64,000 nt of DNA from Bacteroidales bacterium (lineage in GTDB: Bacteria > Bacteroidota > Bacteroidia > Bacteroidales > Bacteroidaceae): positions 6,924 through 70,923 of the forward strand of contig JAUMXY010000005.1 in NCBI GenBank assembly GCA_030528885.1. The letters run 5' to 3'. Below, piece by piece: positions 1 to 64,000 of this stretch. The translations under genes and the position numbers were made by a program. The notes beneath the pieces are model-generated. The model was given only the letters and a program-made list of their open reading frames with translations. It did not search any database and was not told the DNA's origin. The first letter of the stretch is position 1; the number at the start of each line of letters is the position of its first letter.

Positions 1-1258
1 GCACCACCCTCCAGGGCTTGCACCGCACAATTTCTTCTTTTTTGTCTGCACCCTTGCTTTGTGCATAAGCAGCTAACAGAACCAGGAGAATTTGATACGG
101 CAATAGTTCGAAGGGATAGGAAAACATGGAGAAGATGAACAATGACAGCAAGGCGTAAAACAGGGAAAGACTCTGCTTGTAAAGGCTTATCATAATCCAT
201 GCGGCAGTTACTATACACAGCACCGCACCTGCCAATCCTTGTTCCACCACCACCTTCAAAAGGTCATTGAAGGCAAAGTCCGTTACACCACCCGATGCGA
301 ACAGCCCAGATGCAGGATGTTCCCGATACAATTCAGCGATACCGTCCGCACAAGCAGCTCGGAATCCGCCCACACCCACGCCCAACCAAGGCTGATGCCA
401 CCATGCCGTGAGGGATGCCATCCATGTCAACATGCGTCCGTCTGCCGAACCTTGCTTGGCAAGATAGAAACCCGCAGCCAACACAACAATGCTAATCCAT
501 ACCGCCAACCGATACTTCCAATATTTCTGTCGATACAGCCACAAGGCCACAATCCCCACGGAGACAAGGGCGGCACGGCTCCATGTGGCCGGCAATATCA
601 AAATCGCCATAAGAAGTGTCACTCGCGGCAACCAAGTCTGCAGCACTGGCAATAATGTTTTTAATGAGATGCGCACTTCATGCCCATGTCTTTCATTCAA
701 TTGTTCACTCACTATTTCTCCGTTTCCATGACGGGAAAGTGTCATGGAGAGAACCACTGCCATCATGAGGTACGCAGAATACGGGCCAGGGTTCTGAAAA
801 CTGCCTGTCATCAGATAGAGAGAGTGCCGGCTTGTTCCGCTTACCAACTGCCACACACCAAGTCCTGCTTCGTACACACCGCACAACAAGATTCCGTATA
901 TGATATATGTTGGTGACAACTGCGTCCACGACAGTATTCCTTTCAATGCCACATACAGCAATCCCATCTCCATCATTTTTAGGAATTCTGTTCCACAGGC
1001 ATACTCGTTCCCCATCCACACGCGCCCCACCACATATATCATCCACGTTGCCACCACCATATCGGTCCAACTCCACCGCAACAGTTTTCCTCCACACGGA
1101 AGATGCAGGATTATTGCCAAGGCCAGCATGACCAGCGTGCCCCATCCCAACACCACATGGCTGTCCGCCCAGCGTTGTTCCACATCCACCACTGTCAGCC
1201 ACAACAGAAAGGCGACTGCCATGCTTCCGATAATGATATGTACATACTTCTTCATCAT
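1..1258 (-). CDS. O-antigen ligase/Wzy-like polytopic membrane protein (3' end beyond window)
   Basis: Absent from the ORF track because there is no stop inside the window. My own minus-strand translation from the ATG at 1258 reads MMKKYVHIIIGSMAVAFLLWL... and stays open to position 1 (~419 codons). It has many hydrophobic helices and a ...SRAALVSVGIVALW...GVGVGGF... region typical of the O-antigen ligase family. The start overlaps the lepB stop (ATGATGA). Confidence 0.6.
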   Translation of the reverse strand, partial: MMKKYVHIIIGSMAVAFLLWLTVVDVEQRWADSHVVLGWGTLVMLALAIILHLPCGGKLLRWSWTDMVVATWMIYVVGRVWMGNEYACGTEFLKMMEMGLLYVALKGILSWTQLSPTYIIYGILLCGVYEAGLGVWQLVSGTSRHSLYLMTGSFQNPGPYSAYLMMAVVLSMTLSRHGNGEIVSEQLNERHGHEVRISLKTLLPVLQTWLPRVTLLMAILILPATWSRAALVSVGIVALWLYRQKYWKYRLAVWISIVVLAAGFYLAKQGSADGRMLTWMASLTAWWHQPWLGVGVGGFRAACADGIAELYREHPASGLFASGGVTDFAFNDLLKVVVEQGLAGAVLCIVTAAWIMISLYKQSLSLFYALLSLFIFSMFSYPFELLPYQILLVLLAAYAQSKGADKKEEIVRCKPWRVV

Positions 1259-2076
1259 CTGGTGTGTTTCTTATATATATAATCCACGACTCCTACCACA
1301 TATTCCTCTGGCACCAACCCCCAATAGCGGGAATCGTTAGAGTCCAAGACATTGTCTCCTGCCATGAAGTAGTAGTTGTGTTGCCAGCAATGCCGTTTCA
1401 GGGGCGCATCGCCAGCCCAGACCTCTCCTGTGTCCCAATCGCAGGTGACGGGCTTTCCCGTCTCCCATGCCAAGAAGATGTTGTACAATGTTGCTTCGTA
1501 TGGTGTGACCGTCATGATGTCTCCTTTTCTTGGCATGTACATCGGACCGAAGTTCCGTATGGTCCACCCAAACCGCTCATGGTGAGGGATGGTTGGCAAC
1601 AAGGGCTGCCACAGCACCGAGTCTGGCGTATTCTCCAATCGCTGTTGCTCTTCTTCCAATCCCAGCACCCCTTCAAAGTTGTTATTGCGATAGTGTCCAT
1701 CCACAATGCTCAAGCTATCCCCTGGTAAAGCCACGACACGTTTGCAGAACACGTTATTAATGACAAAACTGATGCGCCATTCATGATGTGGAAAGTTGAA
1801 CACCACAATGTCGTTATGGCGGAGCGGTCTCATCCCCTTTGTGCGCCACGATTCCAGTTCCTGTCCTGCGAGGTCAAAGTCCAGGTTTGAGTAGATTCGT
1901 GCTCCCATCAGCAGTTTGTTCACGATCACCTTGTCCCCAGGCTCCAATGTCGGGCACATCGACGAAGTGGGGATTGTGAAGTAGTCGAACACAAGGCAGC
2001 GCAGCAGCAGCCACACGCCATAAAGCGTCGGCACCGAGAGAAATCCCGTCAATATGTACTTCAACCACTTATACAT
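1255..2076 (-). CDS. lepB: signal peptidase I (S26 family)
   Basis: 273 aa. Carries SSMCPTLEPGD (Ser box), CKRVVALPGD (Lys box) and GDNVLDSNDSRYWGLVP (box E), plus an N-terminal TM anchor. Confidence 0.9.
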   Translation of the reverse strand: MYKWLKYILTGFLSVPTLYGVWLLLRCLVFDYFTIPTSSMCPTLEPGDKVIVNKLLMGARIYSNLDFDLAGQELESWRTKGMRPLRHNDIVVFNFPHHEWRISFVINNVFCKRVVALPGDSLSIVDGHYRNNNFEGVLGLEEEQQRLENTPDSVLWQPLLPTIPHHERFGWTIRNFGPMYMPRKGDIMTVTPYEATLYNIFLAWETGKPVTCDWDTGEVWAGDAPLKRHCWQHNYYFMAGDNVLDSNDSRYWGLVPEEYVVGVVDYIYKKHTR

Positions 2077-2096
2077 TACACATCTTTATCTGTTGA

Positions 2097-2567
2097 TTAT
2101 TTAGAGCTATTCATGGATTTGACATGAGCCATTATAAAAAGCACCAAGGCAAGCACCCACAGCACTATACTTTTCACAAAAGAACCTACAGGTGTGAAAT
2201 GCACCAATTCGCCGAAACATCCACATGACTCCACACTGCCGAACATCGTTGGGAAAAACAAATTGACACCAGTAAGCCAGACAAAGAATGTGAGCAGCAC
2301 CAAAGATAGGATGCTCATGCATCTGAGCATTCTTTTCCTGAATGCCAGCATTCCCACCAACAGTTCCGATGCACATACCCCGATGGCACATGGCATATTC
2401 CATCCATGCAACCATTGGGGCATATACAGGTCGATGTATTCACCGACCTCCATCGCAAAGGTGCGGATGCTGATTATCTTGAGCAAACTGGAAGCAACAA
2501 ATGTCACTCCCAGTACCATTGCCAGCACACGCACCAACGTTTCCTTATGTACTCTTTCTTTTTCCAA
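2097..2567 (-). CDS. MauE/DoxX-family redox-associated membrane protein
   Basis: 156 aa with about 4 TM helices and the CGCFGE motif characteristic of MauE-type proteins. Confidence 0.7.
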   Translation of the reverse strand: MEKERVHKETLVRVLAMVLGVTFVASSLLKIISIRTFAMEVGEYIDLYMPQWLHGWNMPCAIGVCASELLVGMLAFRKRMLRCMSILSLVLLTFFVWLTGVNLFFPTMFGSVESCGCFGELVHFTPVGSFVKSIVLWVLALVLFIMAHVKSMNSSK

Positions 2568-2820
2568 ATCTCATTTGCCTTTTATTGTATGTTACCTTTA
2601 TCACCGATCTGCACACAAAACAATCAGCGGAAGACCTTAAAATGTCAAAGAACGTTTTTTGTTACAAACCTTCCCCCTAATTCTCTCTCATCATTATGCG
2701 CGGATGGTTTAGTCTATCTTCCTCCGTTGTTTTTCCTGGTCAATAACCAGTTTTGTAGAATCCTCCCCATTCTTCTTGATTTCGATTCTTTCTTATGTCT
2801 AACTAAGAATACCATATTTT

Positions 2821-3426
2821 TCATTTTCTCATTCCTCCACTATCATGGGAATACTCTTCTTCTAAAGATGCAATGGTCTTTTTGTACAATTGGGTGAGTT
2901 TCTCGTTGCCGAATGGCTCACCCACCAACACAATCTTATTTTCTTTATTCAACAGAAATGTCTTATTCCGAGCCAAAACATCAAGTTTATTTACCTCGCC
3001 AAATACCGATGTGTCATAATACATCAATGGACATGGCAGACGCATAGAATCAATGTTCTCGAACAGCACATCTTTCTCTTGGGTCTGCACGACAATCACG
3101 TATGCCACTTCCGAATCTATCTCTTTCACTTCATCAATCCAGGCATGCAACATCCTCACACCGCATGAGGTACAGGGAAGGTTGTCTATGTATGACACCA
3201 CCTTTATATCCTTAGTCAATAAAGAATCGACAGACAAAGAATCATTGCTGGACAGCGACACATAACCATCAGGAAATGTAATCTCACACCCTGATAACTC
3301 CTGGATTTCTTTGATTAGGCGGTCGTTGTTGTTGCAAGAACAGAGGAACACAAATGTCAGCATCATGATTATAACAAATGCTGTTCTGTTCCTATATTTG
3401 TTTTTACAATATTTTAGACAAGTCAT
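2821..3426 (-). CDS. TlpA-like thioredoxin-fold lipoprotein (module 1)
   Basis: 201 aa with lipobox FLCSC and a CxxC motif (PCTSCG). About 85% identical by eye to the paralog at 7867..8427. The true start may be the internal MML at 3366. Confidence 0.75.
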   Translation of the reverse strand: MTCLKYCKNKYRNRTAFVIIMMLTFVFLCSCNNNDRLIKEIQELSGCEITFPDGYVSLSSNDSLSVDSLLTKDIKVVSYIDNLPCTSCGVRMLHAWIDEVKEIDSEVAYVIVVQTQEKDVLFENIDSMRLPCPLMYYDTSVFGEVNKLDVLARNKTFLLNKENKIVLVGEPFGNEKLTQLYKKTIASLEEEYSHDSGGMRK

Positions 3427-4501
3427 AACGAACCGTATTTCCTTCTACATCAACAGCATAAATTGCATTGGCCACTTCGTTGTAAGTAAAACATATTATT
3501 TTCCCTTTCAAAATCACAGATGTGATGAAGTTTCCACTCCAATCAAAAATTCTCATCTCTGGATTATTGGGGATTTGCTCTTCAGCATCTGGATCTGTTA
3601 TGCTTATTTTCCCATTATGCCAAATAAATATATATGAATCAGAAAGGGCATAATTAACTATTTGCAATTTTAACTTACTTCGTACATCTTCTTTACTTAG
3701 TGAATGGAGACTTTCAAAGTAATCATCACTTTCCTTCTTGGGTTTTACACCTATTGTTTTTCCCTTTTTCAGATCAACTATCGTAAAACGGTCCTGAAAA
3801 AATGGAAGTTCTATGCATTTTGTCAGATCAGGAGACATTTCAAGACATGCCATATACAATTCATTATCTATTCCATTCTCATTGGACAATATTGATGGAT
3901 ATGCTGAGTAGGATTTACATTCCTTGCCTTTATAGACATCTATTCTTGATGCTGAATTAACATAATCGCGAGCATCACCTTCAAACCCGTATGGCAGATA
4001 TTCTACACGATTACTGTCCGTCAGCCAGAATGTCGATAAATTCATACCCACATGTATGTTTTTCACATTCTTTTCCAAAACACATTTTGATTGGGAAAGA
4101 GTAGATGTCAGATTGATTCTTTTAGTATTTAGTGATTCCCTGAAACACATTATCAAATCGCCCTTTTGGTTTTTCCTGAAATAACAACTATTAGGAATCT
4201 CTTCAAATTCCACTTTGGAATGACCAACTTCGCCAAATTCTGCAATGACTGAATCATTTTTTGCATTCATCACATGAACCAGTGGTGAAGAATACGAGAA
4301 ATAAATCACTAAATCTTTGTAATTGCATGCTGCATAAAGATCCTTGTTAATACCAACACTTATGGGTTTGCCTGAGATGGAATCGGGATACTCGGGAAAA
4401 TCCACTTCCACCAATTCATCTGTTGCATAATATTTGTCTTTAGTACATGAGACAAAACAAAGCAGTAAAACTGCAACGCCAAATATACAATTCTTGTTCA
4501 T
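3404..4501 (-). CDS. beta-propeller-type lipoprotein (6-bladed / BF3164-like family, module 1)
   Basis: ORF 3404..4615 trimmed to MNKNCIFGVAVLLLCFVSC (lipobox) at 4501. The family assignment is recalled from typical NVEALA neighbourhoods and was not searched. The paralog at 8429..9550 is only ~35% identical. Confidence 0.55.
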   Translation of the reverse strand: MNKNCIFGVAVLLLCFVSCTKDKYYATDELVEVDFPEYPDSISGKPISVGINKDLYAACNYKDLVIYFSYSSPLVHVMNAKNDSVIAEFGEVGHSKVEFEEIPNSCYFRKNQKGDLIMCFRESLNTKRINLTSTLSQSKCVLEKNVKNIHVGMNLSTFWLTDSNRVEYLPYGFEGDARDYVNSASRIDVYKGKECKSYSAYPSILSNENGIDNELYMACLEMSPDLTKCIELPFFQDRFTIVDLKKGKTIGVKPKKESDDYFESLHSLSKEDVRSKLKLQIVNYALSDSYIFIWHNGKISITDPDAEEQIPNNPEMRIFDWSGNFITSVILKGKIICFTYNEVANAIYAVDVEGNTVRYDLSKIL

Positions 4502-4571
4502 AAGAATACAAAGTTTACATGAGGGTAAGTCAAAAGTAGTTGGCCCGCCCTCATGATAAAACAATTTTTCT

Positions 4572-4943
4572 TTATTTATAAACACACCAATGTTGGTGAT
4601 CACCTCCGGCACCATTCATTCTTCGATAACCTTTTTTTGAGCACTTAGTCTGATTGTTATATGCAGTTTCTTGTGTAAATTCATAGTTCATTTCGGAGCA
4701 GATATATTCTTTAACTTTCTGATACCCATACATACCAGGGGTGTCTTCTCCGTAAGTATAACACTCATGTGCCGGCAGTTTATTTGAATTGCCTTCACCA
4801 CCTGCATTTCCAGCCAATGCCTCAATATTCTGCATCAGCAGGCTGTTGTCCTGTGCTCCGTAAGCACCGTAAGTTTGGTAGGCGGCAAATCCTGCTGCCA
4901 TTACCACTGCGGCTGCTATGCCGCATTTGATTGATTTTCTCAT
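4572..4943 (-). CDS. NVEALA-family Cys-containing secreted/anchored peptide (module 1)
   Basis: 123 aa. N-terminal hydrophobic segment, LLMQNIEALAG motif, Gly-rich stretch (GNAGGEGN), then a variable C-terminus with 4 Cys. Confidence 0.7.
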   Translation of the reverse strand: MRKSIKCGIAAAVVMAAGFAAYQTYGAYGAQDNSLLMQNIEALAGNAGGEGNSNKLPAHECYTYGEDTPGMYGYQKVKEYICSEMNYEFTQETAYNNQTKCSKKGYRRMNGAGGDHQHWCVYK

Positions 4944-5055
4944 TAGTTTTTTTAAATTTTAATTATTAATTTTCCTCCTACTCTATAAGCTTTTCGGATT
5001 CCGCTTTTTTCTTAAATTCAAACTGTCAACTGTCAACTCTCAACTTTACGAAAAA

Positions 5056-7830
5056 TTACCACCACACTTGTTCACCTTTCTCGTAAGTGAAGATGCGCTC
5101 CTCATGCCCCTTGGTCTTGTCACGGAGCACATACAATCCACCACTGGGGACATTCTTGAAGGTGAGCACATTGCTGGCTGCTATCTGCGTGTCCAAAAGT
5201 GCCCAGTCTCCATCCTTCCAATAGACAAGTTCATATTCATCTCCAATCTCCACGCCATTGCCGTCGTTTCGAGGAATAAATTTGAACTTGCTGATTTGTT
5301 GTGGTAAAGAGAGTTTCAAACCTACCCAATGACCATCGGGACTGACACCGCTGAAGCCTGTGAGGATGTCACCGTCAAAGACTTTCTCCTTGCTTGCCCA
5401 AGGGTCGCCCTCTGTGCCGATGATGGTGCCCGAGAGTTTCTTTCCGTCAATGCCGTAGAACTCCAGTTCGTTGATGTTGCAGTGGGAACCCATCGGTCCA
5501 ATATAGCGGAGGTAACGGTACTTACCCTCATCATTGACAGGTATCTCATACCAGTTACCATTGGTCAAACCCTCGAATGTGTAAAAAGTTTTCGCATCGG
5601 AGAAATAGGGCAGATTCGCCCCTTGGAATCGTCCGCCTGACATACGGGCATTGAAGAAGTCCTCCTTACCCATGAAAGGATATTTACGCAACAATTTGAG
5701 TGTGATGCGCTTTTTCTCATTGCGTTGAATGGTCTGAACCGTTCCGTCGCCCTTAATCAAAAACGGTTCACCGAAGGGCACTATTTGTCCGTGCTCATAG
5801 AATGCTGCCATATAGACGATGTTACGTCCCATCGAAGTGAAAGTGACTTTTCCGTCTCGGATGTTGCCATAAAAGACTGGGACCCAGTTGCGGTTGTCAA
5901 ACACACAGATGTAAGCGACATGTTTATCGGCATATTCGGTAGGCACGTCACGCACAACATCGGTGGTCTCATAGTACTCATCGGTGACATCCGTGAATTT
6001 GGGTGCATTGAAGAGCTGCGGCACTTCCTCCTCCTGACTGAGGTCTCTGGTGTACTGTTCGTTTAGCTGGAAACGGTGACGGAACACCTTGGGCTTCTTG
6101 TAACTGTGGTAGTAGTGTACGGTGTCGGCAGGGGCGCATCCCATGTAGAATGGTGTAGCCTTGCCATCGGACAGGACTATGACAGGCCATGCGTGTGAAT
6201 TGCTGCGGTTGCCCCAGTGGGGTGTGAAATCAACCGTAGCTGGGATGCCGAGGCTGCGGCAGAGATAAACCGTGTAGTCCGCCTCGTCACGGCAGTTGCC
6301 TGTCTTGCCACTGAGCAAGGAACTGGCACGAGGGGGCAGAGAGCTTTCATAACCAATCCACTCAAATTGTCCCGTAATATCGAATAGGCGTAATGCCTCT
6401 GAGAGGGCACTGTCCAAACGGAAGAGGGAACTATATGTGGGATTCTTGCCTTTGCGCTCGATCTTCCACAATTGCGTGTCCTTGCCTGTGTATGGGTTTT
6501 GGGCAAGAGTGTCTGTATTCCCAACAGACTTGGCTTCGAGGAAAAGACCACTGTCTTTGTTCATAATACGGTAGTGTCCATCGCCTGTAGGGAGGAATAC
6601 CCATTTCTGGTTGCTGCCATTGAGAGCATGGTAAAGACCGACAGGAGAGTTGTATTTGACACTGCAGTATTCTGTTTCCAAACAAAAATCAGAATCTGGG
6701 TAACAGACTGAGATACCCCAGCAGGCATAGCCCTTGTAATCAAGACGTAGCAGTTGAGTGCTATCACCTTCAACAAAACGCTTGAGGGTGGCAACACAGG
6801 GAAGAGGGTGGGGGTGCAGCCCAATGGTCAGGTACCGTCCCGTATGCTTGTTGCTAATCTGGCAGTAATTGCTGGAATAGTCCTCAGCGCACTCTGGATG
6901 ATAGAGTTCGCTTGCTGTCACTTGCAAGTAGTCAAGTCCAATGGTGTCGCCAGCGTAGGCGAAGGTGAGGGTGTTGGTGCCCTTTTTCAGGGTGACCAGG
7001 GTGGCACTCCTGCTGGTCAGGAAATTCTTGAGGGAGTTGGCTGGGTGCAGGGGTACAGTCGGGATTGATTTCCCGTTGAGGGTCAGGGCGACACGTGCCC
7101 GACGGGCTGTAGCCGTATAACGGAGGAAGAGCACCTTGCGGGTCTCGGCAGGGACGGTGTAGGTGTAGGTGACCTTCGCACCGTCGTGGTCAAGCATGAC
7201 CATCTTGCCCTCCGAGGCACTTTCCGTTTCTGTCAGATTGCCTGTGAAGTCTGCATCTTCCGCCTCCATCTGTTCACCACGCTTACTCCATACGACAGGT
7301 TCGGTCAGATAGGGATGCGCCTCGGCAATGATCGTGCGCCAGTCGCTGAGGGGTTCATTGAGGATGCGGTAAGGCAACACATAATTGAAGAAAAGTTCTT
7401 CATCATAGTCATCCTGCCATGAGGAGCGTCGCCATGTGTCACAAGCCTCGTCGATGGCATGGATCAAGTAGGCCGCCTTGACGGTCTGGATATCGATGGC
7501 AAACCGCTGGTCGGAGAAACGAATGCTGTCGGTACGTTCCTTGAAGAATTTATTACGTTCTGGCAAGGGTTCGTCCGCCATTTGAAGATATATGCTGTCG
7601 TATGCCTCGATGGCTTTACCTTCGTAAGTGTAGTGGTAGGGCATGTTCTCAATCAGGAACTTGGCTGCACGATATTTCAGGGAATCGGGGTCATCCTTGA
7701 AATGCGCCAGAACCTTCTCCATCTCCCCACGGTTCTCACCCGCCTGCTGAAGGGCACGGTCAAGATTCCTGTTGCATGCCACACACAGAAGAAACGCTAC
7801 AAGGAGGGTATATGTGCTAATTATTTTCAT
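5056..7830 (-). CDS. multidomain lipoprotein: transglutaminase-like core + CBM-like + ricin-B-like + F5/8 type C (discoidin)-like
   Basis: ORF 5056..7866 trimmed to MKIISTYTLLVAFLLCVAC (lipobox). Domain signs: GNCRDEADYTVYLCRSLGIP...SHAWPVI (transglutaminase Cys/His core), QxW-type repeats (NQKWVF, TQLWKI), and a C-terminal NINELEFYG discoidin-like segment. Confidence 0.7.
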   Translation of the reverse strand: MKIISTYTLLVAFLLCVACNRNLDRALQQAGENRGEMEKVLAHFKDDPDSLKYRAAKFLIENMPYHYTYEGKAIEAYDSIYLQMADEPLPERNKFFKERTDSIRFSDQRFAIDIQTVKAAYLIHAIDEACDTWRRSSWQDDYDEELFFNYVLPYRILNEPLSDWRTIIAEAHPYLTEPVVWSKRGEQMEAEDADFTGNLTETESASEGKMVMLDHDGAKVTYTYTVPAETRKVLFLRYTATARRARVALTLNGKSIPTVPLHPANSLKNFLTSRSATLVTLKKGTNTLTFAYAGDTIGLDYLQVTASELYHPECAEDYSSNYCQISNKHTGRYLTIGLHPHPLPCVATLKRFVEGDSTQLLRLDYKGYACWGISVCYPDSDFCLETEYCSVKYNSPVGLYHALNGSNQKWVFLPTGDGHYRIMNKDSGLFLEAKSVGNTDTLAQNPYTGKDTQLWKIERKGKNPTYSSLFRLDSALSEALRLFDITGQFEWIGYESSLPPRASSLLSGKTGNCRDEADYTVYLCRSLGIPATVDFTPHWGNRSNSHAWPVIVLSDGKATPFYMGCAPADTVHYYHSYKKPKVFRHRFQLNEQYTRDLSQEEEVPQLFNAPKFTDVTDEYYETTDVVRDVPTEYADKHVAYICVFDNRNWVPVFYGNIRDGKVTFTSMGRNIVYMAAFYEHGQIVPFGEPFLIKGDGTVQTIQRNEKKRITLKLLRKYPFMGKEDFFNARMSGGRFQGANLPYFSDAKTFYTFEGLTNGNWYEIPVNDEGKYRYLRYIGPMGSHCNINELEFYGIDGKKLSGTIIGTEGDPWASKEKVFDGDILTGFSGVSPDGHWVGLKLSLPQQISKFKFIPRNDGNGVEIGDEYELVYWKDGDWALLDTQIAASNVLTFKNVPSGGLYVLRDKTKGHEERIFTYEKGEQVWW

Positions 7831-7866
7831 TGGCTTTTCTTTTTTCTCGCTCCATAACATATACAA

Positions 7867-8427
7867 TTATTCTTCATGAGCATATTCCTCCCTCAATGAG
7901 GCAATGGTATTTTTGTATAGTTGAGTGAGTTTCTCATTACCGAACGGTTCGCCAACAAGAACTATTCTGTTCTCCTTGTTCAGAAGAAAGGTTTTGTTGC
8001 GAGCTAGAACGTCCAGTTCATTCACCTCATCAAAGACCGATGTGTCATAATACATCAATGGACATGGCAGGCGCATCGAATCAATGTTCTCAAACAACAC
8101 ATTTTTATCTTGGGTTTGTACAACGATCACGTATGCCACTTCGGGGTCAATTTCTTTCACTTCTTCTATCCATGCATGCAACATCTTCACTCCGCATGAG
8201 GTACAAGGAAAATCATCAATGTATGAAACCATCTTAATATCCTTTGTCAATAAAGAATCCACAGATAGGGAATCGTGATAAGACAAAGATTCATATCCTG
8301 TCGGGAATGTAATCTTGCGTCCAGATAATGCCTGAACTTCTTTGATTAGACGATCATTATTGTTGCAAGAACAAAGAAAAGCTAGGAGCACAAACGAGAT
8401 AACCATCTCCTTTGATTGCTTCATCAT
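7867..8427 (-). CDS. TlpA-like thioredoxin-fold lipoprotein (module 2)
   Basis: ORF 7867..8475 trimmed to MMKQSKEMVISFVLLAFLCSC (lipobox). Has a PCTSCG CxxC motif and is near-identical in architecture to 2821..3426. Confidence 0.75.
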   Translation of the reverse strand: MMKQSKEMVISFVLLAFLCSCNNNDRLIKEVQALSGRKITFPTGYESLSYHDSLSVDSLLTKDIKMVSYIDDFPCTSCGVKMLHAWIEEVKEIDPEVAYVIVVQTQDKNVLFENIDSMRLPCPLMYYDTSVFDEVNELDVLARNKTFLLNKENRIVLVGEPFGNEKLTQLYKNTIASLREEYAHEE

Positions 8428-8428
8428 A

Positions 8429-9550
8429 CTACAGATATTTTGAAAGATCATATTTGTAAAGTATTCCATCATCATAACTTAAACCATACATTTGGCAAGT
8501 TTTCTCATTATATGCCATGAAATCAATTCTTTCAGCCAAACACAAAGAGAACAATTGATTTCCTTGCCAATCAAATGCTATTAGCTTCCTGTTTTTGTTG
8601 GTTTCTGCACGATGCCACTCTTTATATTTGCGTCCATCACGTATGACAAAAACATATTTGTTAGAAAGACACAATCCCGCATTGCAAATTTTAACGAATT
8701 CTTCAAAGTCTTTTGGAGACTTGTGTTCTTCTAAATCGCTAAATCCATAACATTTTTTCTCCTTTAGACCTATTACAGTGGCATTCTTTATGTCGATTAT
8801 GTTGATGATATCAATATAGGCAAGTGCCTCCACTACTTTTTCCTTATTGGGAGCCATTTTTGTCGTTGAACCATATGTCATCATCAAAACCGGATAATCA
8901 CTACTATTAATCAGCATGGGATATAAGTCTATTTCCTTCAGTTTCTGTTTTTCGATAATCACAAACTTGGGTGGAAAGAATATGTTGTCACGGGCATCTT
9001 CATATATAACTCCTTGACGAACAAAATACTTATCCTGGGAAATCTTAAAAAATTCATAACTTTTGTATTTTTGGTCTAAGATGTCCTCCAATACACAATT
9101 ATCTCTTATAATAGACTTGCTAAGATTAACAACCTTTGTTTTAATACCATCATCAGAAAAACACATACAAATATCATTACTAGTGTTTTTTTCGAAATAA
9201 CAATTATTGGGCGTTGATATGAATTCATTTTTTGCATGACCAATGTTACCGAACTGAGCCACAATGGAATCGTTGTTCATGTTCAAAATCGTAAAAACAT
9301 GTGATGCACTTGGATTTTCCATAATCACAAGTAAAGAATCACAACAATCTAATCCCATGGCATTCAAACCATAATAGTTTGAAATGCATGTCCCAGAAAT
9401 AGTATCAATTGGATTTTTCACTACATATTCCAACAGTTTATTTGGACTATAATATTTGTGTTGCTTATTAACACACGAGACAAATATTGCCATAATGCCT
9501 GCGCATATAATAAATGCGCAGGCGATTTTGTTCTTTATATAGTAATACAT
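8429..9550 (-). CDS. beta-propeller-type lipoprotein (module 2)
   Basis: ORF 8429..9715 trimmed to MYYYIKNKIACAFIICAGIMAIFVSC (lipobox). Collinear with 3404..4501, sharing ...DSI(V/I)A(E/Q)FG..GH(S/A)K.EF...PN.CYF.... Confidence 0.55.
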   Translation of the reverse strand: MYYYIKNKIACAFIICAGIMAIFVSCVNKQHKYYSPNKLLEYVVKNPIDTISGTCISNYYGLNAMGLDCCDSLLVIMENPSASHVFTILNMNNDSIVAQFGNIGHAKNEFISTPNNCYFEKNTSNDICMCFSDDGIKTKVVNLSKSIIRDNCVLEDILDQKYKSYEFFKISQDKYFVRQGVIYEDARDNIFFPPKFVIIEKQKLKEIDLYPMLINSSDYPVLMMTYGSTTKMAPNKEKVVEALAYIDIINIIDIKNATVIGLKEKKCYGFSDLEEHKSPKDFEEFVKICNAGLCLSNKYVFVIRDGRKYKEWHRAETNKNRKLIAFDWQGNQLFSLCLAERIDFMAYNEKTCQMYGLSYDDGILYKYDLSKYL

Positions 9551-9587
9551 TAATGTAACATAATCTAAGTTCTTAAATAAGAGTTTT

Positions 9588-9944
9588 TTACAAGAGACAA
9601 AGTCCCCATGCTTTCTCTGAAGGTTCTGCGTCAGGATAGAGTGTTGCCTCATTACAAGGCTCATGATGACCAGGTCCACACTTTCCTTGTATACACAAAG
9701 TCGTTCCAGGTGCACATTGAGGAACTTTCCCTTGCCAATTTTGTCTAGTTGTTACATCTTTACAACAATACTGAGTGTCTACCCCTCCACTACCATTTTC
9801 ACCATCCTGACTCAATGCTTCCAGATTCTCCGTCAATAAAACATTGTCAACATTCTCGTAAGCTTCGTACGCTTTCCATGCTCCGAGGCTAGACACCACC
9901 ACGGCGACCACTGCAAAAGTGGATTTGGCAATTGCTTTCTTCAT
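9588..9944 (-). CDS. NVEALA-family Cys-rich peptide (module 2)
   Basis: 118 aa. N-terminal hydrophobic segment, LLTENLEALSQ motif, GENGSGG, then a C-terminus with 7 Cys that is unrelated to module 1. Confidence 0.7.
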   Translation of the reverse strand: MKKAIAKSTFAVVAVVVSSLGAWKAYEAYENVDNVLLTENLEALSQDGENGSGGVDTQYCCKDVTTRQNWQGKVPQCAPGTTLCIQGKCGPGHHEPCNEATLYPDAEPSEKAWGLCLL

Positions 9945-10148
9945 AATTTTTGTTCTATTTAATCATTTTCCTACTCGTATCGTTTTTCGGTTCCACGCCT
10001 TTTTGCCTGTATGGTCAGCAGTCTATACTATTATTTAATCCATTCTATTTAGTCACTCACTGCTATTCTATCTATTTTCATTTCCTGTTTCAATATGGTT
10101 CGGATAATATGCACAGCAGCAACAGTGACAAGGATGGAGGCTGTCTTC

Positions 10149-10682
10149 TTAATCAATATAGTTCTTATAATATCTTTCGACTACTTGATGAATATATTCG
10201 TTGTCCTTCTTGCTGCACTTACGTACATATTTATTGAATTCCGTCTCTTTCCCGTATTCCAATTTGCGAAGTTGGCGAAGACGTTCCATTGCATTCTTAT
10301 CATCGATGCGATTGTAATGCAGATCGAAGAAAAGTTGTTCCACATCGTGGAAATAGTTCTGATAGAACATGCCAATGGCATCCAACTTACTCAACTCTTC
10401 CTCACTTTGGAGGAAACGAAGAATGTCGGACTTACAGGACAATATCGCCGTCATTATCACCAAGGCAGCGGGAGAAATCCATGATTCATATTCTCTAAAG
10501 AAGGTTGCTCCAATGCCCACAAAGAGCAACATGCTGTCCACCCATCGGTTCCACTTCCTCTTGCGATCTGTGTAAAGCAATGCCTCATTGAAGTATGTGA
10601 GTGCCTTCTTGAGTTCTTCCCACAAAATGTTCTCGGTTGCACTTAAGCTGTCAGCCCCTTTAACCGCCTTTTCTTTTGCCAT
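10149..10682 (-). CDS. two-TM helical protein (possibly SLATT-like)
   Basis: ORF 10149..10745 trimmed to MAKEKAVKG. Two adjacent TM helices (WVDSMLLFVGIGATFF, ISPAALVIMTAILSC) are flanked by helical regions. The SLATT resemblance is by pattern only. Confidence 0.4.
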   Translation of the reverse strand: MAKEKAVKGADSLSATENILWEELKKALTYFNEALLYTDRKRKWNRWVDSMLLFVGIGATFFREYESWISPAALVIMTAILSCKSDILRFLQSEEELSKLDAIGMFYQNYFHDVEQLFFDLHYNRIDDKNAMERLRQLRKLEYGKETEFNKYVRKCSKKDNEYIHQVVERYYKNYID

Positions 10683-10932
10683 ATTTAAATTGTTTGACTG
10701 GGTATTTCCTTTTTCCAACTTTATCGTATCTGATGATTTTACCATTAGGTAATAGTATCTCTTTTAGAACAATTTCTTTTATCAATCCACGTTTTCTTAT
10801 CTCTTTAAGATACCTCAGATTATTCCTTCGCCTCTGTCCCCCTCTTACTGGAGGAGGATCTATCGGAGGTATATATGGAACAGCACATACAATATTATAC
10901 TTATTTACCGAAGTCATCACTTTTCTTTCCAT
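10660..10932 (-). CDS. small basic hypothetical protein
   Basis: 90-aa ORF, Lys/Arg-rich, with a 23-nt overlap onto the downstream ORF. No recognisable family. Confidence 0.3.
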   Translation of the reverse strand: MERKVMTSVNKYNIVCAVPYIPPIDPPPVRGGQRRRNNLRYLKEIRKRGLIKEIVLKEILLPNGKIIRYDKVGKRKYPVKQFKYGKRKGG

Positions 10933-11033
10933 CTTGTAATATTTACATTTTATTATTTCCTTTATGAAATTCGATGCAAATATACAATATATATTATATA
11001 AACAAAAAAAAAAAAACGATATTTTTCAATTTA

Positions 11034-11066
11034 TTTGCATAATTTACTTATTAATCATTAATTTTG
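11034..11066 (+). promoter_or_regulatory. Bacteroidetes-type promoter (-33 TTTG / -7 TAATTTTG) for the SPT-like gene
   Basis: TTTG at 11034-11037 and TAATTTTG (TAnnTTTG consensus) at 11059-11066, 32 nt upstream of the ATG at 11098. Confidence 0.5.
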
Positions 11067-11097
11067 CAGCATTTAATTAAACTAATTATATACAATT

Positions 11098-12336
11098 ATG
11101 ATTAAAGAAAATAAATTTCTATCATTGAAAGATTATGAATTCTCAATGGAAGTGGACGCCGCAACCAGAGCAGAGGCATTCCAAGACTACATCCACCAGA
11201 TGGAACAGTTTGAAACAAAACCCTATTGGGTCATGGCAACAAGTGGCGTCGGGGCAAAAATGAAACTTGATGGCTGTGATGATACCATTTCCGCATACAT
11301 CTCCAATGACTACCTTGGGATGTCCCAACGTCAGGAAACCATCGAAGCGGGAATTGAAGCCCTCCGCAAGTACGGCACAGGAGCATGTGCTGCCCAAGTC
11401 ATTGGTGGCTATCTTGACATCCACAAAAAGCTTGAAGGGGACATAGCCGATTTTGTGGGGCAAGAGGATGCCATCCTCTTCTCATCGGGTTTTGGCGCCA
11501 ACACGGGGTTGCTCAATGCCATCTTGGGAAAGAATGACATCGCCTATGTGGATTCGTACATCCACACCAGTGCAACCAGCGGACTACGGGGCACCAACAT
11601 CAAACACATCGGGCACAATGACCTTGAATATCTTGACATGATACTGGGCAAGGAAGAGGGGGCATACAAGACACGCCTGGTCATCATCGATGGTGTTTAC
11701 TCTCAGAATGGCGACTTGTCTAAACTACCGGAATACATTTCTGTGTGCAAGAAGCATCACTGTCTGTTGATGATGGACGATGCGCATGGCATTGGTGTAA
11801 TGGGGAAGAACGGGCGAGGAACAGCAGAACATTTCGATTGTCTGGGGAAGGTGGATATTATCACTGGAACATTCAGTAAGTCCTTCGGGTGTGTCGGGGG
11901 CTTTGTGGCGGCATCCTCCAAGATGATAGAATACCTGAGGTTCTATGCAGACAGCAACGTTTTTTCCGCTGCCATCACACCGCAGGTGACGGGCTCCATC
12001 CTGAAAGCCCTGGAACTGATTAAGACAAGGCCTGAAATCAGAAAGAAGCTTTGGGACAATGTGAATTATCTACGGAACAGATTGCAAAGTGCTGGCTTTG
12101 ACATAGGGCAATCCGAGTCTCCAATCTTCCCCGTTATGGTCAGAGACAATGAAAAGGTATATAGAATCGCTGACATGTTGCAGAAAAAGCGTATCTTTGC
12201 AAGCGGAATCGTTTACCCTGCCGTCAGGACAAAGGAGGCGAGGATCAGAATCAGCCTGCTCGCTTCACATGATACAGACCAGCTTGAACAGCTTGCTGTT
12301 GCACTGGAGGAGATAAGGGATGTGATTCCATTCTAA
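11098..12336 (+). CDS. PLP-dependent alpha-oxoamine synthase (serine palmitoyltransferase / KBL / BioF-like)
   Basis: 412 aa with DDAHG and the PLP-lysine motif GTFSKSFG. Class-II aminotransferase architecture. Confidence 0.85.
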   Translation: MIKENKFLSLKDYEFSMEVDAATRAEAFQDYIHQMEQFETKPYWVMATSGVGAKMKLDGCDDTISAYISNDYLGMSQRQETIEAGIEALRKYGTGACAAQVIGGYLDIHKKLEGDIADFVGQEDAILFSSGFGANTGLLNAILGKNDIAYVDSYIHTSATSGLRGTNIKHIGHNDLEYLDMILGKEEGAYKTRLVIIDGVYSQNGDLSKLPEYISVCKKHHCLLMMDDAHGIGVMGKNGRGTAEHFDCLGKVDIITGTFSKSFGCVGGFVAASSKMIEYLRFYADSNVFSAAITPQVTGSILKALELIKTRPEIRKKLWDNVNYLRNRLQSAGFDIGQSESPIFPVMVRDNEKVYRIADMLQKKRIFASGIVYPAVRTKEARIRISLLASHDTDQLEQLAVALEEIRDVIPF

Positions 12337-12365
12337 GAGCTTGCACCAACAACCATAATTAGAAC

Positions 12366-13070
12366 ATGAGTACGGAAAAGAAAACACGCTACAGGCGTAC
12401 AAAGGCAGACATCACGGAAGACATCAGGAAAGCCGCCGTTGACCAAGTGATGAAACGTGGCTTTTCGGCATCATTGGTGACGGAAATCATCAAGAAGGCA
12501 AAAATAGAGCCTCCTGTCTTTTACCATAGATACAAAAACATTGACGAATTCTACAGCGAGTTTGTCAAGGGGTGCGACTATTGGTTTTCGGATATCGCGG
12601 ACAAAGCCATGAAGGGGAGCGACAATCCCAAAGAACAGTTCCTCGCCCTCATGGAGGGATTGCAGGAAGCCCTGAAGGAAAAGTCGGTGATGCACGAGCT
12701 GTTACGTTGGGAAATTGCTGAAGGGAATGACACAACCAAGAGGACTGCCACACTCCGAGAAATGTTCACCCTGCCTCTGGCGGACAAATACAATGCACTG
12801 TTTGCAGACACGGGCATCGACTTTGTGGCACTTGCCTCACTCTTGATTGGAGGGCTCTATTATCTGCATCTCCATAGAGAACGTTCCACATTCTGCAACA
12901 TTGACATGGAGAAGGAGGAGGGGACCCAACGCATCGAAAAGGCAATAAAGACCTTCACCAACATCATCTTCTCCTTTCTCGAACGCAGGGACACCAAACA
13001 AGACGTGGCAGAAAGGATGAGAGCCAAGGGTATCGACGAGCAAACCATCAAGGAGTGCCTGTTGATATGA
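12366..13070 (+). CDS. TetR/AcrR-family transcriptional regulator
   Basis: 234 aa with an N-terminal TetR HTH (IRKAAVDQVMKRGFSASLVTEIIKKAKIEPPVFYHRYKN). Confidence 0.8.
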   Translation: MSTEKKTRYRRTKADITEDIRKAAVDQVMKRGFSASLVTEIIKKAKIEPPVFYHRYKNIDEFYSEFVKGCDYWFSDIADKAMKGSDNPKEQFLALMEGLQEALKEKSVMHELLRWEIAEGNDTTKRTATLREMFTLPLADKYNALFADTGIDFVALASLLIGGLYYLHLHRERSTFCNIDMEKEEGTQRIEKAIKTFTNIIFSFLERRDTKQDVAERMRAKGIDEQTIKECLLI

Positions 13071-13072
13071 TT
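12772..13072 (+). repeat. direct repeat, left copy (functional 3' end of the TetR gene)
   Basis: Aligns by eye with 23629..23927. I count about 28 differences over ~300 nt, including one 1-nt indel. Confidence 0.85.
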
Positions 13073-13449
13073 CATGGCTTCATATTACGTTTTATACATG
13101 TAAAACTGAAATCTCTATATGTCTTACTAAGGGAAAAACGCAAATCATTTATTATAGCAAAAAGCCATATCTGTTTTCACGGCTCCGGGCACAGCTCCGG
13201 TCAATACAATGGCAATGACAAATAGTTGTGAAAACACTTTCTCGCTTTTAAAGACAATTTCGTGATTCACTCTTAGCTGAAAAACAAGTAGCTATGATTC
13301 ACTTTGAATCGTAAAGAAGTTCCCTCAAATGTATGATCTGATTATTATCTGATAGAGAATTAAAAATCGATACTTAATAACAAAGATGAAGGAAGTAAGA
13401 GTTGACTATTCCCATGAGCATGATGTGAGAATAAAATCAAATTTGAAAT

Positions 13450-16212
13450 ATGGAGAATTTAAGTAAAGCGATAAAAGCTCTTTTCGTAAAAATGAGCGGA
13501 GATGAGATTCTAAAACATGCAGGATTCTTACCTCTCGAGAAGACAGATCACATAGAAAATGACAATCAGAGACTTGATTCAAACATACCAGAGTCTATTG
13601 TCATAAACAAACTATTACAAGTTGATTTTGAAAGCACTATCGACCAACTCAATATTGTTTATCAAATAATACAAGACAAGTGGGTCATCAAAGACAAATC
13701 AAATTTAGACTTACAATTTCGTAATAGTGATTCGGTCTTTAATGCGCTTCTTCATTTTGCATCCAAATGTCTCACTGTAAAAGATGGAGAGCCTCTTTGT
13801 CAATATCGCACATTATTACGTTGGCATTTAATTGCAGGACAAGTTGGTGAAGATCTTCTAACGACAGCATTTATTGCATCGCATGATATAAAACGAAAGA
13901 AAAGGAGAAGTACATTCGATTGGAGTGCTTATTTGGGACATGACTGCAAAGAACTAAATTATATTCTTGAGAAACCGATGGCAGAATTGCACATGCACCT
14001 GAAAGGTTCTTCATTCAATTTTGACTTGAGTTGGTCATGTCTGATGAACCATATTGGCATTATGCAAAGCCGTTTTGAATTAGAACATCCTCTTCACCCA
14101 TATATTGATCCCGATAAGACTCTTTATGAAAAAGTGAGGAGAGCTGCAGCTATTAGATACTATTTGGCTGTTGCTGTTGGTTGTGTTAAAGATGACCTGT
14201 CATTAGCACAATTATATTCTTTTTTGAACGACAAAGTGGATGAAAAAAATCTTCCGAAAAAAAACGAAGAAAGAGAATTTAGGAAAAATGAATGGAGAAT
14301 TAAAAACGAAGAAAGAAAATTTAGGAAAAAGGAATTGGGAATTGAAAAAGAAGTAGATATCCTTGAAAAAATAGACAAAAGTCGCGAGAAGACGAAGAGA
14401 TTTATCAAAGAAAAGTTTGAACAGGCTAAAATCAATCAACATTTTAGTGATCAATTAACGGATAATGATATTATTGATTACATCCCCGTGCTGCATTATG
14501 AAAGTGAGCCTATTGAAAACAAGGTCTTAGCTCCAGAAAGAGCTTTGATGTATTCTGTTTTCTCTGCTATTTATGGGGGTAATGAGGAGTCATCTAATAT
14601 TGCGACATTATTCTATGCATATCTGGCATATAAAACATATTTCAGAAATGCGATTATACAGTTGAACGAGAGGGTTGGTTTTGCCAATTTTGCCAGTTAT
14701 GAGGAAAGAAAGACCGACTATATCCTTGAGGATTATTATCATTTACTGTATAAAGCAGCCATTGAAGGTTTCTTGGAAAAAGGAACAGACAGATATATTG
14801 AAGCAAGAGTTGTTCCCAAAGATACAGAAGAAGGCATAGTTAGATCACTTTTTGACTATTGTAAAGAAATCGATGAAAAATACAAGAAGAAGTACTCGTT
14901 TATCTTTCATTTCATCAAACAAAGAGATGAACCTAAAGGAGAAGGCTTCTATCGACATTATGATTTACGACATGCAATAAAAAAACAGGCTTATGCCATC
15001 TATCAGTTTAGAAGTAATAGAAAAAACTGGGAAGGTGACAACAACTTGGTAGGCAAGGTCGTTGGTTTGGATGCTGCAAATTCCGAGGTGTTCTGTAGAC
15101 CAGAGGTCTATGCACAGGCTTTCAGGTTTCTAAGAGGACACGAGATAACAATTGATGAAGAGACGGAAGAATATCCTAAAGATCTTAATATTACTTATCA
15201 TGTAGGTGAGGATTATATGGATATTGCTGATGGATTGCGGTCCGTGGAAGAGGCTATGCTTTTCTTAAACTTAGGAAACGGAGACCGTCTAGGACATGCA
15301 CTTGTACTTGGTACTGATGTTAGAAGTTATTATGAAAAGCGTTATTATACCATATGCGCAAGTAAACAGGTCATATTAGACAATTTAGCATGGTTGCATC
15401 ACAAATGTATTCGTTTGACAGGTTACACACAACTATGTGGATGGCTGGACATCATGTTTTTGAAATATTTTGATGATATTTATGGGAAGCATGATGAGAA
15501 GGAGGATAATATCATTGATTTGTTTTTTACCGATGAAAAGAATAAAAATCTTTCAGACGATATCAATGACTATTATCTGTCTTGGTTGTTGAGAGGTGAT
15601 TCACCCGTCATTGGAACGGAATTGGCTAATGAAAATTTAGAAAGAATGGTCTCAACAATTGACAGGCAATGGGTATATGCGGGTATGAATCATCAAGTTT
15701 GTGCAGAGGTCGCTCTAAAAAATGAACGTGCCCGAGATTTATTCGATGCTTACCATTCTTACAAATATGCAAAAAAAGGATATTTAGGAGATACACTGAC
15801 TATACCACCTATGTATAGAGACGAATGGTATATGCTTTTGGAGAAAATACAGCAGCAACTTCTCGAAAAGGTCGAGAAAAGACACATCGCTATTGAATGC
15901 AATCCTTCATCGAATTTTAAGATTGGTGAAATCGAACGATATGACGAGCATCCTATTATTAAATTCTTTAACTATGGTCTTAAGACTCCATACCCTCGGC
16001 ATGATATTGCAGTTTCTATCAACACGGATGATCAGGGTGTTTTTGCCACCTCTTTAGAACGTGAATATTCGCTCATGGCTTTGGCGATAGAAAGAAATCG
16101 TCATAAGGAATATGAGAATTCTCCAAGAGCTATTTGGGAATGGCTTGATAGAGTAAGGGAACTTTCTATGGAACAAAGGTTTAACAAAATAAATCAACAG
16201 AAAAATGGATAA
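13450..16212 (+). CDS. large adenosine/AMP-deaminase-fold metallo-hydrolase (RdrB/Cad1-like catalytic core, novel N-terminus and insertions)
   Basis: 920 aa. Catalytic motifs: ELHMHLKGS (His181/His183), TYHVGEDY (His584, Glu587), GDRLGHAL (His616), IECNPSSN, SINTDDQGVF (Asp860/Asp861). The gene is visibly AT-rich. It carries a K/E-rich insertion containing a 14-aa tandem repeat. Confidence 0.8.
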   Translation: MENLSKAIKALFVKMSGDEILKHAGFLPLEKTDHIENDNQRLDSNIPESIVINKLLQVDFESTIDQLNIVYQIIQDKWVIKDKSNLDLQFRNSDSVFNALLHFASKCLTVKDGEPLCQYRTLLRWHLIAGQVGEDLLTTAFIASHDIKRKKRRSTFDWSAYLGHDCKELNYILEKPMAELHMHLKGSSFNFDLSWSCLMNHIGIMQSRFELEHPLHPYIDPDKTLYEKVRRAAAIRYYLAVAVGCVKDDLSLAQLYSFLNDKVDEKNLPKKNEEREFRKNEWRIKNEERKFRKKELGIEKEVDILEKIDKSREKTKRFIKEKFEQAKINQHFSDQLTDNDIIDYIPVLHYESEPIENKVLAPERALMYSVFSAIYGGNEESSNIATLFYAYLAYKTYFRNAIIQLNERVGFANFASYEERKTDYILEDYYHLLYKAAIEGFLEKGTDRYIEARVVPKDTEEGIVRSLFDYCKEIDEKYKKKYSFIFHFIKQRDEPKGEGFYRHYDLRHAIKKQAYAIYQFRSNRKNWEGDNNLVGKVVGLDAANSEVFCRPEVYAQAFRFLRGHEITIDEETEEYPKDLNITYHVGEDYMDIADGLRSVEEAMLFLNLGNGDRLGHALVLGTDVRSYYEKRYYTICASKQVILDNLAWLHHKCIRLTGYTQLCGWLDIMFLKYFDDIYGKHDEKEDNIIDLFFTDEKNKNLSDDINDYYLSWLLRGDSPVIGTELANENLERMVSTIDRQWVYAGMNHQVCAEVALKNERARDLFDAYHSYKYAKKGYLGDTLTIPPMYRDEWYMLLEKIQQQLLEKVEKRHIAIECNPSSNFKIGEIERYDEHPIIKFFNYGLKTPYPRHDIAVSINTDDQGVFATSLEREYSLMALAIERNRHKEYENSPRAIWEWLDRVRELSMEQRFNKINQQKNG

Positions 16213-16597
16213 AATATTTTTAAAAGAGTGTTTCTTGCAGAAGACAAATCAGTATGAAGCATTAGACGTATTATCTAAAGATGAAAATGATTTGAGACTC
16301 GGTTCGTTTCTATTTCTTTGTTTTGACGAGAAAAAAGATAAGGAGAAAAAACTAGTTTTTGCAAAAACAAAAGTTAAAGATGGAAATATAGAGGGTGAAG
16401 AAAAAACAATAGGCATCCTATCTGAAGAAGATGCGAAAGAAATTAAGCCGTATCTTGAAGTGGGAAGAATGGACCTATATGAATGTCGAATTAGTAAATT
16501 TGACAAGGATGGAGATGAAAACAAAAGGTTTAGCATTGCCATTTTCATAGTATCAAAGGACTACGTCAATCGACAACAAGGAAAGGCCAGACGCTAA
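16205..16597 (+). CDS. small partner protein, possibly HIRAN-like
   Basis: 130 aa. The start overlaps the deaminase stop by 8 nt (ATGGATAA). The C-terminal half, TIGILSEEDAKEIKPYLEVGRMDLYECRISKF...RFSIAIFIV, resembles the HIRAN pattern (vGyl....a..l.plld.g.....), but the NpyD signature is absent. Confidence 0.45.
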   Translation: MDKIFLKECFLQKTNQYEALDVLSKDENDLRLGSFLFLCFDEKKDKEKKLVFAKTKVKDGNIEGEEKTIGILSEEDAKEIKPYLEVGRMDLYECRISKFDKDGDENKRFSIAIFIVSKDYVNRQQGKARR

Positions 16598-16621
16598 TCC
16601 TCAACATAATGGTGAGGGAGC

Positions 16622-18838
16622 TTAATCTATCAAAGCTTTAAGGTCTTCCAATGAAAGATGCTCGTTTGCAGCATTAAACTGCTCCGTTGTCTGACGTTTA
16701 CGGTTCTGTAGAAGGAGTATTTTCTCCTCGACAGTGTCTTTACAAACAAGGCGTAGCGCTAAAACATTCTTCTTCTGACCGATGCGATGGGAACGTCCCA
16801 TTGCCTGGTCTTCGACTGCGGGATTCCACCAGTCATCTAAAAGGATGACACGATCGGCTGCTGTCAGGTTGAGACCTACGCCCCCGGCCTTAAGACTTAT
16901 TAAAAAGACGGTTATTGATGAATCTGACTGAAACCGTTCTACAGGTGTCTTTCTGTCACGGGTGTCACCATAAAGTGTGACAAATCGGATACCTGCTTCC
17001 TGAAGTTTAGATTCCATCTGATGGAGAGCTGTTACAAACTGAGAGAACACCAATACCTGATGGCCTTCTGAACGGAATGCGTCAATATAATCAATAGCAA
17101 CAGGAAATTTTGATGGAATGCAGGCCTGACGTAACCGTAGAAGTCCTTCTAATGCAATACTACTGAGACGACCACTCAAACCTGTTGCAAAAGCTTGAAG
17201 GATAGCAGTGTGGATGTTTTGATAGTTCTTCCGTTCTTGATCTGTCAATTCAATAAAGATAATTTTTTCTATCCGTTCAGGTAAATCCGAAAGAACCACT
17301 TGCTTCTCCCTGCGTAGAATAAATGGCTTCAGCAGTTTACTGGTTATACTTATATAAGTTTCAGGCTGGGTCTGAACACCTAATCTGTGGAGGCGTTGGT
17401 ACAAACTTTTCAGTGGTGGCATCAGTATCATGAAATGAGACCATAGTTCTTCTATAGAATTTTCAATGGGGGTGCCAGTAAGTATGATTTTATGCTTGCA
17501 GTCAAGTTTGCTTATTGCCTGGTATTTTTTTGTCTGTCTATTTTTTACAATCTGGGCTTCGTCAATGATAATTGTATCGTAATGATGATTTATATAGTTT
17601 TCAAGATGGATACGTAGCATGTCATAGCTAACAAGTGTGAGCTGAGGCATCAATTGTGGAGCAAAACGGAGGATTTCATTCTGCCAATTATATATTAAAG
17701 AGGTTGGAGCAATTATAAGATGTTGGACTTGGACATCCAGACAACAGAGGTGGGCAATGACTTGAAGTGTCTTGCCAAGTCCCATTTCATCAGCCAGTAG
17801 ACAACCATGATGGTTCTTACGTTGCTGTTGGAGCCAAAAAACGCCATCTTCTTGATAATTTCGGAGGGTTGCAAGGATTTTTTTATTAATTGTATCTTTA
17901 ATAAATTGTCGTTCCGATGACGAAAGAGGAACGTTTTCCTGATATAGCTGAAGTACATCGGTAGTGCCCCCTAATAGTTTGATAGTTGTTTTATCATCGC
18001 TTTTCTCTGCATCTTTACGTTGGAAGATTGTAATATGACCATCACTTTCATGATAATTGCGACTGTTAAGATAGCCGTCAAGCAACTGCTGGGCAAACTC
18101 TGAAGAGGATATGTCCTCTGTTGAAAACCAAATAATACCCGAAGGTTCACGATGAGCATAAGCTTTTGACAACTTCTGTTCTTGGTTGGGTACGTAAAGA
18201 GTCCACCCATTGTTTACGAATTCTTGAAGTTGTTGGGTATCTGGTTCATCCAAATTCAAGGTTGCAGTGGTTGCATCATAAGAATCTCCAAGTTTTGACA
18301 ATAAAGAAGACTCCGCGTCGTAATCTCTTTGGAAAAGCTTGTTGTCTGAAGTAACAAATGGGAGTGAAGAAAAAGTGGGATAAAAGGAGCTAAGTGCATC
18401 AGCATAGCGCAATCTTACCTGAAGGTTGTGATGCCAAGAATTGATATTACTGATATATAATTCTCCTCCGATGAGTCGTCCAATCTTAATTTTGTCAGTT
18501 TGATTGTTTGAAGGTAGTTTAATTTGCCCTTTTTTTATGCTGCCTTTGGGAGCAGATTCTACAAAATTATATGGATGACATATGATGACATGCTGAACAA
18601 GCGGATTTTCTAAAAGACGGTGAGGAATACGAAATGGCTGAGTCGATAGTCCTGCGTGATTAAGTAAGGAAATAAGTTCATTGGACGTAGAAATCCCTGA
18701 TTTCTGAATGTCACTGAGTGTTACTTTGCGCTGAAAAGGGGCAATAGTTTTGCTATTCCCTTCCAGGCATACTTCTACACGTATAGCCGGAATCGGTTTG
18801 GCATATTGTTCGGAAATGCAAAGCAGGCGGTAGGACAT
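16622..18838 (-). CDS. SNF2-family ATPase/translocase with uncharacterised ~330-aa N-terminal region
   Basis: 738 aa. Motifs: LADEMGLGKT (I), IIIDEAQIVKN (II), LTGTPIENS (III), VLVFSQF, GGVGLNLTAADRVILLDDWWNPAVEDQAMGRSHRIGQ (V/VI). Starts 4 nt after the rSAM stop. Confidence 0.9.
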   Translation of the reverse strand: MSYRLLCISEQYAKPIPAIRVEVCLEGNSKTIAPFQRKVTLSDIQKSGISTSNELISLLNHAGLSTQPFRIPHRLLENPLVQHVIICHPYNFVESAPKGSIKKGQIKLPSNNQTDKIKIGRLIGGELYISNINSWHHNLQVRLRYADALSSFYPTFSSLPFVTSDNKLFQRDYDAESSLLSKLGDSYDATTATLNLDEPDTQQLQEFVNNGWTLYVPNQEQKLSKAYAHREPSGIIWFSTEDISSSEFAQQLLDGYLNSRNYHESDGHITIFQRKDAEKSDDKTTIKLLGGTTDVLQLYQENVPLSSSERQFIKDTINKKILATLRNYQEDGVFWLQQQRKNHHGCLLADEMGLGKTLQVIAHLCCLDVQVQHLIIAPTSLIYNWQNEILRFAPQLMPQLTLVSYDMLRIHLENYINHHYDTIIIDEAQIVKNRQTKKYQAISKLDCKHKIILTGTPIENSIEELWSHFMILMPPLKSLYQRLHRLGVQTQPETYISITSKLLKPFILRREKQVVLSDLPERIEKIIFIELTDQERKNYQNIHTAILQAFATGLSGRLSSIALEGLLRLRQACIPSKFPVAIDYIDAFRSEGHQVLVFSQFVTALHQMESKLQEAGIRFVTLYGDTRDRKTPVERFQSDSSITVFLISLKAGGVGLNLTAADRVILLDDWWNPAVEDQAMGRSHRIGQKKNVLALRLVCKDTVEEKILLLQNRKRQTTEQFNAANEHLSLEDLKALID

Positions 18839-18842
18839 AGGC

Positions 18843-20177
18843 TTAAAACTGATAATAATAGAGATAACTGTCTATCATCTTGCGCTCTAATTGCGAAATG
18901 AATTCCTGTGAGCATTTTATCTGTAGCATCGGACCTTGATATCCAATCAATTTGCCATTGAAATTACAATCTTCTATTCGACAACCTCCACAGCAAATAT
19001 ATCGCAGGTGACAGGCTTGACATGGATGGAGATTGTCAACAGAGGTAATGTTATGAAGGAGTTTGCCCTGCTCTATGAAAGGTCTTATTGACTTCCCTTT
19101 TATATTACCATAACTTTCTACTTCTGATAGCCGATTACAATAGTACACCTCTCCATCAGCTCCGATAGAAATACCTCCATATCCACAATTTCGAGTTATA
19201 CTGTTAGGCTCATGTCCCTCTATAAAGTTCGAATATTGAGCATTAGGATTGACTGCACGTTCTATCTCCATCACTCTATTATAAAAAGAACGATTTTCTT
19301 CCTCCGTATAGTTTGTATTGCGTCCTTGTAATATCTTCTTACTAAGTTTAAAAAATACGGGATATTTGCACTGTTCCTTAATAACCTCTACCATCTGATG
19401 GTATTTTGGAGCAGCATCCTGCTGAAGGTTTTTAAAGGTAAAAGTTGTAGCTACGGAAGTCCTAATTCCTGCATTGGCAAAACGAATGACGTTGGCTACT
19501 ATTTTATCAAAGTGTCCTGCTCCTCGAACTTTAGCATTTGATTGCTCATCGAAACCGTCAATGCTAATTTGAATCTCACTAATGTATGGAGATAGCTTAT
19601 TAATTGATTCTTCTGTCCAAAGGATACCATTAGAAAGTACGGTTGTAGTTAGCCCTTGTTGATGGCTATGGATAAGAATGGTTTCAAAATCACGGTTCAT
19701 TAAGGGTTCCCCTCCGGTAAAGGTCACATTTACCCCCCCCTGGTGGCGGAAGTCCGTCAATATGCGTAGCCATTCTTCTTTGGTAAGCTCATTTGCCAAT
19801 GGTTTGCCAGAGCGCATAAAACAATGGTCACAACTGAGATTACAGGCATTTGTAAGATAACAATTAATCTGTTGGGTTACATCATTCGGTATTGGAGATG
19901 GTGTTGCATTAGTGTTGCCAAACTCCCGCGCAGTAATAGCTGCGAGAAGTCGTTGGAATTCATTTTGCTTGTCAATATCTGTAATTAGCGGGAAGACATC
20001 TCCAATGGTTTTTCCTGTAAGCAGACCCTCCAAAATTATTTTTTGAAAATCGGTTATAACTAACCAGTTAGCTGTAGACACGGCTACTACCAACCATCCC
20101 TCCTTGCAACTTCTGAAAATCACATCTTCAGGAAAAAAGAATCTGTCTGTGCTATTGAGCGTTCCGCTATGTTTCAT
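18843..20177 (-). CDS. radical SAM/SPASM peptide maturase with N-terminal PqqD-like RRE
   Basis: 444 aa. CNLSCDHCF (CxxxCxxC) and the C-terminal CQACHLRYICCGGC SPASM cluster. The N-terminal ~90 aa (EDVIFRSCKEGWLVVAVSTANWLVITDFQKIILEGLLTGKTIGDV) fits a PqqD/RRE pattern. Confidence 0.85.
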   Translation of the reverse strand: MKHSGTLNSTDRFFFPEDVIFRSCKEGWLVVAVSTANWLVITDFQKIILEGLLTGKTIGDVFPLITDIDKQNEFQRLLAAITAREFGNTNATPSPIPNDVTQQINCYLTNACNLSCDHCFMRSGKPLANELTKEEWLRILTDFRHQGGVNVTFTGGEPLMNRDFETILIHSHQQGLTTTVLSNGILWTEESINKLSPYISEIQISIDGFDEQSNAKVRGAGHFDKIVANVIRFANAGIRTSVATTFTFKNLQQDAAPKYHQMVEVIKEQCKYPVFFKLSKKILQGRNTNYTEEENRSFYNRVMEIERAVNPNAQYSNFIEGHEPNSITRNCGYGGISIGADGEVYYCNRLSEVESYGNIKGKSIRPFIEQGKLLHNITSVDNLHPCQACHLRYICCGGCRIEDCNFNGKLIGYQGPMLQIKCSQEFISQLERKMIDSYLYYYQF

Positions 20178-20190
20178 ATCTTAATTCTTA

Positions 20191-20225
20191 AAAATTGTGT
20201 TCCATGGTCTTGGACCGTGGAACAC
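20191..20225 (-). terminator. hairpin + T-run between precursor ORF and rSAM gene (attenuator / partial terminator)
   Basis: Arms 20197-20209 and 20213-20225 pair at 12 of 13 positions around a 3-nt loop. On the sense (minus) strand the hairpin is followed by AATTTTTAAG, 19 nt before the rSAM ATG. Confidence 0.5.
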
Positions 20226-20277
20226 AACCCAATTGGGTAACTATACCGTGATATGAACTTAATCCTTGATCAGGGGA

Positions 20278-20388
20278 TTAGTTCTTGTTCACATCGCAGT
20301 TCTTAAAACAGTACATAGCACCTATGCGCTCTGTCTTTCCTGCTTCTTTTGTCTCCCAATTGAACGAAATTGTGAAAATCTCTTTCAT
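20278..20388 (-). CDS. candidate RiPP precursor peptide (36 aa, below the ORF-track cutoff)
   Basis: My own translation gives MKEIFTISFNWETKEAGKTERIGAMYCFKNCDVNKN. It lies 38 nt downstream of the M42 stop and immediately upstream of the RRE-rSAM gene. The C-terminal segment YCFKNCDVNKN carries 2 Cys plus Asp/Asn. Confidence 0.45.
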   Translation of the reverse strand: MKEIFTISFNWETKEAGKTERIGAMYCFKNCDVNKN

Positions 20389-20426
20389 TTCGAAAACTTT
20401 AATTTTTTTTTAATTAATAATGTTAC

Positions 20427-21482
20427 TTAACTCAATTCCTGCAAAAACTCTGTTAAAAGAGCTATTGCATTATCGGCATCTTCTAATGAAACCATCTCAT
20501 TTGGAGTGTGCATATATCGGCAAGGTATGCTAATCAGCCCAGTCTTAATACCTTTTCCAGCCACTTGAATCATTCGGGCATCGGTACCTGTTGGACTTGC
20601 AATTGCTTCTACTTGATAAGGGATTTTTATCGTCTCAGCTATATTTGTGAATTTCTGATTAAGACCCTTGTTCATATTAGGTCCCATCGGAATGACGACA
20701 CCTTTACCGAGCCGAATGTCACCATCCTTTGCTGGAGACATGGTGGGGTAGTCAGTGGCATGAGTAACATCAATTGCAACACCTATTTCTGGAAGAATAG
20801 CTGCTGACACCATCTGTGCACCTCTAGCTCCCAGTTCCTCTTGAACAGTGGCGACCAAGTAGATATCACAATCTGTTGATATTGTCTGCAAATTGTTTGC
20901 CAAACCTATAAGTACTGCCAAACCTATCTTGTCATCAAGCGATTTTGATAGAACAAAAGTGTCAGTCAAGATGGTAGGCATTGTTGCATACGTTGCCACA
21001 GACCCAACTTGAACCTTGGACAACGCATCTTCTTTATCTTTGGCGGCAATGTCAATCCACAAGTCTTCTGGGCTAAGATTCTTACCACAATCCGGTTCGC
21101 CTTGCAAGTGAATAGGTTTTCGTCCGATAATGCCAGTAACGAGTCCTTGTTTTCCTTGTATATAAATGCGTTGACCTGGTAGTAAGTTTGTATCGATACC
21201 ACCAATTTGATTAAAATACAAGAATCCCCTGTCGTCAATGTAACTAATCATGAAACCCACTTCATCAGCATGAGCCATAAACATTATCTTAGGGCCATTA
21301 CCTTTCTTATGGGCGATACAATTACCATTAACATCGCAATTAACCTCGTCGACATACGGCATAACCGTTTTGGCAAAGAACTCTATTAACTGCTCCTCGC
21401 TTCCTGACGGACTTGCCATCAGCAAACTCTTATGTAATATATCCTTCAGCCAAACATCCATAGAGTTCAAATTTGGATACAA
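20427..21482 (-). CDS. M42-family aminopeptidase (FrvX/CelM-like)
   Basis: 351 aa with MAHADEVGFMI and DDKIGLAVL plus metal-binding His/Asp/Glu blocks typical of M42. The true start may be MDVWLKDIL at 21461. Confidence 0.8.
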   Translation of the reverse strand: MYPNLNSMDVWLKDILHKSLLMASPSGSEEQLIEFFAKTVMPYVDEVNCDVNGNCIAHKKGNGPKIMFMAHADEVGFMISYIDDRGFLYFNQIGGIDTNLLPGQRIYIQGKQGLVTGIIGRKPIHLQGEPDCGKNLSPEDLWIDIAAKDKEDALSKVQVGSVATYATMPTILTDTFVLSKSLDDKIGLAVLIGLANNLQTISTDCDIYLVATVQEELGARGAQMVSAAILPEIGVAIDVTHATDYPTMSPAKDGDIRLGKGVVIPMGPNMNKGLNQKFTNIAETIKIPYQVEAIASPTGTDARMIQVAGKGIKTGLISIPCRYMHTPNEMVSLEDADNAIALLTEFLQELS

Positions 21483-21746
21483 AGTTACGAAATAATTTTA
21501 TTTCTCAAACAAAAACTTTACAAAATAGTTACTTTAAGTTTCTATTATACGAATATAGTCAGCTTGCTCGATTTAAGAACATAAAAACTGAGGTATTTAG
21601 ATTCTGTTAGAAAATGAATCGTATTCTATGTTAAATTAGAGTACATACACAAACCACCTTGCCCTTTCTCATTCTGACCATTACAGGTTGACCCACTGGA
21701 ATCAACAATAATTCGCAACGTTCTGACAATATTCGAAGCCCCCCTC

Positions 21747-22307
21747 TTACGTTTTTTTATGATAATCCCCTCTTAGTTCTTGCAAATAGGTGGCTTCTTC
21801 TGGGGAATCGGCCCTATCTGTTGGAACCCGTCCCGTGTACCCCACAAAGTGAGCCATCATTTTCTCAACATGTGGATGATCCAACTGACCTTCATTGATT
21901 AAATCATCTAGCTCATCAACATCAAGAGAACGTAGTTGTTGGAAGTCAACAAGAAGTAATGGGGCATCTATAACTGGGTTGGGATCAAAGAAAAAATATC
22001 GTCCCACATTTGAATTATGAATAAAATTGGTCAAATAATTCACAAATGATTCCCAAGCCTTTTTTGTCAGTCCCCCCTCTTCATTCGCTGATTCTACTTT
22101 TCCCTTGTATTCTTTCGTAGACATCAAAGTTTCCTTAGCCGGAACAAGGGCGGCAACAATTAAGAAACTTAATTTATCATGCTCGAAATCACAAGCGTTT
22201 GATAAAACAATACTCAACACCGGATTTTCCTCACCTCTTCCCCAATCAACCCCACTGACAATACTGCCTTGAGTTATGTTTTCCCGTGCCCCAACAACCC
22301 ACTGCAT
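21747..22307 (-). CDS. hypothetical protein (186 aa), third gene of a 3-gene operon
   Basis: Starts 2 nt after the upstream stop. The N-terminal GSIVSGVDW...VLSIVLSNACDF...LIVAALVP is only vaguely MazF/PemK-like. No firm family. Confidence 0.4.
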   Translation of the reverse strand: MQWVVGARENITQGSIVSGVDWGRGEENPVLSIVLSNACDFEHDKLSFLIVAALVPAKETLMSTKEYKGKVESANEEGGLTKKAWESFVNYLTNFIHNSNVGRYFFFDPNPVIDAPLLLVDFQQLRSLDVDELDDLINEGQLDHPHVEKMMAHFVGYTGRVPTDRADSPEEATYLQELRGDYHKKT

Positions 22308-22308
22308 A

Positions 22309-22623
22309 TCAATAATCCATTTCTATAATGTCACCGACACTCTTATTGCTGTATGCTTTCTTAAACCATTCCGACTTGGCCATCTGGGCGTAACGCTTAC
22401 GGAAATTTTTCTTTTGGGGACTCACATACCTGACCTCTTGTACATAAGTCGTTGAATAATCATAGGTCTGCACTGTGACCACACTCACCATAGCCTGCTC
22501 ATCACGAGCAAGGGCTGGAGTCATGGTCATTGACAAAGCGCCAGCCAATGCTGCCATCTTAAAAAAAGTATTCTGGCTGCTGCTGGTCATTGTATTTTGT
22601 TCCTTATTATCGCTCATTCTCAA
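22309..22623 (-). CDS. small secreted protein (signal peptide ...ALSMTMTPALA)
   Basis: 104-aa ORF; the likely start MTSSSQ at 22590 gives 93 aa. Overlapped or abutted by both neighbours. Confidence 0.4.
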   Translation of the reverse strand: MRMSDNKEQNTMTSSSQNTFFKMAALAGALSMTMTPALARDEQAMVSVVTVQTYDYSTTYVQEVRYVSPQKKNFRKRYAQMAKSEWFKKAYSNKSVGDIIEMDY

Positions 22624-23242
22624 TCAGTCTTTTGATAATTCTTTCTTCTATTGTTTCGATTGAACTTTCTATTAACGATTTAGCCTCTTCTCCTATCGGC
22701 ATTCCACTTAAAAATTGGTTATGATGATGATTGATATTGGCAAAAATTCCATTTCGTATTCCACGACGTGGCTCAATTTCCACATTTGCAACTTGGGTCT
22801 CATTTATTCCAAGTCTCAAATTCAGTTTGTTGCACATCTGAAAGGAAGACGCATCTGATAAAGAGGGGTTAATAAAATGATTCCATAACCAAACTTCCGA
22901 ACTTTCGTTTATATCCGTCCACTGATATTCACTGTTAATACCAAAAGAAGAAAATCTGTTCCCATGGATAAACTTGTCAATTTCTGGCTGTAAAGCCTCC
23001 ATATATTCCTGCAAACCATTTCTATCTTTCGCTTTTATAACAAGTCTTGTAGGACTTAACACCATCATGGGAAAAGGTTTGTTTTCTATCGCTACAACAT
23101 ACCCATCTGGAGTAAATCCATTAAACGTATCATAAGGCAGACCAAACAAATCTTTCGCAAATCTATTATCAAAGTTTGGTAATACAGCCAAAGGCTTCTC
23201 CCAAACTCCCACAAAGGAAATGCTAAAACTGGTTTTCTCCAT
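22607..23242 (-). CDS. hypothetical protein (211 aa), first gene of a 3-gene operon
   Basis: Clean ORF with no recognisable motifs. Confidence 0.4.
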   Translation of the reverse strand: MEKTSFSISFVGVWEKPLAVLPNFDNRFAKDLFGLPYDTFNGFTPDGYVVAIENKPFPMMVLSPTRLVIKAKDRNGLQEYMEALQPEIDKFIHGNRFSSFGINSEYQWTDINESSEVWLWNHFINPSLSDASSFQMCNKLNLRLGINETQVANVEIEPRRGIRNGIFANINHHHNQFLSGMPIGEEAKSLIESSIETIEERIIKRLIENER

Positions 23243-23628
23243 TATTTACAATAATCTCTAAATTTCGTGCAAAAATAGTTCCTTTTTTTTATTCGAGAAA
23301 ATTTTTTGAGAAGGAATTAAGTATTTTTGATTTAAAATCATGTTTTTTTGTATTTCAGAATTGTTTTTACCTGTTTACGAGAAAACTGGGATTGTTTATA
23401 TGCAAAAATCATCAAATATGTAGAAAAATATCTCCATGGATAGGAATTCTGAACGAAGAACTGGGTAAGGTATGATAACTTATCGTGTCATCAGGGTTAA
23501 GGGAAAACGTGGGCTATGTGTAATATTAAACAAAATTGAGTGACATCGTGTAATGTTAAAGGTTGAGAGAAGCTGACACAGTGTGGAGATGAAATAAAAC
23601 AATTTAACACCTTGTGACCAACAGACAC

Positions 23629-23927
23629 ATGCCTCTGGCGGACAAATATAATGCACTGTTTGCAGACACGGGCATCGACTTTATGGCATTTGCCTCACTC
23701 TTGATTGGAGGGCTCTATTATCTTCATCTCCATAGAGAACGTCCACATTCTGCAACATCGACATGGAGAAGGAGGAAGGAACCCAACGCATTGATAGGGC
23801 AATAAAGACCTTCACCAACATCATCTTCTCCTTGCTCGAACACGGGGGCGCCAAACAGGATGTGGCAGAAAGGATGAGAACAAAAGGTGTTGACGAGCAA
23901 ACCATCAAGGTGTGCTTACTAATATGA
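23629..23927 (+). pseudogene. direct repeat, right copy: displaced or decayed 3' fragment of a TetR gene
   Basis: Encodes ...PLADKYNALFADTGIDF(M/V)A(F/L)ASLLIGGLYYLHLHRER. A 1-nt deletion follows, after which the shifted frame still reads MEKEEGTQRIDRAIKTFTNIIFSLLE...DEQTIKVCLLI. No 5' part of the gene is present. Confidence 0.8.
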
Positions 23928-23980
23928 TTAGAGCATTCAGTACTGCCCCAATCATATCTCCGTGCTATTTCAACATGCCT

Positions 23981-24466
23981 TTACGCGTTCAAAAAGAGTT
24001 GTCTGTTCAAAAAATTGTGAACAAATCGTATTTTCTGAACAAAAAAAAATGGAAGTATAGTTATTGCAATATCACCAACAAAACAAGACTCTCCTATAGC
24101 CTGTACTTTATTAGGAATCTTTACTTCTTTCAAACTCTTGCAACCGTTAAAAGCATAGCTTCCCAACGATGTAACATCTTCACCTATTGTCAATGTCTCC
24201 AGTGATGTACAACCTTGGAATGCACAATCACCTATTTGACCATTATTCGCAACAGAAAACAAAGAGCTCTGATAGGGGTAAACCTTCATGTCCTTCTTAT
24301 CCCACATATCCCCAAAACTATATTGGTCATTGGCTACATAGTTAATTCTTCCTGCCAGATACTCGTAACCTTCTGGTGGAGTATTTGTCAACCAAATAGT
24401 TTTTTCTGGAATGCACAGATTTACGCCTATTTTAAGTACACCAGCTCCAATTGTCATGGAAGTCAA
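23981..24466 (-). pseudogene. BspA-type leucine-rich-repeat protein fragment
   Basis: Has DCAFQGCTSLETLTIGEDVTSLGSYAFNGCKSLKEVKIPNKVQAIGESCF. The upstream in-frame sequence hits a stop, the C-terminal tail is degenerate, and there is no signal peptide. Confidence 0.5.
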
Positions 24467-24847
24467 GCTGGAGCAGTATGTGACTTTCAGAATATTCCGT
24501 TAGGGCCTGGCGACCAGGACTCTTTGGACAATATTGTAGTTAAGGTATTTATTAAAGGTATGGTTTCCTTTGAAGCTGTAAAAAAAGACATAGACATTAA
24601 CAAGTACTTCTTTAAAGATAGAAGTGAATGTATAGATGTTATTTATTCTTTTGATAAATATGATAAGAAGATAAAGTCAATTGAGTTCGACAGACACGAT
24701 ATCAATGCCAGGTTGGTTTTCTTAGAGTCAGATATCAACGAGGAAGTTCCTAAAGAACTTGTCGTGGAGAATATATCTCTACCTCTGAAGAAATACGAAA
24801 TGTTTACCCGGAAAGGAAGAAAGTAACGCTAAACCTGAGAAGAAAAA

Positions 24848-25324
24848 ATGAGGATTGCTTCGGTATTCATATTCTCGTTGATGATTCTGTCGTCTTGTTC
24901 CCATAAGGACGAGGCGATAGAACTATCACGGGATTTCTTTGCTTCATTATCCGACTCCACCTATGGAAAGACCAATGACTTCTATCCCGATTATGACTCT
25001 TTGGGCATTGAAGCAAAGTCAGACATTGTGGACATCGAGGCATCAGATGTTACCGAAAAGAACGACACTGCCACCGTCCGTTGCTATAACAACTATACCA
25101 ATAGTGAGGGAACCTTCATGCAGGATAGCGTTACCCTGTTCATTACAAGGAACGAGGATAAGCAGTACTACATCTATGATTCGAAGGGACTCATTGTTAT
25201 TGACAAGGAACTGGCGTGGTTCGGAAAGGTTACTGGTGCCTTTGGCAAGAAACAGACCAATGACCAGGCATTAGCAAAACGTATCGAGCAAGTCAGGAGC
25301 ATGATGTGGGGACAAATACATTGA
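24848..25324 (+). CDS. lipoprotein, possibly the 5' part of a disrupted gene
   Basis: 158 aa with lipobox MILSSC. It is followed by frame-shifted coding-like sequence. Confidence 0.45.
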   Translation: MRIASVFIFSLMILSSCSHKDEAIELSRDFFASLSDSTYGKTNDFYPDYDSLGIEAKSDIVDIEASDVTEKNDTATVRCYNNYTNSEGTFMQDSVTLFITRNEDKQYYIYDSKGLIVIDKELAWFGKVTGAFGKKQTNDQALAKRIEQVRSMMWGQIH

Positions 25325-25693
25325 AGTCCGTGCGGAACTGACTACCAAGGTGAAGATTGCCAACTGGTCATAGGAAACAAGCTATAGCGGTGATGCACAT
25401 GGAGAGGGAAGGGTTGTCAACATCTGGACTATTCCATATCGGGTGTGAAATACCATGTGAACTACTATGACCGCAAGGGCGACTTTATGGCAGAGGATAA
25501 TGGAAGCATCAGCAAGACATTATATCCAGGCGAGAAATACAACTTCACCTTCTGGAGTTCCAATGCTAAATATCCGAATACTGCAAGTCTCAGACTTGAT
25601 TTCTCGGACAATATGGTTTTGAAGATTATTAAGGAGCAGACCTATACAGGCAAGGAGTTCCAAGAATACTTGAAACGCCAAAAGTCCAAATAA
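25325..25693 (+). pseudogene. frame-disrupted continuation (stops and frameshifts) ending in an 82-aa ORF
   Basis: Reading EVRAELTTKVKIANWS* then ETSYSGDAHGEGRVVN.., followed by the GTG-initiated ORF at 25445..25693. Coding-like sequence is interrupted. Confidence 0.3.
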
Positions 25694-26344
25694 TCAGAAA
25701 GCCAAGTCGTTCAAGCTCGAGTTCTTCACTGAGCGAACATAATCAATGAGGATGGTAGGGTCAAAAGCCTTGCCATCCTTTTTTGTTGTAAGATGCAGAT
25801 GTTCACCAGTGGATGCTCCTGTATTGCCTGTTAATCCCAATGGCTCTCCAGCTTGAAGGTAATCATTGGTCTTTACGTATTGTTCTGACAGATGGCAATA
25901 GCTGACCGTGTAGTTAGCAGTCTGTACTGTCACGTATTTACCTGAACGGCTGTCATATCCTACCCTAAGCACCTTGCCTGGCAGCATCGACAGAACATCC
26001 TCATGTCGAGCATGAAGGTCGATGCCGTTGTGCATGATATACTTATGATATACAGGGTGCTTCCTCATTCCGAACTTTGAGTTTACTTGTATCTTCTTTA
26101 GAGGGAAGGACACACTGAGGTACGTCCTCAGTCTCTCTTCTTTCCCTTCTATCCTATCGGGAATCTCTGTAGATGCTGTATCTGACGGCAGAACACTATC
26201 CTTCGGAGCAACTGTTTGTTCTGAAGGATTTTCTATTGTCTTGATTGATGGGCGACTTGCAACATGACCGATGGTATTGAACTGTGCGAAACTTGCAATC
26301 GGAACAAATGCCGATGTGAGTATTACGAGTATTGATTTTTTCAT
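25694..26344 (-). CDS. M23-family peptidase (secreted)
   Basis: 216 aa with a signal peptide, HNGIDLHA and GNTGASTGEHLHL motifs. Confidence 0.85.
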   Translation of the reverse strand: MKKSILVILTSAFVPIASFAQFNTIGHVASRPSIKTIENPSEQTVAPKDSVLPSDTASTEIPDRIEGKEERLRTYLSVSFPLKKIQVNSKFGMRKHPVYHKYIMHNGIDLHARHEDVLSMLPGKVLRVGYDSRSGKYVTVQTANYTVSYCHLSEQYVKTNDYLQAGEPLGLTGNTGASTGEHLHLTTKKDGKAFDPTILIDYVRSVKNSSLNDLAF

Positions 26345-26421
26345 GGTGCAAAATTAGTGCTCTTATGTCACTTGGAAAAATAACATCAGATAATACCATA
26401 CAATTATAACATTTGATAAGT

Positions 26422-26457
26422 TTTGAGTATGATTTCTTCTGCAAAATTATACTCAAA
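26422..26457. promoter_or_regulatory. inverted repeat TTTGAGTAT-N18-ATACTCAAA upstream of the plus-strand operon
   Basis: TTTGAGTATGATT at 26422-26434; its reverse complement TTTGAGTATAATT at 26445-26457. The same 13-mer recurs at 50672-50684. Confidence 0.4.
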
Positions 26458-26561
26458 TGTTATCAAGACTCAAAATCGACCTGATTTAGTATTTTCTTCA
26501 GCTAAGATGAATAATTATGGTGTACCTTCGCAGCCAAAATTGTTTCATCAACTGATAAAAA

Positions 26562-27320
26562 TTGAAGAAAATGCAGTTTACCGAGAACGAAATTCCATTT
26601 CAGACCCTTGACCGTTTGGGTCTGACCCGTGAAATGATTGAAGACCTCCCTGTCAGGATTACCAATGACATTCTCGAAGGAAGACGCTCGCCCGTACTTC
26701 CTATTATGGTTATTGACCAAGAGGGCAATGAGGTCAAGAGTCGTAGCCGCTTCAAACTCATCCGCAAGGAGGACGGTGATGTTGATGCTCTCTTCTATCC
26801 TGAGATAGAGAAAGCAGATCTTAGACTGTTCTCAGAGCAGAACCGCGCTCTCTTAGAAAAAGGTAAGACTATCATTGCCACCATTCCAGATAAGAATGGC
26901 AGCATGGTACGCTCCTTTGTACAGATTGACAACGAGACCAACCAGGTATTGTCTGCACCTGTTCAGGTTATCGCCCGTAACCTCCAGTTCATTTCAGAGG
27001 ATATCCATCTGAGCGAAGCCGAGTTCAACAACCTTCAGAATGGTGAGCCTGTCACCTTCGTCCGTGAAGACGATGACGAACCTATCACTGTTGGTATTGA
27101 CCTTAGCAACCGCACTGGAGTACGTGTATCTCCGGGCGATGCCAAAATGTGGAGCGAACAGCGAACCCGTGATTGGGACAAGTTCACCTTCGGCATCTAC
27201 GGCTGTTGGGTCATGGGTGATGACGGCAATCTTGATTACGTCAAGGAAGAGGACTACACCGATGAACTCTGGAATGAGCAAAGAAAGGCTGGTCTCAGAA
27301 GCATGGGACACTTGCGCTAA
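26562..27320 (+). CDS. DUF4099-like domain protein
   Basis: 252 aa. The N-terminus ENEIPFQTLDRLGLTREMIEDLP...LEGRRSPVLPI matches the remembered DUF4099 pattern of Bacteroidales conjugative elements. Confidence 0.5.
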   Translation: MKKMQFTENEIPFQTLDRLGLTREMIEDLPVRITNDILEGRRSPVLPIMVIDQEGNEVKSRSRFKLIRKEDGDVDALFYPEIEKADLRLFSEQNRALLEKGKTIIATIPDKNGSMVRSFVQIDNETNQVLSAPVQVIARNLQFISEDIHLSEAEFNNLQNGEPVTFVREDDDEPITVGIDLSNRTGVRVSPGDAKMWSEQRTRDWDKFTFGIYGCWVMGDDGNLDYVKEEDYTDELWNEQRKAGLRSMGHLR

Positions 27321-27351
27321 TCAGAAACGATAACCCTAAAAAGAAAGGACA

Positions 27352-27576
27352 ATGGCTACAAACAAGTATTATTCCGAAAGCGAGTTGGTTCAGAAGAAGC
27401 AGAGCGGCGAATTTAACTGGCTCGACTATGTGAACCATCACTCCAAAGAATGGCAGAACGAATATGCTGACTTCTGCAGAGAACGCGGACTGTCTGTTGG
27501 CGATGAGTCGGCAGAAAAGTTCGTTGACTACAAAGGAGAAGAACTTGAAAAGGCACTGGCTGATGGCAATGCCTGA
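27352..27576 (+). CDS. small hypothetical protein (74 aa)
   Basis: Compact ORF in an operon; its stop abuts the next ORF. Confidence 0.4.
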   Translation: MATNKYYSESELVQKKQSGEFNWLDYVNHHSKEWQNEYADFCRERGLSVGDESAEKFVDYKGEELEKALADGNA

Positions 27577-29247
27577 TTGTTGAATCTAAACAACACTATT
27601 ATGTCGATACGTTCCAATTCTCTACCACTGAGAGGCGATTTGTCGCCAGAGCTGCAAGACATCCTCAGACGGAATGGTATGCAAGCGCACATCATCCGTC
27701 AGGGCGATGGCTTCCAGTTGGCAGTTCAAGGGCATGACTCTCCACTTCTCACCTATCCCATCTCTGCCCAGCAGATGAAAGCCATGACAGACTGGGGTAC
27801 GAATTATGCCAACAAGAATGCCTACAACACCTTTGCGGCACTTGTCGGCAATGACTTTTATGTTCCAAGGAACTTCGTACATGCCCGTAATGCCAACGGA
27901 CGTGTTGCCATGGGACTTCACGGTTATAGGATTGGTGTCGGTGAATATGGCCGTATGGCTTGGGACAGACGTGGGCTGCATCCCATGTGGGGACTGCATG
28001 ACCGTTTCTTCTTGGGCTGGACACCTCGACAACAAGCAGGTTCCCACATGCGACGTGTCGGTGGTGCGCTCTTCATGCAGGGTGCTCCAATGGTTCCAGA
28101 CCGTCCCGATGGTCGCATCAAGCCAGGAGAGTTGCAGAATGGCGGTTACGGATTCTACTATAAAGAACAGCCGATAGCCGTTCAGCCTCCGAAACAGGAT
28201 GTGCTGGCTGACCTTCAGACAGTCATCACTCCTATGGAATTGGCTCCACGGAAGCTGGAACCAGCCAAGCCTTATAATGAGCTTATCACCTCGAAGGTCT
28301 ATTTCTCCAATGAGAAGTTCAAGGAGTGTCTGGACAGTCACGGCATCGTGATTGATCCTGAGAAGAAGACTCTCACCATCCAGTCCTCTGCCACTAAGCA
28401 GGATTTCGTCTATGACCTGACTGAGGAAGAAGTAAAGAAGCTGACAAGCAACTCCATCAAGGGAGTGCCTGTTCAGCAGCGTCTCGACATTCTCAACAAT
28501 GTCATCAAAGGCGACTTCAGCGAGAAGATTACGATGGATATGCTTAATTCCAAGGAGCAGATTGGCATTAAGCTGAAGCCAGAAGTCGAAGCAGAACTGA
28601 ATGACCGCCAAACACAGATTCTGGAACAGGCAAATATTCCCCTGACTATGGACGGCAGACAGGTTCAGTTAGAACCAGAAGACCGTTCCGTTGCTCATGT
28701 TGACGGCAATGCCCTCTATGAACTCAATGAGGGCAAGGCATGGTATCGAGAGGGGAAGCATGGTCGTGAAGTCAATGTCGATGACATCAAGGTTGAGCCA
28801 GTCAGGAATGAAAAGGGCGAAATCGAGAATGATGCCAAGGGCGAAGCCAAGTACCGCATGACAGCGGTCATCAATGGTGAGAGCATCAGCCATGAGATTA
28901 CTCAGAAGCAGTATGATAAGTTCATGGCCATCGATGACTATCATCGCATGAAACTCTTCTCCCATATCTTCAGTGAGGTGGACATGAAAAACATTCCTGG
29001 TATGCACACCAGCTTGGGTGCAAAGATTGGTGGAGCCTTGCTTGCCGGACTTGCCATCACACATGAGCTGACCCATGACTTCCACCATCACAGTGGGCCA
29101 TCCATTTTCATGGAGCATCATGGGCCTGACAGACCCCATGTGTATTTTAAGCCTGGTGTTGACTCACCGCAGGAGTTGGCATCGAGGGCTTTTGATGCAG
29201 GACTGAATGCTCGAGAACACGGCGTAGGATTAGGACACACAAGGTAA
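27577..29247 (+). CDS. hypothetical protein (556 aa)
   Basis: Longest ORF in this interval; the antisense 329-aa ORF is rejected. The start may be MSIRSN at 27601. Confidence 0.5.
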   Translation: MLNLNNTIMSIRSNSLPLRGDLSPELQDILRRNGMQAHIIRQGDGFQLAVQGHDSPLLTYPISAQQMKAMTDWGTNYANKNAYNTFAALVGNDFYVPRNFVHARNANGRVAMGLHGYRIGVGEYGRMAWDRRGLHPMWGLHDRFFLGWTPRQQAGSHMRRVGGALFMQGAPMVPDRPDGRIKPGELQNGGYGFYYKEQPIAVQPPKQDVLADLQTVITPMELAPRKLEPAKPYNELITSKVYFSNEKFKECLDSHGIVIDPEKKTLTIQSSATKQDFVYDLTEEEVKKLTSNSIKGVPVQQRLDILNNVIKGDFSEKITMDMLNSKEQIGIKLKPEVEAELNDRQTQILEQANIPLTMDGRQVQLEPEDRSVAHVDGNALYELNEGKAWYREGKHGREVNVDDIKVEPVRNEKGEIENDAKGEAKYRMTAVINGESISHEITQKQYDKFMAIDDYHRMKLFSHIFSEVDMKNIPGMHTSLGAKIGGALLAGLAITHELTHDFHHHSGPSIFMEHHGPDRPHVYFKPGVDSPQELASRAFDAGLNAREHGVGLGHTR

Positions 29248-29270
29248 AAGGATTTATTCAGGATAACAAA

Positions 29271-30797
29271 ATGGCAGAACTTACCTACGACGATTTTAAG
29301 AACAAGCTCAGTATTCAGGATGTGCTGATAGACGCTGGCTACACGTTGAACAGACGCGACGGCTTGCGCTATCCGTCGTATGTAAGGCTGGACAGCGAGG
29401 GCAGACGTATTCGTGGTGACAAGTTCATCGTCACTGCCAATGGCCTTTGCTGTTTCCTGCCGCCTACGCGGAAGAACTACAACGTCATCAGCTTCATTAA
29501 GGAGCATCCAGAAATGTTCTCTGACTACACGGCTGGCATGGATAAGGACAGACTCGTCAACCTTGTCTGCAACAGACTTTTGAATAATCCTATCGAGGAA
29601 AGGGAAAAGAAGATTATCAATCCACAGCGTGACCTTCCACCTTTCAAGATAGACGATTACAAGCTGCATCGTTTTGATGGCAATGACAGGGAAACACAAA
29701 AGCCGTTCTATCCTTATTTCCAGCCAAGAGGTATCAACCTTAGTACGCAGTATGCTTTCCATCATCATTTTGTCCTTGCAGAACGTACAGTTGGCGACCA
29801 GACTTACAAGAACCTTTCTTTCCCAATGACCATTCCTGGTTCTTCAGACGAAAAGGTTGTCGGTTTGGAAGAAAGGGGAAGAAGAAAACAGGATGGCACA
29901 TCCTACAAAGGCATGGCCAGAGGCTCCAATGCCAGTGAAGGTCTTTGGATTGCCAGTCCGATGGGCACCAAGCTACAGAATGCCAAGCGAGTCTTCATCT
30001 TTGAGAGTGCCTATGATGCAATGGCTTTCTATCAGATGCTGGCTGGCAAAGATAGTAACCTTACCACACAGGAAAAGAAAGAGCTTGTTGGTGGTGTCTA
30101 TGCCTCTACGGGTGGTAATCCTTCAGCCAAACAGTTTGAAGGATTACTGAGAAGTGCCAAGGATGCCACTTTTCACATGGGCTTTGACATGGATGATGCC
30201 GGAATGAAGTTCGAAGACATGTTCAGGGATTTGGCAGAAAAAGCCAACGTGCCAAGTAATCGTGTCGTCCGTGAGGAAACAAATGACGGCTATAAGGACT
30301 TCAATGAAGAGCTGCTTGCCATGATCGAGCGTAAGAACCATCCGCTGGCAAAGGGCAATGTCCCTGAAGAATACAAGGCTTACGTGGATTCCTTCAGAAA
30401 AGGAACGGATGACATACCATCCACGAAAGATGTGCTTCATCCGAATAGTGAGCAGATTGACCTTCTTCCGAAGTCTGTCCAGAAGCTCTACGCCAGATAT
30501 GAAGCCCTGTATGAAGATGCCTACGAGATGCGTTCTTCCAGACTTGTTGCAACATGCGACAAAGAAGAAGCCATCAACCAGGCATCAGAGGCATGGAAGA
30601 CTTTCAAGGAGAGTCTTTGCAAGGCTCTTGACATCAAGGAGGACACGGCGGCACTCGATGTGGAATCCGAAGATGTTGGCAATGACAAGAAGATACAGCA
30701 TGACGTGGACTATACCACCAGTGTTGACGAGCAAGGCAACATTGCAATGGAGGTAGAGACATCAGATCAGGAAGAGCGAAGACATTATCATCGGTAA
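29271..30797 (+). CDS. Toprim-domain protein (DUF3991/primase-like)
   Basis: 508 aa. VFIFESAYDAMAFYQ (Toprim Glu) ... ASTGGNPS ... MGFDMDDAG (DxD). Confidence 0.7.
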   Translation: MAELTYDDFKNKLSIQDVLIDAGYTLNRRDGLRYPSYVRLDSEGRRIRGDKFIVTANGLCCFLPPTRKNYNVISFIKEHPEMFSDYTAGMDKDRLVNLVCNRLLNNPIEEREKKIINPQRDLPPFKIDDYKLHRFDGNDRETQKPFYPYFQPRGINLSTQYAFHHHFVLAERTVGDQTYKNLSFPMTIPGSSDEKVVGLEERGRRKQDGTSYKGMARGSNASEGLWIASPMGTKLQNAKRVFIFESAYDAMAFYQMLAGKDSNLTTQEKKELVGGVYASTGGNPSAKQFEGLLRSAKDATFHMGFDMDDAGMKFEDMFRDLAEKANVPSNRVVREETNDGYKDFNEELLAMIERKNHPLAKGNVPEEYKAYVDSFRKGTDDIPSTKDVLHPNSEQIDLLPKSVQKLYARYEALYEDAYEMRSSRLVATCDKEEAINQASEAWKTFKESLCKALDIKEDTAALDVESEDVGNDKKIQHDVDYTTSVDEQGNIAMEVETSDQEERRHYHR

Positions 30798-30799
30798 CT

Positions 30800-31291
30800 A
30801 TGGAACAGGTAATCAGACGCTTCAACATCATCACGCTTCGCCCACATTGGGCGCAGTATATCATCAGTCAGGGATTGATGTTCCTTGTCAGTATGGTACT
30901 GTTCCTTGTTGCCGGACATGAAGCCATCACCTTCAAGGCACCATTCCTGATACTTGGTACCATCACAACCCTTATGATGCTTTACGGCTGTCTGTATCTG
31001 TGCAAGCTTAGGTTCATTGTTTCCTCTGAGCAGCTTATCATCCAGCATGGCATCTTCCATAGGACAAGCGACTACATTGAGCTTTACCGCATCGTGGACT
31101 TCAGCGAGAGCAGGGATATACTGGAACAGTTGTTCGGGCTAAAGACCGTCAGCATCTACAGCGGTGACAGGACAAATCCCAAGCTCGACATTTACGGAGT
31201 GAAAGAAAAGCTCGATGTGGTGGCTATCATCAGAGAAAGAGTTGAATACAATAAACGCAGAAAAGGCATTTATGAAATCACCAATCGGTAA
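30800..31291 (+). CDS. membrane protein with bacterial PH (bPH_2/YdbS-like) domain
   Basis: 163 aa with two TM helices followed by SSEQLIIQHGIFHRTSDYIELYRIVDFSESRDILEQLFGLKTVSIYSGD. Confidence 0.55.
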   Translation: MEQVIRRFNIITLRPHWAQYIISQGLMFLVSMVLFLVAGHEAITFKAPFLILGTITTLMMLYGCLYLCKLRFIVSSEQLIIQHGIFHRTSDYIELYRIVDFSESRDILEQLFGLKTVSIYSGDRTNPKLDIYGVKEKLDVVAIIRERVEYNKRRKGIYEITNR

Positions 31292-31301
31292 CATCTATCC
31301 T

Positions 31302-32021
31302 ATGAACAAAGACCGATGGCATTTTGACCAACGGTGGTGGACAGTCGCAGTTATGGCGTTTGTCCTCTTGTGGTTGAGTTTCGGGAAAGCCCATGCCCAG
31401 ATAACCTCCAGTAATCCATTGGAATATGTGGCACTGGCAGAGGGCAACGAACTCATCAATGGTCAGATCAAGACCCAGATTGATGACCAGCAGAAGACCG
31501 CACTGCTTCAGAACGGCATTGCAGCCGAGTTTACGATGATCCACAAGTGGGAAAAGAAGTACAACTCCTATCTGAAGACGGTGGACGGCTATGCCAGTAC
31601 ATTGAAAGCCTGTACCACACTATATGATGACGGTGTACGCATCTTCATCAACCTCTGTAACCTGAGAAAAGCGATGGCCGACAATCCGCAAGGTATCGTA
31701 GCAACCATGTCTATGAATAACCTCTACATAGAGACGGCCACGGAACTTGTGACCATCTACACGACATTGAGGGATGCCATTGCCAAGGGAGGTACAGAGA
31801 ATATGCTTACTGGAGCCGAGAGAAGTAAAACCCTTTGGGCACTCAATGACAGGCTCGATGCTTTCAATAAGAAACTCACCAAGCTCTATCTCTCCATCCG
31901 CTACTACACCATGACCGATGTATGGAACAGTGTAACCGCCGGAATGCTTGACCGTACCAATGGGGAAATAGCACTCCAGGCCCACAGACGATGGATAAGA
32001 TGTGCCAGAGCTGCATACTAA
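31302..32021 (+). CDS. secreted helical protein (paralog A)
   Basis: ORF trimmed to MNKDRWHF...; signal peptide ...SFGKAHAQ. The C-terminal ...LNDRLDAFNKKLTKLYLSIRYYTMTDVWNSV is collinear with the next gene. Confidence 0.5.
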   Translation: MNKDRWHFDQRWWTVAVMAFVLLWLSFGKAHAQITSSNPLEYVALAEGNELINGQIKTQIDDQQKTALLQNGIAAEFTMIHKWEKKYNSYLKTVDGYASTLKACTTLYDDGVRIFINLCNLRKAMADNPQGIVATMSMNNLYIETATELVTIYTTLRDAIAKGGTENMLTGAERSKTLWALNDRLDAFNKKLTKLYLSIRYYTMTDVWNSVTAGMLDRTNGEIALQAHRRWIRCARAAY

Positions 32022-32034
32022 AACGGAATGAATC

Positions 32035-32733
32035 ATGTTGAATAAATCTTTCTTTGTCATAATCATGCTGACTCTCGCCCTCCCCTTCGGGGGAGTTGGT
32101 GGGAGTATGCTCCATGCTCAGGGCAATGACCCTGTGCTGGCAGGAATGATTGCGCTCTATACGGACAAAGCCAAGAAAGAGCTGAAGCAACAGGAAAAGA
32201 TGATGCTGCTGGAGGCAACAGGCCATATCTGGATTACCGAAGAGGTCAATGCTACCACAGACCTTCAGAAGGAGTTCAACAAATACCTTGATGACTTTCA
32301 CAGCATCATAGCCTATGCAGCACAGATATACGGTTTCTACCATGAGATTGACAGGATGGTTGACAACCTTGGAAGTTTCAGCCATCAGCTAAGTGCTCAT
32401 CCCACTAATGCCCTTGCAGTGGCACTTTCCGCTAATCGTAACAAGATCTATCGGGAGATTATCATGGGAAGCGTGGATATTGTCAATGACATCCGTCAGG
32501 TCTGTCTCGCCAATACCAAGATGACTGAGAAGGAACGTCTGGAGATCATCTTTGGCATCCGTCCCAAGCTCAAACTCATGAACAAGAAACTCCAGCGTCT
32601 CATCAAGGCGGTGAAATACACGTCACTTGCTGACGTATGGGCAGAGATTGATTACAGTGCCAGGAGTGAAGCGGACAAAGCCAGTATCACAAGGCAATGT
32701 ATGGAACGCTGGAGGCGAAATGGGAGAAGATAA
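32035..32733 (+). CDS. secreted helical protein (paralog B)
   Basis: 232 aa with a signal peptide. ...IRPKLKLMNKKLQRLIKAVKYTSLADVWAEI parallels paralog A. Confidence 0.5.
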   Translation: MLNKSFFVIIMLTLALPFGGVGGSMLHAQGNDPVLAGMIALYTDKAKKELKQQEKMMLLEATGHIWITEEVNATTDLQKEFNKYLDDFHSIIAYAAQIYGFYHEIDRMVDNLGSFSHQLSAHPTNALAVALSANRNKIYREIIMGSVDIVNDIRQVCLANTKMTEKERLEIIFGIRPKLKLMNKKLQRLIKAVKYTSLADVWAEIDYSARSEADKASITRQCMERWRRNGRR

Positions 32734-32762
32734 TTGATTGTTGAACTTAAAGAGCATAGAAA

Positions 32763-33467
32763 ATGAGTTGGAGTTCATTACTCAAAGCAACATTTAAGTA
32801 CGGTGGCCGTGCAGCCAAGGCAACGGCTTCATCCGTTGGCAGTGCTGTCATCCATCCTCAGAGAACCATCAAGGGACTCGGCACAGCCACCAAGACCGCT
32901 GCTGTCGGCGGTGCTGCCGCATACGTCGGCTGGGAAAAGCTGACTACAGACAAGAGTGTCGCCCGTATTGTTGGCGATGCTGTCGTTGGCTCAGATACCA
33001 TTGATACGGTCAGTGACAAGGTTGATGGCGTGGCCAATACCGTAACCGAACTGAAGGATTCCGTAGGCGGTGCTGTCGATACCATGAACAATGCCATGAC
33101 CAGTGTGGATAGCAAGTGGAGCGGCATGTCAAACTTCCTTCGTGGTGTGTTCTCTGGCAACGGAGGCGATATATTCAGTAACTTCTTCAGCAACCTTGGC
33201 AAAGGCAATGTGTCAGGTCTCAGCCTTGCAGGACTGGTACTTTCAGCCTTGCTTGTTTTCGGACGTTTCGGATGGCTCGGAAAGATAGCCGGAGCAGTCC
33301 TTGGCATGATGATGATTGGCAACAATGCCAATATGAGTCAGGTGCTGGGAGGTGGACAGCAGAAGCCTTTAGCGCAGGACACTCCACAGAGGGAGCTACC
33401 GAAGCCACAGGCACAGGTCATTCAGGTGGAAGAAACGCCAAGGGAACAGATTCACAGAGGCAGATAA
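32763..33467 (+). CDS. Gly/Ala-rich membrane protein
   Basis: 234 aa with C-terminal TM helices (LSLAGLVLSALLVF, IAGAVLGMMMIG). Confidence 0.45.
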   Translation: MSWSSLLKATFKYGGRAAKATASSVGSAVIHPQRTIKGLGTATKTAAVGGAAAYVGWEKLTTDKSVARIVGDAVVGSDTIDTVSDKVDGVANTVTELKDSVGGAVDTMNNAMTSVDSKWSGMSNFLRGVFSGNGGDIFSNFFSNLGKGNVSGLSLAGLVLSALLVFGRFGWLGKIAGAVLGMMMIGNNANMSQVLGGGQQKPLAQDTPQRELPKPQAQVIQVEETPREQIHRGR

Positions 33468-33495
33468 TCAAAGAATAACTTTCAAGGATAACAAT

Positions 33496-34326
33496 ATGCA
33501 GTTTACACATGAAATGATACTCCAGTCAGACAGCGGCTACTGTATGCCGTTTGAGGAGAAGAACAAAGATGTAGAAATGTCGCTCGGTTACGGCAAGCAG
33601 AAGCATCCTAAGACAGGAGAAAAATTCTTCCATCACGGTATTGACTTCGATGTCAAGCACTACCTCCTTTCAGCCGTTGCAACAGGCAAGGTGTCAGGAT
33701 TGGGGAATGATGCCATTCATGGTATCTATCAGGTCATCCGCTACGGCAACTATGAAGTGACCTATTCCCATCTGTGCAATGTCTTTGCCAACTACGGACA
33801 GGTGGTAAAGGCTGGTCAGGTGGTTGCTGTAAGTGCCGACATGCTCCACATGGAAGTTAAGTACAATGGCGAGGAAATGAACCCGTTGGAATTTCTCACC
33901 ATGATTTACGGCAACCTCAAAACAATGGAACAGCAAGGTCAGGTTGGTGCTGTGCCTCAGTTCGTCACCATCGACATGGACGTGCATACCATGTACGACA
34001 AAGACCAGAAGGAGATTGAAGAGCTGATGATGCGCTTCTTCCCGGACTACATGAGTGACATGAGCAATGGCCTGTACTCCATTCCTGAGCATACGGAACT
34101 TGCGCTTCGCAACATCTTCACTATGTCAGCGATGAAGAACTATTTCTATGAGACCCTGCCCAGCATGGCAAATCCTTTGGGAATGGGTGCCAGGAGTATT
34201 CCATTGGCTGAGAAGGTGCAGAACCTGCTGATAGCCGATTTCCTTAACTATCTGGCATTGAGGCATCATGTCTTCCTCAGTACGATGTCAGCACTCGAAA
34301 AAAAAAAGCTGAAGACAGAGCCGTAG
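33496..34326 (+). CDS. M23-peptidase-domain protein (zero-frame product)
   Basis: 276 aa with HHGIDFDV and the M23-like segment ...TYSHLCNVF...GQVVAVSADMLHMEV. Ends just after an A10 tract. Confidence 0.7.
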   Translation: MQFTHEMILQSDSGYCMPFEEKNKDVEMSLGYGKQKHPKTGEKFFHHGIDFDVKHYLLSAVATGKVSGLGNDAIHGIYQVIRYGNYEVTYSHLCNVFANYGQVVKAGQVVAVSADMLHMEVKYNGEEMNPLEFLTMIYGNLKTMEQQGQVGAVPQFVTIDMDVHTMYDKDQKEIEELMMRFFPDYMSDMSNGLYSIPEHTELALRNIFTMSAMKNYFYETLPSMANPLGMGARSIPLAEKVQNLLIADFLNYLALRHHVFLSTMSALEKKKLKTEP

Positions 34327-34370
34327 CCAGTAGCGGACTCATCGATCCGCAGGCAGAGCTGGAGATTGAC

Positions 34371-34631
34371 GTGCAGAGCTTCGATATACCAAGGCTTGTC
34401 AGTGTCTATCCAGACAAAAGCGGAATCCGATGGTGGACAAAGGCATGGTTCAACAACAGCGAGGCAGGTGAAGCAGCCATAGAGATTGACCGTATGCTGG
34501 CAATCAAGTTCATCAATGACAATGTAGATAAGGACGAATGGTTAGAGGAATACTTTCCAAAACAGATGGAAGTCTATCATCACGCCATCGAACAGACAAA
34601 AGAACAGATATTAAACCAATTGAACTTATGA
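34371..34631 (+). CDS. ORF in the -1 frame, reachable from the M23 gene by slippage at A AAA AAG
   Basis: The -1 frame is open from the A-run (34298-34307) through 34631. The listed ORF begins at a GTG with no obvious independent start context. Its stop overlaps the next ATG (ATGA). Confidence 0.4.
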   Translation: MQSFDIPRLVSVYPDKSGIRWWTKAWFNNSEAGEAAIEIDRMLAIKFINDNVDKDEWLEEYFPKQMEVYHHAIEQTKEQILNQLNL

Positions 34632-35269
34632 TAACAAAAAGATTGTTTTCCATAATATTCGCTATGCCAATGGCAGTGTCCTCATTCGCAGACAGTGGCT
34701 TGTCTGGTTTGAGCGATGCTGCTGACGGCGTAGGTTCTTACCTTCCTTATGTTCAGGGAGTGTGTTATGTGATAGCTGCCGTGATAGCCGTTGCAGGTGC
34801 CATGAGCATCTATCTGAGTATGCAGACCAATCCTAACCAAATCAGAAAGAGGATGATGATGACTGTAGGCAGCTGTATGTGCTTCGTGTTGATGGCTACC
34901 GCCTTACCTCAGTTCTTCGGAGTTGATGGCAGTGGTTCTTCCACAGGAGGAAGCAGCAGTTCATCTACTGGTAGCGGAACCTCAGACGGGTTCCTTGCCT
35001 CTGACCAAGGAGGAATCTCACAGACTGGCATCAACACGGAAATACCATCCTTCCATGACCAGACAGGAAACTGGATAACATTCCCTCCTGAAACGAATAT
35101 GACAGTGGCCAATCACCTGATGGACATCTATGATCATTTCGGGTCAGGACGTGAAGGCTCGTATGGACGTACTCTTGCATACATTCACAATGCCTATCGT
35201 CAAGGTCAAATCGACCATGACATGTTTGAGCAGCTGATGAGAATATCGGGTAATCTTCCCCATAACTAA
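34628..35269 (+). CDS. VirB2/TrbC-like (DUF4134-like) pilin-type membrane protein with C-terminal extension
   Basis: ORF trimmed to MITKRLFSIIFAMPMAVSSFA (signal peptide). Two hydrophobic helices (VCYVIAAVIAVAGAMSIYL, MMMTVGSCMCFVLMATAL), a Ser/Gly linker and an ~80-aa tail. Confidence 0.45.
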   Translation: MITKRLFSIIFAMPMAVSSFADSGLSGLSDAADGVGSYLPYVQGVCYVIAAVIAVAGAMSIYLSMQTNPNQIRKRMMMTVGSCMCFVLMATALPQFFGVDGSGSSTGGSSSSSTGSGTSDGFLASDQGGISQTGINTEIPSFHDQTGNWITFPPETNMTVANHLMDIYDHFGSGREGSYGRTLAYIHNAYRQGQIDHDMFEQLMRISGNLPHN

Positions 35270-35290
35270 CCTGTAACATCACTTTAAGTA

Positions 35291-36712
35291 ATGGCAGAAA
35301 CGAGCAACGATAAGTTATTCAGGACTAAGGTCTTGCCGATAATGGACAAAGTAATGCGAGACCTTCGGTTAAAGCAGTCTGAAGAGATGGCCATTCATAC
35401 CAGCAGCTTGCCGTATATCATGGCTGGGGCAGCTGGGCCTGACGGAGGAATGTCGGCACAAGCAGCCAGTCTTGCCTCTCTCAGATACACGGGAAAGTGG
35501 AACTCCAAACATACTGAAGACTACATTCAGATGGTCAAAAATGAGCTGAAAAAGCAGCACATCGCCGTCACTCCAGAGATAGAGAAGATGATGATTGAAA
35601 AGATGATCAAGGATGAGATTCCGAAGTCATCCATTGACTATATCATGCGTAAGGCAGCAACCAACACCATCTTCTATCTTCCCCAGGCACTTAACAAATC
35701 ACCACTGGAGAACCGTATCACGGCACAGGCTGAGAAGAAGTATAACCCATCCACTTTGGAAAAAGGAACAGGTTATGTCTTGGGAGCAGCCGCAGACTAT
35801 ATGACGATGGGCGGTATCGGTGGCAGTTGGTCTGGAGCAGCCAAGTTTGTTGGTGTTGACCTTGCCTTGAATGCTGCCATCGACAAGGTGGGAGCAAAAG
35901 AAACCGATGACGTTCCTTTGATTATTGCGCCCGAACATAGAGCCGAAAACAAGGCTACTCAGGCAAAAAGGAATAAGGAACAACCCAAGCTAAAACCAAA
36001 AGAAAATACCCCAACAGTGGAACAGACAACGGGAACACAGGCACAGCAGCCTGTAAACGAAGAAAAAGAAGTCGATCAGGCTCAACCAGAAACACAGCAG
36101 GAACAACCACAGCAGACCAATCAGAATGGCTGGAGCGGATTGCTCAGTTCTGTTGGTCTGAACGGCATTTCCGACATAGGTCACAATCTAGGCTATGTAC
36201 TGGCCATGCTTCCAGACATGCTTGTTGGCATCTTCACTGGTAAGACCAAATCCCTTGGTCTGAAGGATAACATGCTGCCTTTAGCCAGTATTGTGGCAGG
36301 TATGTTCGTCAGGAATCCCATTCTGAAGATGGTTCTTATCGGTATGGGAGGACTCAACCTTTTGAACAAGGCAGGTCACGAAGCCTTGGACAACCACAAT
36401 GGAGTCAGCTACGGACAAGGTGGAAACGCCAATATCCGTGGCAACTACAAAGTCTATGAGGATGAAACCCTCATTGCCCGAATCTCGCAACCGCAGATTA
36501 AGGGCAACTGTCTGATTGCAACCATCGACAAGGTTCCATGCACCATCGCATTGCCAGACAGAGTGGTGGACGCATACAATCAGGGCGCACTGCCTCTTAA
36601 CACCCTTGCCAATGCCGTACTTGCCAAGAACGACCAGATGCGACAGATAGCAGCTGAAAACTATGCAGCCAGTGAACAACAGGCTCAGACCAGGACACTT
36701 GCACAACGATAA
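35291..36712 (+). CDS. hypothetical membrane-associated protein (473 aa)
   Basis: Gln/Pro-rich linker and C-terminal hydrophobic helices. No family recognised. Confidence 0.45.
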   Translation: MAETSNDKLFRTKVLPIMDKVMRDLRLKQSEEMAIHTSSLPYIMAGAAGPDGGMSAQAASLASLRYTGKWNSKHTEDYIQMVKNELKKQHIAVTPEIEKMMIEKMIKDEIPKSSIDYIMRKAATNTIFYLPQALNKSPLENRITAQAEKKYNPSTLEKGTGYVLGAAADYMTMGGIGGSWSGAAKFVGVDLALNAAIDKVGAKETDDVPLIIAPEHRAENKATQAKRNKEQPKLKPKENTPTVEQTTGTQAQQPVNEEKEVDQAQPETQQEQPQQTNQNGWSGLLSSVGLNGISDIGHNLGYVLAMLPDMLVGIFTGKTKSLGLKDNMLPLASIVAGMFVRNPILKMVLIGMGGLNLLNKAGHEALDNHNGVSYGQGGNANIRGNYKVYEDETLIARISQPQIKGNCLIATIDKVPCTIALPDRVVDAYNQGALPLNTLANAVLAKNDQMRQIAAENYAASEQQAQTRTLAQR

Positions 36713-36736
36713 TAAACCCATTAAAACAATAGAGAT

Positions 36737-39244
36737 ATGCAGGAAAAGAACCCACAGGAGAAAGCAGCAGCCGAAAAACAGGCTGAACTTCTCATCAATG
36801 CAATGGAAAGAGCCAAGGAGAATGGCGGCTTATGGTTAAACCCATCAGAGAAGACGGCACCTCGTTTCTATCCACGAGGTGTCAATGTCTCAGCCTTCAA
36901 TGCCATGACGATGGCACTCCACAGTGACCAGAATAACTACAAGACCAACGAGTACACGCTCTTCAGCGAAGCCAAGAAACGAGGTGAGTCTGTACAGTCC
37001 AAGGAAAAGGGAGTTCCCTTCAACTGGTACAACTGGAAGGATTATGTCAACAGACATAATCCTGAAGATGTCATCAGCAGTGAAGACTACAAGGCTTTAG
37101 ACGAGAAGCAACAGGCAGAATACAAGGGAGTCAGAACCCGTGAAGTCCGTGCTCTGTTCAATATCGACCAGACAACCCTTCCTTTCGTTGACAAGGAACG
37201 TTACGAGCAGGAAGTCAAGACACATGGAACCTCTGAGGATCGTGAGCACTCCAAATCAGAGAGTGACCACCTCCGTCTTTTTGTCAACGATTTCATCCTG
37301 AAGACACGAGACAACCTTGTTCCCATCCGTCTTGATGGCAGCGGTGTTGCCCACTACGATGCCAAGAAAGATACGGTGTATATGCCAAGTGAGAAGGATT
37401 TCGAGTCTTACAAGGACTTCACCAACGAACTCATGCGTCAGGTGGTTAGTGCCACAGGCAATGCCCAGCGTCTTGGACGCAACGGCATGAACAACGGAAA
37501 CACCTCTCCTGAAGATGCAGCAAAGCAGGAACGCCTTATTGTCGAGTTGGCTGCTGGCAGTAAGATGCTTGAATTGGGACTTCCTGCCAAGCTCTCTGCT
37601 GAAAGCATGAAGATGGTCGATTACTGGCAGCGTGAACTCAAAGAGAATCCCTGTCTCATTGATGTCGTGGAGATGGATGTAAACAATGCTTTGGATATGC
37701 TTCACAAGGCAGAGCGTGGTGAGAAGGTTGAGTTGGCATCCCCACAGCAGAAAGAGGAAGCTCAGGCTGAACAATCCAAGCACTACTATGTAGCTGATGA
37801 GCTGAAGAACCTGCCCAACAAAGACACCAAGGAATTTGTCGTAGTACGTGACTCCAAGGCAAAGAAAGCGGATGTCGTACTCCCTGCAGGTGCTTCCTTA
37901 GAGGTGGACAACGAGATACCAGGCATGAACAAAGGACGTATCGAGAAAGCCTTACGAAAGGAAGGCTTTGAGACCATTTCCTTCTTTAACATGGATGGCT
38001 CGCTGGGCTATCGTCCTGATGACAGCTTCTTCGCTGGCAAGGAAGTTTCCGTTTCCAAGCTCAACAACTGGGAACTGAGAGACCTTGCCAAGCTCGATGT
38101 TGCAGAATCCGTCAGCCGTTCCAACTCTGTTGCTTTCGACAAAGTGCTTATGTTGAGGGATGACGCTGGCAAGTGGGCGATGTTCCTGAAGCCAGAGAAT
38201 GAGCCATCCTTTGCCGTTTATGCTGACAAGGCAGATGTCAACCGCTTTTTCGTGACCATGAAGCAAGGCAATGAAGAAGCCAGTGACCACATGCGTCTGG
38301 AGATGGCTTCCAGATACTATGCTATGGCGATGGAGAAGCCTGAGTTGAAGACAGACCTTTTCAAGAGTCAGGCTACTGCCGAGGAGTTGGCACGTATCGA
38401 GCGTGTAAACATCTTCAAGACCAAAGCCACAGACAACAAGCCGAGTGTCATTCTGTGCGTACCTACCATCGACGGCAACAGGCTTCAAGCCCGTGAGGTC
38501 AATCAACAGCAGTGGCAGCGTATGTGGCTGGCTGATGACAAACAGGACTACAAGACCCACCTTGCAGCATCCCTTTTTGCCGACGTGCTCCGTAAGGAAC
38601 GTACCGATGCCGTAGCCGTTGGTACAGACAAGACTGAGCAGGAAGCACAGTCTGAGACCAAGGAGCAGACAAAGAATGTTGAAGTCCATGAAGAGGAAGA
38701 CAAGAAGAAGGAGCTGAAGGAAGAGCAGACGCAATCTGAAAAGAAGCAGGAAGAAGAAAAGCGTCGTAACTCTCCAGAACAAAAGGAGAAAGAGGGTAGG
38801 GAGGAAAAAGCCAAGGAAGAAGCCACCAAAGCAGAGACCAAAGCCGTAGCTGCCGTAGTCCTTTCTCCGATTATGAAGCAGTTCCTGGACTTGAAAAGCA
38901 AGCATCCAGACGCTCTTCTACTGTTCCGCACAGGTGATTTCTATGAGACTTATCAGCAAGACGCTGAAAAAGCCTCTAAGATACTCGGTATCACTCTCAC
39001 TAAGAGCACCAAGCAGAAAGGGCCTGATGGCAATGCTGTAAAGATGGCAGGATTCCCTTACCATGCCCTGGACACATATCTGCCAAAACTTATCCGTGCA
39101 GGAGAGCGTGTAGCCATCTGTGACCAGTTGGAAGCTCCCAAGCAGACAGCAAAGCGTGGTATCTCAGAATTGGTGTCACCTGGTGTTGCCTCAGAAAAGG
39201 AAGCAAAGGCAGAACCAGAGAAGCATCAAGCCTTTCATCGATAA
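36737..39244 (+). CDS. fusion protein: ArdC-N (DUF1738)-like ssDNA-binding domain + degenerate zincin region + K/E-rich linker + MutS domain I
   Basis: 835 aa. N-terminus [19 protein letters not shown]...[20 protein letters not shown] (DUF1738 pattern). [28 protein letters not shown] sits where ArdC has HExxH. C-terminus [28 protein letters not shown]...[30 protein letters not shown] is collinear with the E. coli MutS N-terminus, including Phe-X-Glu. Confidence 0.75.
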
Positions 39245-39262
39245 CCCAAAAGAGTAAATAAC

Positions 39263-40861
39263 GTGACAGCATCAAGACAAAAGTATATTGAGGAACATGC
39301 AGCGGAAGCTATGGAGCAGATGCGCAGATATGGCATCCCTGCATCCATCACTCTTGCCCAAGGTATCATTGAGTCAGCAGAAGGAAAGAGTATGCTCTCC
39401 AGAACTGCCAATAACCATTTCGGTGTAAAGGGTGAGTTCAATGGTCAGTTCGTCCGTGCCGACGATGACAAGCCCAATGAGAAGTTCAAGAAGTATGATA
39501 ACGTTGGGCAGAGCTATGAAGACCACAGTAAAGTCCTCATGGCAGACCGCTATCAGAAATACACCAGGAACCTCTCTGCTGATGACTACAAAGGATGGGC
39601 TGCTGGCATCAAGGCAGGTGGTTATGCTACCGCCAAGAACTATGTCAGCACCATCGTTGGAGTCATTGAAGGGGCAAACCTGCAGAAATACGACCAGATG
39701 GTGATTGAACAGGCTAAGAGAGAGGGTAAGAAGATTGGCGCCACAGACTACCGCAAGGGAGATGTGTCTGCCACTCCTGCCAATAGTGTTACTGCAAAGC
39801 CCACTCCCAATGGTCTTTATTCCCTTCCTTTGAAACGAGAGGAGTTCATGCTTGTGACTTCACCTTTCGGCAACCGTCGTTACCCAATGGATCACAGCAA
39901 GACGCAGTTCCATAAAGGAATTGACGTAAGCTGCAAAAACGAAGCACTACTTGCCACAGAGAACAGCGGCAATGTGGTTGGTGTGAACCACAATGCCAAC
40001 ACTGGTGGTGGCAAGTCGGTTACGATTGAGTATAACCGTGAGGATGGCAGCAAGTATCAGACGACCTACATGCACATGTCGAGCATCGACGTGAAGGTTG
40101 GTGATACGGTCAATGCTGGTCAGAAGATAGGCGTATCAGGTAATACTGGAACCAGGACAACAGGGCCACATTTGCATTTTGAGGTCAAGACCATTGCCAG
40201 TGACGGCACGAAGCGCAATATTGACCCTGCTGCATATATCGCAGAGATAAGCCAGAAAGGTGGACTGTCTCAACAGCTGCTTCATAACGGAAAAGACTTG
40301 TTGGCCAGCTATAAATCTGCAAATCCTGTAGCTCAGGAAACGGTCACAGTCCAGCAGCAGATTGACACGAATATGTCACCTGACGAATGGATGAAGAAAA
40401 TCTTGTCTTCAGAGGACAGCGGTATGAGCATGAACCCGAATGGTGACCCGGTGATAGAGATGGCCATGACTCTTTTCACCTCACTGATGGCATTGGCAAT
40501 CCAGATTGACAACAAGAGCGAGGAGGAAAAGATGCAAGCTGTCACTGATGCAGCAGCCAACAGACAGATAGACCTGATTTCTCTCCTCCCCCACATGAAA
40601 GTGTGCAATCTTATCATTACTGATAGCAGGCCACTTCTTCAGGTGGATAACGGCACGGTGAACTTCACCCATGAAATCAGCAATGCTGAAATGACAAGAC
40701 TCCAACAAGCCTTGGGAAACAGCAACCTCTCAGAGGATGACAAACGTCGTGCAGTAGCCAGTGTGGTTAACGGCATCGTTGTTTCACAGCAGATGTCTCA
40801 GAACTATCAGCAAGGCGTGGATGCACAACAGAACCAGGAACAATCCATTCAAAGGAAGTAA
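39263..40861 (+). CDS. bifunctional cell-wall hydrolase: GH73 glucosaminidase (FlgJ-like) + M23 peptidase
   Basis: 532 aa with GIPASITLAQGIIESAEGKS...NNHFGVKG (GH73) and HKGIDV...GNTGTRTTGPHLHFEV (M23). GTG start; an alternative ATG lies at 39311. Confidence 0.8.
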   Translation: MTASRQKYIEEHAAEAMEQMRRYGIPASITLAQGIIESAEGKSMLSRTANNHFGVKGEFNGQFVRADDDKPNEKFKKYDNVGQSYEDHSKVLMADRYQKYTRNLSADDYKGWAAGIKAGGYATAKNYVSTIVGVIEGANLQKYDQMVIEQAKREGKKIGATDYRKGDVSATPANSVTAKPTPNGLYSLPLKREEFMLVTSPFGNRRYPMDHSKTQFHKGIDVSCKNEALLATENSGNVVGVNHNANTGGGKSVTIEYNREDGSKYQTTYMHMSSIDVKVGDTVNAGQKIGVSGNTGTRTTGPHLHFEVKTIASDGTKRNIDPAAYIAEISQKGGLSQQLLHNGKDLLASYKSANPVAQETVTVQQQIDTNMSPDEWMKKILSSEDSGMSMNPNGDPVIEMAMTLFTSLMALAIQIDNKSEEEKMQAVTDAAANRQIDLISLLPHMKVCNLIITDSRPLLQVDNGTVNFTHEISNAEMTRLQQALGNSNLSEDDKRRAVASVVNGIVVSQQMSQNYQQGVDAQQNQEQSIQRK

Positions 40862-40862
40862 C

Positions 40863-41054
40863 ATGAATGAAAGAATCTTCAATAAGGTATTGACCTTGCT
40901 GATAGCCGGAGCTATCATCATCAGCATCATCTATGGACTTTATTGCCTGTTAGGTCTGATCGGATGTATTATCTATTGTTCTGTCATGGTAGCCTTACTG
41001 TGCTGGATAGCGGAAGACATCAGACATGCAGCGACAGAAGACCAGCAATTATAA
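40863..41054 (+). CDS. small two-TM membrane protein (63 aa)
   Basis: MNERIFNKVLTLLIAGAIIISIIYGLYCLLGLIGCIIYCSVMVALLCWIAE. The start lies 2 nt after the hydrolase stop. Confidence 0.4.
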   Translation: MNERIFNKVLTLLIAGAIIISIIYGLYCLLGLIGCIIYCSVMVALLCWIAEDIRHAATEDQQL

Positions 41055-41091
41055 CTTTTCTCTAAATATTAACTTCTAATTTTCAGCTTTT

Positions 41092-41706
41092 ATGATTAAA
41101 TGTAATGTAACAGTTTGTGGTACCATCTCACGCTCAGCGCAGATGCGTACAGGTAAGGAGGGTAAGCCCTTCATGTCATTAGGTGTTAACGTGGTCATCC
41201 CTGCCAAGTCTGGCATCAACAAGACCATAGAAATCAGCGTGGCCAAGGATGGTGGCTCTCAGGAGGAACTTGCGAACTATCCTGTAGGCAATCGTGTCGA
41301 GGTGGTTGGCACTCTAACTTTCCATAAGAAAGGAGAAGTTTTCTATCTGAATCTCTCTGCAACAGGCATCAACACCTTCAGCGCAGGTTCTGAAGACAGT
41401 GTGAAGGGTGATATCGAGTTTCGCGGCACGCTCGGCAATAAGATTGAGGAGAAGAAGAACAAGAAGGGCAATCCCTTCTGTGTGTTCTCAGCCTTCAGCA
41501 GCGAGAAGAACGGCGAGAACTACGATTACACCTGGATCCGTTTCCTCCAGTTTGGCGAGAGCCGTAAGGACTGGATGCAGCCCAAGGCAGGCATCAATGC
41601 CAAGGGAGAACTCCAGATGTCTGTCTATAACGACCGTCTTGACATTGCTTGCCGTGTCAGTGAGGTGTCTAAGTGGGACAAGACAGCTAACAATCCTAAC
41701 ACCTAA
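41092..41706 (+). CDS. tandem OB-fold SSB-like protein
   Basis: 204 aa. Two repeats of an SSB-like pattern (VTVCGTISR...GKPFMSLGV...VEVVGTL and IEFRGTLGN...GNPFCVFS...INAKGEL). No acidic C-terminal tip. Confidence 0.5.
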   Translation: MIKCNVTVCGTISRSAQMRTGKEGKPFMSLGVNVVIPAKSGINKTIEISVAKDGGSQEELANYPVGNRVEVVGTLTFHKKGEVFYLNLSATGINTFSAGSEDSVKGDIEFRGTLGNKIEEKKNKKGNPFCVFSAFSSEKNGENYDYTWIRFLQFGESRKDWMQPKAGINAKGELQMSVYNDRLDIACRVSEVSKWDKTANNPNT

Positions 41707-41711
41707 AGCCT

Positions 41712-43208
41712 ATGCGTAAGGATAATAAATATAACCATGTAGGGCCATCAGCCGAAGACAGAGCTTTGGAAAAGTTCGCCGAAATGATGATTGAGAAAAT
41801 CTCAACTCTTCAGAGCGACTGGAAGAAGCCTTGGTTTACGGAAGGTGCCCTTACATGGCCTAAGAACCTCTCAGGCAGGGAGTACAATGGCATGAACGCT
41901 ATGATGCTCATGATGCACTGCGAGAAAGAAGGCTTCAAGTTGCCTGTATTCTGTACTTTCGACCGTGTGGTTGGTCTCAACTACGGCAAGGACAAGGAAG
42001 GTGGTAAGGTGCAGCTTACCGATGCAGAGGGCAATGAACTACCCAAGGTGTCCATCAACAAAGGAAGCAAATCCATCCCTGTATTCATCACCACCTTCAC
42101 CTGTGTTGACAAGGAGACGAAGGAGAAGATTAAGTATGATGACTACAAGCGACTTTCAGAGGAGGATAGGGCGAAATACAACGTCTATCCAAAACTGTCT
42201 GTCTATAACGTCTTCAATGTTGACCAGACGAACCTGAAGGAAGCTCGCCCAGAACTGTATCACAAGCTGGAGGAACAGAATCAGCAGGTGCGTCCACAAG
42301 TGGCAGAGGGCGAAGAGTTCTCTTTCAAGCCTGTTGACCACATGATTGAGCATAACGAGTGGATTTGTCCCATCAAGCCTATTCATGGTGACAATGCCTA
42401 TTACAGCATTTCAAAGAAGGAAATCGTCATACCAGAGAAATCACAGTTCAAGGATGGCGAGTCTTTCTATAGCAATCTTTTCCACGAGATGGCACATTCA
42501 ACAGGTGCTGATGACCAGTTGGACAGGCTCAAACCAACCTCTTTCGGCAGTAAGGAATACAGTACCGAGGAGCTGAAGGCAGAAATGACGGCTGCGCTTG
42601 TATCTCAGCGTTATGGCATGACCAAGCATCTGAAGGAAGATTCAGCTGCCTATCTCAAAGGCTGGCTGGAGAGTCTGAAGGAGGAACCAACCTTCATCAA
42701 GACCATTCTGACAGATGTGAAGAAAGCATCACAGATGATTACCCAAAAGGTCGATGCCATTCAGCTTCAGTTGAACAAAGGTGTTGACGAGGGGAAGTCC
42801 GAATCACAGCCGGAACAGTCGAAACTGAAGAATATGGGCACCTTTGACATTCCTGAATGGAGCCTGAACTATCTGGAGAACGGTGATGCCACCAACCTGA
42901 CCGATGAGGAGGTGGCCAACGTTGATGCGTTCACCAAGGAACACTTCCCAAATGGCTTCGTGATGAACATCGACTTCGAGAACAGCACGGAGTTAAACCG
43001 ATACCCTGCTTTCGGGCCCAGGAACGAGGAAGCCTTGACCAGCAAAGGCGAGTCACCGTTCCTTGCCACGAAGACTTACCCCGTCACTTTCTATGATGCA
43101 AGAGAACGTGAAAGCAAGGAGTCGTCCAGTCTGTCTGAAGCTGTTGCCGCAAAGGAACCACCCAAGGAGAACGAGGCGCAAAGCATCGGACATCGTTTTC
43201 ACCGATAA
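41712..43208 (+). CDS. ardC: ArdC-type antirestriction protein (DUF1738 N-domain + HExxH zincin domain)
   Basis: 498 aa with KPWFTEG...NLSGREYNGMNAMMLMM...FCTFDR (DUF1738) and FYSNLFHEMAHSTG (intact HExxH). Confidence 0.75.
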   Translation: MRKDNKYNHVGPSAEDRALEKFAEMMIEKISTLQSDWKKPWFTEGALTWPKNLSGREYNGMNAMMLMMHCEKEGFKLPVFCTFDRVVGLNYGKDKEGGKVQLTDAEGNELPKVSINKGSKSIPVFITTFTCVDKETKEKIKYDDYKRLSEEDRAKYNVYPKLSVYNVFNVDQTNLKEARPELYHKLEEQNQQVRPQVAEGEEFSFKPVDHMIEHNEWICPIKPIHGDNAYYSISKKEIVIPEKSQFKDGESFYSNLFHEMAHSTGADDQLDRLKPTSFGSKEYSTEELKAEMTAALVSQRYGMTKHLKEDSAAYLKGWLESLKEEPTFIKTILTDVKKASQMITQKVDAIQLQLNKGVDEGKSESQPEQSKLKNMGTFDIPEWSLNYLENGDATNLTDEEVANVDAFTKEHFPNGFVMNIDFENSTELNRYPAFGPRNEEALTSKGESPFLATKTYPVTFYDARERESKESSSLSEAVAAKEPPKENEAQSIGHRFHR

Positions 43209-43228
43209 CAGCCAGACGCACAAAGGAT

Positions 43229-43266
43229 GAAGGGCTCTACTCTCACGAGCGGTGCCCTTCTTTGTA
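43229..43266 (+). terminator. rho-independent-type terminator after ardC
   Basis: GAAGGGC (43229-43235) pairs with GCCCTTC (43254-43260), followed by TTTGTAT. Confidence 0.5.
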
Positions 43267-43300
43267 TGCCAAAGAAAAAAAGCAATAACAATTAGAAGAT

Positions 43301-43798
43301 CTAAATTCTGGTTACAAGCACATAGCAGTCAAAGCCAGGCATGATTTCCTTCTTACGGTCGAAGATGCGTGAGAAGTCACGTTTCTTCTCTCTGAGGCAC
43401 TGACGGCAAAGGAGTTCAAGCACCATGCGGAGCTTGGTAATGTTTATATCGAATGTCTCAATATACTGTTCAATGGCCTTGTCGTTCATGTTCAGTCTAA
43501 GCTCATTTCTCTCCAGAGCCTCACAGATAAAGTGAAGGCTGTCCTGTCCAATCCTCGCTTTGTAGAGGTATGGATGTGGAACACGAATGAGGTCACCGAC
43601 ACAAAGAGGTTCTCCGTCTTTTGACAGTGGACGGCCACCAATAAGATTCTTACGCAGACGATCTGCATTTTTCAGTAACTTGGTACACAGGATGGCAAGA
43701 GCGCGTTTAGACACTTTCTTGTTGCCAAAGGTACGAAGATACTCATCGACGGGCATCAGCAACAATTGCTGGGGGGTAATAGTTTCAATATCAATCAT
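43301..43798 (-). CDS. hypothetical protein (165 aa)
   Basis: Clean ORF downstream of the OmpA-like gene; no family recognised. Confidence 0.4.
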   Translation of the reverse strand: MIDIETITPQQLLLMPVDEYLRTFGNKKVSKRALAILCTKLLKNADRLRKNLIGGRPLSKDGEPLCVGDLIRVPHPYLYKARIGQDSLHFICEALERNELRLNMNDKAIEQYIETFDINITKLRMVLELLCRQCLREKKRDFSRIFDRKKEIMPGFDCYVLVTRI

Positions 43799-43831
43799 AA
43801 TTGTTTGTAAATTGGTTGTTATAAAGATTCT

Positions 43832-45292
43832 TTAGAAAGACAGCACTACACAGGTGTTTCTGTTTGCTTCAGCAGGAGAATACTTGTCTATGCCACCTGC
43901 ATAGATGGTATACACCCGACTGTCATCAACGCCTCGGTCAAGCAGCAAGCGACGTATATATTCCGCTCGCTGACGGCTCAGATTATCGTTGATGGACTCC
44001 ATACCTGTAGCACTGTCAGCAGCTCCAATGACCTTCACCTGAAGACCATGTTTGTTGGCTACTCTGGCTATCTCGTCGAGGTTCATCACCTGGTTCTTTT
44101 CGGTTAGGACATCCGTACCTAAATGGAAGAAGAAGTAGATGGGAGCACCAATGTATTCCTGCCCGTTGAGCATAGCACTCAGATAAGCATTGTCAGTAAC
44201 GCCTGAGTTGTTGAAAAGGCTATCGAGTGAATAGATATCCTCAGTATCTTCCATGCCATTACGTTTCTGCATAGCTCTTGGCATCGTATTGGGATTACCG
44301 TCCCATCCTCGGTTAGCCAGACGTGCGCGAAGACTGTTCAAGCCAGAATAATCATTCTTAGGATATAGGGACTTGATTTTCGTATGTCCCTTGTCTGTCA
44401 GCCTGTCCTTGTAGAGGTCAAGCAGACCTTCTATCTCCAGTATCTTACGATACTCTGCCATACACTGCTCATCCTCATGGACACGTTTCGTCAAGTATCT
44501 GTTTCGGGATGACAGGCCATTTGCATAGTCCAGCAGCCATTCGTTCTGGCTCATGTAGGGCTTTGCATCGATGATTCTTTTATGGCCAACCTTACCTATG
44601 GTCACAGACAATCCTGCTGACAGTGTAAGCATATTGTCACCGAACCGACTGGAAGAACCTATGGCATCAAAGTTCTTCATGGTAGTCATACCACTCAGCT
44701 CTGCAAGCAGATGCAGACGGTTGGTGATTCGGTATCTTGCTTCGAGACCGTAGGCAAAGGCGAATGGATGGTTAGTGCCACTTCCGTTTCCACTTGACCA
44801 GTCTGAGTTATGAACCATGCCTATGCCCAGGAATGGAATTACATCCCATCGGGATAGTCCAAGTTCATTCTGGCTAATGAAAGCGGTCAGGTTATACATG
44901 AAGTCAGCATGTATGAACTGGTACTTCATAGTGGCAAACTCTGCGTTCTTGAACTGGCAACCCTGAAACTCAATTCGGCCACCGACGGCTGGAGTGAACC
45001 ATTTTCCGATACCAACCTGCACAGCTGGAGTGAGACGATAGAACAAGTCACCACAACCCACTGGCGAACCAAGGAAAGCAGATGTTCCACCCTTGACCTC
45101 CAGGAACCAGTTTCTGTCCCATCCTGAGCCTTCGCTGACGTTTCTTAGATAGGTGGGCTGCAGGGATTGCAGCATGACATCCGACGTGATGACTGGCTCC
45201 ATGTAGGAAGAGTCAACTTCATTTGATTGTCCAGATGCCGAAGCAGTTAGTGCCAGGCATAACATGGACATGATTACAATCTTTTTTTTCAT
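43832..45292 (-). CDS. OmpA-family outer-membrane protein (beta-barrel + C-terminal OmpA domain)
   Basis: 486 aa with a signal peptide. The C-terminal VIGAADSATG...NLSRQRAEYIRRLLLDRGV is an OmpA_C-like peptidoglycan-binding motif. Confidence 0.75.
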   Translation of the reverse strand: MKKKIVIMSMLCLALTASASGQSNEVDSSYMEPVITSDVMLQSLQPTYLRNVSEGSGWDRNWFLEVKGGTSAFLGSPVGCGDLFYRLTPAVQVGIGKWFTPAVGGRIEFQGCQFKNAEFATMKYQFIHADFMYNLTAFISQNELGLSRWDVIPFLGIGMVHNSDWSSGNGSGTNHPFAFAYGLEARYRITNRLHLLAELSGMTTMKNFDAIGSSSRFGDNMLTLSAGLSVTIGKVGHKRIIDAKPYMSQNEWLLDYANGLSSRNRYLTKRVHEDEQCMAEYRKILEIEGLLDLYKDRLTDKGHTKIKSLYPKNDYSGLNSLRARLANRGWDGNPNTMPRAMQKRNGMEDTEDIYSLDSLFNNSGVTDNAYLSAMLNGQEYIGAPIYFFFHLGTDVLTEKNQVMNLDEIARVANKHGLQVKVIGAADSATGMESINDNLSRQRAEYIRRLLLDRGVDDSRVYTIYAGGIDKYSPAEANRNTCVVLSF

Positions 45293-45375
45293 TCTTGTTT
45301 TACTTTTTAAGATTACTTACTTTGAGCAATGTATTGACTATAATCGAATTTTCAAGTGGCAACTTCAGCAATAGA

Positions 45376-46830
45376 TTATCGCTTCAGTTTACGTCTAGAA
45401 CCAGAGCGCATCATCTTGGTAGCCATCATCGCACATCGACGCGCCCATTCACGATCATCATCTTTAGGGTCTCGTCCCCATCCTGAAGATGGGCCACCTC
45501 CTCCACCGTGCCCCTTGGCAAACTCTGTAGCCTGTTCGACATATCCGGCAAACAGAAGCATGGCGCAAGCCACAATCTGGTTCCCGTGTTCAGCAACGTC
45601 CATCAGTACTGACTCGTCCAGATGAAGCTGAACGTCATCAGGCATCTGTGGGAGTCTCAATCTGAAATCACTGACCACATTCTCATAGAGAGCCTTGGTC
45701 ACTTCATCGCGTACCTTTTGCTGCACCGAAGTAGCCACTTGTGTTGCTTCACCTCGTAGCTCTTCTGTGCGTTCCTTGATGTTCTCGGCCTCTTCCTTCA
45801 ACTTGTCAAGTTTATCCTCAGCATCAGACAATTTCTGCTTCTTATCTGCCAGTTTAGCATTGATGTCTACGAGTTGTCTGTGAAGAGCAGCTATCTTATC
45901 TTCATTGGAAAGCTTGCCATCAGCATTATCCAAAACAGAAGATGCCAGACTATCCAGTTCTCTCTCAACTGATTCCTTGTCCTTTTCAAGATTGAGCACC
46001 ATTGAGGTAAGACCTTTCACACGACGTTCTGCCAGTGAAATTTCCTGTTGAAGACCTGACAGCACCTTACGATGGTTCTCTATCTTGTCTTCCAGTGTGA
46101 CACACTCCTCATCGAGCAAACGGCGGTACTCTTCCGTTGAGCGGTGTCTGGCTCCAGTCTCGGTGATGCTTGTGCCACGATAGAGACCCCATTTCTCGTT
46201 CACCTTGGCAAAAGCATCATGCATGGCCAGTGTCCTTGCCTTGAACTCAAATTTGTCCTTTCCTGCAAAAATCTTCTTGTAGGCGAAGCGACCATTCTCA
46301 TCTATAGGAAGAAGAGTAAGATGCACATGAGGATTCATTTCGTCCAAGTGAACGACGAAAGCAGCAATGTTTTCCTCACCGTATCTGTCACTGACGAAGT
46401 AGTACATATCCTTCGCCCATTGTTCTATATCCTTGCTACGTTTCAGGTGTGAATTATCAGCACCTTTTGCCAGGTTCACTTTCTGGTCACCAAAAGCGAT
46501 TTCAAGCATTCGCTCACGGCTTCCTCCAAGGATGAAATTCACCACTGTTCGGAACCGTGGTTCTTCAAGCCCTTCATTTGGATCCTTTATACCACGATCT
46601 GCAAGATTTGCTGCGATTCGCTCTGGGATGCTCCTGGTCTTATCGACTGGCTGTATTTTGCCTCCTTTGGTTATCTCGAAATTCAGATGCTCACGAGTCA
46701 AATCATAGTTGCCTATGGAAAGAGCATGTTTCAATGTCTTGTCAGAATAGACACGTAGATGCTCGTTGCTCTGCGATACCGTAAAGCCTTTAGAGGCACG
46801 GAAATCAATTACCTGTTTAGCTCCATTCAT
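45376..46830 (-). CDS. mob: MobV-family (Mob_Pre) relaxase
   Basis: 484 aa. YGEENIAAFVVHLDEMNPHVHLTLLPI matches the HxDE..PHxH signature; followed by a coiled-coil C-terminal half. Confidence 0.8.
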   Translation of the reverse strand: MNGAKQVIDFRASKGFTVSQSNEHLRVYSDKTLKHALSIGNYDLTREHLNFEITKGGKIQPVDKTRSIPERIAANLADRGIKDPNEGLEEPRFRTVVNFILGGSRERMLEIAFGDQKVNLAKGADNSHLKRSKDIEQWAKDMYYFVSDRYGEENIAAFVVHLDEMNPHVHLTLLPIDENGRFAYKKIFAGKDKFEFKARTLAMHDAFAKVNEKWGLYRGTSITETGARHRSTEEYRRLLDEECVTLEDKIENHRKVLSGLQQEISLAERRVKGLTSMVLNLEKDKESVERELDSLASSVLDNADGKLSNEDKIAALHRQLVDINAKLADKKQKLSDAEDKLDKLKEEAENIKERTEELRGEATQVATSVQQKVRDEVTKALYENVVSDFRLRLPQMPDDVQLHLDESVLMDVAEHGNQIVACAMLLFAGYVEQATEFAKGHGGGGGPSSGWGRDPKDDDREWARRCAMMATKMMRSGSRRKLKR

Positions 46831-46859
46831 ACGCTTCGTATGGTTATCTTTATTATTAT

Positions 46860-47030
46860 CAGTGTCCTTAGCTTGCTAATTCATCTGGACACCTCTCCCT
46901 CGTCCTTTTAGGTTGAGGGGTATTAGGCTACCCCTCCCTTTCGTTGAGTGGACAACAGGCAAGCCTGGTGCCCCGATAAGGGCAAGCCCTTCGCGCTAAC
47001 GTTTCGGTCAGCCTCCGGGCTTGCTCCCGG
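46860..47030. other. candidate oriT (GC-rich hairpins upstream of mob)
   Basis: Perfect 8-bp stem GAGGGGTA (46915-46922) / TACCCCTC (46929-46936). GCAAGCCC (46983-46990) pairs with GGGCTTGC (47017-47024). GGCAAGCC is directly repeated at 46958 and 46981. Confidence 0.4.
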
Positions 47031-47072
47031 ACTACATGAAAAAAGCAAAAGACTGTTTACAGATTAAAAGCA

Positions 47073-47960
47073 TCATTCGTTATCCTGAGAAGTAAGGGAA
47101 GAAGAAGTGTGGTTTGAGTCCGTTTGTTCGGAATTATTTTTCTCCATCTTCTTCAACTTGTAGAACAGTTCACGTAGCAGACGCATGTCCTGCTTTGAGA
47201 AGTCACAGACAAAAGCATTGTGCTTGTATGAGTCTTCATCAGACTTATCAATATCTGGGAAATCTTCTCCCATCAGAACAAAGTCCATATACATCAAAGC
47301 TTGCATCCATTTTGTCCATGACCATTGACCTGCACCTTTGAAAGTGGATGCAACCATCTGGACAAGAGAATCACTATCTTGACAGTTATAGACGGTCGAA
47401 AATTCCAGATGAGAGAAACACTCTAAGACGATTTTTGCATTTTGGTCTTCTTTGTTCCAGTCGGGATCACCGCAATCATCTTCATCATTCATAGTCCCGT
47501 CGTATGCTTCAAAGTATGCAGCCAGGAACTCTGGAGATAGATTGTATTCGTCCCAGTGCTGAAGAAGAAGGTAAGCGACTTCAAGCACTGTGTCGTAAGT
47601 GATGATTGGGACGGTAAGACTGGCGTGGGTACGCAACGTAAAGGTGTAGTCACGTCCTTGGAGTTTTCGTTTGATGACACCAAGGTTTTCCAGTCCATCA
47701 AGGAATGAGCGTACAGTGGCGCGATGCCAATGCCAGTCATTGGCAAGCTCCGAGATTGAACCTGTGAATTCGCCATGACAAAGTGGTGAAATGTCTTTTG
47801 ATGAGTCACCTTTATGCGCCTTGTCTTGTCCAGACATTTTGCCAATCAAATAGCAGAAGGCATCGAGCTTGGTGAATCGTTCTGTATTCTTCGAGCGAAG
47901 GAATTGGAGAAGAGCCATGTCATTCTCCATTCCATACAAAGTTACATTCTTGTTATCCAT
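47073..47960 (-). CDS. hypothetical winged-helix-like protein (mobilisation/replication accessory?)
   Basis: 295 aa, immediately upstream of oriT/mob. ISELANDWHWHRATVRSFLDGLENLGVIKR suggests a wHTH. Confidence 0.4.
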   Translation of the reverse strand: MDNKNVTLYGMENDMALLQFLRSKNTERFTKLDAFCYLIGKMSGQDKAHKGDSSKDISPLCHGEFTGSISELANDWHWHRATVRSFLDGLENLGVIKRKLQGRDYTFTLRTHASLTVPIITYDTVLEVAYLLLQHWDEYNLSPEFLAAYFEAYDGTMNDEDDCGDPDWNKEDQNAKIVLECFSHLEFSTVYNCQDSDSLVQMVASTFKGAGQWSWTKWMQALMYMDFVLMGEDFPDIDKSDEDSYKHNAFVCDFSKQDMRLLRELFYKLKKMEKNNSEQTDSNHTSSSLTSQDNE

Positions 47961-48039
47961 TTACAATCCTTTTGTTGTGAATACTTGTCTGACTGGAGCA
48001 GACGTTGATTAAATCACCGAGTGTCCACTTAGAGTGGTG

Positions 48040-48537
48040 CTATAAGTAGTAGTTCCGAATAATGTCATCCTGAAATTCCTGATAGGTGGCAAACTCCTTA
48101 TGGGATGGCTTCTCACCCTCCAGCAGACTTGAAGGATAGAAGCCTACTGCCAGAAGAATGTAGCCCAAAGTCACACCGAGACTGTACATGTGAGGTGTGA
48201 ACAATAGTGCCAGTGCTATTGTGAATACAAACACCATGACCCCACGGCTGTTTCGTATGCCATTGATCAGTGAGAGAGTACGTTTTGCCGAGAAAAGATA
48301 AAACACCAAAACAGTGGACAGCATCACTCCATATTCTCCTGGCTTCATCCAATAACAGACGAAGTGGAAAAAGATGAGTGTCAGCAGCAGAATCTTGCCA
48401 TAGAACAGTCGGCAATGGGTACTGTAGGACATCCGCTGATAGAACAGTATCATCCGACGCGACGGGTTCTTGTAAAGGAACCAAGGTGCAAGGATTATCA
48501 CGGAGATAAGCACCAGATGGATCATTGAGAATATCAT
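48040..48537 (-). CDS. polytopic membrane protein (165 aa)
   Basis: Four or five hydrophobic helices. Confidence 0.45.
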   Translation of the reverse strand: MIFSMIHLVLISVIILAPWFLYKNPSRRMILFYQRMSYSTHCRLFYGKILLLTLIFFHFVCYWMKPGEYGVMLSTVLVFYLFSAKRTLSLINGIRNSRGVMVFVFTIALALLFTPHMYSLGVTLGYILLAVGFYPSSLLEGEKPSHKEFATYQEFQDDIIRNYYL

Positions 48538-48562
48538 ACTTACACGTTTTTAGAGTTAAAAA

Positions 48563-48925
48563 TTAAATTCCGTATTCATCGAGTGTGAGTTTTACTATGC
48601 CGTAAGTGGCATCGAGAATGAGACGTTCCACGTCCTGATAGTTCATTTGCCCAGTGGTTAGCCGTTCCCAAAAGGCTGCATCGTGGGCCTTTATCTTTCT
48701 GGCAGATTTCTCCAGTACGACTTCTGGTATTATCCACTTCTGATTTTTTTTGTAGCCATTTCGTGCTTCTATGACCTGAAGGTTCAGGGAGCAACTGTAG
48801 CATACAGAAATAGTGCCGTCGAGCGGAATAAGATATGGAGTCTGTTTCGGACTGAGTTCTGCGTTTATCCATGTCCTTCGTTCATTGATGATGTCTGCTA
48901 TTCTTTTGATTAAAGCAAGCTCCAT
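48563..48925 (-). CDS. hypothetical protein (120 aa)
   Basis: Clean ORF abutting its neighbours. Confidence 0.4.
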   Translation of the reverse strand: MELALIKRIADIINERRTWINAELSPKQTPYLIPLDGTISVCYSCSLNLQVIEARNGYKKNQKWIIPEVVLEKSARKIKAHDAAFWERLTTGQMNYQDVERLILDATYGIVKLTLDEYGI

Positions 48926-48928
48926 ACA

Positions 48929-49375
48929 TTAGCAGAACTCTACCAACAGGTCTTCTTTAGGAACCTTATGGACGAATTTTCCTCGATTCTCATGGCGGTC
49001 AAGGTCTTCCATGAGGTCTGTACACATGGCATCCAAGGAATCGTACACTGTGACTGTCAGAGTCTCAACCTTACCAGAAGCATTTGTACTGGCATGTAAC
49101 TTGAACATGTGGCCGAACTGTGTATCTGAGTATGCACAGCACTGGTGTCCGAAATCAGTATGAGCAGACGGGATGAAATGATAGAGGATGGTAAGTTCCA
49201 TCTGATCCTCGAATTTGTCCATTACATCTTCCAGGTCATACTGGTGAGACAATGCGTAGGAAATTGTGGCACTCTCTTCGTCGATGTCTGTTTCTGCGAT
49301 GCTTACGCTATCGAAGAGTTCTGGCAAAATGGCTGGCGCAAGCATCTTGAATTGTTCGATTTCTTCTTGTATCAT
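48929..49375 (-). CDS. strongly acidic small protein (148 aa)
   Basis: High Asp/Glu content throughout (EEIEQF, ETDIDEES, DLEDVMDKFEDQ, DLMEDLD). Confidence 0.4.
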   Translation of the reverse strand: MIQEEIEQFKMLAPAILPELFDSVSIAETDIDEESATISYALSHQYDLEDVMDKFEDQMELTILYHFIPSAHTDFGHQCCAYSDTQFGHMFKLHASTNASGKVETLTVTVYDSLDAMCTDLMEDLDRHENRGKFVHKVPKEDLLVEFC

Positions 49376-49388
49376 AGTGATGTTTTGA

Positions 49389-50531
49389 TTAGAGTCCTGA
49401 TATGTAAAGTTTGAGAATGAGGTTGCTCATTTCTGAAAGTTTCCTGTGATTCTTGCCAAGCTTGTGAGTCTGTTCCATACGTTGAATCTCGTCAGCGTAT
49501 GAGAGAAGCGTCCTCTCCTGTTCCGGGGTGAGCATAGCCATTCCAAAGGAATCTATGGCTATGTAAGGCTGAATGAGCATCCAGTAATAAGCTTCCTGCT
49601 GCTTGTCGGTAAGCTTGTCTCTGCGCTTGATGCTTTCAATACAAGATTGGGTGTTCTGCACCAAACGTCGGTTTGTGCGCATAGACATATATACCATAAC
49701 ATCCTTGGCATCAAGTTCTCCATCAGTCGCATATCGATAGACAGATTTACATAATTGTTCTGTACCTTTCGTAATATCAGCAAGAGATATATCACTATAT
49801 TCATTGATATGGGTAAGGAAGGTACGGAATAATCTGTCTTCAGTACGGATGACTGATTTCAGATCGTTGAGTTTCTTAAACTCGATATCGTTTATGCCGG
49901 AAAAGAATTTTCTGTATAAGACAAGCGTCTGTCCTTTGTCTGCTTTGAAAACTTCAAGGCTGTCAAGAGAGGCATAAAACGCTTTGGCTGAGTTAAATGT
50001 GGTTTTGATGTCCTCCTCATTATTATATTGTGAGGTGGACTTCTTGAATCTAAGGACGTCTTTGAGTGTTCTGTCTTGTCCAACGGCAAGTCTGAACATC
50101 TCAGTTCTGATAGAGTCATGTAAGCCATAGAACTCCGAAGACAGATAAGTGTGTGCATAGAATGCAGAATCCTTACTGATGTAAGTATAAACACTATCGC
50201 GCAACTCAGACCAGTTGCTGATGGTGGCAACAAAATCATCTGAAGACAGAGATTCCTTTTTCTGTAGTTCAGACAAGTAAACATGATAACTGGTAAGAGC
50301 ATCTTTACTTGAATCGAAATGATACTTCGACTTGTCAGTGGCACATGATGCCATACAAAGGATGGCAATTATAGTGGCAGAAATAGCCAATATAATGCGA
50401 GTATGATTATACTTTGTTTCCTTTGCTTTCTTTTGGTTGACTTTCAACATTGAGTAAAGCTTTAAAGTATTCATGTAACAATTTGGTTTAGTGCTATACA
50501 TATACTGATAATTGTTTGAAATCCGCTGCAA
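49389..50531 (-). CDS. lipoprotein of unknown function
   Basis: 380-aa ORF. The internal start MLKVNQ... gives ...IIAILCMASC (lipobox). Confidence 0.45.
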   Translation of the reverse strand: MQRISNNYQYMYSTKPNCYMNTLKLYSMLKVNQKKAKETKYNHTRIILAISATIIAILCMASCATDKSKYHFDSSKDALTSYHVYLSELQKKESLSSDDFVATISNWSELRDSVYTYISKDSAFYAHTYLSSEFYGLHDSIRTEMFRLAVGQDRTLKDVLRFKKSTSQYNNEEDIKTTFNSAKAFYASLDSLEVFKADKGQTLVLYRKFFSGINDIEFKKLNDLKSVIRTEDRLFRTFLTHINEYSDISLADITKGTEQLCKSVYRYATDGELDAKDVMVYMSMRTNRRLVQNTQSCIESIKRRDKLTDKQQEAYYWMLIQPYIAIDSFGMAMLTPEQERTLLSYADEIQRMEQTHKLGKNHRKLSEMSNLILKLYISGL

Positions 50532-50609
50532 AGGTAAGTATAATAATCGAAATAGCGAGCAGTTTGATTATAACTTTAAGTATTGTTATAAATGATACTT
50601 GAAGTTTCA

Positions 50610-50687
50610 AATAATCATACTCGAAAGCAAATAGACAGTCGAGTATCAAGTATTAAAATTCACAAATATCATTTGAGTATGATTATT
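50610..50687. promoter_or_regulatory. cluster of operator-like repeats in a divergent promoter region
   Basis: AATAATCATACTC (50610-50622) and GAGTATGATTATT (50675-50687) form a perfect 13-bp inverted repeat. An inner pair is ATACTCGA (50617-50624) / TCGAGTAT (50639-50646). Confidence 0.5.
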
Positions 50688-50766
50688 ATTGAAAATAAAA
50701 GTGTATCTTTGCAACATAAAACAGGTGAAAACGCAAGTTTCACCCACTAACAAACTGAAAACAAAT

Positions 50767-51411
50767 ATGGCAAAGGTAGGTTATATCTTTCTGGCAGAGG
50801 CATACGAATCCGTCGAGTCTGATAAGGCTTGGATGGAGAAATTCGGCTGCGTGAAAATTGTCGAAGAGAATGCCGAGGATGAGAAGTTGCGTCCAGAGTG
50901 GAAAGCCCTTCTCATGAGTCTTGAACGAGGTGATGAACTGGTATTGAGCAAATTCAGCAATGCGTTGCGTGGTACCAGGGAACTTTCTTACTTCCTCGAA
51001 CTATGCCGTATCAAGGTGATACGCATTATCTCTATTCACGATAAGGTTGACTCAAAGGATGAAGTTTTCCCTGCATTGAAGACTTCTGACTTTCTTGACA
51101 TGATTGGTTCCCTCCCTGCAGAAGTTGCCACACTTCGTAAGGCATCTACCCATATCATGCGTTTGCGTACTGCCAAAACCAAGACAAAATCAACTAAATC
51201 CCGTCAAGAACGAGAGGCTACAATTGTAAACATGTACAATGGAGGCCATGCTATTGACGATATTTGGGCTGTCAGCGGTTTCAAGAGCAGAAGTTCCATC
51301 TTCAGGATCCTGCGCAAATATGGCATAACACTAAATCGTGGCCCACATTCTGGCCCAATTAAGAAATGGAACGAAAGGAAGAACCCGATTATCAAAGAAG
51401 ACAAACAATGA
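50767..51411 (+). CDS. resolvase-like protein lacking catalytic residues, with C-terminal HTH
   Basis: ORF trimmed to MAKVGYIFLAEAY. Aligned with gamma-delta/Tn3 resolvase, GYARVST becomes GYIFLAE (Arg8 and Ser10 lost) and DRLGR becomes SNALRG. The C-terminus IVNMYNGGHAIDDIWAVSGFKSRSSIFRILRKYG is a resolvase-type HTH. Confidence 0.6.
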   Translation: MAKVGYIFLAEAYESVESDKAWMEKFGCVKIVEENAEDEKLRPEWKALLMSLERGDELVLSKFSNALRGTRELSYFLELCRIKVIRIISIHDKVDSKDEVFPALKTSDFLDMIGSLPAEVATLRKASTHIMRLRTAKTKTKSTKSRQEREATIVNMYNGGHAIDDIWAVSGFKSRSSIFRILRKYGITLNRGPHSGPIKKWNERKNPIIKEDKQ

Positions 51412-52094
51412 CACTACAAGAAGCTATTGAAGCCCGGCATAGTGTAAGGGCATACAAAAATGAGCCTTTGGCAGAGGATGTTGTCAAGGCATTGGAAGAG
51501 CAGATAACTGTTCTGAATCGTGAAGGAAAGCTGCACATGCAGCTAATCCTTAATGAACCAAAGGCATTCCAAGGGACTATGGCCAAATATGGCAAGTTCC
51601 GTAATGCCAACAACTATATTGTCATGGCAGGAAAGAAAGCTGAAGATCTTGATGAACGCATAGGTTACTATGGAGAGCATCTGGTGTTGTTGGCTCAAAC
51701 ACTTGGATTGAACACCTGTTGGGTAGGTCTCTCCTACTCGAAGGTGCCAGGAACGTATGAGCTTGGCGAAGACGAAAAGATTGCTTGCTACATTGCCATC
51801 GGCTATGGTGAGACACAAGGTGTCAGCCATAAAATCAAGACCGTCCAGCAAGTGAGCAATGCCAGTGACATCACTCCGTCATGGTTCAAGAAGGGAGTGG
51901 AAGCTGCTTTACTTGCTCCAACTGCCGTAAATCAACAGAAGTTCTCGTTTGAGTATGTAGGCATGAGCAATAATCGTCATCAGGTAAGAGCAAAGAAAGG
52001 GTTCTCCATGATAGGCTATACACAGATGGACTTGGGCATTTCTAAATACCACTTTGAGATAGGTGCTGGAAAGGTTAACTTTGATTGGGTATAA
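51408..52094 (+). CDS. nitroreductase-family protein
   Basis: MTLQEAIEARHSVRAYKNEPL at the N-terminus. The start overlaps the upstream stop (ATGA). Confidence 0.75.
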   Translation: MTLQEAIEARHSVRAYKNEPLAEDVVKALEEQITVLNREGKLHMQLILNEPKAFQGTMAKYGKFRNANNYIVMAGKKAEDLDERIGYYGEHLVLLAQTLGLNTCWVGLSYSKVPGTYELGEDEKIACYIAIGYGETQGVSHKIKTVQQVSNASDITPSWFKKGVEAALLAPTAVNQQKFSFEYVGMSNNRHQVRAKKGFSMIGYTQMDLGISKYHFEIGAGKVNFDWV

Positions 52095-52204
52095 ACAGAT
52101 AAATTGGGATTAGTCAGGTTCAAATCAGGATTTCGAACTCTACAAGTCCATTGATTCCATTGATATAGTAAAATAAGTTTAATCTAATTAAATCTATAAA
52201 CATT

Positions 52205-54139
52205 ATGCAAACAGATGCTTCAAATGTGACACTTCCAGGATTATTTGCCAATAAGTGTTTCCGTATCCCAAACTATCAGCGAGGATATGCTTGGGGAGAG
52301 TCCCAACTAAATGACTTGTGGGATGACATCATGGATATTCAGAAGAATGGTGCGACATACAGACCACATTATACAGGTGCTATAACACTACAGCAAATAG
52401 ATATTAATGATTTGACTCCTGCGGAAAAGAAACTATCTTCCACTGGAATGGAGTACTACAACGTGGTTGATGGTCAACAGAGATTGACAACCATTGTTAT
52501 TATGCTTAACGCTTTGAAAAATAAAATAACAACGGGTAAAAAACAGCTTATAGATAATTATCTTGTCACTAAAAACTATGTTTGCAGATTTATATATAGC
52601 GATACGAATGGGAATAGTTACCGCTTCTTCATGAAAAACATCATTGGAGGAACGAATATACTACCATTTACGTTTACAATCTATACGGCGAACCTTGAAT
52701 ATGCATCTAAATTTTTCGACGAACGTTTCTCTGAATTAAAACCAAAAGAGCTTAAAGAATTCCAGGAAAAGCTTCTTACAGCATTAGTCTTTGACACAAA
52801 ATATATACAAGACAACCTTGATGTTCAGGCCGTTTTTGAAACAATGAATAATAGAGGTAAACCATTGACGACGCTGGAGAAGCTCAAGAATCGATTATTA
52901 TATATGACCAGTAAGTTTGATCCTGTCAATGTTGATATCAAACGACTGTCTGATGACATAAACGACAGTTGGGGACTGATTTACGAGACGCTTGGCCAAA
53001 ATAAAGACTTATTATTGAGTGAAGACGAATTTCTGTCTGCATATCTAACATTATTGAGAGAACCAGCTGATTATTCATTCTCAGAATCTTTAGCTGAGAC
53101 AAAGGTTTTTCAGATGTTTTGTAACCATGCAACAAAATACGATTTTAGCATGGCGAGACAGCATAATAGTTCAATCAAAGAACCAGCAGTAGATGAGAAT
53201 AAAATACATGCATTTGTATCTGATATAGCCAATTATGTAAGGCATTGGTATGATGTTTATTTCCCTCATTTAAGTACCCAAAGAGGACTACATTTGCAAA
53301 AAATTCAGTATCTCAACGGTTCAAAGGAGATGCGTCTATTCCTTGCCGAGTTGCTGATGCTGGCAAATAACCAATCTACTTTGGTAGATGAATGCTTGGA
53401 GATGGTAGAAAAAGTTCTGTTCAAAAATGCGCTCCCAGGCGTTTCTTTATTGGACGAACGCCGTTTCGCTACTCGTGCACGTGATTTACATCAAGGAGAA
53501 ATGACTTTAGATGAGCTTAAAGATGAATTAGAAAGTTTGTTACTTCAGCAGATCGATATTCAATCCCTAATAGGAGGTTTCCGATATTTGTTCACTTGTG
53601 TGAGAGGTAATATCGGCTTCCATCGCTGGAGTGCTCTTAAATTTTTCTTGATGGAGTATGAAAAACACCTACAGGGTAAGGGGCTTTCTCACGTTGAATG
53701 GAAGAATTATTATAATGTACAAATCGAGCATGTAATGCCAAGAACATGGAGTAATCATTGGAGTAATGAGATGAATAATTATTTGAGCGCGCACTCATCA
53801 TTGAATGTTGATGAAGTAGAAAGGGCGAAGAATATACTTATCAATACATTAGGTAATTTGACTGTCATACAAGATATTAAGAATGCTGGTATCGGGAATA
53901 ATCCTTGGGCAACCAAACAAGCAGCTTATTCAAATGGCAGTTACAGCGAGATAGAGATTGTTACTACAACATCTTGGGATCCTTGGGGTCATGTTTCCAT
54001 CAAAGCAAGAGGAAAACAAATGCTGGATTTCTTATGTGATTATCTAGAATATAACGGTAATCGTCCGCTAACTATTAGCAGCGATGCAACACGTGATGAT
54101 TATACAGACATCCTATTTTACGAGGATAAATATAATTAA
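52205..54139 (+). CDS. GmrSD-type (DUF262 + DUF1524) type IV restriction enzyme candidate
   Basis: 644 aa with FRIPNYQRGYAWGESQLNDLWDDI and DGQQRLTT (DUF262), then C-terminal QIEHVMPRTW...LGNLTVI (DUF1524 His-Me finger). Confidence 0.75.
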   Translation: MQTDASNVTLPGLFANKCFRIPNYQRGYAWGESQLNDLWDDIMDIQKNGATYRPHYTGAITLQQIDINDLTPAEKKLSSTGMEYYNVVDGQQRLTTIVIMLNALKNKITTGKKQLIDNYLVTKNYVCRFIYSDTNGNSYRFFMKNIIGGTNILPFTFTIYTANLEYASKFFDERFSELKPKELKEFQEKLLTALVFDTKYIQDNLDVQAVFETMNNRGKPLTTLEKLKNRLLYMTSKFDPVNVDIKRLSDDINDSWGLIYETLGQNKDLLLSEDEFLSAYLTLLREPADYSFSESLAETKVFQMFCNHATKYDFSMARQHNSSIKEPAVDENKIHAFVSDIANYVRHWYDVYFPHLSTQRGLHLQKIQYLNGSKEMRLFLAELLMLANNQSTLVDECLEMVEKVLFKNALPGVSLLDERRFATRARDLHQGEMTLDELKDELESLLLQQIDIQSLIGGFRYLFTCVRGNIGFHRWSALKFFLMEYEKHLQGKGLSHVEWKNYYNVQIEHVMPRTWSNHWSNEMNNYLSAHSSLNVDEVERAKNILINTLGNLTVIQDIKNAGIGNNPWATKQAAYSNGSYSEIEIVTTTSWDPWGHVSIKARGKQMLDFLCDYLEYNGNRPLTISSDATRDDYTDILFYEDKYN

Positions 54140-54177
54140 CTGTTAAATCCAAAATTTATCGAAAAGACAGATAGATA

Positions 54178-54612
54178 ATGGCAAACATTCAAATCATACA
54201 AGGTGACTTTGAGAAGAAACTGAAGCTTCAATTCGCTCCTGGCATAAAAGCTGGATTCCCATCTCCTGCTGAAGACTACAGCCATGAGACACTGGATTTC
54301 AATCGTGATCTGATTCGGAACCCAGAAGCAACATTCTATGGCAAGGTGGAAGGCGATTCTATGATTGAAGCTGGCATCAATGATGGTGATATTGCTGTCA
54401 TTGACCGTTCCGTCGAAGCTCAGGATGGGGATATTGTCGTTGGATATATCAATGATGAGTTCACCATCAAGTACCTCGATTTACGACATCGTAAGGATGG
54501 CTATATCGAGTTGCGTCCTGCCAACAAGGACTTCAAGCCTATCCGTATCGATGCAGATGATGACTTTGAAGTGTGGGGCGTGGTGATTTGGACTATCAAA
54601 CGCTGGAAATAA
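54178..54612 (+). CDS. umuD: translesion polymerase V accessory subunit (S24 LexA-like peptidase)
   Basis: 144 aa with GFPSPAEDY and the GDSM Ser box plus a downstream Lys. Confidence 0.85.
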   Translation: MANIQIIQGDFEKKLKLQFAPGIKAGFPSPAEDYSHETLDFNRDLIRNPEATFYGKVEGDSMIEAGINDGDIAVIDRSVEAQDGDIVVGYINDEFTIKYLDLRHRKDGYIELRPANKDFKPIRIDADDDFEVWGVVIWTIKRWK

Positions 54613-54624
54613 AGTTTTTGAACC

Positions 54625-55920
54625 ATGTACGGCATCATTGACTGCGATAACTGTTACGTATCATGCGAGCGTGTCTTTCGGCCCGACCTGAAGGACAAGC
54701 CTGTCGTTGTTCTCAGCAACAATGACGGCTGCGTGGTGGCACGCTCAAATGAAGCCAAGAAGATGGGTATCAAAGCCGGAACACCTTATTTCCAACTGGC
54801 AGAACAGTTCCCCAATCTAAAGATTGTTGTATTCTCATCCAACTATGAGTTGTATGGAGAATTGACGAGCCGTGTGGTTTCAATCATTAGCAAAGAGGCA
54901 CCTGCCTACTTCCGCTACAGCATCGACGAGTGCTTTGTCTATCTTGACGGCATGGAGCATCTGGACTTGAAAGCATGGGGCGAAGAACTTCATAAGAAGA
55001 TCAAGCGAAATGTAGGAATGCCTGTCAGCATCGGTCTTGCTCCAAATAAGACCCTTGCGAAGATGGCCAGCCATTTCGCCAAGAAATACCAGGGCTACCG
55101 CCACTGCTGCATGATTGATACAGACGAGAAGCGTATCAAGGCATTGAAACTATATCCCATAGATGAAGTTTGGGGCATTGGCCGACGCTATGCAGCACGT
55201 CTTGAAGCTCTTGGTGTGAAGACTGCTTACGATTTTGCAGAACATAACCAGAGTTGGGTACGCGCCACATTTAACAACATTGTCATCGAGCGTATTTGGC
55301 GTGAACTGAACGGCGAGGACTGTGTGCCCAATGAGGAGATGGCTAAGAAGAAGAGCATCTGCACGAGTCGTTCCTTCAATGGCATGATTACAGACCTCGA
55401 CGGACTCCGTACTCATGTATCGAACTATGCTGCCAGATGTGCCGAGAAACTGCGTCAGCAAGGTACGGTCGCATCCATTGTAGGCGTATTTCTCAACACA
55501 AATGCTTTCCGTGAAGACATGCCTCAATACTGGAACTTTCAGGAAATGCGTCTTCTTACCCCCTCCAGCTCGACAGTCACCATTGTCAAGGCTGCCAATG
55601 AAGTTCTTCAGAAGCTCTACCGTCAAGGTTATCACTATAAGAAAGCAGGTGTCATAGTCATGGGAATTGGGCCTAACAGTCCAATTCAGCAAGACTTGTT
55701 TGACACAAATGCAGAACAGTTTGAGAAGATGAAGCGACTGGATGCAGTCATTGATCGCATCAACAAGGTCAATGGAACCGAGACCATTGTGCTTGGCAGT
55801 CAGCAATACACTCAAAAGGACGGTAAGGGAAAGGCTAACGTCTTTGCCAATGCCATTAAACATGATTTCAAGAGCAAAAACCCAACCACTCGTTGGAGTG
55901 ATATTATTGTTTTGAAGTAA
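54625..55920 (+). CDS. umuC: Y-family DNA polymerase
   Basis: 431 aa with IDCDNCYVSCERVFRP and SIDECFV motifs. Confidence 0.85.
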   Translation: MYGIIDCDNCYVSCERVFRPDLKDKPVVVLSNNDGCVVARSNEAKKMGIKAGTPYFQLAEQFPNLKIVVFSSNYELYGELTSRVVSIISKEAPAYFRYSIDECFVYLDGMEHLDLKAWGEELHKKIKRNVGMPVSIGLAPNKTLAKMASHFAKKYQGYRHCCMIDTDEKRIKALKLYPIDEVWGIGRRYAARLEALGVKTAYDFAEHNQSWVRATFNNIVIERIWRELNGEDCVPNEEMAKKKSICTSRSFNGMITDLDGLRTHVSNYAARCAEKLRQQGTVASIVGVFLNTNAFREDMPQYWNFQEMRLLTPSSSTVTIVKAANEVLQKLYRQGYHYKKAGVIVMGIGPNSPIQQDLFDTNAEQFEKMKRLDAVIDRINKVNGTETIVLGSQQYTQKDGKGKANVFANAIKHDFKSKNPTTRWSDIIVLK

Positions 55921-55932
55921 GGGAAAGAAGAA

Positions 55933-56685
55933 ATGAAACTGACCTACATATTCCATAGTGGTTTCAAGCTTGAAACTGAAAAATCCATCCTAATATTCGA
56001 TTACTGGATGGATCCAGGCAATGTGTTGGAATCAGTTCTTCAGAGTAAGAAGCCTCTCTATGTTTTCTCCAGTCACTTTCACGAAGACCACTTCACAAGA
56101 GAAATCTTCGAATGGAGAAAGCAGAAAGAAAACATCACCTATATCCTGAGCAAGGATATTCTCAGACACAGAAGAGCAAGCAAGGAAGAAGCCGATGCTT
56201 GGTTAGCTAAAGGTGCCTCGTGGTCGGACGAACTTGTTTCCGTCAAAGCATTAGGCAGTACTGACAGCGGAGTATCATGGATAGTAGAAACGGAGGACAA
56301 GCGTATCTTCCATGCAGGTGATTTAAACAACTGGTATGCAAGATTCCTATCCGAAGCAGTGCCAGGACAAACTATCTACAGTGAGGAATTTGATGAGGAC
56401 ATTGATCCGATAGCCCATGAAAAACAATATTTGGGCGAACTGAAGGACATTTGCAAGGTGACAGATAGCTTTGACCTTGTTATGTTCCCAATAGATGGAC
56501 GCATTGGCAATGGCTATACGCTTGGTGGCCGACAGTTTATCGAGCGGTTTAAGGTCGGTATGTTTGTCCCCATGCATTTCGTAGCCAGTGGATTCGAATC
56601 CTCATGGCGAATGAAGGAGTTTACTGACGAAAAGTTTATTCCCTTCTGGGAGATAACCAAAGGGGGAGAGACTATAGAATTATGA
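55933..56685 (+). CDS. MBL-fold metallo-hydrolase
   Basis: 250 aa with SSHFHEDHF (HxHxDH). Confidence 0.7.
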   Translation: MKLTYIFHSGFKLETEKSILIFDYWMDPGNVLESVLQSKKPLYVFSSHFHEDHFTREIFEWRKQKENITYILSKDILRHRRASKEEADAWLAKGASWSDELVSVKALGSTDSGVSWIVETEDKRIFHAGDLNNWYARFLSEAVPGQTIYSEEFDEDIDPIAHEKQYLGELKDICKVTDSFDLVMFPIDGRIGNGYTLGGRQFIERFKVGMFVPMHFVASGFESSWRMKEFTDEKFIPFWEITKGGETIEL

Positions 56686-57215
56686 CTACAAAACAGATAA
56701 CAGCATCCAATGCTGACGAAAAGATAAAACAGCTGTATGAAACGGCATTCCCTGAAGACGAACAAATTCCTTGGAAGGACTTGATGCGCCTGGTCGAGAA
56801 AATGCCGTTGGATTTCTCAGCATACTACGATGGCGAAGACTTCATCGGCTTCACCATCGTCTATCCACGTAAGTCTATCAACTGGTTTTGGTACTTTGCC
56901 GTGTGCAAAGAGTTACGGGGCAAAGGCTATGGTCAGATAATACTGACTCAAATGATAGAACACTATAAAGGACAATCCTTTGTCCTGGACATGGAAAGCC
57001 CAACGCAGGTCAGTGAGAACATTGACCAACGCAAACGCCGTCAGAATTTCTATCTTCGCAACGGCTTTAGGGACACAAATTTCTATCGTACCTACAACGA
57101 CATCACCATGACAATAATGATGAGGGGTGAAGGTACGTTCACCATGAAGGATTGGGATGACATCATCCACGAACTGCAACAGTTCTGGTGGCCTGACGAC
57201 ATCGAAGAAGAGTAG
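56682..57215 (+). CDS. GNAT-family N-acetyltransferase
   Basis: 177 aa with FAVCKELRGKGYGQIIL (Q/RxxGxG/A motif). Shares a 4-nt overlap with the upstream gene. Confidence 0.7.
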   Translation: MTTKQITASNADEKIKQLYETAFPEDEQIPWKDLMRLVEKMPLDFSAYYDGEDFIGFTIVYPRKSINWFWYFAVCKELRGKGYGQIILTQMIEHYKGQSFVLDMESPTQVSENIDQRKRRQNFYLRNGFRDTNFYRTYNDITMTIMMRGEGTFTMKDWDDIIHELQQFWWPDDIEEE

Positions 57216-57235
57216 TGTGGCTCTTTGCCAGACTG

Positions 57236-57349
57236 CTATCTGTCACGTCTAAAGTCATTCCTGCTATCACCTCTCCACCATGCACTAAGCACGAGGAAGA
57301 TGACACGGAAGACTATGACGATGATAATAATGCTTCCAATATCACCCAT
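57236..57349 (-). CDS. 37-aa hydrophobic micro-protein (below the ORF-track cutoff)
   Basis: My own translation gives MGDIGSIIIIVIVFRVIFLVLSAWWRGDSRNDFRRDR. The ATG lies 18 nt after the SLOG gene stop. Confidence 0.3.
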   Translation of the reverse strand: MGDIGSIIIIVIVFRVIFLVLSAWWRGDSRNDFRRDR

Positions 57350-57367
57350 AAATCATACTTTTAGATT

Positions 57368-57856
57368 TCAAAACACATTCACTATAGGGATGTTCTGAGC
57401 CATTGCCTTACGAATGGTGTAGAACGTTCCACCTTTCTCTCGACCATCATAATAGCCTATGAGCTTAGAGGAGTTATTCACCATGAACTCATCCCTGTCC
57501 AAGAAACACCTTGGGTAATAACTCTCACTGAGCACAATCACATCATCAGCAACCTCCAGCAAACTGTCATATCGCTTTCGGTAATAAAAACTGAAACGAC
57601 TGGCTTGACCCTTAAAGGGAATTGCAGCTATCAATGTAATGTCGGGATAGCTCCGTTTCAGTGAAACGATCGCTTCTGCCGCCATCATATCAAACCCAAT
57701 GGCAAAGCCGGATATGAAATTTCGGATGCCATGCCCATAAGCATCAAGCACAGCATTTGAAAGCCGCTTTTTGACGTGTTCTCTCTGTGCAGCATCGACA
57801 AAGCGATGCCCCGTAAAGGCGGCTGTTGCCGCCCTGCTAAATTTTCTTTGTTCCAT
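57368..57856 (-). CDS. DUF1273/YpsA-type SLOG-family protein
   Basis: ORF 57368..58027 trimmed to MEQRKFSRAATAAFTGHR. Has ...FISGFAIGFDMMAAEA...LIAAIPF...DR(D/N)EFMV... typical of DUF1273. Confidence 0.6.
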   Translation of the reverse strand: MEQRKFSRAATAAFTGHRFVDAAQREHVKKRLSNAVLDAYGHGIRNFISGFAIGFDMMAAEAIVSLKRSYPDITLIAAIPFKGQASRFSFYYRKRYDSLLEVADDVIVLSESYYPRCFLDRDEFMVNNSSKLIGYYDGREKGGTFYTIRKAMAQNIPIVNVF

Positions 57857-57863
57857 ATAATCA

Positions 57864-58448
57864 TCAATAAGTTGGTACATATCTATATGAAGTCTTTCCA
57901 AGGAATATTCCATTAGTAACGTCTGCTCCGGCACTCTCCAACTGCGCTGCATAGGCACAAAAGGACGTTCCTGTAGTAACCACATCATCCCATACACATA
58001 CAATCTTGTTCTTAAAGAAACTTGCATCTACCTCTATGGTGTTGCTCTCATCAAGTCGCTTGGCACGAACCTCTTTCTTCATCTTTGTGCCATGAACTGC
58101 AGACCGCTCTCCATTGACCTTGACATGGGAAAAACCATCGATGGCTCCCGACAACTGACATACCAGTGCAGAGAAAGCCTTGTTGCGTGTCTCGTTGCGC
58201 TCTTGGCTACTTGCAGGGACACATGAGAAAACCACCTTTCCAATCTTGCGCCCGAACTTTCTTACAAGTTCCTTTGCTACGAACTGAGCCACTTGGGGCT
58301 GATTGCAGCCATCCTTGAAATCAAAGATAGTCTGTCGGTCGAATACGCCATCTATGCCCACATTCTTGATGCGAGTTGGATAGTAACGGAGGAAACTGCT
58401 GAGTTCCTTGTCCTCTTGACCCTTGATGAAAACCTTGACCATGTTCAT
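57864..58448 (-). CDS. ComF-like type I phosphoribosyltransferase
   Basis: ORF 57864..58601 trimmed to MNMVKVF. IVCVWDDVVTTGTSF is the PRPP-binding loop. Confidence 0.65.
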   Translation of the reverse strand: MNMVKVFIKGQEDKELSSFLRYYPTRIKNVGIDGVFDRQTIFDFKDGCNQPQVAQFVAKELVRKFGRKIGKVVFSCVPASSQERNETRNKAFSALVCQLSGAIDGFSHVKVNGERSAVHGTKMKKEVRAKRLDESNTIEVDASFFKNKIVCVWDDVVTTGTSFCAYAAQLESAGADVTNGIFLGKTSYRYVPTY

Positions 58449-58650
58449 TGCCGTTTCGTTTTTTATTTCCCTTTCATTAAATCCTTTCGGACAGTGACCA
58501 GGGAAGATTTTTCTGCCTCCAGAAGTACGGTAACGGCAATAAGGCAAGTCTGCTGTGAAGAATACTCTTTTCAGCGAAAAGGAAGATTGTTCACAAAGCA
58601 CGACTTGCTATTTGATGAGGACGTGATAACTTCGCAGAAAAAACTTTCCG
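58449..58650 (-). promoter_or_regulatory. conserved ~200-nt 5' leader, copy A
   Basis: Collinear with 60134..60345. An identical 34-mer, AAGAATACTCTTTTCAGCGAAAAGGAAGATTGTT, sits at 58558-58591 and 60239-60272, about 106-143 nt upstream of the respective start codons. Confidence 0.6.
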
Positions 58651-58750
58651 CTGTCACTTGTCCGACATGGAGATTGGTGAAACCATCAAGTGAACTGTAG
58701 TTCATGTATAGTTCAAGAGTATTAACCTGCAAGGATATTATAACAGCCAT

Positions 58751-58783
58751 TTCGCCCTTCGGATCCGTCATCTGAAGGGCGAA
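58751..58783 (-). terminator. 10-bp perfect hairpin after the 98-aa gene
   Basis: TTCGCCCTTC (58751-58760) pairs with GAAGGGCGAA (58774-58783) around a 13-nt loop. It lies between the upstream gene stop (58820) and leader A. Confidence 0.45.
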
Positions 58784-58819
58784 GCAGCCATTCAAGGCAT
58801 CGTTCCACAATCTTTAGTG

Positions 58820-59116
58820 TTATGTCAGATACCATTCATTGATATTCCATACCTCAATGTCATAGTTGGTTTCATAGCCTTGTGTCTGATAGGCAAACTC
58901 CAGTTCTTTGCGGAGTCTGCGTCTAACTTCGGCTTCCAACACTCGTTTTGAGGTCTTTTCAATCTCTTCCTCGCTGAAGAACTCATCCAGCTCTATGCGG
59001 TGGTTCTTCACAATGGCATTCACGGCAGCCCATTTGCTGGTGAACACTCCAGCGCACTCTCTATGGCTGGTACTATGCCAGGGGTCAGTTTCGTAAACTA
59101 CAAAAATCTGTTTCAT
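58820..59116 (-). CDS. hypothetical protein (98 aa)
   Basis: Clean ORF in a minus-strand gene string. Confidence 0.4.
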   Translation of the reverse strand: MKQIFVVYETDPWHSTSHRECAGVFTSKWAAVNAIVKNHRIELDEFFSEEEIEKTSKRVLEAEVRRRLRKELEFAYQTQGYETNYDIEVWNINEWYLT

Positions 59117-59173
59117 AATGGTAGGCTATTATTGGGAATAGGCAGCGGAGTTGCCACCTATCCCCAAAGTGAT

Positions 59174-59719
59174 TTACTTTCCTATTTCGGAAATGATGAA
59201 GTCCAAATGACCTGCAAAGATTTCGTCAATATCAATCTCGTGCTCGTTACCTCGGTCATTCTTCTCGTCGCTAATGATGGTGAAATATCCGTCCTTGTCA
59301 ACTCTGACAGAAAGGATAACCACATCACATGGCTCATCATAGTCATAAGCTGCAACGATGGGACATTCACCCTCGAAGTGCCATTCATAGCCATCATCCA
59401 CCTTCTCGCCACGAAGTCTGAGTTTTGCGGCAAGTTCTTCCTGCTCACGATGCTTGACCTCCTGCACACTGTCATAGATGGAAAAGTCTTTGAGCTTTCC
59501 TTCACGGACAAAGTGCAACTCTTCGCCATCCGAATGACAGATGCCGTATTCATGGAACTGCACCGGCACGAAGTCGATGGGTGCTGCCATCCAAGAAATG
59601 TTGTTGAGCGAATAGTCATGCTCTGCCAAGAACTGCTCGATGTCCTCTTCTATCATGTGGTCGGGAACATTCAGAACGTTGATGCGCACATTTGCGCTGT
59701 CCATTACGATAATTTTCAT
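59174..59719 (-). CDS. strongly acidic hypothetical protein (181 aa)
   Basis: Asp/Glu-rich. The 393-aa plus-strand ORF across this region is antisense and rejected. Confidence 0.45.
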   Translation of the reverse strand: MKIIVMDSANVRINVLNVPDHMIEEDIEQFLAEHDYSLNNISWMAAPIDFVPVQFHEYGICHSDGEELHFVREGKLKDFSIYDSVQEVKHREQEELAAKLRLRGEKVDDGYEWHFEGECPIVAAYDYDEPCDVVILSVRVDKDGYFTIISDEKNDRGNEHEIDIDEIFAGHLDFIISEIGK

Positions 59720-59746
59720 AATCTGATGTGTTTATGGGGTTATACA

Positions 59747-60133
59747 TTAGTCTATGTCATAGAGCCGAGAGAGAAACGCTTGCAGTTCTGCGTCCTCAAT
59801 CTCTGCAAGGGTGCAAGGCTTGAAATCCTTGTCCTGCTCAATCCTCAAAGTGCCAAGTCCGTACTCGCTTGCATCATAGGTGATACCTGCCATTTCGGTT
59901 GCAGACTGGTAGCCGTACTCCGTCTCATGCAGTCCAGTAACGATGCCATAGAGCGTGAAGTCATTGCCTTCCTGCTGTCCTTCCATGATGTACCAGCGGA
60001 TATTGCCAAGGTAAAACACTGCGATGCAAAGTGCATCCTTCTTCTTCGCGTCCTGAGAATACAGGGGATAACTGCTCAGTGCCTCGGTCAGCTCTGGCGT
60101 TATCAGTCGGTTGTTGAAATTTGTTGTTGCCAT
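59747..60133 (-). CDS. DUF2958-family protein
   Basis: 128 aa. PLYSQDAKKKDALCIAVFYLGNIRWYIMEG...FTLYGIV matches the remembered DUF2958 pattern of mobile elements. Confidence 0.6.
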   Translation of the reverse strand: MATTNFNNRLITPELTEALSSYPLYSQDAKKKDALCIAVFYLGNIRWYIMEGQQEGNDFTLYGIVTGLHETEYGYQSATEMAGITYDASEYGLGTLRIEQDKDFKPCTLAEIEDAELQAFLSRLYDID

Positions 60134-60345
60134 ACTCTTGAATTTTTATTTTCCCTTTCTTTCAAGCCTTTCAGCCTGTGATTGGGAATTTTTCTGCTTT
60201 TCAAGGTGACAGCAAGACAATAAGGCAAGAAAAGTTTCAAGAATACTCTTTTCAGCGAAAAGGAAGATTGTTGAAAGCGAAACCCTGCTATTCTTGACGG
60301 TTTGAATGGCGAAACTACCTTTGCAGAAGAATTCCTTTTCACGGG
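60134..60345 (-). promoter_or_regulatory. conserved ~200-nt 5' leader, copy B
   Basis: See copy A. Shared blocks are AATAAGGCAAG, the 34-mer core, TGCTATT and TTGCAGAA. Confidence 0.6.
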
Positions 60346-61247
60346 CTATGAAGGATATGACAGAAAATGTCACGTATAACAATTATAAAAGGGTGGGGCG
60401 GGCTTGTCCAAACAGGCATCCTCAGCCAGTATGTCAATAAGAGGAGTCTCCATCACAGCCGAAAAGACAGAACGTATCTGGCAAAGTGTTTAGTTTTGCC
60501 AAATACCTTCTGGCAAGGCTTGATAGAGTCTCCTTGACATACCTTTGGCAGAGTGAGGAAACTCTTATGATAAACTCGCTTGACCACAAGAGTTTTCCCT
60601 CTATGACAAACTGAGAATGCTGTTTAGACAATGGTGTGGGCGTAGGTTATAACGAATGACCAACTCGTCAGATTAGAAGAATACCATTCGTCCAGGTTAT
60701 AAGAATCAATGCCGTCAGATTATAATAAGCATGGGTGGGAATGAAGCCAAAGTCCAGCAAGGGCAATCTTCCCGACGAAGTGGTGGACTGTCAGCAAGAA
60801 CAGCGTCAGTAAGGTTTCGCCCTGCGATCTCACCGACCCTGTTTGAAGATGACCGGCTACCTTTTCGTGATTGCCTCTCCCTGTAACATTGTCTTTTCTT
60901 TCAATCACGCTCTGCTGACTGAAAATAAAGACTCTGTTAATGGGGCAGGGCTTGGCTTCATGGTGTGGGGCAAAGCATTAAAACACTATAGAGTGAGACA
61001 CAAAGCATTGAAAGATCCTTTTGCTTTGCTGCTATAACAGGTCCAGATGAAAAGTGAAATGGAATAAGAAAGGCAAACTACAAGACGGATGGACTCGCTT
61101 CAGATGCTGAGCATGTGCGCTATGCGATCATCCTTGGCAGCTGAAGCAAGTCGTTCCGTGTTTGCCTCTCCTGAAGTAGGTGTACTTTATCAGTGCAACA
61201 TCGCTTCACCGATGAAGTATACTTTCTGAAGGATAATGAAGTGAAAG

Positions 61248-61284
61248 TACAATAAGAAATCGTCCTGCCGTTTACAGCAGGACG
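61248..61284 (-). terminator. rho-independent-type terminator ending the ssb operon
   Basis: CGTCCTGC (61261-61268) pairs with GCAGGACG (61277-61284). On the minus sense strand it is followed by ATTTCTTATTG. Confidence 0.5.
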
Positions 61285-61292
61285 CGCTGGGT

Positions 61293-61397
61293 TCAGCAAA
61301 GGACAATGGTAGCCCAATCAATAGGCTTTCCCTCTTGCTTCATTTTTTCAATCAGAGCCTTTATCTGCTCACGTTTGATGTCTTTGGGTTGTTCCAT
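61293..61397 (-). CDS. 34-aa ORF
   Basis: My own translation gives MEQPKDIKREQIKALIEKMKQEGKPIDWATIVLC. It lies just upstream of the terminator. Confidence 0.3.
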   Translation of the reverse strand: MEQPKDIKREQIKALIEKMKQEGKPIDWATIVLC

Positions 61398-61441
61398 AAA
61401 AAGAAAAATTGTGGGCAGATGGTTGGTCTGCCCGTTACCTT

Positions 61442-61663
61442 TTACTTTGTCTGAAAGCACACTCTGCCTTTCCTGCGAAGTTGCAGAACAAGGTGAAGCC
61501 CCTTATTCAAGTCTGCAAGTTCCTGGAGTTTCTGCCGGGTGTCCTCCGTGTTCTCCACCAGAGAAGCATAAATCAGATTTCCGACTTGTCTTCCCTCGTT
61601 GATGTCAAAAGCCTTGAAGCTCTTGCATCCATCAAATTTTGCGTAGATGATATGCCAATCCAT
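61442..61663 (-). CDS. hypothetical protein (73 aa)
   Basis: ORF-track entry within the operon. Confidence 0.35.
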   Translation of the reverse strand: MDWHIIYAKFDGCKSFKAFDINEGRQVGNLIYASLVENTEDTRQKLQELADLNKGLHLVLQLRRKGRVCFQTK

Positions 61664-61678
61664 GGTCTTTGAAAGATA

Positions 61679-61843
61679 TTAGTCCACAAACTCAAACTCG
61701 TCCCGATAACAGGTTATCTCCGCTCCGCTGCCCACTACGATGCAGTTGTACTGATAGCCATGATAGCCACCCTCGATGCTATTCAAATCAACTTGAATGT
61801 CCCAATATCCCCGATAGGGTACGAAAAGCCTTGCATATCTCAT
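61679..61843 (-). CDS. 54-aa ORF preceded by a strong SD-like AAGGAGGA
   Basis: My own translation gives MRYARLFVPYRGYWDIQVDLNSIEGGYHGYQYNCIVVGSGAEITCYRDEFEFVD. The sense-strand context is TAAGAAAGGAGGACACTATG, immediately after the ssb stop. Confidence 0.35.
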   Translation of the reverse strand: MRYARLFVPYRGYWDIQVDLNSIEGGYHGYQYNCIVVGSGAEITCYRDEFEFVD

Positions 61844-61857
61844 AGTGTCCTCCTTTC

Positions 61858-62280
61858 TTAGAATGGCATGTCCTTCTCGTCAGGTGCTGGAGCGTCCTGC
61901 GGTGGCTGTGGTGTGTTCTTTGACTTGGTACCTTTCTTGGCAGCCTTCTTCGGGTCGGCGTTCTGCTCGTCCTTCTTCCCTGCGTTGACAAAAGCGATGC
62001 TGTCCGCATTGATGGAGATTTGTGTGTGGCTCTCGCCTTGGCGGTCTGTCCACTGTGATGTAGAGACAGTTCCCTCCACGAGAATGAGCCTTCCCTTAGT
62101 GAGGTATTCAGCCAGACGGACATGGTTTTCACGGCTGCTGCGCACCCTTACCCATGTGGTGATGTTCTGACCCTTGGAATAATCATCGACGGCAATATCC
62201 ACTGCCATGAATGTTCCGTGTGTTCCTGTGATGACCTGGCAATCCTTGCCGATGCGTCCGATAGTGTGAGTGTAAATCAT
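61858..62280 (-). CDS. ssb: single-stranded DNA-binding protein with acidic C-terminal tip
   Basis: 140 aa with an OB fold (TWVRVRSSRENHVRLAEYLTKGRLILVEGTV), a Pro/Lys-rich linker and a C-terminal DEKDMPF. Confidence 0.8.
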   Translation of the reverse strand: MIYTHTIGRIGKDCQVITGTHGTFMAVDIAVDDYSKGQNITTWVRVRSSRENHVRLAEYLTKGRLILVEGTVSTSQWTDRQGESHTQISINADSIAFVNAGKKDEQNADPKKAAKKGTKSKNTPQPPQDAPAPDEKDMPF

Positions 62281-62368
62281 AATCTTGAAATTGTTAGATG
62301 GTGAATATTCTTTGAGTTTTCTTTTCCCTTACTTTGGGAATCTTTTCCTCGGAGAGGAAGAAGAAGGC

Positions 62369-62749
62369 TCACTTGGCCTTCTTTTTGGAAGTCTTTTTCT
62401 CCTCCTTCGGAGTTTCCTCCTTGTCGGGAGTCTCATAGAACTTGGTGGCTACCAGCACGACGCGGTTGTGCTTGACACCATCCTGATCGCTCCACTCTTC
62501 AGGCTTGAAGTAGCCTTCCACGGTGAGCATGGTGTTCTTTGTGAGCTTGTCGAATGAATCGGCGTTTTCGTTCTTGCGCCATGCTTCCACATTGATGAAA
62601 GCCGATACGCGGTTGTTTTCCTCGCTGTTCTTCTCGATACGGCCGATAGCTAGAGAGAAACGTGCTACTGAAGCGGTTGTGAACTGACGGATTTCTGCAT
62701 CCTTACCTACGAAACCTGTTACTGTGAAATTGTTCTCGATCTTTTTCAT
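62369..62749 (-). CDS. SSB-like OB-fold protein without acidic tip
   Basis: 126 aa with FTVTGFVGKDAEIRQF...VSAFINVEAWRK...MLTVEGYFK and a Lys-rich tail. Confidence 0.6.
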   Translation of the reverse strand: MKKIENNFTVTGFVGKDAEIRQFTTASVARFSLAIGRIEKNSEENNRVSAFINVEAWRKNENADSFDKLTKNTMLTVEGYFKPEEWSDQDGVKHNRVVLVATKFYETPDKEETPKEEKKTSKKKAK

Positions 62750-63247
62750 TGTCTTGAATTTTTAGAAGTGAAACATTTATTTTTTACGTTGCTTTAAGAG
62801 CTGGCAAGGGAAGTATGGGAATGCAAGGAATTACCGAATTATTTCACCCTTGGGCCACGAAAAGTTTTTATTGGCTGACACAGACGTCAAAAAGTTTTTG
62901 AAAAAATCCGAGGAATAAGGCACCTGGTACTTGCAGAATACGGCTTGCACTAACTTTGCGACGGAAAAAGTAATTGTACTCGCTTCGCCCGGAAAAGTCA
63001 TAAATGAAGAAGTCGTAATAAGAACAATTCAGTGACAGATACGAAAAGGAGGATGCCCGACAGTCCAATGCTCATACAAAGCACGTCATGGCCATCGGAC
63101 GAAGAAGGACACGCGAGAGACTGCGTATCATTCTGCTATTAGATGGGAACATGTAGAACAAGAATGCCCATCGACAAGTAAAGAGACTATGCAGTGGAAA
63201 GCCAAGACTGAAGAGCGGTAAAAGAGATTAGGAACCTGTTGGCAGAA

Positions 63248-64000
63248 TTAATTTAGTGCGTACTTAATTCTGCCAATAGGTTTTCCGTTAATATAATTTA
63301 CATATTGCAAAGCGGTCATCGCACTAATTTTGCTGATGATTCTAGCAAACAGGCCGCAAGTGTTTTTGGCATAGTTTCTAATAACAAGGAATTGATCGTT
63401 CAGTTGCGAGAACAAAGTTTCAACTCTTTTTCTAGCCTTTGCGAACGGAGCAAATGTCTGTTTCCAATCTTTCTGATTAAGCCTATAAGGACATTCCAAC
63501 TTGATATTTGCAGTTTCAAACAAATCAAGTTGTATTTCAGCTCCGATATAGCCTCTATCTCCGAATATGCTGCAATCATGATATAAAGGTTTGATGTCTT
63601 TAATATAATTGATATCGTGAACGCTTGCCTTGGAGAGGTCATATGAATGAATCACACCGCTTAAGCCACATAACGCATGTAGTTTATAACCAAAGAAATA
63701 AATGCCTTGTGATGCACAATATCCAAAGTCTGGAGCAGTTGCAAAATCACCATTCTGCCCCATTTTGCATCTCTTGCCTCGTGCAAGACGGCATACCTCT
63801 ATTGGTTTAGAGTCAATACAGAAGTAATCTTCACCACTATCAATGTAATTTGCTATGCGTCCACGTATTTGTTCGCTAAGATTACTGGTCGTCTTACGGC
63901 GATCGTTGAATTGCCTGCGGAAAATGAGATTAGGAATGAGATGCCGACATTCATTCAATTTGGATTCAAACAACCAGTTCTCACTATCTATTTCTTCAGC
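63248..64000 (-). CDS. IS982-family DDE transposase (N-terminus beyond window)
   Basis: DSKPIEVCRLARGKRCKMG...GYCASQGIYFFGYKLHALC...IFGDRGYIG...RKRVETLFSQL. The frame is open to position 64000. Confidence 0.75.
   Translation of the reverse strand, partial: AEEIDSENWLFESKLNECRHLIPNLIFRRQFNDRRKTTSNLSEQIRGRIANYIDSGEDYFCIDSKPIEVCRLARGKRCKMGQNGDFATAPDFGYCASQGIYFFGYKLHALCGLSGVIHSYDLSKASVHDINYIKDIKPLYHDCSIFGDRGYIGAEIQLDLFETANIKLECPYRLNQKDWKQTFAPFAKARKRVETLFSQLNDQFLVIRNYAKNTCGLFARIISKISAMTALQYVNYINGKPIGRIKYALN

Follow-up and report, generated by a model that had tools for sequence, protein, structure and literature searches.

What placed a block of AT-rich genes between an intact TetR gene and a second, truncated copy of the 3′ end of that gene, and does the block form a single element? 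The question is posed by a 64-kb stretch of Bacteroidales DNA, called the window below, from whose first letter all coordinates are counted. A sequence-only reading had answered with one discrete cassette that inserted into the gene end.

The displaced TetR gene end

The repeat consists of the last 100 codons plus 2 nt of an intact TetR/AcrR-family regulator gene (12366..13070, plus strand, 234 aa, Pfam TetR_N). This segment, at 12772-13072, recurs in the same window at 23630-23929, within 2 nt of the 23629-23927 first proposed, and the accompanying estimate of about 28 differences proves exact: 27 substitutions and one frame-breaking 1-nt deletion (the equivalent of 12884) separate a left copy of 301 nt from a right copy of 300 nt, with 273 of 301 aligned columns (90.7%) identical. 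Homology starts abruptly at 12772/23630 and ends in both copies 2 nt past the TGA stop; within-window comparison bears out the claim that the 5′ part of the gene is missing from the right copy. The two starts lie 10,857-10,858 nt apart. No TetR-like sequence was found in the window beyond the intact gene and the 23630-23929 fragment, and apart from the TetR pair its long repeats are limited to one unrelated 300-nt pair (79% identity), the remaining families being 55 nt or shorter. Because the window is otherwise nearly free of long repeats, a chance origin of the TetR repeat is excluded.

Upstream of TetR lies a conserved backbone gene (11098..12336, plus strand) for an aminotransferase of the alpha-oxoamine-synthase family (Pfam Aminotran_1_2, E = 7e-49). 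The label SPT that it had been given is unverified, as every NCBIfam equivalog cut-off is missed: the best score is 366.5 bits against the Bacteroidetes serine palmitoyltransferase model NF047600 (cut-off 640), and the KBL (333 bits, cut-off 460) and BioF (327 bits, cut-off 426) models are equally close. The TetR protein carries the N-terminal helix-turn-helix domain (PF00440, 25.0 bits against a cut-off of 24). An exact-sequence look-up of the protein returned no record; its homologues number 486, with relatives at 98% identity on many contigs. The aminotransferase and TetR genes are present as a pair in loci L002, L006 and L014-L025.

Two of these loci, L006 and L025, are empty sites on independent metagenome contigs. 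L006 matches the window over 11302-13072 at 96.8% and L025 over 9812-13072 at 91.2%; in both, the TetR stop is followed directly by a homologue of 23930-24044 (plus strand), and the ancestral order is shown to be aminotransferase, TetR, 115-nt flank. Beyond these 115 nt, L025 has its own AbiEi/AbiEii-PP2C-IS cargo. The empty site that was to be sought in relatives, TetR followed directly by the sequence past the remnant, is therefore seen twice. Because TetR adjoins the right-hand 115 nt in both loci, 13073-23629 is, on this comparison, a genuine insertion relative to related genomes. The flank is short: L006 and L025 diverge from the window again at 24044, and a third locus, L029, does so at 24074. 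Further variable DNA begins here with a fragment of a leucine-rich-repeat (BspA/HupY-like) gene (23981..24466, minus strand), recognised from its translation and a weak NCBIfam LRR adhesin match, which has no counterpart in L006, L025 or L029 beyond 24044/24074.

The right copy (23630..23929, plus strand) is, judged by context and substitution pattern, the displaced 3′ end of TetR, as had been proposed, and is decaying neutrally. It is contiguous with the native flank and frameshifted, and its 18 unique substitutions (7 synonymous, 11 non-synonymous) fall 7:4:7 over the codon positions, whereas 13 of 14 changes unique to L006 are at third positions; a Fisher test of remnant decay against selected changes gives p = 0.0015. 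The remnant in L029, an independent sample, has the same deletion and nearly all of the same decay. Ten other loci lack a second TetR fragment within 10 kb downstream of TetR, so the remnant is confined to the window/L029 lineage.

Seven changes are found in the left copy alone (12772..13072, plus strand). All are synonymous and lie in 13001-13064 (plus strand), with none in the preceding 229 nt (clustering P = 4.5e-5, four-way site table). Divergence from L006 amounts to 12/72 sites in this patch versus 45/1699 elsewhere (p = 1.3e-6), and at each of the 7 positions the remnant has retained the state of both empty sites. Seven purely synonymous changes within the last 64 nt point to a recombination patch, and the extreme 3′ end of the intact TetR gene looks imported. 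The replacement 3′ end of the earlier reading thus survives for the last ~70 nt or less and fails for the first 229 nt, where both copies represent one allele and decay of the right one accounts for every difference. A classical element with a diverged 300-bp replacement end fits poorly with this shared allele. Differences of the right copy from the left have the same density on either side of the crossover point. An element-borne, diverged attP spanning all 300 nt of the right copy was also considered and was rejected on the neutral spread of the changes over codon positions.

The same substitutions bear on other histories. If the island were ancestral, the empty sites of L006 and L025 could be secondary, produced by homologous deletion between the TetR repeats; direct repeats of 300 bp at 90% identity suffice for such a deletion, whose product would be an intact TetR gene followed by the native flank, as seen. 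However, L006 carries none of the 18 remnant-specific substitutions and L025 only one (G at 12940), and the 1-nt deletion is in neither. Outgroup TetR genes (L001, L002, L005, L014 and L020) side with the empty sites and the remnant at 13004, 13025 and 13034, as most of them do at 13001, rather than with the intact window copy. Added to this, many contigs carry TetR genes of the abundant 98% cluster and other lineages have entirely different downstream cargo, so that secondary loss is quite unlikely.

The right copy might also be what is left of a second, independent TetR paralogue without any tie to the intervening genes, and a TetR fragment without a 5′ part would suit such an origin. Yet it is ~91% identical to the neighbouring gene, versus 70-72% to TetR orthologues at 82-86%, the two copies have ten lineage-specific third-position states in common against L006/L025, and the 115 nt after the right copy are exactly those found 3′ of the single intact TetR gene in L006 and L025. 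The paralogue is effectively refuted. An assembly artefact, with two strains joined as a chimera at the TetR repeat, is nearly as improbable. The window probably comes from a metagenome assembly, and the left junction (13072/13073), with the 291-bp spacer beside it, is seen in the window alone, on no second contig, but the copies differ at 28 positions, which argues against collapse or cross-joining by the assembler, and L029 reproduces the right junction and remnant at 98.3% identity.

Composition and assembly of the insert

The insert between the TetR stop codon and the duplicated TetR tail measures 10,557 bp (about 10.6 kb). Its genes had been described as AT-richer than the aminotransferase/TetR flank, and base counts agree, with 37.8% GC in 13073-23629 versus 48.1% in 11098-13072. 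GC3 is 0.29-0.37 in eight of nine enclosed genes scored (the 36-aa peptide gene left out) and 0.50 in a 104-aa ORF; the two flank genes have values of 0.55-0.63. AT-richness extends beyond the repeats, to 23930-24044 (36.5% GC), 24045-25400 (40%) and 8000-11097 (35.8%).

Comparison of loci indicates that the insert is two cassettes that occur separately elsewhere, and not one self-mobile element. It opens with an AT-rich spacer (13073..13363, 291 bp, GC 34%), whose left edge is the left insertion junction and which matches no fetched locus. Next comes a six-gene cassette (13364..21514) that moves as a unit, being 94% identical to L007 over exactly that span. L033 also carries it and is 90.9% identical to the window up to 21515; the flanks in L007 and L033 are unrelated to the window's. 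The same tight boundaries are found in three other contexts, and the six-gene set occurs at 79-47% protein identity in L008/9, L011, L013 and L026-28. The second cassette, with its upstream region (21515..23629, minus strand), reaches the right junction and holds a three-gene operon (ORFs 21747-22307, 22309-22623 and 22607-23242). From 21523 onward it is 98.3% identical to L029, in which operon, remnant and flank are all present; the 54 nt that L029 covers left of 21523 are unrelated to the window and would mark a different six-gene junction, which is not proof that the cassette is absent there. L030 carries the operon alone in an unrelated context, at 86.5% identity over 21693-23491. A suggested check, whether the cargo occurs elsewhere with other flanks, is thus answered by L007, L033 and L030. 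Of the discrete cassette delimited by repeats, the insertion stands and the single cassette does not, since the shared breakpoints at 13364 and 21514/21515-21523 split the insert.

No recombinase was recognised among the enclosed ORFs by Pfam, NCBIfam or PADLOC, in keeping with the earlier remark that none is an integrase. Proteins of the three-gene operon have no family matches in Pfam, PADLOC or NCBIfam. For the 211-aa protein beside the right junction, structure prediction is confident (pLDDT 90.6) and shows no recognisable recombinase fold; because the best TM-score against the PDB is 0.34, the fold is left without assignment. Searches of 13073-13449, 21483-21746 and 23243-23629 for terminal inverted or direct repeats or shared motifs yielded only matches of ≤14 nt with E ~0.07 or higher, and such short matches near the junctions were rejected as att arms. 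A scan of the window found no tRNA or tmRNA, so the insertion site is not a tRNA-type att site. Rfam over 9-27 kb gave only a sub-threshold DUF805 RNA motif, outside the island, and promoter and terminator counts at both junctions are within shuffled expectation. Viral contigs scanned for TetR relatives and for both junction sequences gave no match. As far as megablast against the plasmid collection can tell, the window is not a known plasmid: 11000-25500 has no match and 26500-47000 one 146-nt match only.

These results weigh on the idea that the island is an e14/icd-type integrative element, self-mobile through a site-specific recombinase that it encodes and bringing a diverged replacement end, with the 300-bp repeats as attL and attR. 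The geometry resembles that of icd/icdC around e14, where an intact gene faces a C-terminal pseudogene across the element (PMC13626634); empty sites exist, and the last 64 nt of the intact TetR gene are foreign-like. Such an element is nevertheless unlikely. Neither the enclosed ORFs nor the fold of the 211-aa junction protein supplies a recombinase, and no terminal repeat or arm-type motif rises above chance. The copies are the same allele over their first 229 nt and show neutral decay only, which leaves no diverged attP arm. Finally, the insert splits into two separately occurring cassettes; the whole island was not found elsewhere as a unit, and only the two sub-cassettes recur.

The preferred reading, a composite insert, draws on the loci of related TetR genes. 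TetR orthologues (82-84% amino acid identity) keep the upstream aminotransferase and a sugar-epimerase cluster, and the cargo downstream of them varies: HATPase_c with two more genes, TIR_2 with Peptidase_U49, DUF2326/MC6/SMEK, or a 1920-aa helicase, making at least four different cargo sets. Pfam places AbiEi/AbiEii, TIR_2 and DUF2326/MC6/SMEK domains at other TetR loci. Because orthologues elsewhere carry other defence-domain cargo, the 3′ side of TetR is taken to be a recombination hotspot, and the insert is probably a composite accessory island in this hotspot, immediately 3′ of a conserved TetR gene of Prevotella-like gut Bacteroidales. As an island, it is ordinary.

The duplication would have arisen by recombination inside the TetR 3′ end. 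Two routes are proposed: 1) a single, Campbell-type crossover with circular DNA carrying a TetR 3′ fragment, or 2) homologous crossing-over at the left end, with the right end joined illegitimately. No donor, a TetR allele with the 13001-13064 states followed by the sequence from 13073 onward, and no circular form was found. Because the island has no recognisable recombinase, host or in-trans recombination functions would have acted. Build-up may have taken at least two steps, with the three-gene operon and remnant in place before the window and L029 split, and the six-gene cassette then placed, or exchanged, between TetR and the operon. In this second step a crossover at ~12996-13000 is the probable source of the 7 foreign, synonymous changes that lie within the final 64 nt of TetR. 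The island shows how, without an integrase, cassettes can be stacked at a gene end that acts as a hotspot in gut Bacteroidales, and its exact junctions, two empty sites and datable pseudogene remnant make it a marker locus for cargo turnover in Prevotella-like populations.

The six-gene cargo and its possible function

The greater value of the locus lies in its cargo, in which a RADAR-family deaminase is joined to a RiPP-type maturation module and an SNF2 helicase. The deaminase is an RdrB-like adenosine deaminase of 920 aa (13450..16212, plus strand). It scores 151 bits against the RdrB equivalog NF041744, below the cut-off of 800, but homology is clear nonetheless: PADLOC RdrB matches with E = 2.7e-29, and the best PDB matches are the colinear "Adenosine deaminase" chains 8fnw, 8fnv and 8hr7 (8fnw, E = 5.6e-25), which we take to be RADAR RdrB. 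The motifs HMH, HVGED, GDRLGH and NTDD are intact and can be aligned with those of RdrB and ADA; across 26 homologues they do not vary. A small partner protein of 130 aa (16205..16597, plus strand) is always downstream of the deaminase and is conserved in 6 of 6 contexts. Three of six homologues show a weak HIRAN signal (best E = 6e-4); a profile search of PDB sequences gave no match, and a single-sequence structure model (pLDDT 45) is unusable.

The other four genes are on the minus strand. The SNF2-family helicase (16622..18838, 738 aa; Pfam SNF2-rel_dom and Helicase_C; PDB 1z63, E = 1e-61) has a DpdE/ZorD-like helicase core by PADLOC and an N-terminal ~320 aa without family assignment. A radical SAM/SPASM peptide maturase follows (18843..20177, 444 aa; Pfam Radical_SAM and Fer4_12), with matches below cut-off to the NCBIfam StsB/SkfB-type sactipeptide maturases and with PDB matches to SkfB (6efn) and to 5wgg. 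It adjoins the gene for a 36-aa precursor peptide, MKEIFTISFNWETKEAGKTERIGAMYCFKNCDVNKN (20278..20388), which is called as a gene in L007, L008, L011 and L026 and whose core, ER(I/V/L)GAMYCFK(N/R)CDVNxN, is kept down to 47% deaminase identity. A radical SAM/SPASM maturase beside a conserved Cys-containing precursor is the gene content expected of a RiPP cluster. The last gene encodes an M42-family aminopeptidase (20427..21482, 351 aa; Pfam Peptidase_M42, E = 1.8e-90).

These genes stay together. In every context examined, at 47-94% identity, the deaminase is linked to the SNF2, radical SAM/SPASM, 36-aa peptide, M42 and small-protein genes, and five cassette proteins co-diverge, with identities of 79/54/75/72/78%, 65/39/58/61/66%, 52/31/48/47/56% and 47/27/43/49/50%. 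Two gene orders occur, a convergent one in the window and a colinear M42-peptide-rSAM-SNF2-deaminase-small protein order in L013 and L026. The result is an 8.15-kb unit with sharp boundaries, inherited as a block from 94% to 47% protein identity. Its neighbours elsewhere (AAA_21 with RloB, AAA_15 with DUF4276, a VapE-type primase) have defence-associated or mobile-element domains.

PADLOC finds generic RdrB, SNF2 and viperin-like radical SAM matches in the window and no complete known system, and it has no match to RdrA among the island proteins. A deaminase relative at 34% identity (Aureibacter pAT1) is in an RdrA-RdrB-SLATT arrangement in which RdrA is detected; ahead of one at 24% (Cetobacterium) stands a 1027-aa protein that PADLOC does not match. 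The combination of deaminase, SNF2 and radical SAM proteins corresponds to no PADLOC 2.0 model, no NCBIfam equivalog and no paper in the literature searched, which also held no relevant paper on RdrB in Bacteroidetes. The six-gene cargo, with a RADAR-type deaminase and no RdrA, appears undescribed.

Homology and neighbourhood suggest that the island cargo is most likely anti-phage defence. A more specific proposal, which is tentative and would sooner be bet against than for, is that 13364-21514 forms a single undescribed Bacteroidales anti-phage system, in which an RdrB-like deaminase has had RdrA exchanged for three other components: an SNF2 translocase, a small HIRAN-like protein that would bind DNA ends, and the 36-aa peptide, which, crosslinked by the radical SAM enzyme and trimmed by the M42 aminopeptidase, would gate the deaminase as cofactor, inhibitor or signal. 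Strains would trade the system, itself lacking a recombinase, at the TetR-flank hotspot among other sites. Should the cassette prove to act in defence, it would show that another sensor module can drive a RADAR effector, and a ribosomally made, radical-SAM-modified peptide would be placed inside an immune pathway.

Comparison with known systems

The RADAR anti-phage system consists of the RdrA AAA+ ATPase and the RdrB adenosine deaminase (PMC9994260). The 920-aa deaminase resembles the latter in being colinear with 8fnw/8hr7 and in keeping the metal-binding and catalytic motifs; unlike RADAR, the island has no RdrA, and its deaminase reaches 151 bits of the 800-bit RdrB cut-off. The peptide module is like the sactipeptide and ranthipeptide RiPP clusters (SkfB, StsB, CteB), which also combine a radical SAM/SPASM enzyme, a short precursor, here with an invariant two-Cys C-terminal core, and a nearby peptidase. 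It differs in that the maturase misses all maturase equivalog cut-offs, and the cassette has no transporter or immunity genes and embeds the module with a helicase and a nucleotide deaminase.

The junctions recall the icd/icdC pseudogene pair formed by the e14 prophage in icd of E. coli K-12 (PMC13626634, citing Hill et al. 1989). In both cases an intact gene reaches the insert, a C-terminal pseudogene stands at the far end, and the changes in the replaced tail are synonymous. However, e14 has a recombinase of its own and is excised after SOS induction, whereas the island, a composite insert, has no recognisable recombinase, and no more than the last ~70 nt of TetR looks replaced.

The island also resembles the variable-cargo hotspots of E. 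coli (PMC10121019), with a conserved flank gene, strain-dependent cargo with defence-associated domains, and cassettes that recur elsewhere with tight boundaries. Mobility genes are missing in many cases, which the E. coli survey also describes for hotspot #37, often without a detectable mobile element (PMC10121019). Unlike those hotspots, the locus belongs to a Prevotella-like Bacteroidales host and is anchored at a TetR 3′ end, one flank is conserved in the loci compared (the TetR side plus 115 nt), and one event can be recognised by the 300-nt stretch of the anchor gene that is duplicated.

A repeat-bracketed insertion behind TetR

Positions 12772-13072 of the window recur at 23630-23929, as pairwise alignment, a repeat finder and global alignment agree. 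The left copy spans the final 100 codons of an intact TetR-family gene of 234 aa (12366-13070, + strand; Pfam TetR_N). The copies (301 and 300 nt) share 273 identical columns and differ by 27 substitutions and by one nucleotide, opposite 12884, that the right copy has lost; homology starts abruptly in both and ends 2 nt past the TGA stop codon. The right copy lacks the 5' part of the gene, as the sequence-only reading had noticed along with the repeat itself, and is also out of frame. Chance is excluded because the sole other long repeat detected by the repeat finder in 64 kb is an unrelated pair with 79% identity. That pair, a 300-nt direct repeat at 2843-3142 and 7874-8173, is part of two paralogous clusters (a ~200-aa protein, a TolB-like six-blade propeller and an NVEALA-type small protein) with a 936-aa transglutaminase/lectin protein between them.

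The insert (13073-23629, 10,557 bp) has a GC content of 37.8% versus 48.1% in the aminotransferase-TetR flank, in line with the earlier description of its genes as AT-richer than that flank. GC3 is 0.29-0.37 in eight of nine scored enclosed genes, 0.50 for the 104-aa ORF, and 0.55-0.63 in the flank genes; the scoring left out the gene of the 36-aa peptide. DNA outside the brackets is AT-rich too (35.8% GC at 8000-11097 and 36-40% at 23930-25400), and composition alone therefore does not define the island.

The unoccupied site is present in two independent contigs. L006 (Logan SRR24653719, 1.95 kb) is 96.8% identical to window 11302-13072 and continues directly into the homologue of 23930-24044. 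L025 (JGI Ga0310786_10001968, a 32-kb contig retrieved with a 24-mer of the right flank) is 91.2% identical to window 9812-13072 and then has the same 115 nt, beyond which it encodes AbiEi, an AbiEii-like protein, PP2C and an IS4-type transposase. TetR is thus joined directly to the homologue of 23930 onward in both, the arrangement for which the sequence-only reading had suggested looking. In the native arrangement, then, the aminotransferase gene is followed by TetR and the 115-nt flank. The right repeat copy adjoins this native flank, and 13073-23629 is a genuine insertion. Homology to the window ends at 24044 in both empty sites and at 24074 in L029, a contig carrying the right part of the insert, which places a second variable boundary immediately right of the remnant. 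A fragment of a BspA/HupY-like leucine-rich-repeat gene (23981-24466, - strand) starts just past the native flank.

To the left, a conserved gene at 10149-10745 (- strand) is 93% identical in L025 and belongs to the backbone outside the island; it has a weak SLATT_4 match (28 bits, cut-off 55). SLATT proteins go with some RADAR operons. Upstream of an NVEALA-like small gene, 9964-10033 (- strand) matches the DUF805 RNA motif below threshold (Rfam RF03081; 45.2 bits, gathering threshold 51.1, E = 1.5e-5).

The gene preceding TetR (11098-12336, + strand) encodes an aminotransferase of the alpha-oxoamine-synthase family, found in related loci beside an epimerase/GLF/glycosyltransferase cluster. 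Its provisional name, SPT, is not established, as the score falls below every NCBIfam equivalog cut-off, those for SPT, KBL, BioF and ALAS alike. The insert encodes an RdrB-like adenosine deaminase of 920 aa (13450-16212, +), a 130-aa partner protein (16205-16597, +), a SNF2 helicase (16622-18838, -), a radical SAM (rSAM)/SPASM maturase (18843-20177, -), a 36-aa peptide (20278-20388, -), an M42 aminopeptidase (20427-21482, -) and three ORFs of 211, 104 and 186 aa without any family match (21747-23242, -). The 211-aa protein, beside the right junction, yields a confident model (pLDDT 90.6) with no structural neighbour above a TM-score of 0.34 and none in the PDB; it has 43 homologues and an invariant NHHH motif. 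Searches of the enclosed genes with Pfam, NCBIfam and PADLOC, lenient thresholds included, detected no recombinase domain, which agrees with the earlier remark that none is an integrase. There is no tRNA in the 64-kb window and no Rfam match inside the island, and terminal repeats or shared motifs at the junctions do not rise above chance.

Mosaic TetR tail and composite insert

The ancestry of the two copies was traced in a four-way site table of the left copy, the right copy, L006 and L025. Changes unique to the right copy (18 substitutions and the deletion) are evenly spread along 300 nt, and the substitutions are distributed 7:4:7 over codon positions (7 synonymous, 11 non-synonymous), the pattern of an unselected pseudogene. 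By contrast, 13 of the 14 changes unique to L006 are at third positions, which indicates purifying selection (Fisher test between the two sets, p = 0.0015). The left copy has seven unique changes, all synonymous; they are confined to 13001-13064, and the 229 nt before this stretch have none (P = 4.5e-5). The remnant matches both empty sites at all seven. The window and L006 differ at 12 of 72 sites in the tail versus 45 of 1699 elsewhere (p = 1.3e-6), and more distant TetR alleles agree with the empty sites (all of them at 13004, 13025 and 13034, four of five at 13001). This clustering, the excess divergence and the outgroup states show a short foreign-like patch at the end of the intact gene, with a crossover at about 12996-13000. 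The remnant keeps the native TetR tail, and upstream of the crossover both copies are the same allele. The sequence-only reading had proposed that an element brought a diverged 300-bp replacement end and left the displaced original as a remnant; the remnant stands, but the replacement end misfits because at most the last ~70 nt of the intact gene look imported. In contig L010 (ENA ERZ27317945 k141_114130), a TetR allele with 98% identity loses homology 21 nt before the stop, at window 13049, and its reading frame runs on into GC-rich DNA to give a 331-aa fusion. Either recombination struck the TetR tail here as well or the contig is a chimeric assembly.

Comparison with contigs carrying parts of the insert divides it further. 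L007 (ENA ERZ27280586) is 94% identical over exactly 13364-21514 and unrelated on both sides. In the IMG/VR contig L033 the match, at 90.9% identity, runs up to 21515 and is followed by a leucine-rich-repeat gene and ORFs of 409 and 448 aa, which on inspection look like putative tyrosine integrases. The complementary part is present in L029 (ENA ERZ27256908), 98.3% identical over 21523-24074, a span that takes in the three-gene operon, the flank and, between them, a TetR remnant sharing the deletion and almost all of the decay; the 54 nt that precede it in this contig have no match in the window. The duplication would thus be older than the split between the window and L029. As a side observation, the three-gene operon (21747-23242), which has no family match, is an independent cassette elsewhere: L030 has it (86.5% identity over 21693-23491) at an unrelated chromosomal site that lacks TetR. 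Three independent comparisons place a breakpoint within 9 bp, at 21514-21523, and one places the other at 13364, dividing the insert into a 291-bp spacer, an 8.15-kb six-gene cassette and a 2.1-kb three-gene cassette. The larger cassette seems to have arrived, or been exchanged, separately, and the synonymous patch at the TetR end would be a plausible scar of that exchange.

The interpretation as a real insertion with a displaced 3' end holds, but the discrete, self-contained cassette that went with it does not, since the insert is composite and its parts occur separately, with other flanks, in L007 and L033 (six genes) and in L030 (three genes). Alongside the observed duplication, empty sites, decaying remnant, mosaic tail, composite structure and absence of a recognisable recombinase, a route can be suggested. 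The duplication may have arisen through a recombination event inside the TetR 3' end, either by a single crossover with circular DNA bearing a TetR 3' fragment or by a homologous crossover combined with an illegitimate join; host or trans-acting functions would carry out the recombination.

A RADAR-related six-gene cassette

The six genes are kept as a block in the window, L007, L008/9, L011, L013, L026-28 and L033, at 94% to 47% identity. For the deaminase, small protein, SNF2, rSAM and M42 proteins, in that order, identities to the window drop in parallel: 79/54/75/72/78% in L008, 65/39/58/61/66% in L011, 52/31/48/47/56% in L013 and 47/27/43/49/50% in L026. The peptide retains an invariant core, ER(I/V/L)GAMYCFK(N/R)CDVNxN. 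All six genes are on one strand in L013 and L026-28 (M42, peptide, rSAM, SNF2, deaminase, small protein), and the deaminase pair is inverted relative to these in the window, L007-9 and L011. Conservation of the set across this rearrangement argues for one functional unit. Its neighbours encode defence-associated or mobile-element domains.

Colinear alignments link the deaminase to three PDB chains titled 'Adenosine deaminase' (8fnw, 8fnv and 8hr7), which we take to be RADAR RdrB. It keeps the HxH, HVGED, GDRLGH and NTDD motifs and scores 151 bits against the NCBIfam RdrB equivalog, with a cut-off of 800. A 42-nt tandem repeat within its gene (14260-14353, 2.2 copies, 88% match) encodes a KNEEReFRKxE repeat, in a segment variable or absent in homologues, and partly accounts for a length of 920 aa versus about 895 aa. 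A relative with 34% identity on Aureibacter pAT1 is in an RdrA-RdrB-SLATT operon; a Cetobacterium relative with 24% identity follows a 1027-aa protein that PADLOC does not match. Closest to the rSAM enzyme are SkfB, a thioether-forming maturase, and 5wgg, an rSAM protein that is presumably CteB. The small partner has a weak, sub-threshold HIRAN signal in three of six homologues (best E = 6e-4), which would fit a DNA-end-binding accessory of the SNF2 helicase. By definition, RADAR consists of two proteins, RdrA and RdrB (PMC9994260). The six-gene set shares its RdrB-type deaminase, but PADLOC detected no RdrA among the island proteins, and RdrA is absent from all six-gene sets examined.

The set is an apparently undescribed candidate for a defence system related to RADAR; its deaminase/SNF2/RiPP combination is absent from PADLOC 2.0, NCBIfam and the literature searched. 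A RADAR-type deaminase effector might be controlled by a nucleic-acid sensor made up of the SNF2 and HIRAN-like proteins, and also by an rSAM-crosslinked, M42-trimmed peptide.

A variable-cargo hotspot and its known counterparts

At the loci of TetR orthologues with 82-84% amino-acid identity (L014-L024), the aminotransferase and the epimerase/GLF/glycosyltransferase cluster are retained upstream and the cargo downstream is quite different. It includes a HATPase_c protein with two further genes, TIR_2 with Peptidase_U49, and a DUF2326/MC6/SMEK-type three-gene set with a 1920-aa helicase. L025 has AbiE, and in L005 TetR is followed by another radical SAM gene. No second TetR fragment is present within 10 kb at these comparison loci, L010 included. 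The 3' side of TetR is a hotspot for variable cargo. TetR relatives with 98% identity are on long contigs, P0286 on 96 contigs of up to 140 kb and P0289 on contigs of up to 201 kb; a 79-kb contig carries the 211-aa protein P0312. The closest TetR loci in species-representative genomes are from Prevotella sp. and Cryptobacteroides MAGs, and proteins that cluster with the deaminase and with the 211-aa protein bear the names 'Prevotella sp.' and 'Bacteroidales bacterium'.

Right of the locus, 26562-46830 is a conjugation/mobilisation block with DUF4099, Toprim/DUF3991, DUF4134, two ArdC-type genes, a MobV-type relaxase, SSB, and M23 and glucosaminidase lysins; no integrase was recognised in it. 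Within this block, at 36737-39244, one 835-aa protein unusually combines ArdC-N, a zincin peptidase and MutS domain I. Further accessory and defence content in the window comprises a resolvase-like gene and a GmrSD-type restriction enzyme (50689-54139; GmrSD at 52205-54139) and an IS4/IS5-type DDE transposase (63248-63973). The whole neighbourhood is accessory.

What occupies this hotspot is a composite island in which no recombinase can be recognised. The island itself belongs to a well-known kind; the part deserving attention is the six-gene RdrB-like/SNF2/RiPP cassette isolated by locus comparison. The closest textbook geometry is the e14/icd-icdC arrangement (PMC13626634), although the recombinase that defines e14 is not recognised in the island. 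Many variable-cargo hotspots flanked by conserved genes, such as E. coli hotspot #37, are without recognisable mobility genes (PMC10121019), and the island shares with that survey the general picture of variable cargo beside conserved genes.

Follow-up and report, generated by a model that had tools for sequence, protein, structure and literature searches.

A six-gene mobile cassette lies within the window (the whole 64-kb stretch of DNA that was analysed) and is probably an anti-phage system derived from RADAR, in which control by RdrA would have been replaced by a HIRAN/SNF2 arm acting together with a matured peptide. The cassette comprises genes for an RdrB-like deaminase, a HIRAN-like protein, a SNF2-family protein, a radical SAM (rSAM)/SPASM enzyme, a 36-aa peptide and an M42 aminopeptidase (Table 1). 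These genes bring together three things that had not been linked before in immunity, namely an RdrB-type deaminase, a HIRAN/SNF2 pair and an exporter-less module in the style of the RiPPs, and no description of the architecture was found in the literature searched, which agrees with the sequence-only reading that had failed to recognise it.

Table 1. Positions of the cassette and its features in the window.
Feature	Position	Strand	Remarks
Whole six-gene cassette	13364..21514	.	8.15 kb; block common to L001, another Prevotella genome with unrelated flanks
RdrB-like adenosine-nucleotide deaminase, predicted effector	13450..16212	+	920 aa; NCBIfam RdrB, PADLOC RdrB, PDB 8fnw/8hr7
42-nt tandem duplication in the deaminase gene (14-aa repeat)	14260..14343	+	copies 90% identical
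HIRAN-like partner	16205..16597	+	130 aa; start overlaps deaminase stop by 8 nt
SNF2-family helicase/translocase	16622..18838	-	738 aa; Pfam SNF2-rel_dom E 1.2e-49, Helicase_C E 3e-20
Radical SAM/SPASM peptide-maturase-like enzyme	18843..20177	-	444 aa; Pfam Radical_SAM E 4.7e-24
Hairpin and T-run, attenuator/terminator-like, between peptide and rSAM genes	20188..20227	-	arms 20195-20209 and 20213-20227
Precursor-like peptide gene	20278..20388	-	36 aa; MKEIFTISFNWETKEAGKTERIGAMYCFKNCDVNKN; overlooked in the sequence-only reading
M42-family aminopeptidase, first gene of the minus-strand operon	20427..21482	-	351 aa; Pfam Peptidase_M42 E 1.8e-90

The deaminase and its relation to RdrB

Judged from its sequence, the 920-aa protein is distantly homologous to RADAR RdrB over its full length and is related to immune deaminases. 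The NCBIfam RdrB model (NF041744) aligned with residues 244-909 over model positions 158-845 of 850 (E 5.1e-44), and the PADLOC RdrB model matched at E 2.7e-29. The closest structure in the PDB was that of RADAR RdrB (8fnw/8hr7, E 5.6e-25), which matched in four collinear segments and placed the HVGED and GDRLGH motifs in line with H498-H530 of RdrB. RdrB proteins linked to RdrA matched across residues 1-911 in tblastn searches, and the insertions that form the RdrB shell have counterparts in the deaminase by length and position. The N-terminal region and the long insertions had been regarded as novel and the protein as an orphan; the region and the insertions are both shared with RdrB, which bears three insertions of this kind (PMC9994260), and the nearest outgroups of the protein are bona fide RdrA-RdrB systems. 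The NCBIfam score of 151 bits is far under the equivalog cut-off of 800, so that under PGAP rules the protein is not named RdrB, and because of this distance its substrate and oligomeric state could differ from those of RdrB.

The catalytic set of the adenosine deaminase (ADA) fold is complete, as had been claimed: H181, H183, H584-V-G-E587-D588, H616, C817-N-P-x-S-N822 and N858-T-D860-D861 were each invariant in a 16-sequence alignment that included family members down to 48% identity. None of the 15 homologs in that alignment has the 14-aa repeat, which is an insertion in the window protein. The size of the protein, 2-3 times that of metabolic ADAs, was likewise as described. Pfam A_deaminase matched the C-terminal segment 802-877 only (E 5.7e-11), and metabolic ADA models of NCBIfam scored 18-45 bits against cut-offs of 216-530. 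A housekeeping adenosine, AMP or adenine deaminase was considered and rejected, the best match of this kind (TIGR01430) reaching 45.5 bits, where the cut-off is 216.55, over residues 802-879 only, and the context being a mobile cassette rather than purine metabolism. Searches with Pfam, PADLOC and NCBIfam gave no CARF domain in the deaminase, in line with the earlier claim; the PADLOC CARF_ADA model covers the ADA part alone (residues 801-877, model positions 483-557 of 605, E 1.7e-10).

The HIRAN-like partner

The two plus-strand open reading frames and their 8-nt overlap, read directly from the sequence as ATGGATAA, are located where the sequence-only reading had placed them. The small gene immediately follows the deaminase gene at 17 of 18 related genome loci; at the 18th, the sequence available downstream is only 350 nt long. 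Since neither a clustering with housekeeping deaminases nor a missing partner was seen, the proposal of an immune rather than a metabolic role survives.

Pfam HIRAN was the sole recurrent family among homologs of the partner (11 of 30 at E<=0.1, best E 3.9e-5), one of which, P0203, has a precomputed match to PF08797; the window protein itself scored 13.4 bits against the PF08797 gathering score of 24.7 (E 0.071). Foldseek searches of the PDB with its AF2 model returned HLTF HIRAN structures as the top 5 matches and Rad5 at rank 7. The HLTF matches had probabilities of 0.99-1.0, TM scores of 0.50-0.57 and E values of 0.026-0.056, none at E<=0.001, for a model with a pLDDT of only 71.5. We therefore describe the partner as HIRAN-like, on the basis, for the window protein, of a sub-threshold Pfam score and a moderate-confidence model.

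The SNF2, radical SAM and M42 enzymes

The three enzymes encoded on the minus strand retain their active-site residues. Walker A, DExQ and motif VI of the SNF2 protein were invariant in 62 of 62 sequences, and its core matched PADLOC defence helicase models of the DpdE/ZorD type at E 1e-96 to 1e-63. The AF2 model (pLDDT 81.6) gave SNF2 remodelers and ZorD as fold matches, and the N-terminal ~310 aa had no NCBIfam match.

For the rSAM enzyme, Pfam Fer4_12 matched in addition to Radical_SAM, and SPASM matched in the ortholog at locus L042. The top NCBIfam models were the sactipeptide maturases StsB (E 7.8e-40, residues 8-402) and SkfB, at scores under the curated-family cut-offs (137 bits against 625 and 107 against 300, respectively); no NCBIfam cut-off was reached. 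The cysteines of the rSAM cluster and of the SPASM auxiliary clusters are present, C112-x3-C116-x2-C119, C331, C347, C386, C389, C395, C399 and C422 being kept in 71-72 of 72 sequences. The M42 metal ligands H71, D73, D183, E215, E216, D238 and H325 were invariant in 79 of 79 sequences.

The peptide gene and its copies in phages

An open reading frame of 34-36 aa was found in the gap between the M42 and rSAM genes in all 16 module-carrying genome loci, with the M42 gene directly upstream at every locus. The core, GAMYCFKxCDVNxN, is invariant and the leader nearly so; no NCBIfam family matched the peptide. Comparison of the coding sequences indicates that the gene is under purifying selection: across the 16 genome loci, diversity at codon positions 1, 2 and 3 was 0.18, 0.14 and 0.51 overall and 0.06, 0.04 and 0.48 in the core. 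The arms of the hairpin between the peptide and rSAM genes are 93% complementary, with a computed RNA fold of -34.3 kcal/mol (z -4.67) followed by UUUUU. Nearly all loci have a stem-loop at the same place, usually followed by a T-rich tract, and the stem sequences differ.

Copies of the peptide also occur, without any of the cassette enzymes, on temperate-phage contigs among phage neighbours. These copies preserve both leader and core, and up to 30 of 34 to 32 of 36 of their residues agree with those of particular host variants. Their C-terminus is QT, FM or VD in 50 of 59 copies, as opposed to xN in 92 of 92 host copies.

Borders and co-inheritance of the cassette

Comparison with L001 by blastn showed 94.8% identity over 8151 bp, with similarity ending at both borders, and the right border is the same in two further loci (L192 and L169). 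No terminal repeats were detected at the cassette. Its G+C content is 34-40%, compared to 45-50% in much of the window. In other genomes the neighbours of the cassette include PARIS, HEC-02, KAP NTPase, Old/Gabija-like and PycC-like genes; the flanks in the window itself contain no recognisable defence genes.

All six genes were found together in 14 of 14 HIRAN-type genome loci with adequate flanks. The deaminase was present at all 8 metagenome loci in which both flanks were adequate and at 29 of the 32 whose downstream sequence extends for 5.5 kb or more, the other 3 being cut upstream; one apparent exception to co-occurrence, L150, was resolved. Furthermore, divergence of the deaminase tracks that of SNF2 and of M42 at r=0.94, a correlation as tight as that between genes of the module, and the two halves of the cassette co-diverge at r=0.89-0.94 down to ~45% identity. 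The earlier proposal of a two-gene module thus stands as regards the tight coupling of a conserved small partner and fails as regards the unit, which is not the pair alone, since six genes co-occur and co-diverge; the SNF2/rSAM operon, which had been set apart as a neighbour of the pair, belongs to the same cassette.

Three gene orders were observed among the loci, and in the window the deaminase pair and the module are convergent. As the halves can be convergent, they need not share one transcript and could be separable systems. Other genes lie between the halves at some loci, namely HEC-02 (L042 and L149) and a PDC-M29-like pair (L219, L125 and L150).

Loss of RdrA and the deaminase lineages

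As the sequence-only reading had held, RdrA is absent: 53 RdrA queries in tblastn and an RdrA HMM run against all ORFs of at least 80 aa gave 0 matches in the whole window. RdrA is also missing at every locus of the clade to which the window deaminase belongs. In a neighbor-joining tree of 101 deaminases, built without bootstrap, the deaminases that lack RdrA and are linked to both the HIRAN-like gene and the module formed one clade. Their sister group is made up of RdrA-RdrB systems in which the module is also present; further out there is plain RADAR only. The HIRAN-like gene occurs only where RdrA is absent.

The SNF2/rSAM/peptide/M42 module was seen with three different RdrB lineages, including one recent re-pairing with another RdrA-RdrB lineage in which the module is 78-87% identical and the deaminase 42-44%. 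In the dataset analysed, RdrA was lost only in a lineage that carries the module. A natural lineage has thus dropped RdrA and kept RdrB, apparently under other controllers, and comparison of such lineages should reveal what RdrB needs for its activation.

Relation to known systems

RADAR, also reported by Gao et al. 2020, resembles the cassette in that homology to RdrB extends over the whole length of the deaminase, N-terminal extension and insertions included, with the same catalytic residues; by analogy, conversion of ATP and dATP to ITP and dITP would be expected of the window enzyme. The cassette differs from RADAR in having, instead of RdrA, a HIRAN-like partner and an obligatory SNF2/rSAM/peptide/M42 module. 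RADAR consists of the AAA+ ATPase RdrA and the adenosine deaminase RdrB (Duncan-Lowey et al. 2023, PMC9994260), with RdrA heptamers docking onto a dodecameric RdrB shell. RdrA is required for activity in vivo, and purified RdrB is active alone in vitro; RADAR is treated as a two-protein system, and the terms "accessory", "RdrC" and "RdrD" are absent from the text (PMC9994260).

Cad1, the CARF-fused adenosine deaminase of type III CRISPR, which converts ATP to ITP (PMC11645235), is likewise an ADA-fold immune effector and has weak similarity in the C-terminal ADA segment, but the window deaminase has neither a CARF domain nor a CRISPR context and is much closer to RdrB. Kongming also employs adenine-nucleotide deamination in anti-phage immunity, the dITP made by its deaminase being an immune signal that activates KomBC (PMC13454610, bioRxiv 10.1101/2024.12.20.629578). 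As (d)ITP is in that case a signal and not only a poison, the product of the window deaminase may feed another component. The cassette differs from Kongming in that KomB and KomC (HAM1-like or SIR2) genes are apparently absent from it and the deaminase is of the RdrB type.

The SNF2 protein resembles ZorD of Zorya, DpdE of Dpd and DrmD of DISARM in its motor core, where it matches their models, and ZorD also ranks among its best structural matches. The resemblance is confined to that core, and the ZorABC, DpdA-K and DrmABC partners are absent from the cassette. In HLTF and Rad5, which are eukaryotic SNF2 ATPases, a HIRAN domain that binds DNA 3' ends is fused to the motor. The cassette would similarly join a HIRAN-type fold, as modelled, and a SNF2 motor in one functional unit, but its HIRAN-like protein is separate and translationally coupled to the deaminase instead of being fused to SNF2, and there is no RING. 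As in the sactipeptide and ranthipeptide RiPPs, the gene for a short precursor with cysteines in its core directly precedes that for an rSAM/SPASM enzyme, an attenuator separates the two, and there is a dedicated peptidase. Unlike those RiPPs, the cassette has a peptide that hardly varies in either leader or core, lacks genes for export or immunity, and couples the module to a helicase and a deaminase.

Proposed mechanism and alternatives

The RdrB-type effector, once switched on, would convert ATP and dATP to ITP and dITP and thereby abort infection, as expected from its homology to RdrB. With RdrA, the usual activator, lost, two other arms would control the deaminase. In one, the HIRAN-like subunit, whose synthesis would be coupled to that of the deaminase, may bind free DNA 3' ends and, together with the SNF2 translocase, act as a split sensor, resembling HLTF/Rad5, of phage DNA or of replication intermediates. 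In the other, the rSAM/SPASM enzyme would modify the 36-aa peptide at its two-cysteine C-terminal core, and the M42 aminopeptidase would trim it to a small intracellular ligand needed for regulation, whether as activator, inhibitor or assembly factor. The phage copies with a changed C-terminal Asn would most likely be decoys that jam this regulatory step. A narrower version, which we put forward only tentatively and consider somewhat doubtful, is that the modified peptide is the intracellular ligand of the deaminase and, together with the split HIRAN/SNF2 sensor, takes the place of RdrA, with phages countering by C-terminally altered decoys. Should the peptide prove to be an internal ligand, radical-SAM-modified peptides would have roles beyond antibiotics and cofactors; if the narrower version is true, the cassette would hold the first RiPP-type internal component of anti-phage defence, and the phage copies would be the first peptide-mimicry counter-defence of such a kind.

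It is unlikely that the two halves are independent systems, an RdrA-less RdrB-HIRAN pair and a SNF2 system with a modified peptide, which island dynamics or synergy has joined. The halves were never apart at any informative locus, they co-diverge as tightly as genes within the module, and RdrA was lost only where the module is carried. Separate convergent transcription units in the window, three gene orders and the insertion of unrelated candidate systems between the halves speak in favor of independence, as does the activity of purified RdrB alone in vitro (PMC9994260), yet the association of the module with three RdrB lineages, a recent re-pairing included, would be unexpected of random island neighbours.

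We regard as rather improbable a reading in which the matured peptide restrains the deaminase in the manner of a labile antitoxin, made at a high level from the attenuated transcript and constantly degraded by M42; shut-off of host expression by a phage would then let the peptide decay and free the deaminase, and the phage copies would stand in as antitoxins that keep the system silent. Mimics of antitoxins encoded by phages are well known as a means of counter-defence, an aminopeptidase is plausible as the turnover enzyme, and the phage peptides keep the leader and core that processing by the host maturase needs; the evidence on architecture applies to this reading as well. A faithful replacement should nevertheless retain the C-terminal Asn, which most phage copies change, and since sister systems with RdrA carry the module too, the peptide would be more than a replacement brake on an enzyme that has lost its regulator. 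A non-immune pathway of the natural-product or cofactor type, with the ADA-fold enzyme serving metabolism, for example in the disposal of 5'-deoxyadenosine (a by-product of radical SAM enzymes), appears very improbable. In its conserved leader and core, its peptidase and its lack of an exporter gene the cassette recalls peptide-derived cofactor pathways such as those of PQQ and mycofactocin; 5'-deoxyadenosine is a known substrate of some ADA-fold enzymes, and the window flanks are not defence genes. Such a pathway has no place for SNF2 and HIRAN-like proteins, however, and the deaminase is a full-length RdrB homolog nested in RADAR diversity, with an RdrA-RdrB sister group and metabolic ADA scores far from their cut-offs. 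The patchy, mobile distribution, the location in defence islands elsewhere and the carriage of the peptide by phages also argue against it.

Distribution in Bacteroidales

A scan for the peptide returned at least 120 loci, and the system occurs commonly in metagenomes of Prevotella, Segatella and Bacteroides. The phage copies of the peptide offer an immediately testable entry point to an arms race in Bacteroidales of the gut and rumen, whose defence systems have seldom been studied by experiment. On some phage contigs the peptide gene is followed, two genes downstream, by an rSAM-like gene of the phage's own (phrog_24834), and the peptides of such phages may have their own function instead of a decoy role.

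The Deaminase Belongs to a Six-Gene Cassette

The sequence-only reading of this DNA had described an orphan pair, a giant adenosine deaminase (ADA)-fold protein with an overlapping small partner. Both open reading frames are present as it had them (positions and strands in the table), and so is the 8-nt overlap between them (ATGGATAA). Searches of species-representative genomes gave 420 matches to the large protein, 80 of these loci were analysed, and well over 100 full-length relatives occur in metagenomes. Clustering of all ORFs neighbouring the deaminase at the 80 genome loci revealed further constant partner genes and ruled out an orphan two-gene pair. The more distant loci (n = 60, 29-41% identity), from Lachnospiraceae, Clostridium, Bacteroidales, Flavobacteriia and other hosts, carry immediately upstream an ~860-aa gene matching the PADLOC model of the RdrA ATPase and are ordinary RADAR (RdrA plus RdrB deaminase) systems. 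RdrA was found in none of the closer loci (≥46% identity), which come from Prevotella, Segatella, Xylanibacter, Bacteroides and other Bacteroidales. At 17 of the 18 closer loci the small gene lies directly downstream of the deaminase, the 18th having only 350 nt downstream; this bears out the co-occurrence on which the sequence-only reading had staked its case.

An M42 aminopeptidase, a radical SAM (rSAM)/SPASM enzyme and an SNF2 helicase accompany the deaminase at all 14 closer loci with adequate flanks, in the order M42-rSAM-SNF2-deaminase-small, in the order deaminase-small-M42-rSAM-SNF2, or in the convergent form of the window, where the three genes occupy 16622..21482. The reading had placed the pair beside an SNF2/rSAM operon; the adjacency stands, and operon and pair lie together in one common block. 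The DNA common to the window and its nearest relative, a different Prevotella genome whose flanks differ from those of the window, extends exactly from 13364 to 21514 and comprises six genes and nothing more. This cassette is AT-rich compared with much of the window, and no convincing terminal repeats were found at its borders. Elsewhere its surroundings include PARIS AriA/AriB, HEC-02, KAP NTPase, Old/Gabija-like ATPases and a PycC-like gene; no recognisable defence genes were found in the cassette flanks of the window itself.

Features of the cassette, its flanks and the loci compared (unprefixed positions, window; L numbers, genome loci found via the deaminase, IMG/VR contigs L081-L111 or metagenome contigs L112-L231)
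Feature	Position	Strand	Remark
Large ADA-fold deaminase, 920 aa	13450..16212	+	RdrB-like
42-nt tandem duplication within deaminase gene	14260-14343		adds 14-aa Lys/Glu-rich repeat
Small partner, 130 aa	16205..16597	+	start overlaps deaminase gene by 8 nt
SNF2 protein	16622-18838		N-terminal residues 1-310 without family match
Peptide gene (34-36-aa ORF family), sixth gene	20278..20388	−	reads MKEIFTISFNWETKEAGKTERIGAMYCFKNCDVNKN
Three packed/overlapping genes (186, 104, 211 aa)	21747-23242	−	directly past cassette border
Paralogous proteins, ~400-430 aa	8429-9715 and 3404-4615	−	TolB-like 6-blade propeller in first only
118-aa Cys-rich protein	9588-9944	−	upstream of, and overlapping, the 8429-9715 gene
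Inserted two-gene unit, 202 aa + ~420 aa	L219, L125, L150 (e.g. L150:54-1518)		PDC-M29A match
444-aa protein	L042:15358-16692, L019:10975-12309
PycC-like protein, 227 aa	L157:6401-7084		PADLOC E 2.2e-18; between module SNF2 gene and RdrA
DUF6016 genes	L042:8425-8823, L157:12523-12918, L019:3534-3926
Phage-context peptide genes, examples	L086:565-717; L081:10077-10187		temperate-phage-like contigs
rSAM-like phage protein, 361 aa, cluster v12	L086:1017-2102 and orthologs		phrog_24834, E 5e-174

A Distant RdrB-Like Deaminase and a HIRAN-Like Partner

Pfam recognises the last ADA segment alone (residues 802-877, E 5.7e-11), and the protein therefore looks like an orphan in a plain domain scan. The profile searches that the sequence-only reading had called for did return RdrB, with E 2.7e-29 for the PADLOC models and E 5.1e-44 for the NCBIfam RdrB equivalog model, whose positions 158-845 of 850 match residues 244-909 with a score of 151 bits against a curated cut-off of 800. 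The best solved-structure matches were likewise RADAR RdrB (8fnw, 8fnv, 8hr7; E 5.6e-25); four collinear segments align, the N-terminal HxH region among them, and HVGED and GDRLGH fall on the RdrB catalytic histidines. Metabolic ADA models gave weak C-terminal matches of only 18-45 bits, far under their cut-offs, so that a metabolic identity was rejected and the clustering with metabolic deaminases that would have told against the reading was not seen. Taken together, the RdrB model, PADLOC and structure matches and the weak metabolic scores identify the large protein as a distant, full-length RdrB homolog. Its supposedly novel N-terminus and long insertions have counterparts in the three insertions of RdrB, which build the RdrB dodecamer (PMC9994260). 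The proposed catalytic residues (H181/H183, H584-VGED-588, H616, CNPxSN 817-822 and NTDD 858-861) are all invariant in an alignment of 16 family members with identity down to 48%.

The two absences that the sequence-only reading had noted were borne out. The PADLOC scan found no CARF domain in the large protein, unlike Cad1, the CARF-fused deaminase of type III CRISPR, and a Cad1-like identity was rejected; no part of the 64-kb window matched any of 53 RdrA queries or an RdrA HMM. The window deaminase also contains a 14-aa repeat (KNEEREFRKNEWRI / KNEERKFRKKELGI) that sits in a variable linker and is missing from 15 of 15 aligned homologs.

HIRAN (PF08797) was the sole recurring family among 30 independently scanned homologs of the small protein (11 of 30, best E 3.9e-5), the window protein itself reaching a sub-threshold 13.4 bits. 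An AlphaFold model built from 25 sequences (pLDDT 71.5) had the HLTF HIRAN domain as its five best PDB matches (probability 0.99-1.0, TM 0.50-0.57), with Rad5 at rank 7. HLTF and Rad5 carry the HIRAN domain, a binder of free DNA 3' ends, fused to an SNF2 motor; in the cassette the deaminase is the coupled partner of the predicted HIRAN-like protein, and SNF2 has a gene of its own. The small gene was found only in loci without RdrA.

A Peptide Gene, its Attenuator and its Candidate Maturase

A conserved 34-36-aa ORF occupies the M42-rSAM gap (200-250 bp) in 16 of 16 genome loci carrying the module, that is, the SNF2, rSAM/SPASM, peptide and M42 genes. Because invariance of the core in loci found by the core pattern is circular evidence, it was discarded, and coding status was judged from loci found via the deaminase, a set hence unbiased for the peptide. 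The core GAMYCFKxCDVNxN is invariant in these genome loci, and nucleotide diversity by codon position was 0.18/0.14/0.51 for the whole gene and 0.06/0.04/0.48 for the core, a pattern typical of a gene that is translated and maintained by purifying selection. The peptide had no curated family match.

In the window the peptide ORF is followed 3' by an attenuator, a strong hairpin (−34.3 kcal/mol, z −4.7) with a U-run; at the equivalent place other lineages carry stem-loops that differ in stem sequence and usually come with a T-rich tract. Rfam gave no match in region 13000-22000, and sigma-70 promoter and terminator scans, which are ill-suited to Bacteroidales promoters, stayed at background level. 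Precursor, attenuator and maturase in succession form the classic layout for rSAM-modified peptides. By family the rSAM enzyme comes closest to StsB and SkfB, two sactipeptide maturases, with scores under both cut-offs. Its CxxxCxxC motif and seven more cysteines are invariant, and the same holds for the metal ligands of M42 and the motor motifs of SNF2.

Residues 1-245 of the SNF2 protein have a confident predicted fold (pLDDT 80-93, mixed beta/alpha). The N-terminal region had no NCBIfam match, and comparison of the full-length model with the PDB, dominated by the motor core, gave no assignment for it; this region could read the peptide or the deaminase complex.

One System or Two

In an unbiased census, metagenome contigs scanned for the back-translated peptide core yielded at least 120 loci, at least 92 of them in M42/rSAM context. 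Among the matches listed, the deaminase was present in 8 of 8 module loci with both flanks adequate and in 29 of 32 with ≥5.5 kb downstream, and the contigs of the three remaining loci (L143, L137, L162) end ≤700 bp upstream and are hence unscorable. L150 was rejected as a module-only locus because its flanking genes are 91-96% identical to an inserted two-gene unit that in L219 and L125 lies between SNF2 and HIRAN-deaminase, and its contig ends before the expected deaminase position. In the RdrA-less clade the pairwise identities of SNF2 (r = 0.94), M42 (0.94) and rSAM (0.89) track those of the deaminase, against 0.92-0.97 among the module genes, and this co-divergence persists to ~45% identity over three gene orders. 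A rival view holds that two systems are merely kept together, and it draws on the fact that other candidate defence genes can lie between the deaminase pair and the module; the data favour one functional system. The inserted unit separates SNF2 from the convergent HIRAN-deaminase pair in one sublineage, and its ~420-aa protein matches the PADLOC candidate PDC-M29A (E 2.5e-48).

The module also adjoins complete RdrA-RdrB pairs in three further arrangements: RdrA-RdrB(972 aa)-module (L131, L183, L215), module-PycC-like-RdrA-RdrB-DUF6016 (L157) and RADAR-HEC-02-module (L042, L019, L149). Between L131-type and RdrA-less loci the module is 78-87% identical and the deaminase only 42-44%, so the module has come to be paired anew, with a different RdrB lineage. 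In a neighbour-joining tree of 101 deaminases, built without bootstrap, the RdrA-less, HIRAN-linked sequences group in a single clade. Its sister group consists of the module-bearing RADAR systems, and plain RADAR branches outside. The most parsimonious account would have the module join a RADAR lineage first and the small protein take the place of RdrA afterwards.

Module-linked RdrA-RdrB loci have a DUF6016 protein (~130 aa, E 1e-29) after RdrB, where the RdrA-less clade has its HIRAN-like gene; relatives also occur in L004 and L024. Directly after SNF2, the L042-type module encodes a 444-aa protein without a match in Pfam, PADLOC or NCBIfam, possibly an additional component of this type of module.

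Phage Copies of the Peptide

Scanning IMG/VR for the peptide core gave 31 viral contigs, and at least 28 metagenome peptide loci lack cassette context. All phage-context contigs encode full-length peptide homologs and none of the cassette enzymes; the neighbours are small genes, integrases, YopX, DNA methyltransferases, GNAT, a nucleoside-2-deoxyribosyltransferase-like protein and PHROG families. A tblastn search of isolate phage genomes (INPHARED) gave no match; the case for phage copies is therefore built on contigs from IMG/VR and metagenomes that have PHROG-positive neighbours. The next gene after the phage peptide is consistently a GNAT-like 139-aa gene or a 127-205-aa gene without assignment.

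Phage peptides reach 30/34 to 32/36 identity with particular host variants. Among the matches listed, a C-terminal xN is present in 92 of 92 host copies and a QT, FM or VD terminus in 50 of 59 phage-context copies, these last residues having lain outside the core search pattern. Leader and core kept, with the invariant terminal residue altered, is what a decoy would look like. The phage peptides may possibly have a function of their own, since some phages carry, two genes downstream, the rSAM-like gene phrog_24834, whose product may modify the phage peptide; by tblastn it shows no relation to the cassette SPASM enzyme. Roughly half the phage loci of the QT type have this gene, and its Pfam Radical_SAM match is only E 4e-5.

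Proposed Mechanism and Comparison with Known Systems

In the proposed mechanism the deaminase would convert (d)ATP to (d)ITP in the manner of RdrB, and the HIRAN-like subunit and SNF2 would act as sensors of phage DNA ends or of replication intermediates. The rSAM enzyme would cross-link the Cys-containing peptide core, M42 would trim the product to an intracellular ligand regulating the complex, and the phage copies would serve as decoys. M42 enzymes assemble as tetrahedral dodecamers in their own right, and co-assembly with the deaminase is conceivable. That the peptide is instead an antitoxin-like inhibitor is a live alternative.

Going by the RdrB homology, the effector end would be like that of RADAR; the cassette differs from RADAR in lacking RdrA and in a deaminase that scores under the RdrB equivalog cut-off. 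No Zorya, Dpd or DISARM partner genes were found within the cassette. The sequence-only reading had not recognised the architecture from described systems, and the literature searched yielded no publication that links RdrB to radical SAM, that brings SPASM together with SNF2 and anti-phage activity, or that treats adenosine deaminase, SNF2 and radical SAM jointly in an anti-phage setting, and no HIRAN title concerning the cassette. The control module is without precedent in that literature.

Other Observations in the Window

The three genes past the cassette border lie outside the block common to the window and genome locus L001; none has a Pfam match, the 186-aa protein has none in PADLOC or NCBIfam either, and they may be another small accessory system. 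On the other side of the cassette, the paralog at 3404-4615 had no Pfam match. The N-terminal part of the 118-aa Cys-rich protein ends in GSGG, and this set of genes resembles a secreted-peptide locus of Bacteroidales, without relation to the cassette.

Follow-up and report, generated by a model that had tools for sequence, protein, structure and literature searches.

A stretch of 64,000 nucleotides of Bacteroidales DNA (the window) contains a conserved multi-gene system in which, in our reading, a modified intracellular peptide gates an SNF2-family ATPase and an adenosine deaminase, probably in defense against phages or other mobile genetic elements. We give this reading about an even chance of being correct. 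The gene content, conservation and linkage of the system, and the occurrence of copies of its peptide gene in phages, were observed directly. The cassette suggests a previously undescribed peptide-controlled immune system. Our literature search found no published description of a system consisting of a peptide, a radical SAM enzyme and an SNF2 ATPase, in agreement with an earlier note on this DNA, which knew of no described pairing of a SPASM maturase with SNF2. The features of the cassette are:

13450-16212, plus strand: RdrB-like (RADAR-type) adenosine deaminase, 920 aa (NCBIfam RdrB; PDB 8fnw)
16205-16597, plus strand: small acidic partner, "s130", 130 aa; the gene overlaps the 3' end of the deaminase gene by 8 nt
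16622-18838, minus strand: SNF2-family ATPase, 738 aa (Pfam SNF2-rel_dom and Helicase_C)
18843-20177, minus strand: RRE, radical SAM and SPASM peptide maturase, 444 aa (Pfam, motifs and AF2 model)
about 20187-20230, minus strand: stem-loop with a U-run in the interval between the peptide and radical SAM genes; 17-bp stem (predicted fold)
20278-20388, minus strand: 36-aa precursor peptide, MKEIFTISFNWETKEAGKTERIGAMYCFKNCDVNKN, with conserved leader and core motifs
20427-21461, minus strand: M42 (TET-type) aminopeptidase, probably 344 aa, ATG at 21461 (Pfam Peptidase_M42)
21480-21487, minus strand: candidate operon promoter, Bacteroidetes-type -7 box TAACTTTG, read in the sequence 18 nt 5' of the M42 ATG

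Gene content of the cassette

The earlier note had placed the M42 gene, the 36-aa ORF, a hairpin, the radical SAM gene and the SNF2 gene in that order on the minus strand. ORF calling and inspection of the sequence recovered this order, the hairpin and both spacers exactly: 38 nt between the M42 and peptide genes and 4 nt (GCCT) between the radical SAM and SNF2 genes. The peptide ORF lies 100 nt upstream of the radical SAM gene. The unit extends past the span described there, and the convergent plus-strand genes at 13450-16212 and 16205-16597 are also members. These two genes (13450-16597), for the RdrB-like deaminase and its small partner, had been overlooked. ORFs upstream of the deaminase encode a TetR regulator and an aminotransferase, those upstream of M42 (21747-23242) are not kept with the cassette in homologous loci, and the window also holds ICE genes and GmrSD.

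The leader of the peptide carries the motif (I/V)SFxWxE, and the C-terminal core, R·G·MYCFK·C··N·N-stop, is retained in all lineages. The core was present in every locus found through the radical SAM or SNF2 protein, that is, without using any peptide pattern. It occurs in 60 nucleotide versions with saturated synonymous sites, and all 92 peptides from cassettes and every distant lineage retain the terminal Asn. By these comparisons, the peptide is better conserved than any other element of the system. The hairpin that follows its gene had a predicted folding energy of -30 kcal/mol (z = -3.4; 0 of 200 shuffles folded as well), and 10 of 10 homologous loci had a strong hairpin of different sequence at this position. 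It has the look of an attenuator or terminator and could govern how much peptide is made relative to enzyme.

The radical SAM protein matched Pfam Radical_SAM (E 5e-24) and Fer4_12. Its CxxxCxxC motif (C112, C116, C119) is invariant in homologues, and the seven SPASM cysteines (C331, C347, C386xxC389x5C395x3C399, C422) are likewise invariant. The best NCBIfam match was the sactipeptide maturase StsB (residues 8-402), and PqqE and MftC were also among the matches. Membership in a curated family was rejected, as every score was far under its cut-off: StsB, 137 vs 625 bits; SkfB, 107 vs 300; SCIFF, 69 vs 425; and PapB, 66 vs 340. The earlier note had considered that the enzyme might belong to a well-characterized non-peptide family such as the anaerobic sulfatase maturases; it is not of the anSME type, and this identity was also rejected. 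In the AF2 model (pLDDT 86), the N-terminus has a β3α3 topology with the elements of an RRE (β19-24, β27-32, β37-41, α43-53, α58-64, α68-83) at pLDDT above 90. The top Foldseek matches were CteB, SkfB, SuiB and TigE, and full-length alignments were obtained with CteB, SkfB and SuiB, which contain an RRE. An N-terminal, leader-binding RRE is predicted on these grounds, as the earlier note had proposed in describing a PqqD-like domain, although the Pfam PqqD model gave no match in the maturase.

The M42 protein matched Peptidase_M42 over the full Pfam model (E 1.8e-90). The longest ORF (20427-21482) has a TTG start at 21482. The true start is most likely the ATG at 21461, because homologues align only from residue 7-17 onward and because of the position of the -7 box; the Bacteroides promoter -7 consensus is TAnnTTTG. 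M42 is upstream of the peptide gene in all Bacteroidales cassettes and is missing from distant triads of peptide, radical SAM and SNF2 genes; it is a clade-specific addition outside the conserved core. It is a candidate leader-trimming exopeptidase, and there is precedent for an M42 peptidase in a RiPP cluster (ChrP of the chryseobasin cluster; PMC11002830). The idea that the precursor, maturase and peptidase form a compact RiPP cluster was upheld: the leader, the invariant core, the motifs and the fold support it.

In the SNF2 protein, SNF2-rel_dom and Helicase_C cover residues about 320-738, and the motifs GLGKT, DEAQ and QAMGRSHRIGQ are intact. PADLOC matches to DpdE (E 2e-96), ZorD (E 2e-73) and DrmD (E 7e-34) involved the motor only (residues 318-736). 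Residues 1-320 had no domain match in Pfam or NCBIfam, and the N-terminal region (residues 1-330) had no fold match in PDB or BFVD, with no nuclease or other recognizable fold. This domain was found in only 41 clusters among 1.84 billion proteins, always at the N-terminus of proteins of 750-800 aa. The 330-aa N-terminus, which had been called uncharacterized, is thus restricted to this SNF2 family.

The catalytic motifs of the deaminase (HMHLKGS, HVGED, NTDDQG) are intact. It matched NCBIfam RdrB (NF041744; E 5e-44, model positions 158-845 of 850) with 151 bits vs a cut-off of 800, and PDB RdrB 8fnw (E 6e-25) with an alignment in patches. By these scores it is an RdrB homologue and not an equivalog. 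RADAR acts by conversion of ATP to ITP (PMC9994260). The s130 gene directly follows the deaminase gene in all type-A loci. The only pointer to a family for s130 is sub-threshold similarity to Pfam HIRAN in two of eight members, namely that of P. distasonis (E 8e-4, 19.6 bits vs 24.7) and that of the window (E 0.07); the remaining six had no HIRAN match in Pfam, and a PDB profile search was likewise empty.

Linkage, setting and phage-borne copies

The order M42, peptide, radical SAM, SNF2 was identical in 13 genome or assembly loci and in 92 metagenome loci. The peptide, radical SAM and SNF2 genes occurred together in five of five distant SNF2 lineages, as overlapping or abutting genes, with enzyme identities of 32-40%. 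SNF2 was always immediately 3' of the radical SAM gene, both in the Bacteroidales loci examined and in the distant lineages, and their stop/start translational coupling is kept throughout. Chance adjacency of this pair, raised earlier as a possibility, is clearly refuted by its retention in all close loci and all five distant lineages. The conserved core is the triad of peptide, RRE-radical SAM/SPASM enzyme and SNF2 ATPase, found in several bacterial groups. As the earlier note had stated, the system lacks such genes: the conserved set includes neither a transporter nor an immunity gene.

The deaminase was present in 44 metagenomic cassettes and missing from none that had at least 3.5 kb on both flanks. 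Every assessable Bacteroidales cassette had one deaminase module, in at least three arrangements and at variable positions; the distant triads had no deaminase. In variant loci, an RdrA-like ATPase and a divergent RdrB-like deaminase replace the pair of deaminase and s130. The RdrA-like protein (PADLOC E 2.5e-12) was found only in these variants (L280, L179, L205, L263 and L210), and in the window neither the six genes of the cassette nor the three ORFs that lie upstream of M42 matched RdrA.

Cassettes are common on mobile elements in Bacteroidales from the human gut and the rumen (Parabacteroides, Prevotella/Segatella, Xylanibacter). Genes near the cassette at other loci included those for mobile-element functions (RteC, MobC, integrase), for defense (AbiL-like, Nmad2, a TA pair), and for PDC-S56 and PycC, with T4SS and HEPN/NERD elsewhere. 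Elsewhere, CBASS patatin and SMODS genes directly adjoin the cassette. Many copies are in chromosomal defense islands and not inside conjugation modules. This ICE and defense-island setting, like the phage-borne peptide copies, had been overlooked in the earlier note.

The peptide gene was found without the cassette radical SAM or M42 genes on 31 IMG/VR contigs and at 24 metagenome loci, the absence of the maturase from phages being judged from the flanks and one pattern-based scan of contigs that were readable in part. Stand-alone peptide genes occurred in at least four phage types, and the phage contigs encode terminase, DNA polymerase, primase, integrase and RtcB. The leaders of phage peptides match those of particular cassette lineages, at up to 18 of 20 residues. 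The terminal Asn was lost in four of the eight orphan peptide lineages. Orphan peptides with an intact core suit a model in which they are inhibitors (antitoxin mimics), and a decoy model fits those whose ends are changed. Two of the phage lineages have the peptide coupled to a protein of about 290 aa that is rich in Cys and might be a maturase of its own.

A model for the system and its alternatives

The earlier note had suggested that the peptide is an intracellular ligand for the ATPase, and this idea is still the best fit. We infer the chemistry of the peptide, its role as a ligand, the direction of its effect (inhibitor or activator) and the function in defense. In our model, the peptide would be transcribed in excess over the downstream genes, because the hairpin attenuator sits 3' of its gene. 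The RRE of the maturase would bind the leader, and the enzyme would form one or two cross-links of the thioether type, starting from Cys27 and Cys31, with the invariant Asn34 and Asn36 as likely acceptors. M42 would trim the leader from the N-terminus until blocked by the cross-linked ring. Because the conserved set has no exporter, the small cyclic product would remain in the cell, where, as a ligand, it would determine the state of activity of the SNF2 motor, probably by way of the N-terminal domain. In Bacteroidales, SNF2 would in turn control the RdrB-like enzyme, which, by homology to RADAR, would convert ATP and dATP to ITP and dITP, and infection would be aborted. Precursors made by phages would engage the host maturase and give a mimic or an altered, antagonistic product. 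We propose only tentatively this complete scheme, in which a cross-linked, trimmed RiPP is the intracellular control ligand of an SNF2/RADAR-type immune machine that phages evade with look-alike precursors that hijack the host maturase.

Proximity to defense islands is a weak indicator of function, and ICE cargo may have roles other than defense. The cassette could be a TA-like addiction module of ICEs in which a labile modified peptide neutralizes toxic SNF2 or deaminase, with phage defense secondary or absent; we consider this unlikely. The presence of cassettes on ICEs and mobilizable elements is in keeping with addiction, as is a peptide gene that comes first and is followed by an attenuator, as for an antitoxin made in excess, and RdrB-type enzymes are potentially toxic (PMC9994260). 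However, many copies are in chromosomal islands beside CBASS, AbiL and other defense genes, and the phage-encoded peptides are difficult to account for by ICE addiction alone. Mechanistically, addiction overlaps with the inhibitor version of our main model.

It seems improbable that the product is a peptide-derived cofactor or signal (similar to PQQ or mycofactocin, or to quorum or arbitrium peptides) used by phages and hosts outside of immunity. No redox enzyme, receptor or regulator gene is conserved nearby, the conserved partner is a DNA motor, joined in Bacteroidales by a RADAR-type deaminase, and the cassette is sporadic, carried by mobile elements and next to defense genes. These properties outweigh the resemblance to PQQ and mycofactocin systems of a peptide, a radical SAM/SPASM enzyme (with PqqE and MftC matches) and a peptidase without an exporter, and the presence of the peptide in temperate phages with integrases.

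Modification of SNF2 itself by the radical SAM enzyme, which the earlier note had offered as an alternative, is disfavored, because no other element of the system is as well conserved as the peptide. The broader proposal that the enzyme acts on SNF2 or on nucleic acid, in modification or repair, with the small ORF scaffold-like or irrelevant, we consider very improbable. The tight translational coupling of the two genes would be expected from it, and SNF2 helicases accompany DNA-modification defense (Dpd, DISARM), as the PADLOC similarities indicate; but the small ORF has a typical leader and core layout, the enzyme, with its predicted RRE, falls among SPASM enzymes that modify peptides and not among nucleic-acid radical SAM enzymes, and there are no Dpd, Drm or methyltransferase partners among the neighbors.

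Most improbable is an exported sacti- or ranthipeptide bacteriocin cluster with SNF2 and the deaminase as unrelated neighbors in mobile cargo: precursor, maturase and peptidase are a standard-looking RiPP set and RiPP clusters are frequent ICE cargo in Bacteroidota (10.64898/2026.08.04.741601), but the linkage data largely refute it, with radical SAM-SNF2 stop/start coupling that persists at 32-40% enzyme identity, an N-terminal domain exclusive to this SNF2 family, a deaminase that is constant despite its variable position, and a conserved set without exporter, immunity gene, signal or double-Gly leader.

If our model of a peptide-controlled system is true, it would be the first case of immune regulation by a RiPP and the first of a virus mimicking a RiPP precursor. 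RiPPs are viewed as antibiotics, signals or cofactors that are exported; one that stays in the cell and is connected to a DNA motor and a deaminase that depletes nucleotides would be a new kind of regulator in bacterial immunity, and would account for one of many orphan radical SAM/SPASM families. The loci also provide a natural experiment on the control of RADAR-type deaminases, in which the RiPP-SNF2 module comes with a deaminase and small protein, or with an RdrA-like ATPase and deaminase. The phage copies point to a hitherto unseen counter-defense by mimicry of a RiPP substrate or ligand and are ready-made test reagents. Because the cassette is common on mobile elements of gut Bacteroidales, it may shape phage-host dynamics in the gut and outcomes of phage therapy. 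The invariant core, of 12 residues, lends itself to chemical work.

Relation to known systems

Sacti- and ranthipeptide clusters (SkfB, CteB/SCIFF, StsB, PapB) share with this system a short precursor with a leader and C-terminal Cys core, an RRE, radical SAM and seven-Cys SPASM maturase that gives the nearest sequence and fold matches, and an attenuator hairpin 3' of the precursor gene. In contrast to those clusters, the maturase here is below all curated family cut-offs, genes for export and immunity are missing, the core hardly varies between phyla whereas bacteriocins diversify, SNF2 coupling is obligate, and the product is presumably intracellular. Anti-phage lanthipeptides are a precedent for a RiPP serving in phage defense (10.1101/2024.06.26.600839); they differ in RiPP class, enzymes and host phylum, and their clusters are not known to be coupled to an ATPase or deaminase.

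The SNF2 motor and the setting in defense islands or mobile elements are shared with DISARM DrmD, Zorya ZorD, Dpd DpdE and Hma. The likeness is in the motor only; the N-terminal domain is unique, and there is no DrmABC or methyltransferase, ZorABC or DpdA-K here. Membership in DISARM, Zorya or Dpd was rejected, as the neighbors include none of their other components.

RADAR (Gao 2020; Duncan-Lowey 2023, PMC9994260) consists of the RdrA AAA+ ATPase and the RdrB adenosine deaminase. The cassette resembles it in having a deaminase of similar kind, about 900 aa long, whose homology to RdrB runs nearly end to end, with intact catalytic motifs, and that is paired with a large ATPase in a defense island; some cassette variants have an RdrA-like ATPase. 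It differs in that the window is without RdrA, the partners of the deaminase are a 130-aa protein, SNF2 and the RiPP module, the deaminase has 151 bits vs the 800-bit RdrB cut-off, and the peptide-radical SAM-SNF2 core also occurs without a deaminase. Because the score is under the RdrB equivalog level and no RdrA is beside the deaminase, we rejected assignment of the system to RADAR proper.

The ternary systems of VMAP and FtsH (Kaur et al. 2020) likewise combine an NTPase, a small peptide, a radical SAM-SPASM enzyme and a metallopeptidase in biological conflict, as predicted peptide-processing modules of NTPase-centered conflict systems (PMC7159879). In the system described here each of these roles falls to another family: SNF2 instead of vWA-MoxR/STAND, M42 instead of the MPTase, and an MYCFK peptide instead of the FxSxx type.

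Conserved core of the minus-strand operon

ORF calling recovered the four minus-strand ORFs at the positions that the earlier note had assigned to them, and the 38-nt and 4-nt spacers it described were both seen directly in the sequence.

Genes of the minus-strand operon (window positions)
20427-21482 as first read, minus strand: M42 peptidase; ORF, Pfam Peptidase_M42 (E = 1.8e-90)
20278-20388, minus strand: 36-aa ORF
18843-20177, minus strand: radical SAM (rSAM) protein, 444 aa; ORF, Pfam and NCBIfam domains
16622-18838, minus strand: SNF2 protein, 738 aa; ORF, Pfam SNF2-rel_dom and Helicase_C

The M42 gene is present as claimed, but its translation start is most likely the ATG at 21461 rather than at 21482, because homologues align from residue 7-17 onward and a -7 box lies just upstream. 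That box, read from the sequence as TAACTTTG at 21480-21487, is a putative one of the Bacteroidetes type. The hairpin noted between the 36-aa ORF and the rSAM gene is genuine, with 17 bp followed by a U-run (-30 kcal/mol, z = -3.4). A strong hairpin was found 3' of the peptide gene in 10/10 homologous loci, in unrelated sequences, and this retention of position fits an attenuator that would keep the peptide:enzyme ratio high. ChrP of the chryseobasin cluster (PMC11002830) is an earlier example of an M42 peptidase encoded with a RiPP.

On comparative grounds, the 36-aa ORF is a real gene. An ORF of 31-53 aa lies just 5' of the rSAM gene in every locus reached through rSAM or SNF2, that is, independently of any peptide pattern. 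The spacing to the rSAM gene is 70-105 nt in Bacteroidales loci; in distant loci the two genes overlap by 3 nt at one extreme and are 68 nt apart at the other. The leaders share the motif (I/V/L)·F/L·x·W·x·E, and the peptides end in R·G·MYCFK·C··N·[QKERN]·N-stop. A count of codon variation is circular for loci found by the peptide pattern and is not independent evidence.

The rSAM protein matched Pfam Radical_SAM and Fer4_12, and the NCBIfam model for the sactipeptide maturase StsB aligned with residues 8-402. C112xxxC116xxC119 is invariant, and a complete seven-Cys SPASM signature is present (C331, C347, C386xxC389x5C395x3C399, C422). The proposed PqqD-like N-terminus was borne out by the AF2 model (pLDDT 86), in which a predicted β3α3 unit has the topology of an RRE, the leader-binding domain. 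The best structural alignments of the whole model were to CteB, SkfB, SuiB and TigE, all RRE-containing RiPP maturases, and SkfB and CteB were also the nearest solved relatives by sequence. Together with the leader motif and conserved core of the peptide, this fold upholds the original reading of a RiPP-like precursor and its maturase. Because its scores fell far below every curated NCBIfam cut-off, we assign the enzyme to a new maturase family. Membership in a characterised non-peptide family such as anSME, which by the earlier note would refute its reading, was rejected: anSME ranked below the RiPP maturases, and the system has both an RRE and a precursor. Full-length homologues with 32% identity, which form a sister rSAM/SPASM family, were found in a Clostridia MAG (L012:10001-12555, where a second rSAM gene adjoins it) and in a viral contig (L120:362-1528). 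Neither locus has SNF2 or an MYCFK peptide, and both were therefore set aside as a different family.

In the SNF2 protein, Pfam and NCBIfam placed SNF2-rel_dom and Helicase_C on residues ~320-738. Residues 1-320 had no match in Pfam, NCBIfam or PADLOC. The structure of the N-terminal 330 residues was confidently predicted (AF2 pLDDT 83), and it matched nothing in PDB or BFVD at E <0.06 (TM scores ~0.1). When 1.84 billion representative proteins were searched exhaustively with HMMER, the N-domain turned up in only 41 clusters, in all of them at the N-terminus of 750-800-aa proteins.

The order M42-peptide-rSAM-SNF2 was invariant in 13 loci from genomes or assemblies (Parabacteroides distasonis, Xylanibacter ruminicola, Segatella copri, Prevotella, and Bacteroides and Bacteroidales MAGs), with rSAM proteins 46-64% identical, and in 92 metagenomic loci. 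We also sampled five of the most distant N-domain proteins, with N-domain identities of 22-29%. In 5/5, the SNF2 start adjoins or lies within the end of an rSAM/SPASM gene, which itself follows an MYCFK peptide gene; the GC content of these loci is 34 to 53%, and enzyme identities are 32-40%. None of the five has M42 or any deaminase. In one distant locus (among L283-L292, the loci with peptide, rSAM and SNF2 only), a divergent S9 peptidase stands in place of M42, with dynamin-like GTPases upstream. Since the distant loci keep this triad without M42 or deaminase, the conserved unit is peptide, rSAM and SNF2, with M42 a Bacteroidales addition. The neighbourhood mining that the earlier note had proposed thus found the rSAM-SNF2 pairing in 13 + 92 loci, and with the 5/5 distant lineages this rules out chance adjacency.

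The deaminase module and its genomic setting

Two further genes, convergent with SNF2, are assigned by their conservation to the same system.

Genes convergent with SNF2 (window positions)
13450-16212, plus strand: RdrB-like deaminase, 920 aa; NCBIfam, PDB and PADLOC matches
16205-16597, plus strand: small acidic partner protein, 8-nt overlap with the deaminase in the window

The 920-aa protein matched positions 158-845 of the 850-position NCBIfam RdrB model (E = 5e-44), but its 151 bits fall short of the 800-bit cut-off. It also matched PDB RdrB (8fnw, E = 6e-25) and PADLOC RdrB, and its metal and catalytic motifs are intact (HMHLKGS, HVGED, NTDDQG). The 130-aa partner had no significant match in Pfam, NCBIfam or PADLOC or in a PDB profile search; a sub-threshold match to Pfam HIRAN was seen in 2/8 members.

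Three layouts of the two genes, deaminase first, were seen relative to the RiPP-SNF2 module: they lie upstream in the same orientation, downstream in the same orientation, or downstream and convergent. The deaminase is present in 44 metagenomic cassettes, and it was missing from none of those whose flanks extend 3.5 kb or more on each side. At five loci (L280, L179, L205, L263, L210), deaminase and small protein are replaced by an RdrA-like ATPase (PADLOC RdrA, E = 2.5e-12), whose gene comes first, and a divergent RdrB-like deaminase that shares 35-39% identity with the window protein. In L280, the only replacement locus compared in detail, rSAM, SNF2 and M42 are 62-72% identical to those of the window.

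L280:13583-18702, minus strand: variant cassette, RdrA-like ATPase (832 aa) and divergent RdrB-like deaminase

A PycC-like cyclase gene adjoins this variant cassette. That RdrB-type enzymes are found with the RiPP-SNF2 module repeatedly, and in a modular way, speaks for a functional link between the two.

The window is an integrative conjugative element (ICE), with genes for a Toprim/DUF3991 primase, a glucosaminidase/M23 lysin, GmrSD and two anti-restriction proteins of the ArdC type. The ArdC-type proteins (36737-39244 and 41712-43208, both plus strand) combine ArdC-N with a zincin (MPTase-PolyVal), and the first has an unusual C-terminal fusion to MutS domain I. The GmrSD-type (DUF262/DUF1524) restriction endonuclease (52205-54139, plus strand) is a second defence gene of the same element. 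GC content is 36-41% in the cassette stretch (8000-26000) versus 45-49% in the transfer and replication region (26000-48000), a difference that fits separate acquisition of the cassette as cargo. ORFs at 21747-23242 had no family match and are not retained alongside the cassette at other loci. A cis-regulatory RNA motif, Rfam DUF805b, scored 46 bits at 4975-5007 on the minus strand, which exceeds the gathering threshold; it is located just 3' of a 936-aa ricin-lectin/transglutaminase-like ORF (5056-7866) and 5' of a 123-aa ORF (4572-4943).

Elsewhere, the neighbours of the cassette include RteC, MobC and integrase; AbiL-like AAA_21/RloB, Nmad2 and a Gp49/HTH pair; PDC-S56, PycC-like and AAA_15 genes; and an argonaute-associated-type nuclease (Aga_Nuclease) and a type II restriction-endonuclease-like protein. 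At one locus (L086:16620-18534), patatin and SMODS (CBASS) genes start 17 nt after the small partner gene on the same strand, and one distant triad adjoins genes for a T4SS coupling protein and HEPN/NERD proteins. Such surroundings are typical of defence islands and mobile-element cargo and are suggestive of a role in defence. The only IMG/VR contig with the cassette, in a viral scan for the maturase, was an 18-kb one (L119, IMGVR_UViG_3300031993_005618) where identity to the window proteins is 94% for rSAM and 91% for the deaminase; this contig may be a piece of an ICE that was classified as viral.

Phage-borne copies of the peptide

A degenerate pattern for the core GAMYCFKxCDVN matched 31 viral contigs in IMG/VR (L088-L118). 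In 31/31 the match is a stand-alone ORF of 33-39 aa with the leader motif and core of the cassette peptide. Their flanks contain no cassette rSAM, M42, SNF2 or deaminase, and none of the 31 was among the matches of the maturase scan. The contigs belong to phages of several types, with genes for large terminase, DNA polymerase, primase-helicase, integrase, RtcB, HNH, dUTPase and methyltransferase. The peptide was found by tblastn in none of the INPHARED phages; megablast gave no match for L117, and L088 has only a NinG/Rap gene in common with Bacteroides phage BS-TP2.

In metagenomes (L160-L279), the core pattern returned 92 cassette copies, 24 stand-alone peptide genes, or orphans (e.g., L187, L192, L223, L254), and 4 undetermined cases. 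Orphan leaders match particular cassette lineages at up to 18/20 residues, which suggests repeated capture or co-evolution; the host RRE is therefore predicted to recognise the phage peptide. The C-terminal Asn is present in 92/92 cassette peptides and 5/5 distant lineages. It is replaced by ...QT, ...FM or ...VD ends in 4 of about 8 orphan lineages. In two phage lineages keeping ...QN, only 5-6 nt separate the peptide stop from the start of a gene for a Cys-rich protein of ~290 aa.

L107:9070-9930, minus strand: Cys-rich protein; also peptide-adjacent ORFs in L192, L248, L194 and L230

This protein has only a weak Peptidase_U32 match (E = 0.002-0.008) and may be a phage-encoded peptide-modifying enzyme. 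It is missing from the lineages with altered ends, a pattern drawn from few lineages that are not independent samples. An rSAM gene downstream of a QT-type phage peptide was rejected as a SPASM maturase; its product is weakly RlmN/Cfr-like.

Proposed mechanism and comparison with known systems

We give about an even chance to a role in defence, for which the best-supported model runs as follows. The leader would bind the RRE of the maturase, and the rSAM enzyme would cross-link Cys27 and Cys31, with the invariant Asn34 and Asn36 as plausible acceptors, in nested rings like those of sactipeptides. This step is drawn by analogy from the chemistry of SkfB, CteB, PapB and NxxC. M42, a processive N-terminal exopeptidase, would trim the leader as far as the ring. 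The small cyclic product would remain intracellular and, by way of the family-specific N-terminal domain of SNF2, set the state of the motor; in Bacteroidales, SNF2 would then control the RdrB-type ATP deaminase, leading to abortive infection. Phage copies might be mimics that top up an inhibitory ligand, or decoys or antagonists. On the sign of control the evidence points both ways: the attenuator and the apparently constitutive operon speak for a ligand present before infection, as inhibitor or cofactor, and the altered C-termini of the phage peptides for antagonism.

Among other explanations, an addiction module of the ICE is unlikely, if the best of them. A peptide-derived cofactor or communication signal is very unlikely, and modification of SNF2 or of nucleic acid by the rSAM enzyme marginally more so. 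An ordinary bacteriocin cluster is highly improbable and was rejected, given the rSAM-SNF2 linkage across all the loci and distant lineages counted.

In RADAR, RdrB converts ATP/dATP into ITP/dITP under the control of RdrA (PMC9994260). Canonical RADAR was rejected for the window, since RdrA is missing there and the match to RdrB scores far below cut-off. The cassette maturase falls in no curated sactipeptide or ranthipeptide maturase family, and the partner genes of DISARM, Zorya and Dpd are missing from the cassette. Ophion, an rSAM defence system (10.1101/2025.09.30.679545), is unrelated, its partners being a PHP domain protein and a PRTase. Full-text literature searches and candidate papers gave no description of the peptide-rSAM-SNF2-deaminase gene set, in keeping with the earlier statement that no described system is known to pair a SPASM maturase with SNF2. 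The architecture appears new, with a putative function drawn from comparative genomics only. The closest conceptual precedent is the peptide-processing modules of rSAM-SPASM enzyme and metallopeptidase predicted in NTPase conflict systems (PMC7159879), whose families differ. Another is the anti-phage lanthipeptides (10.1101/2024.06.26.600839), whose families are likewise different.
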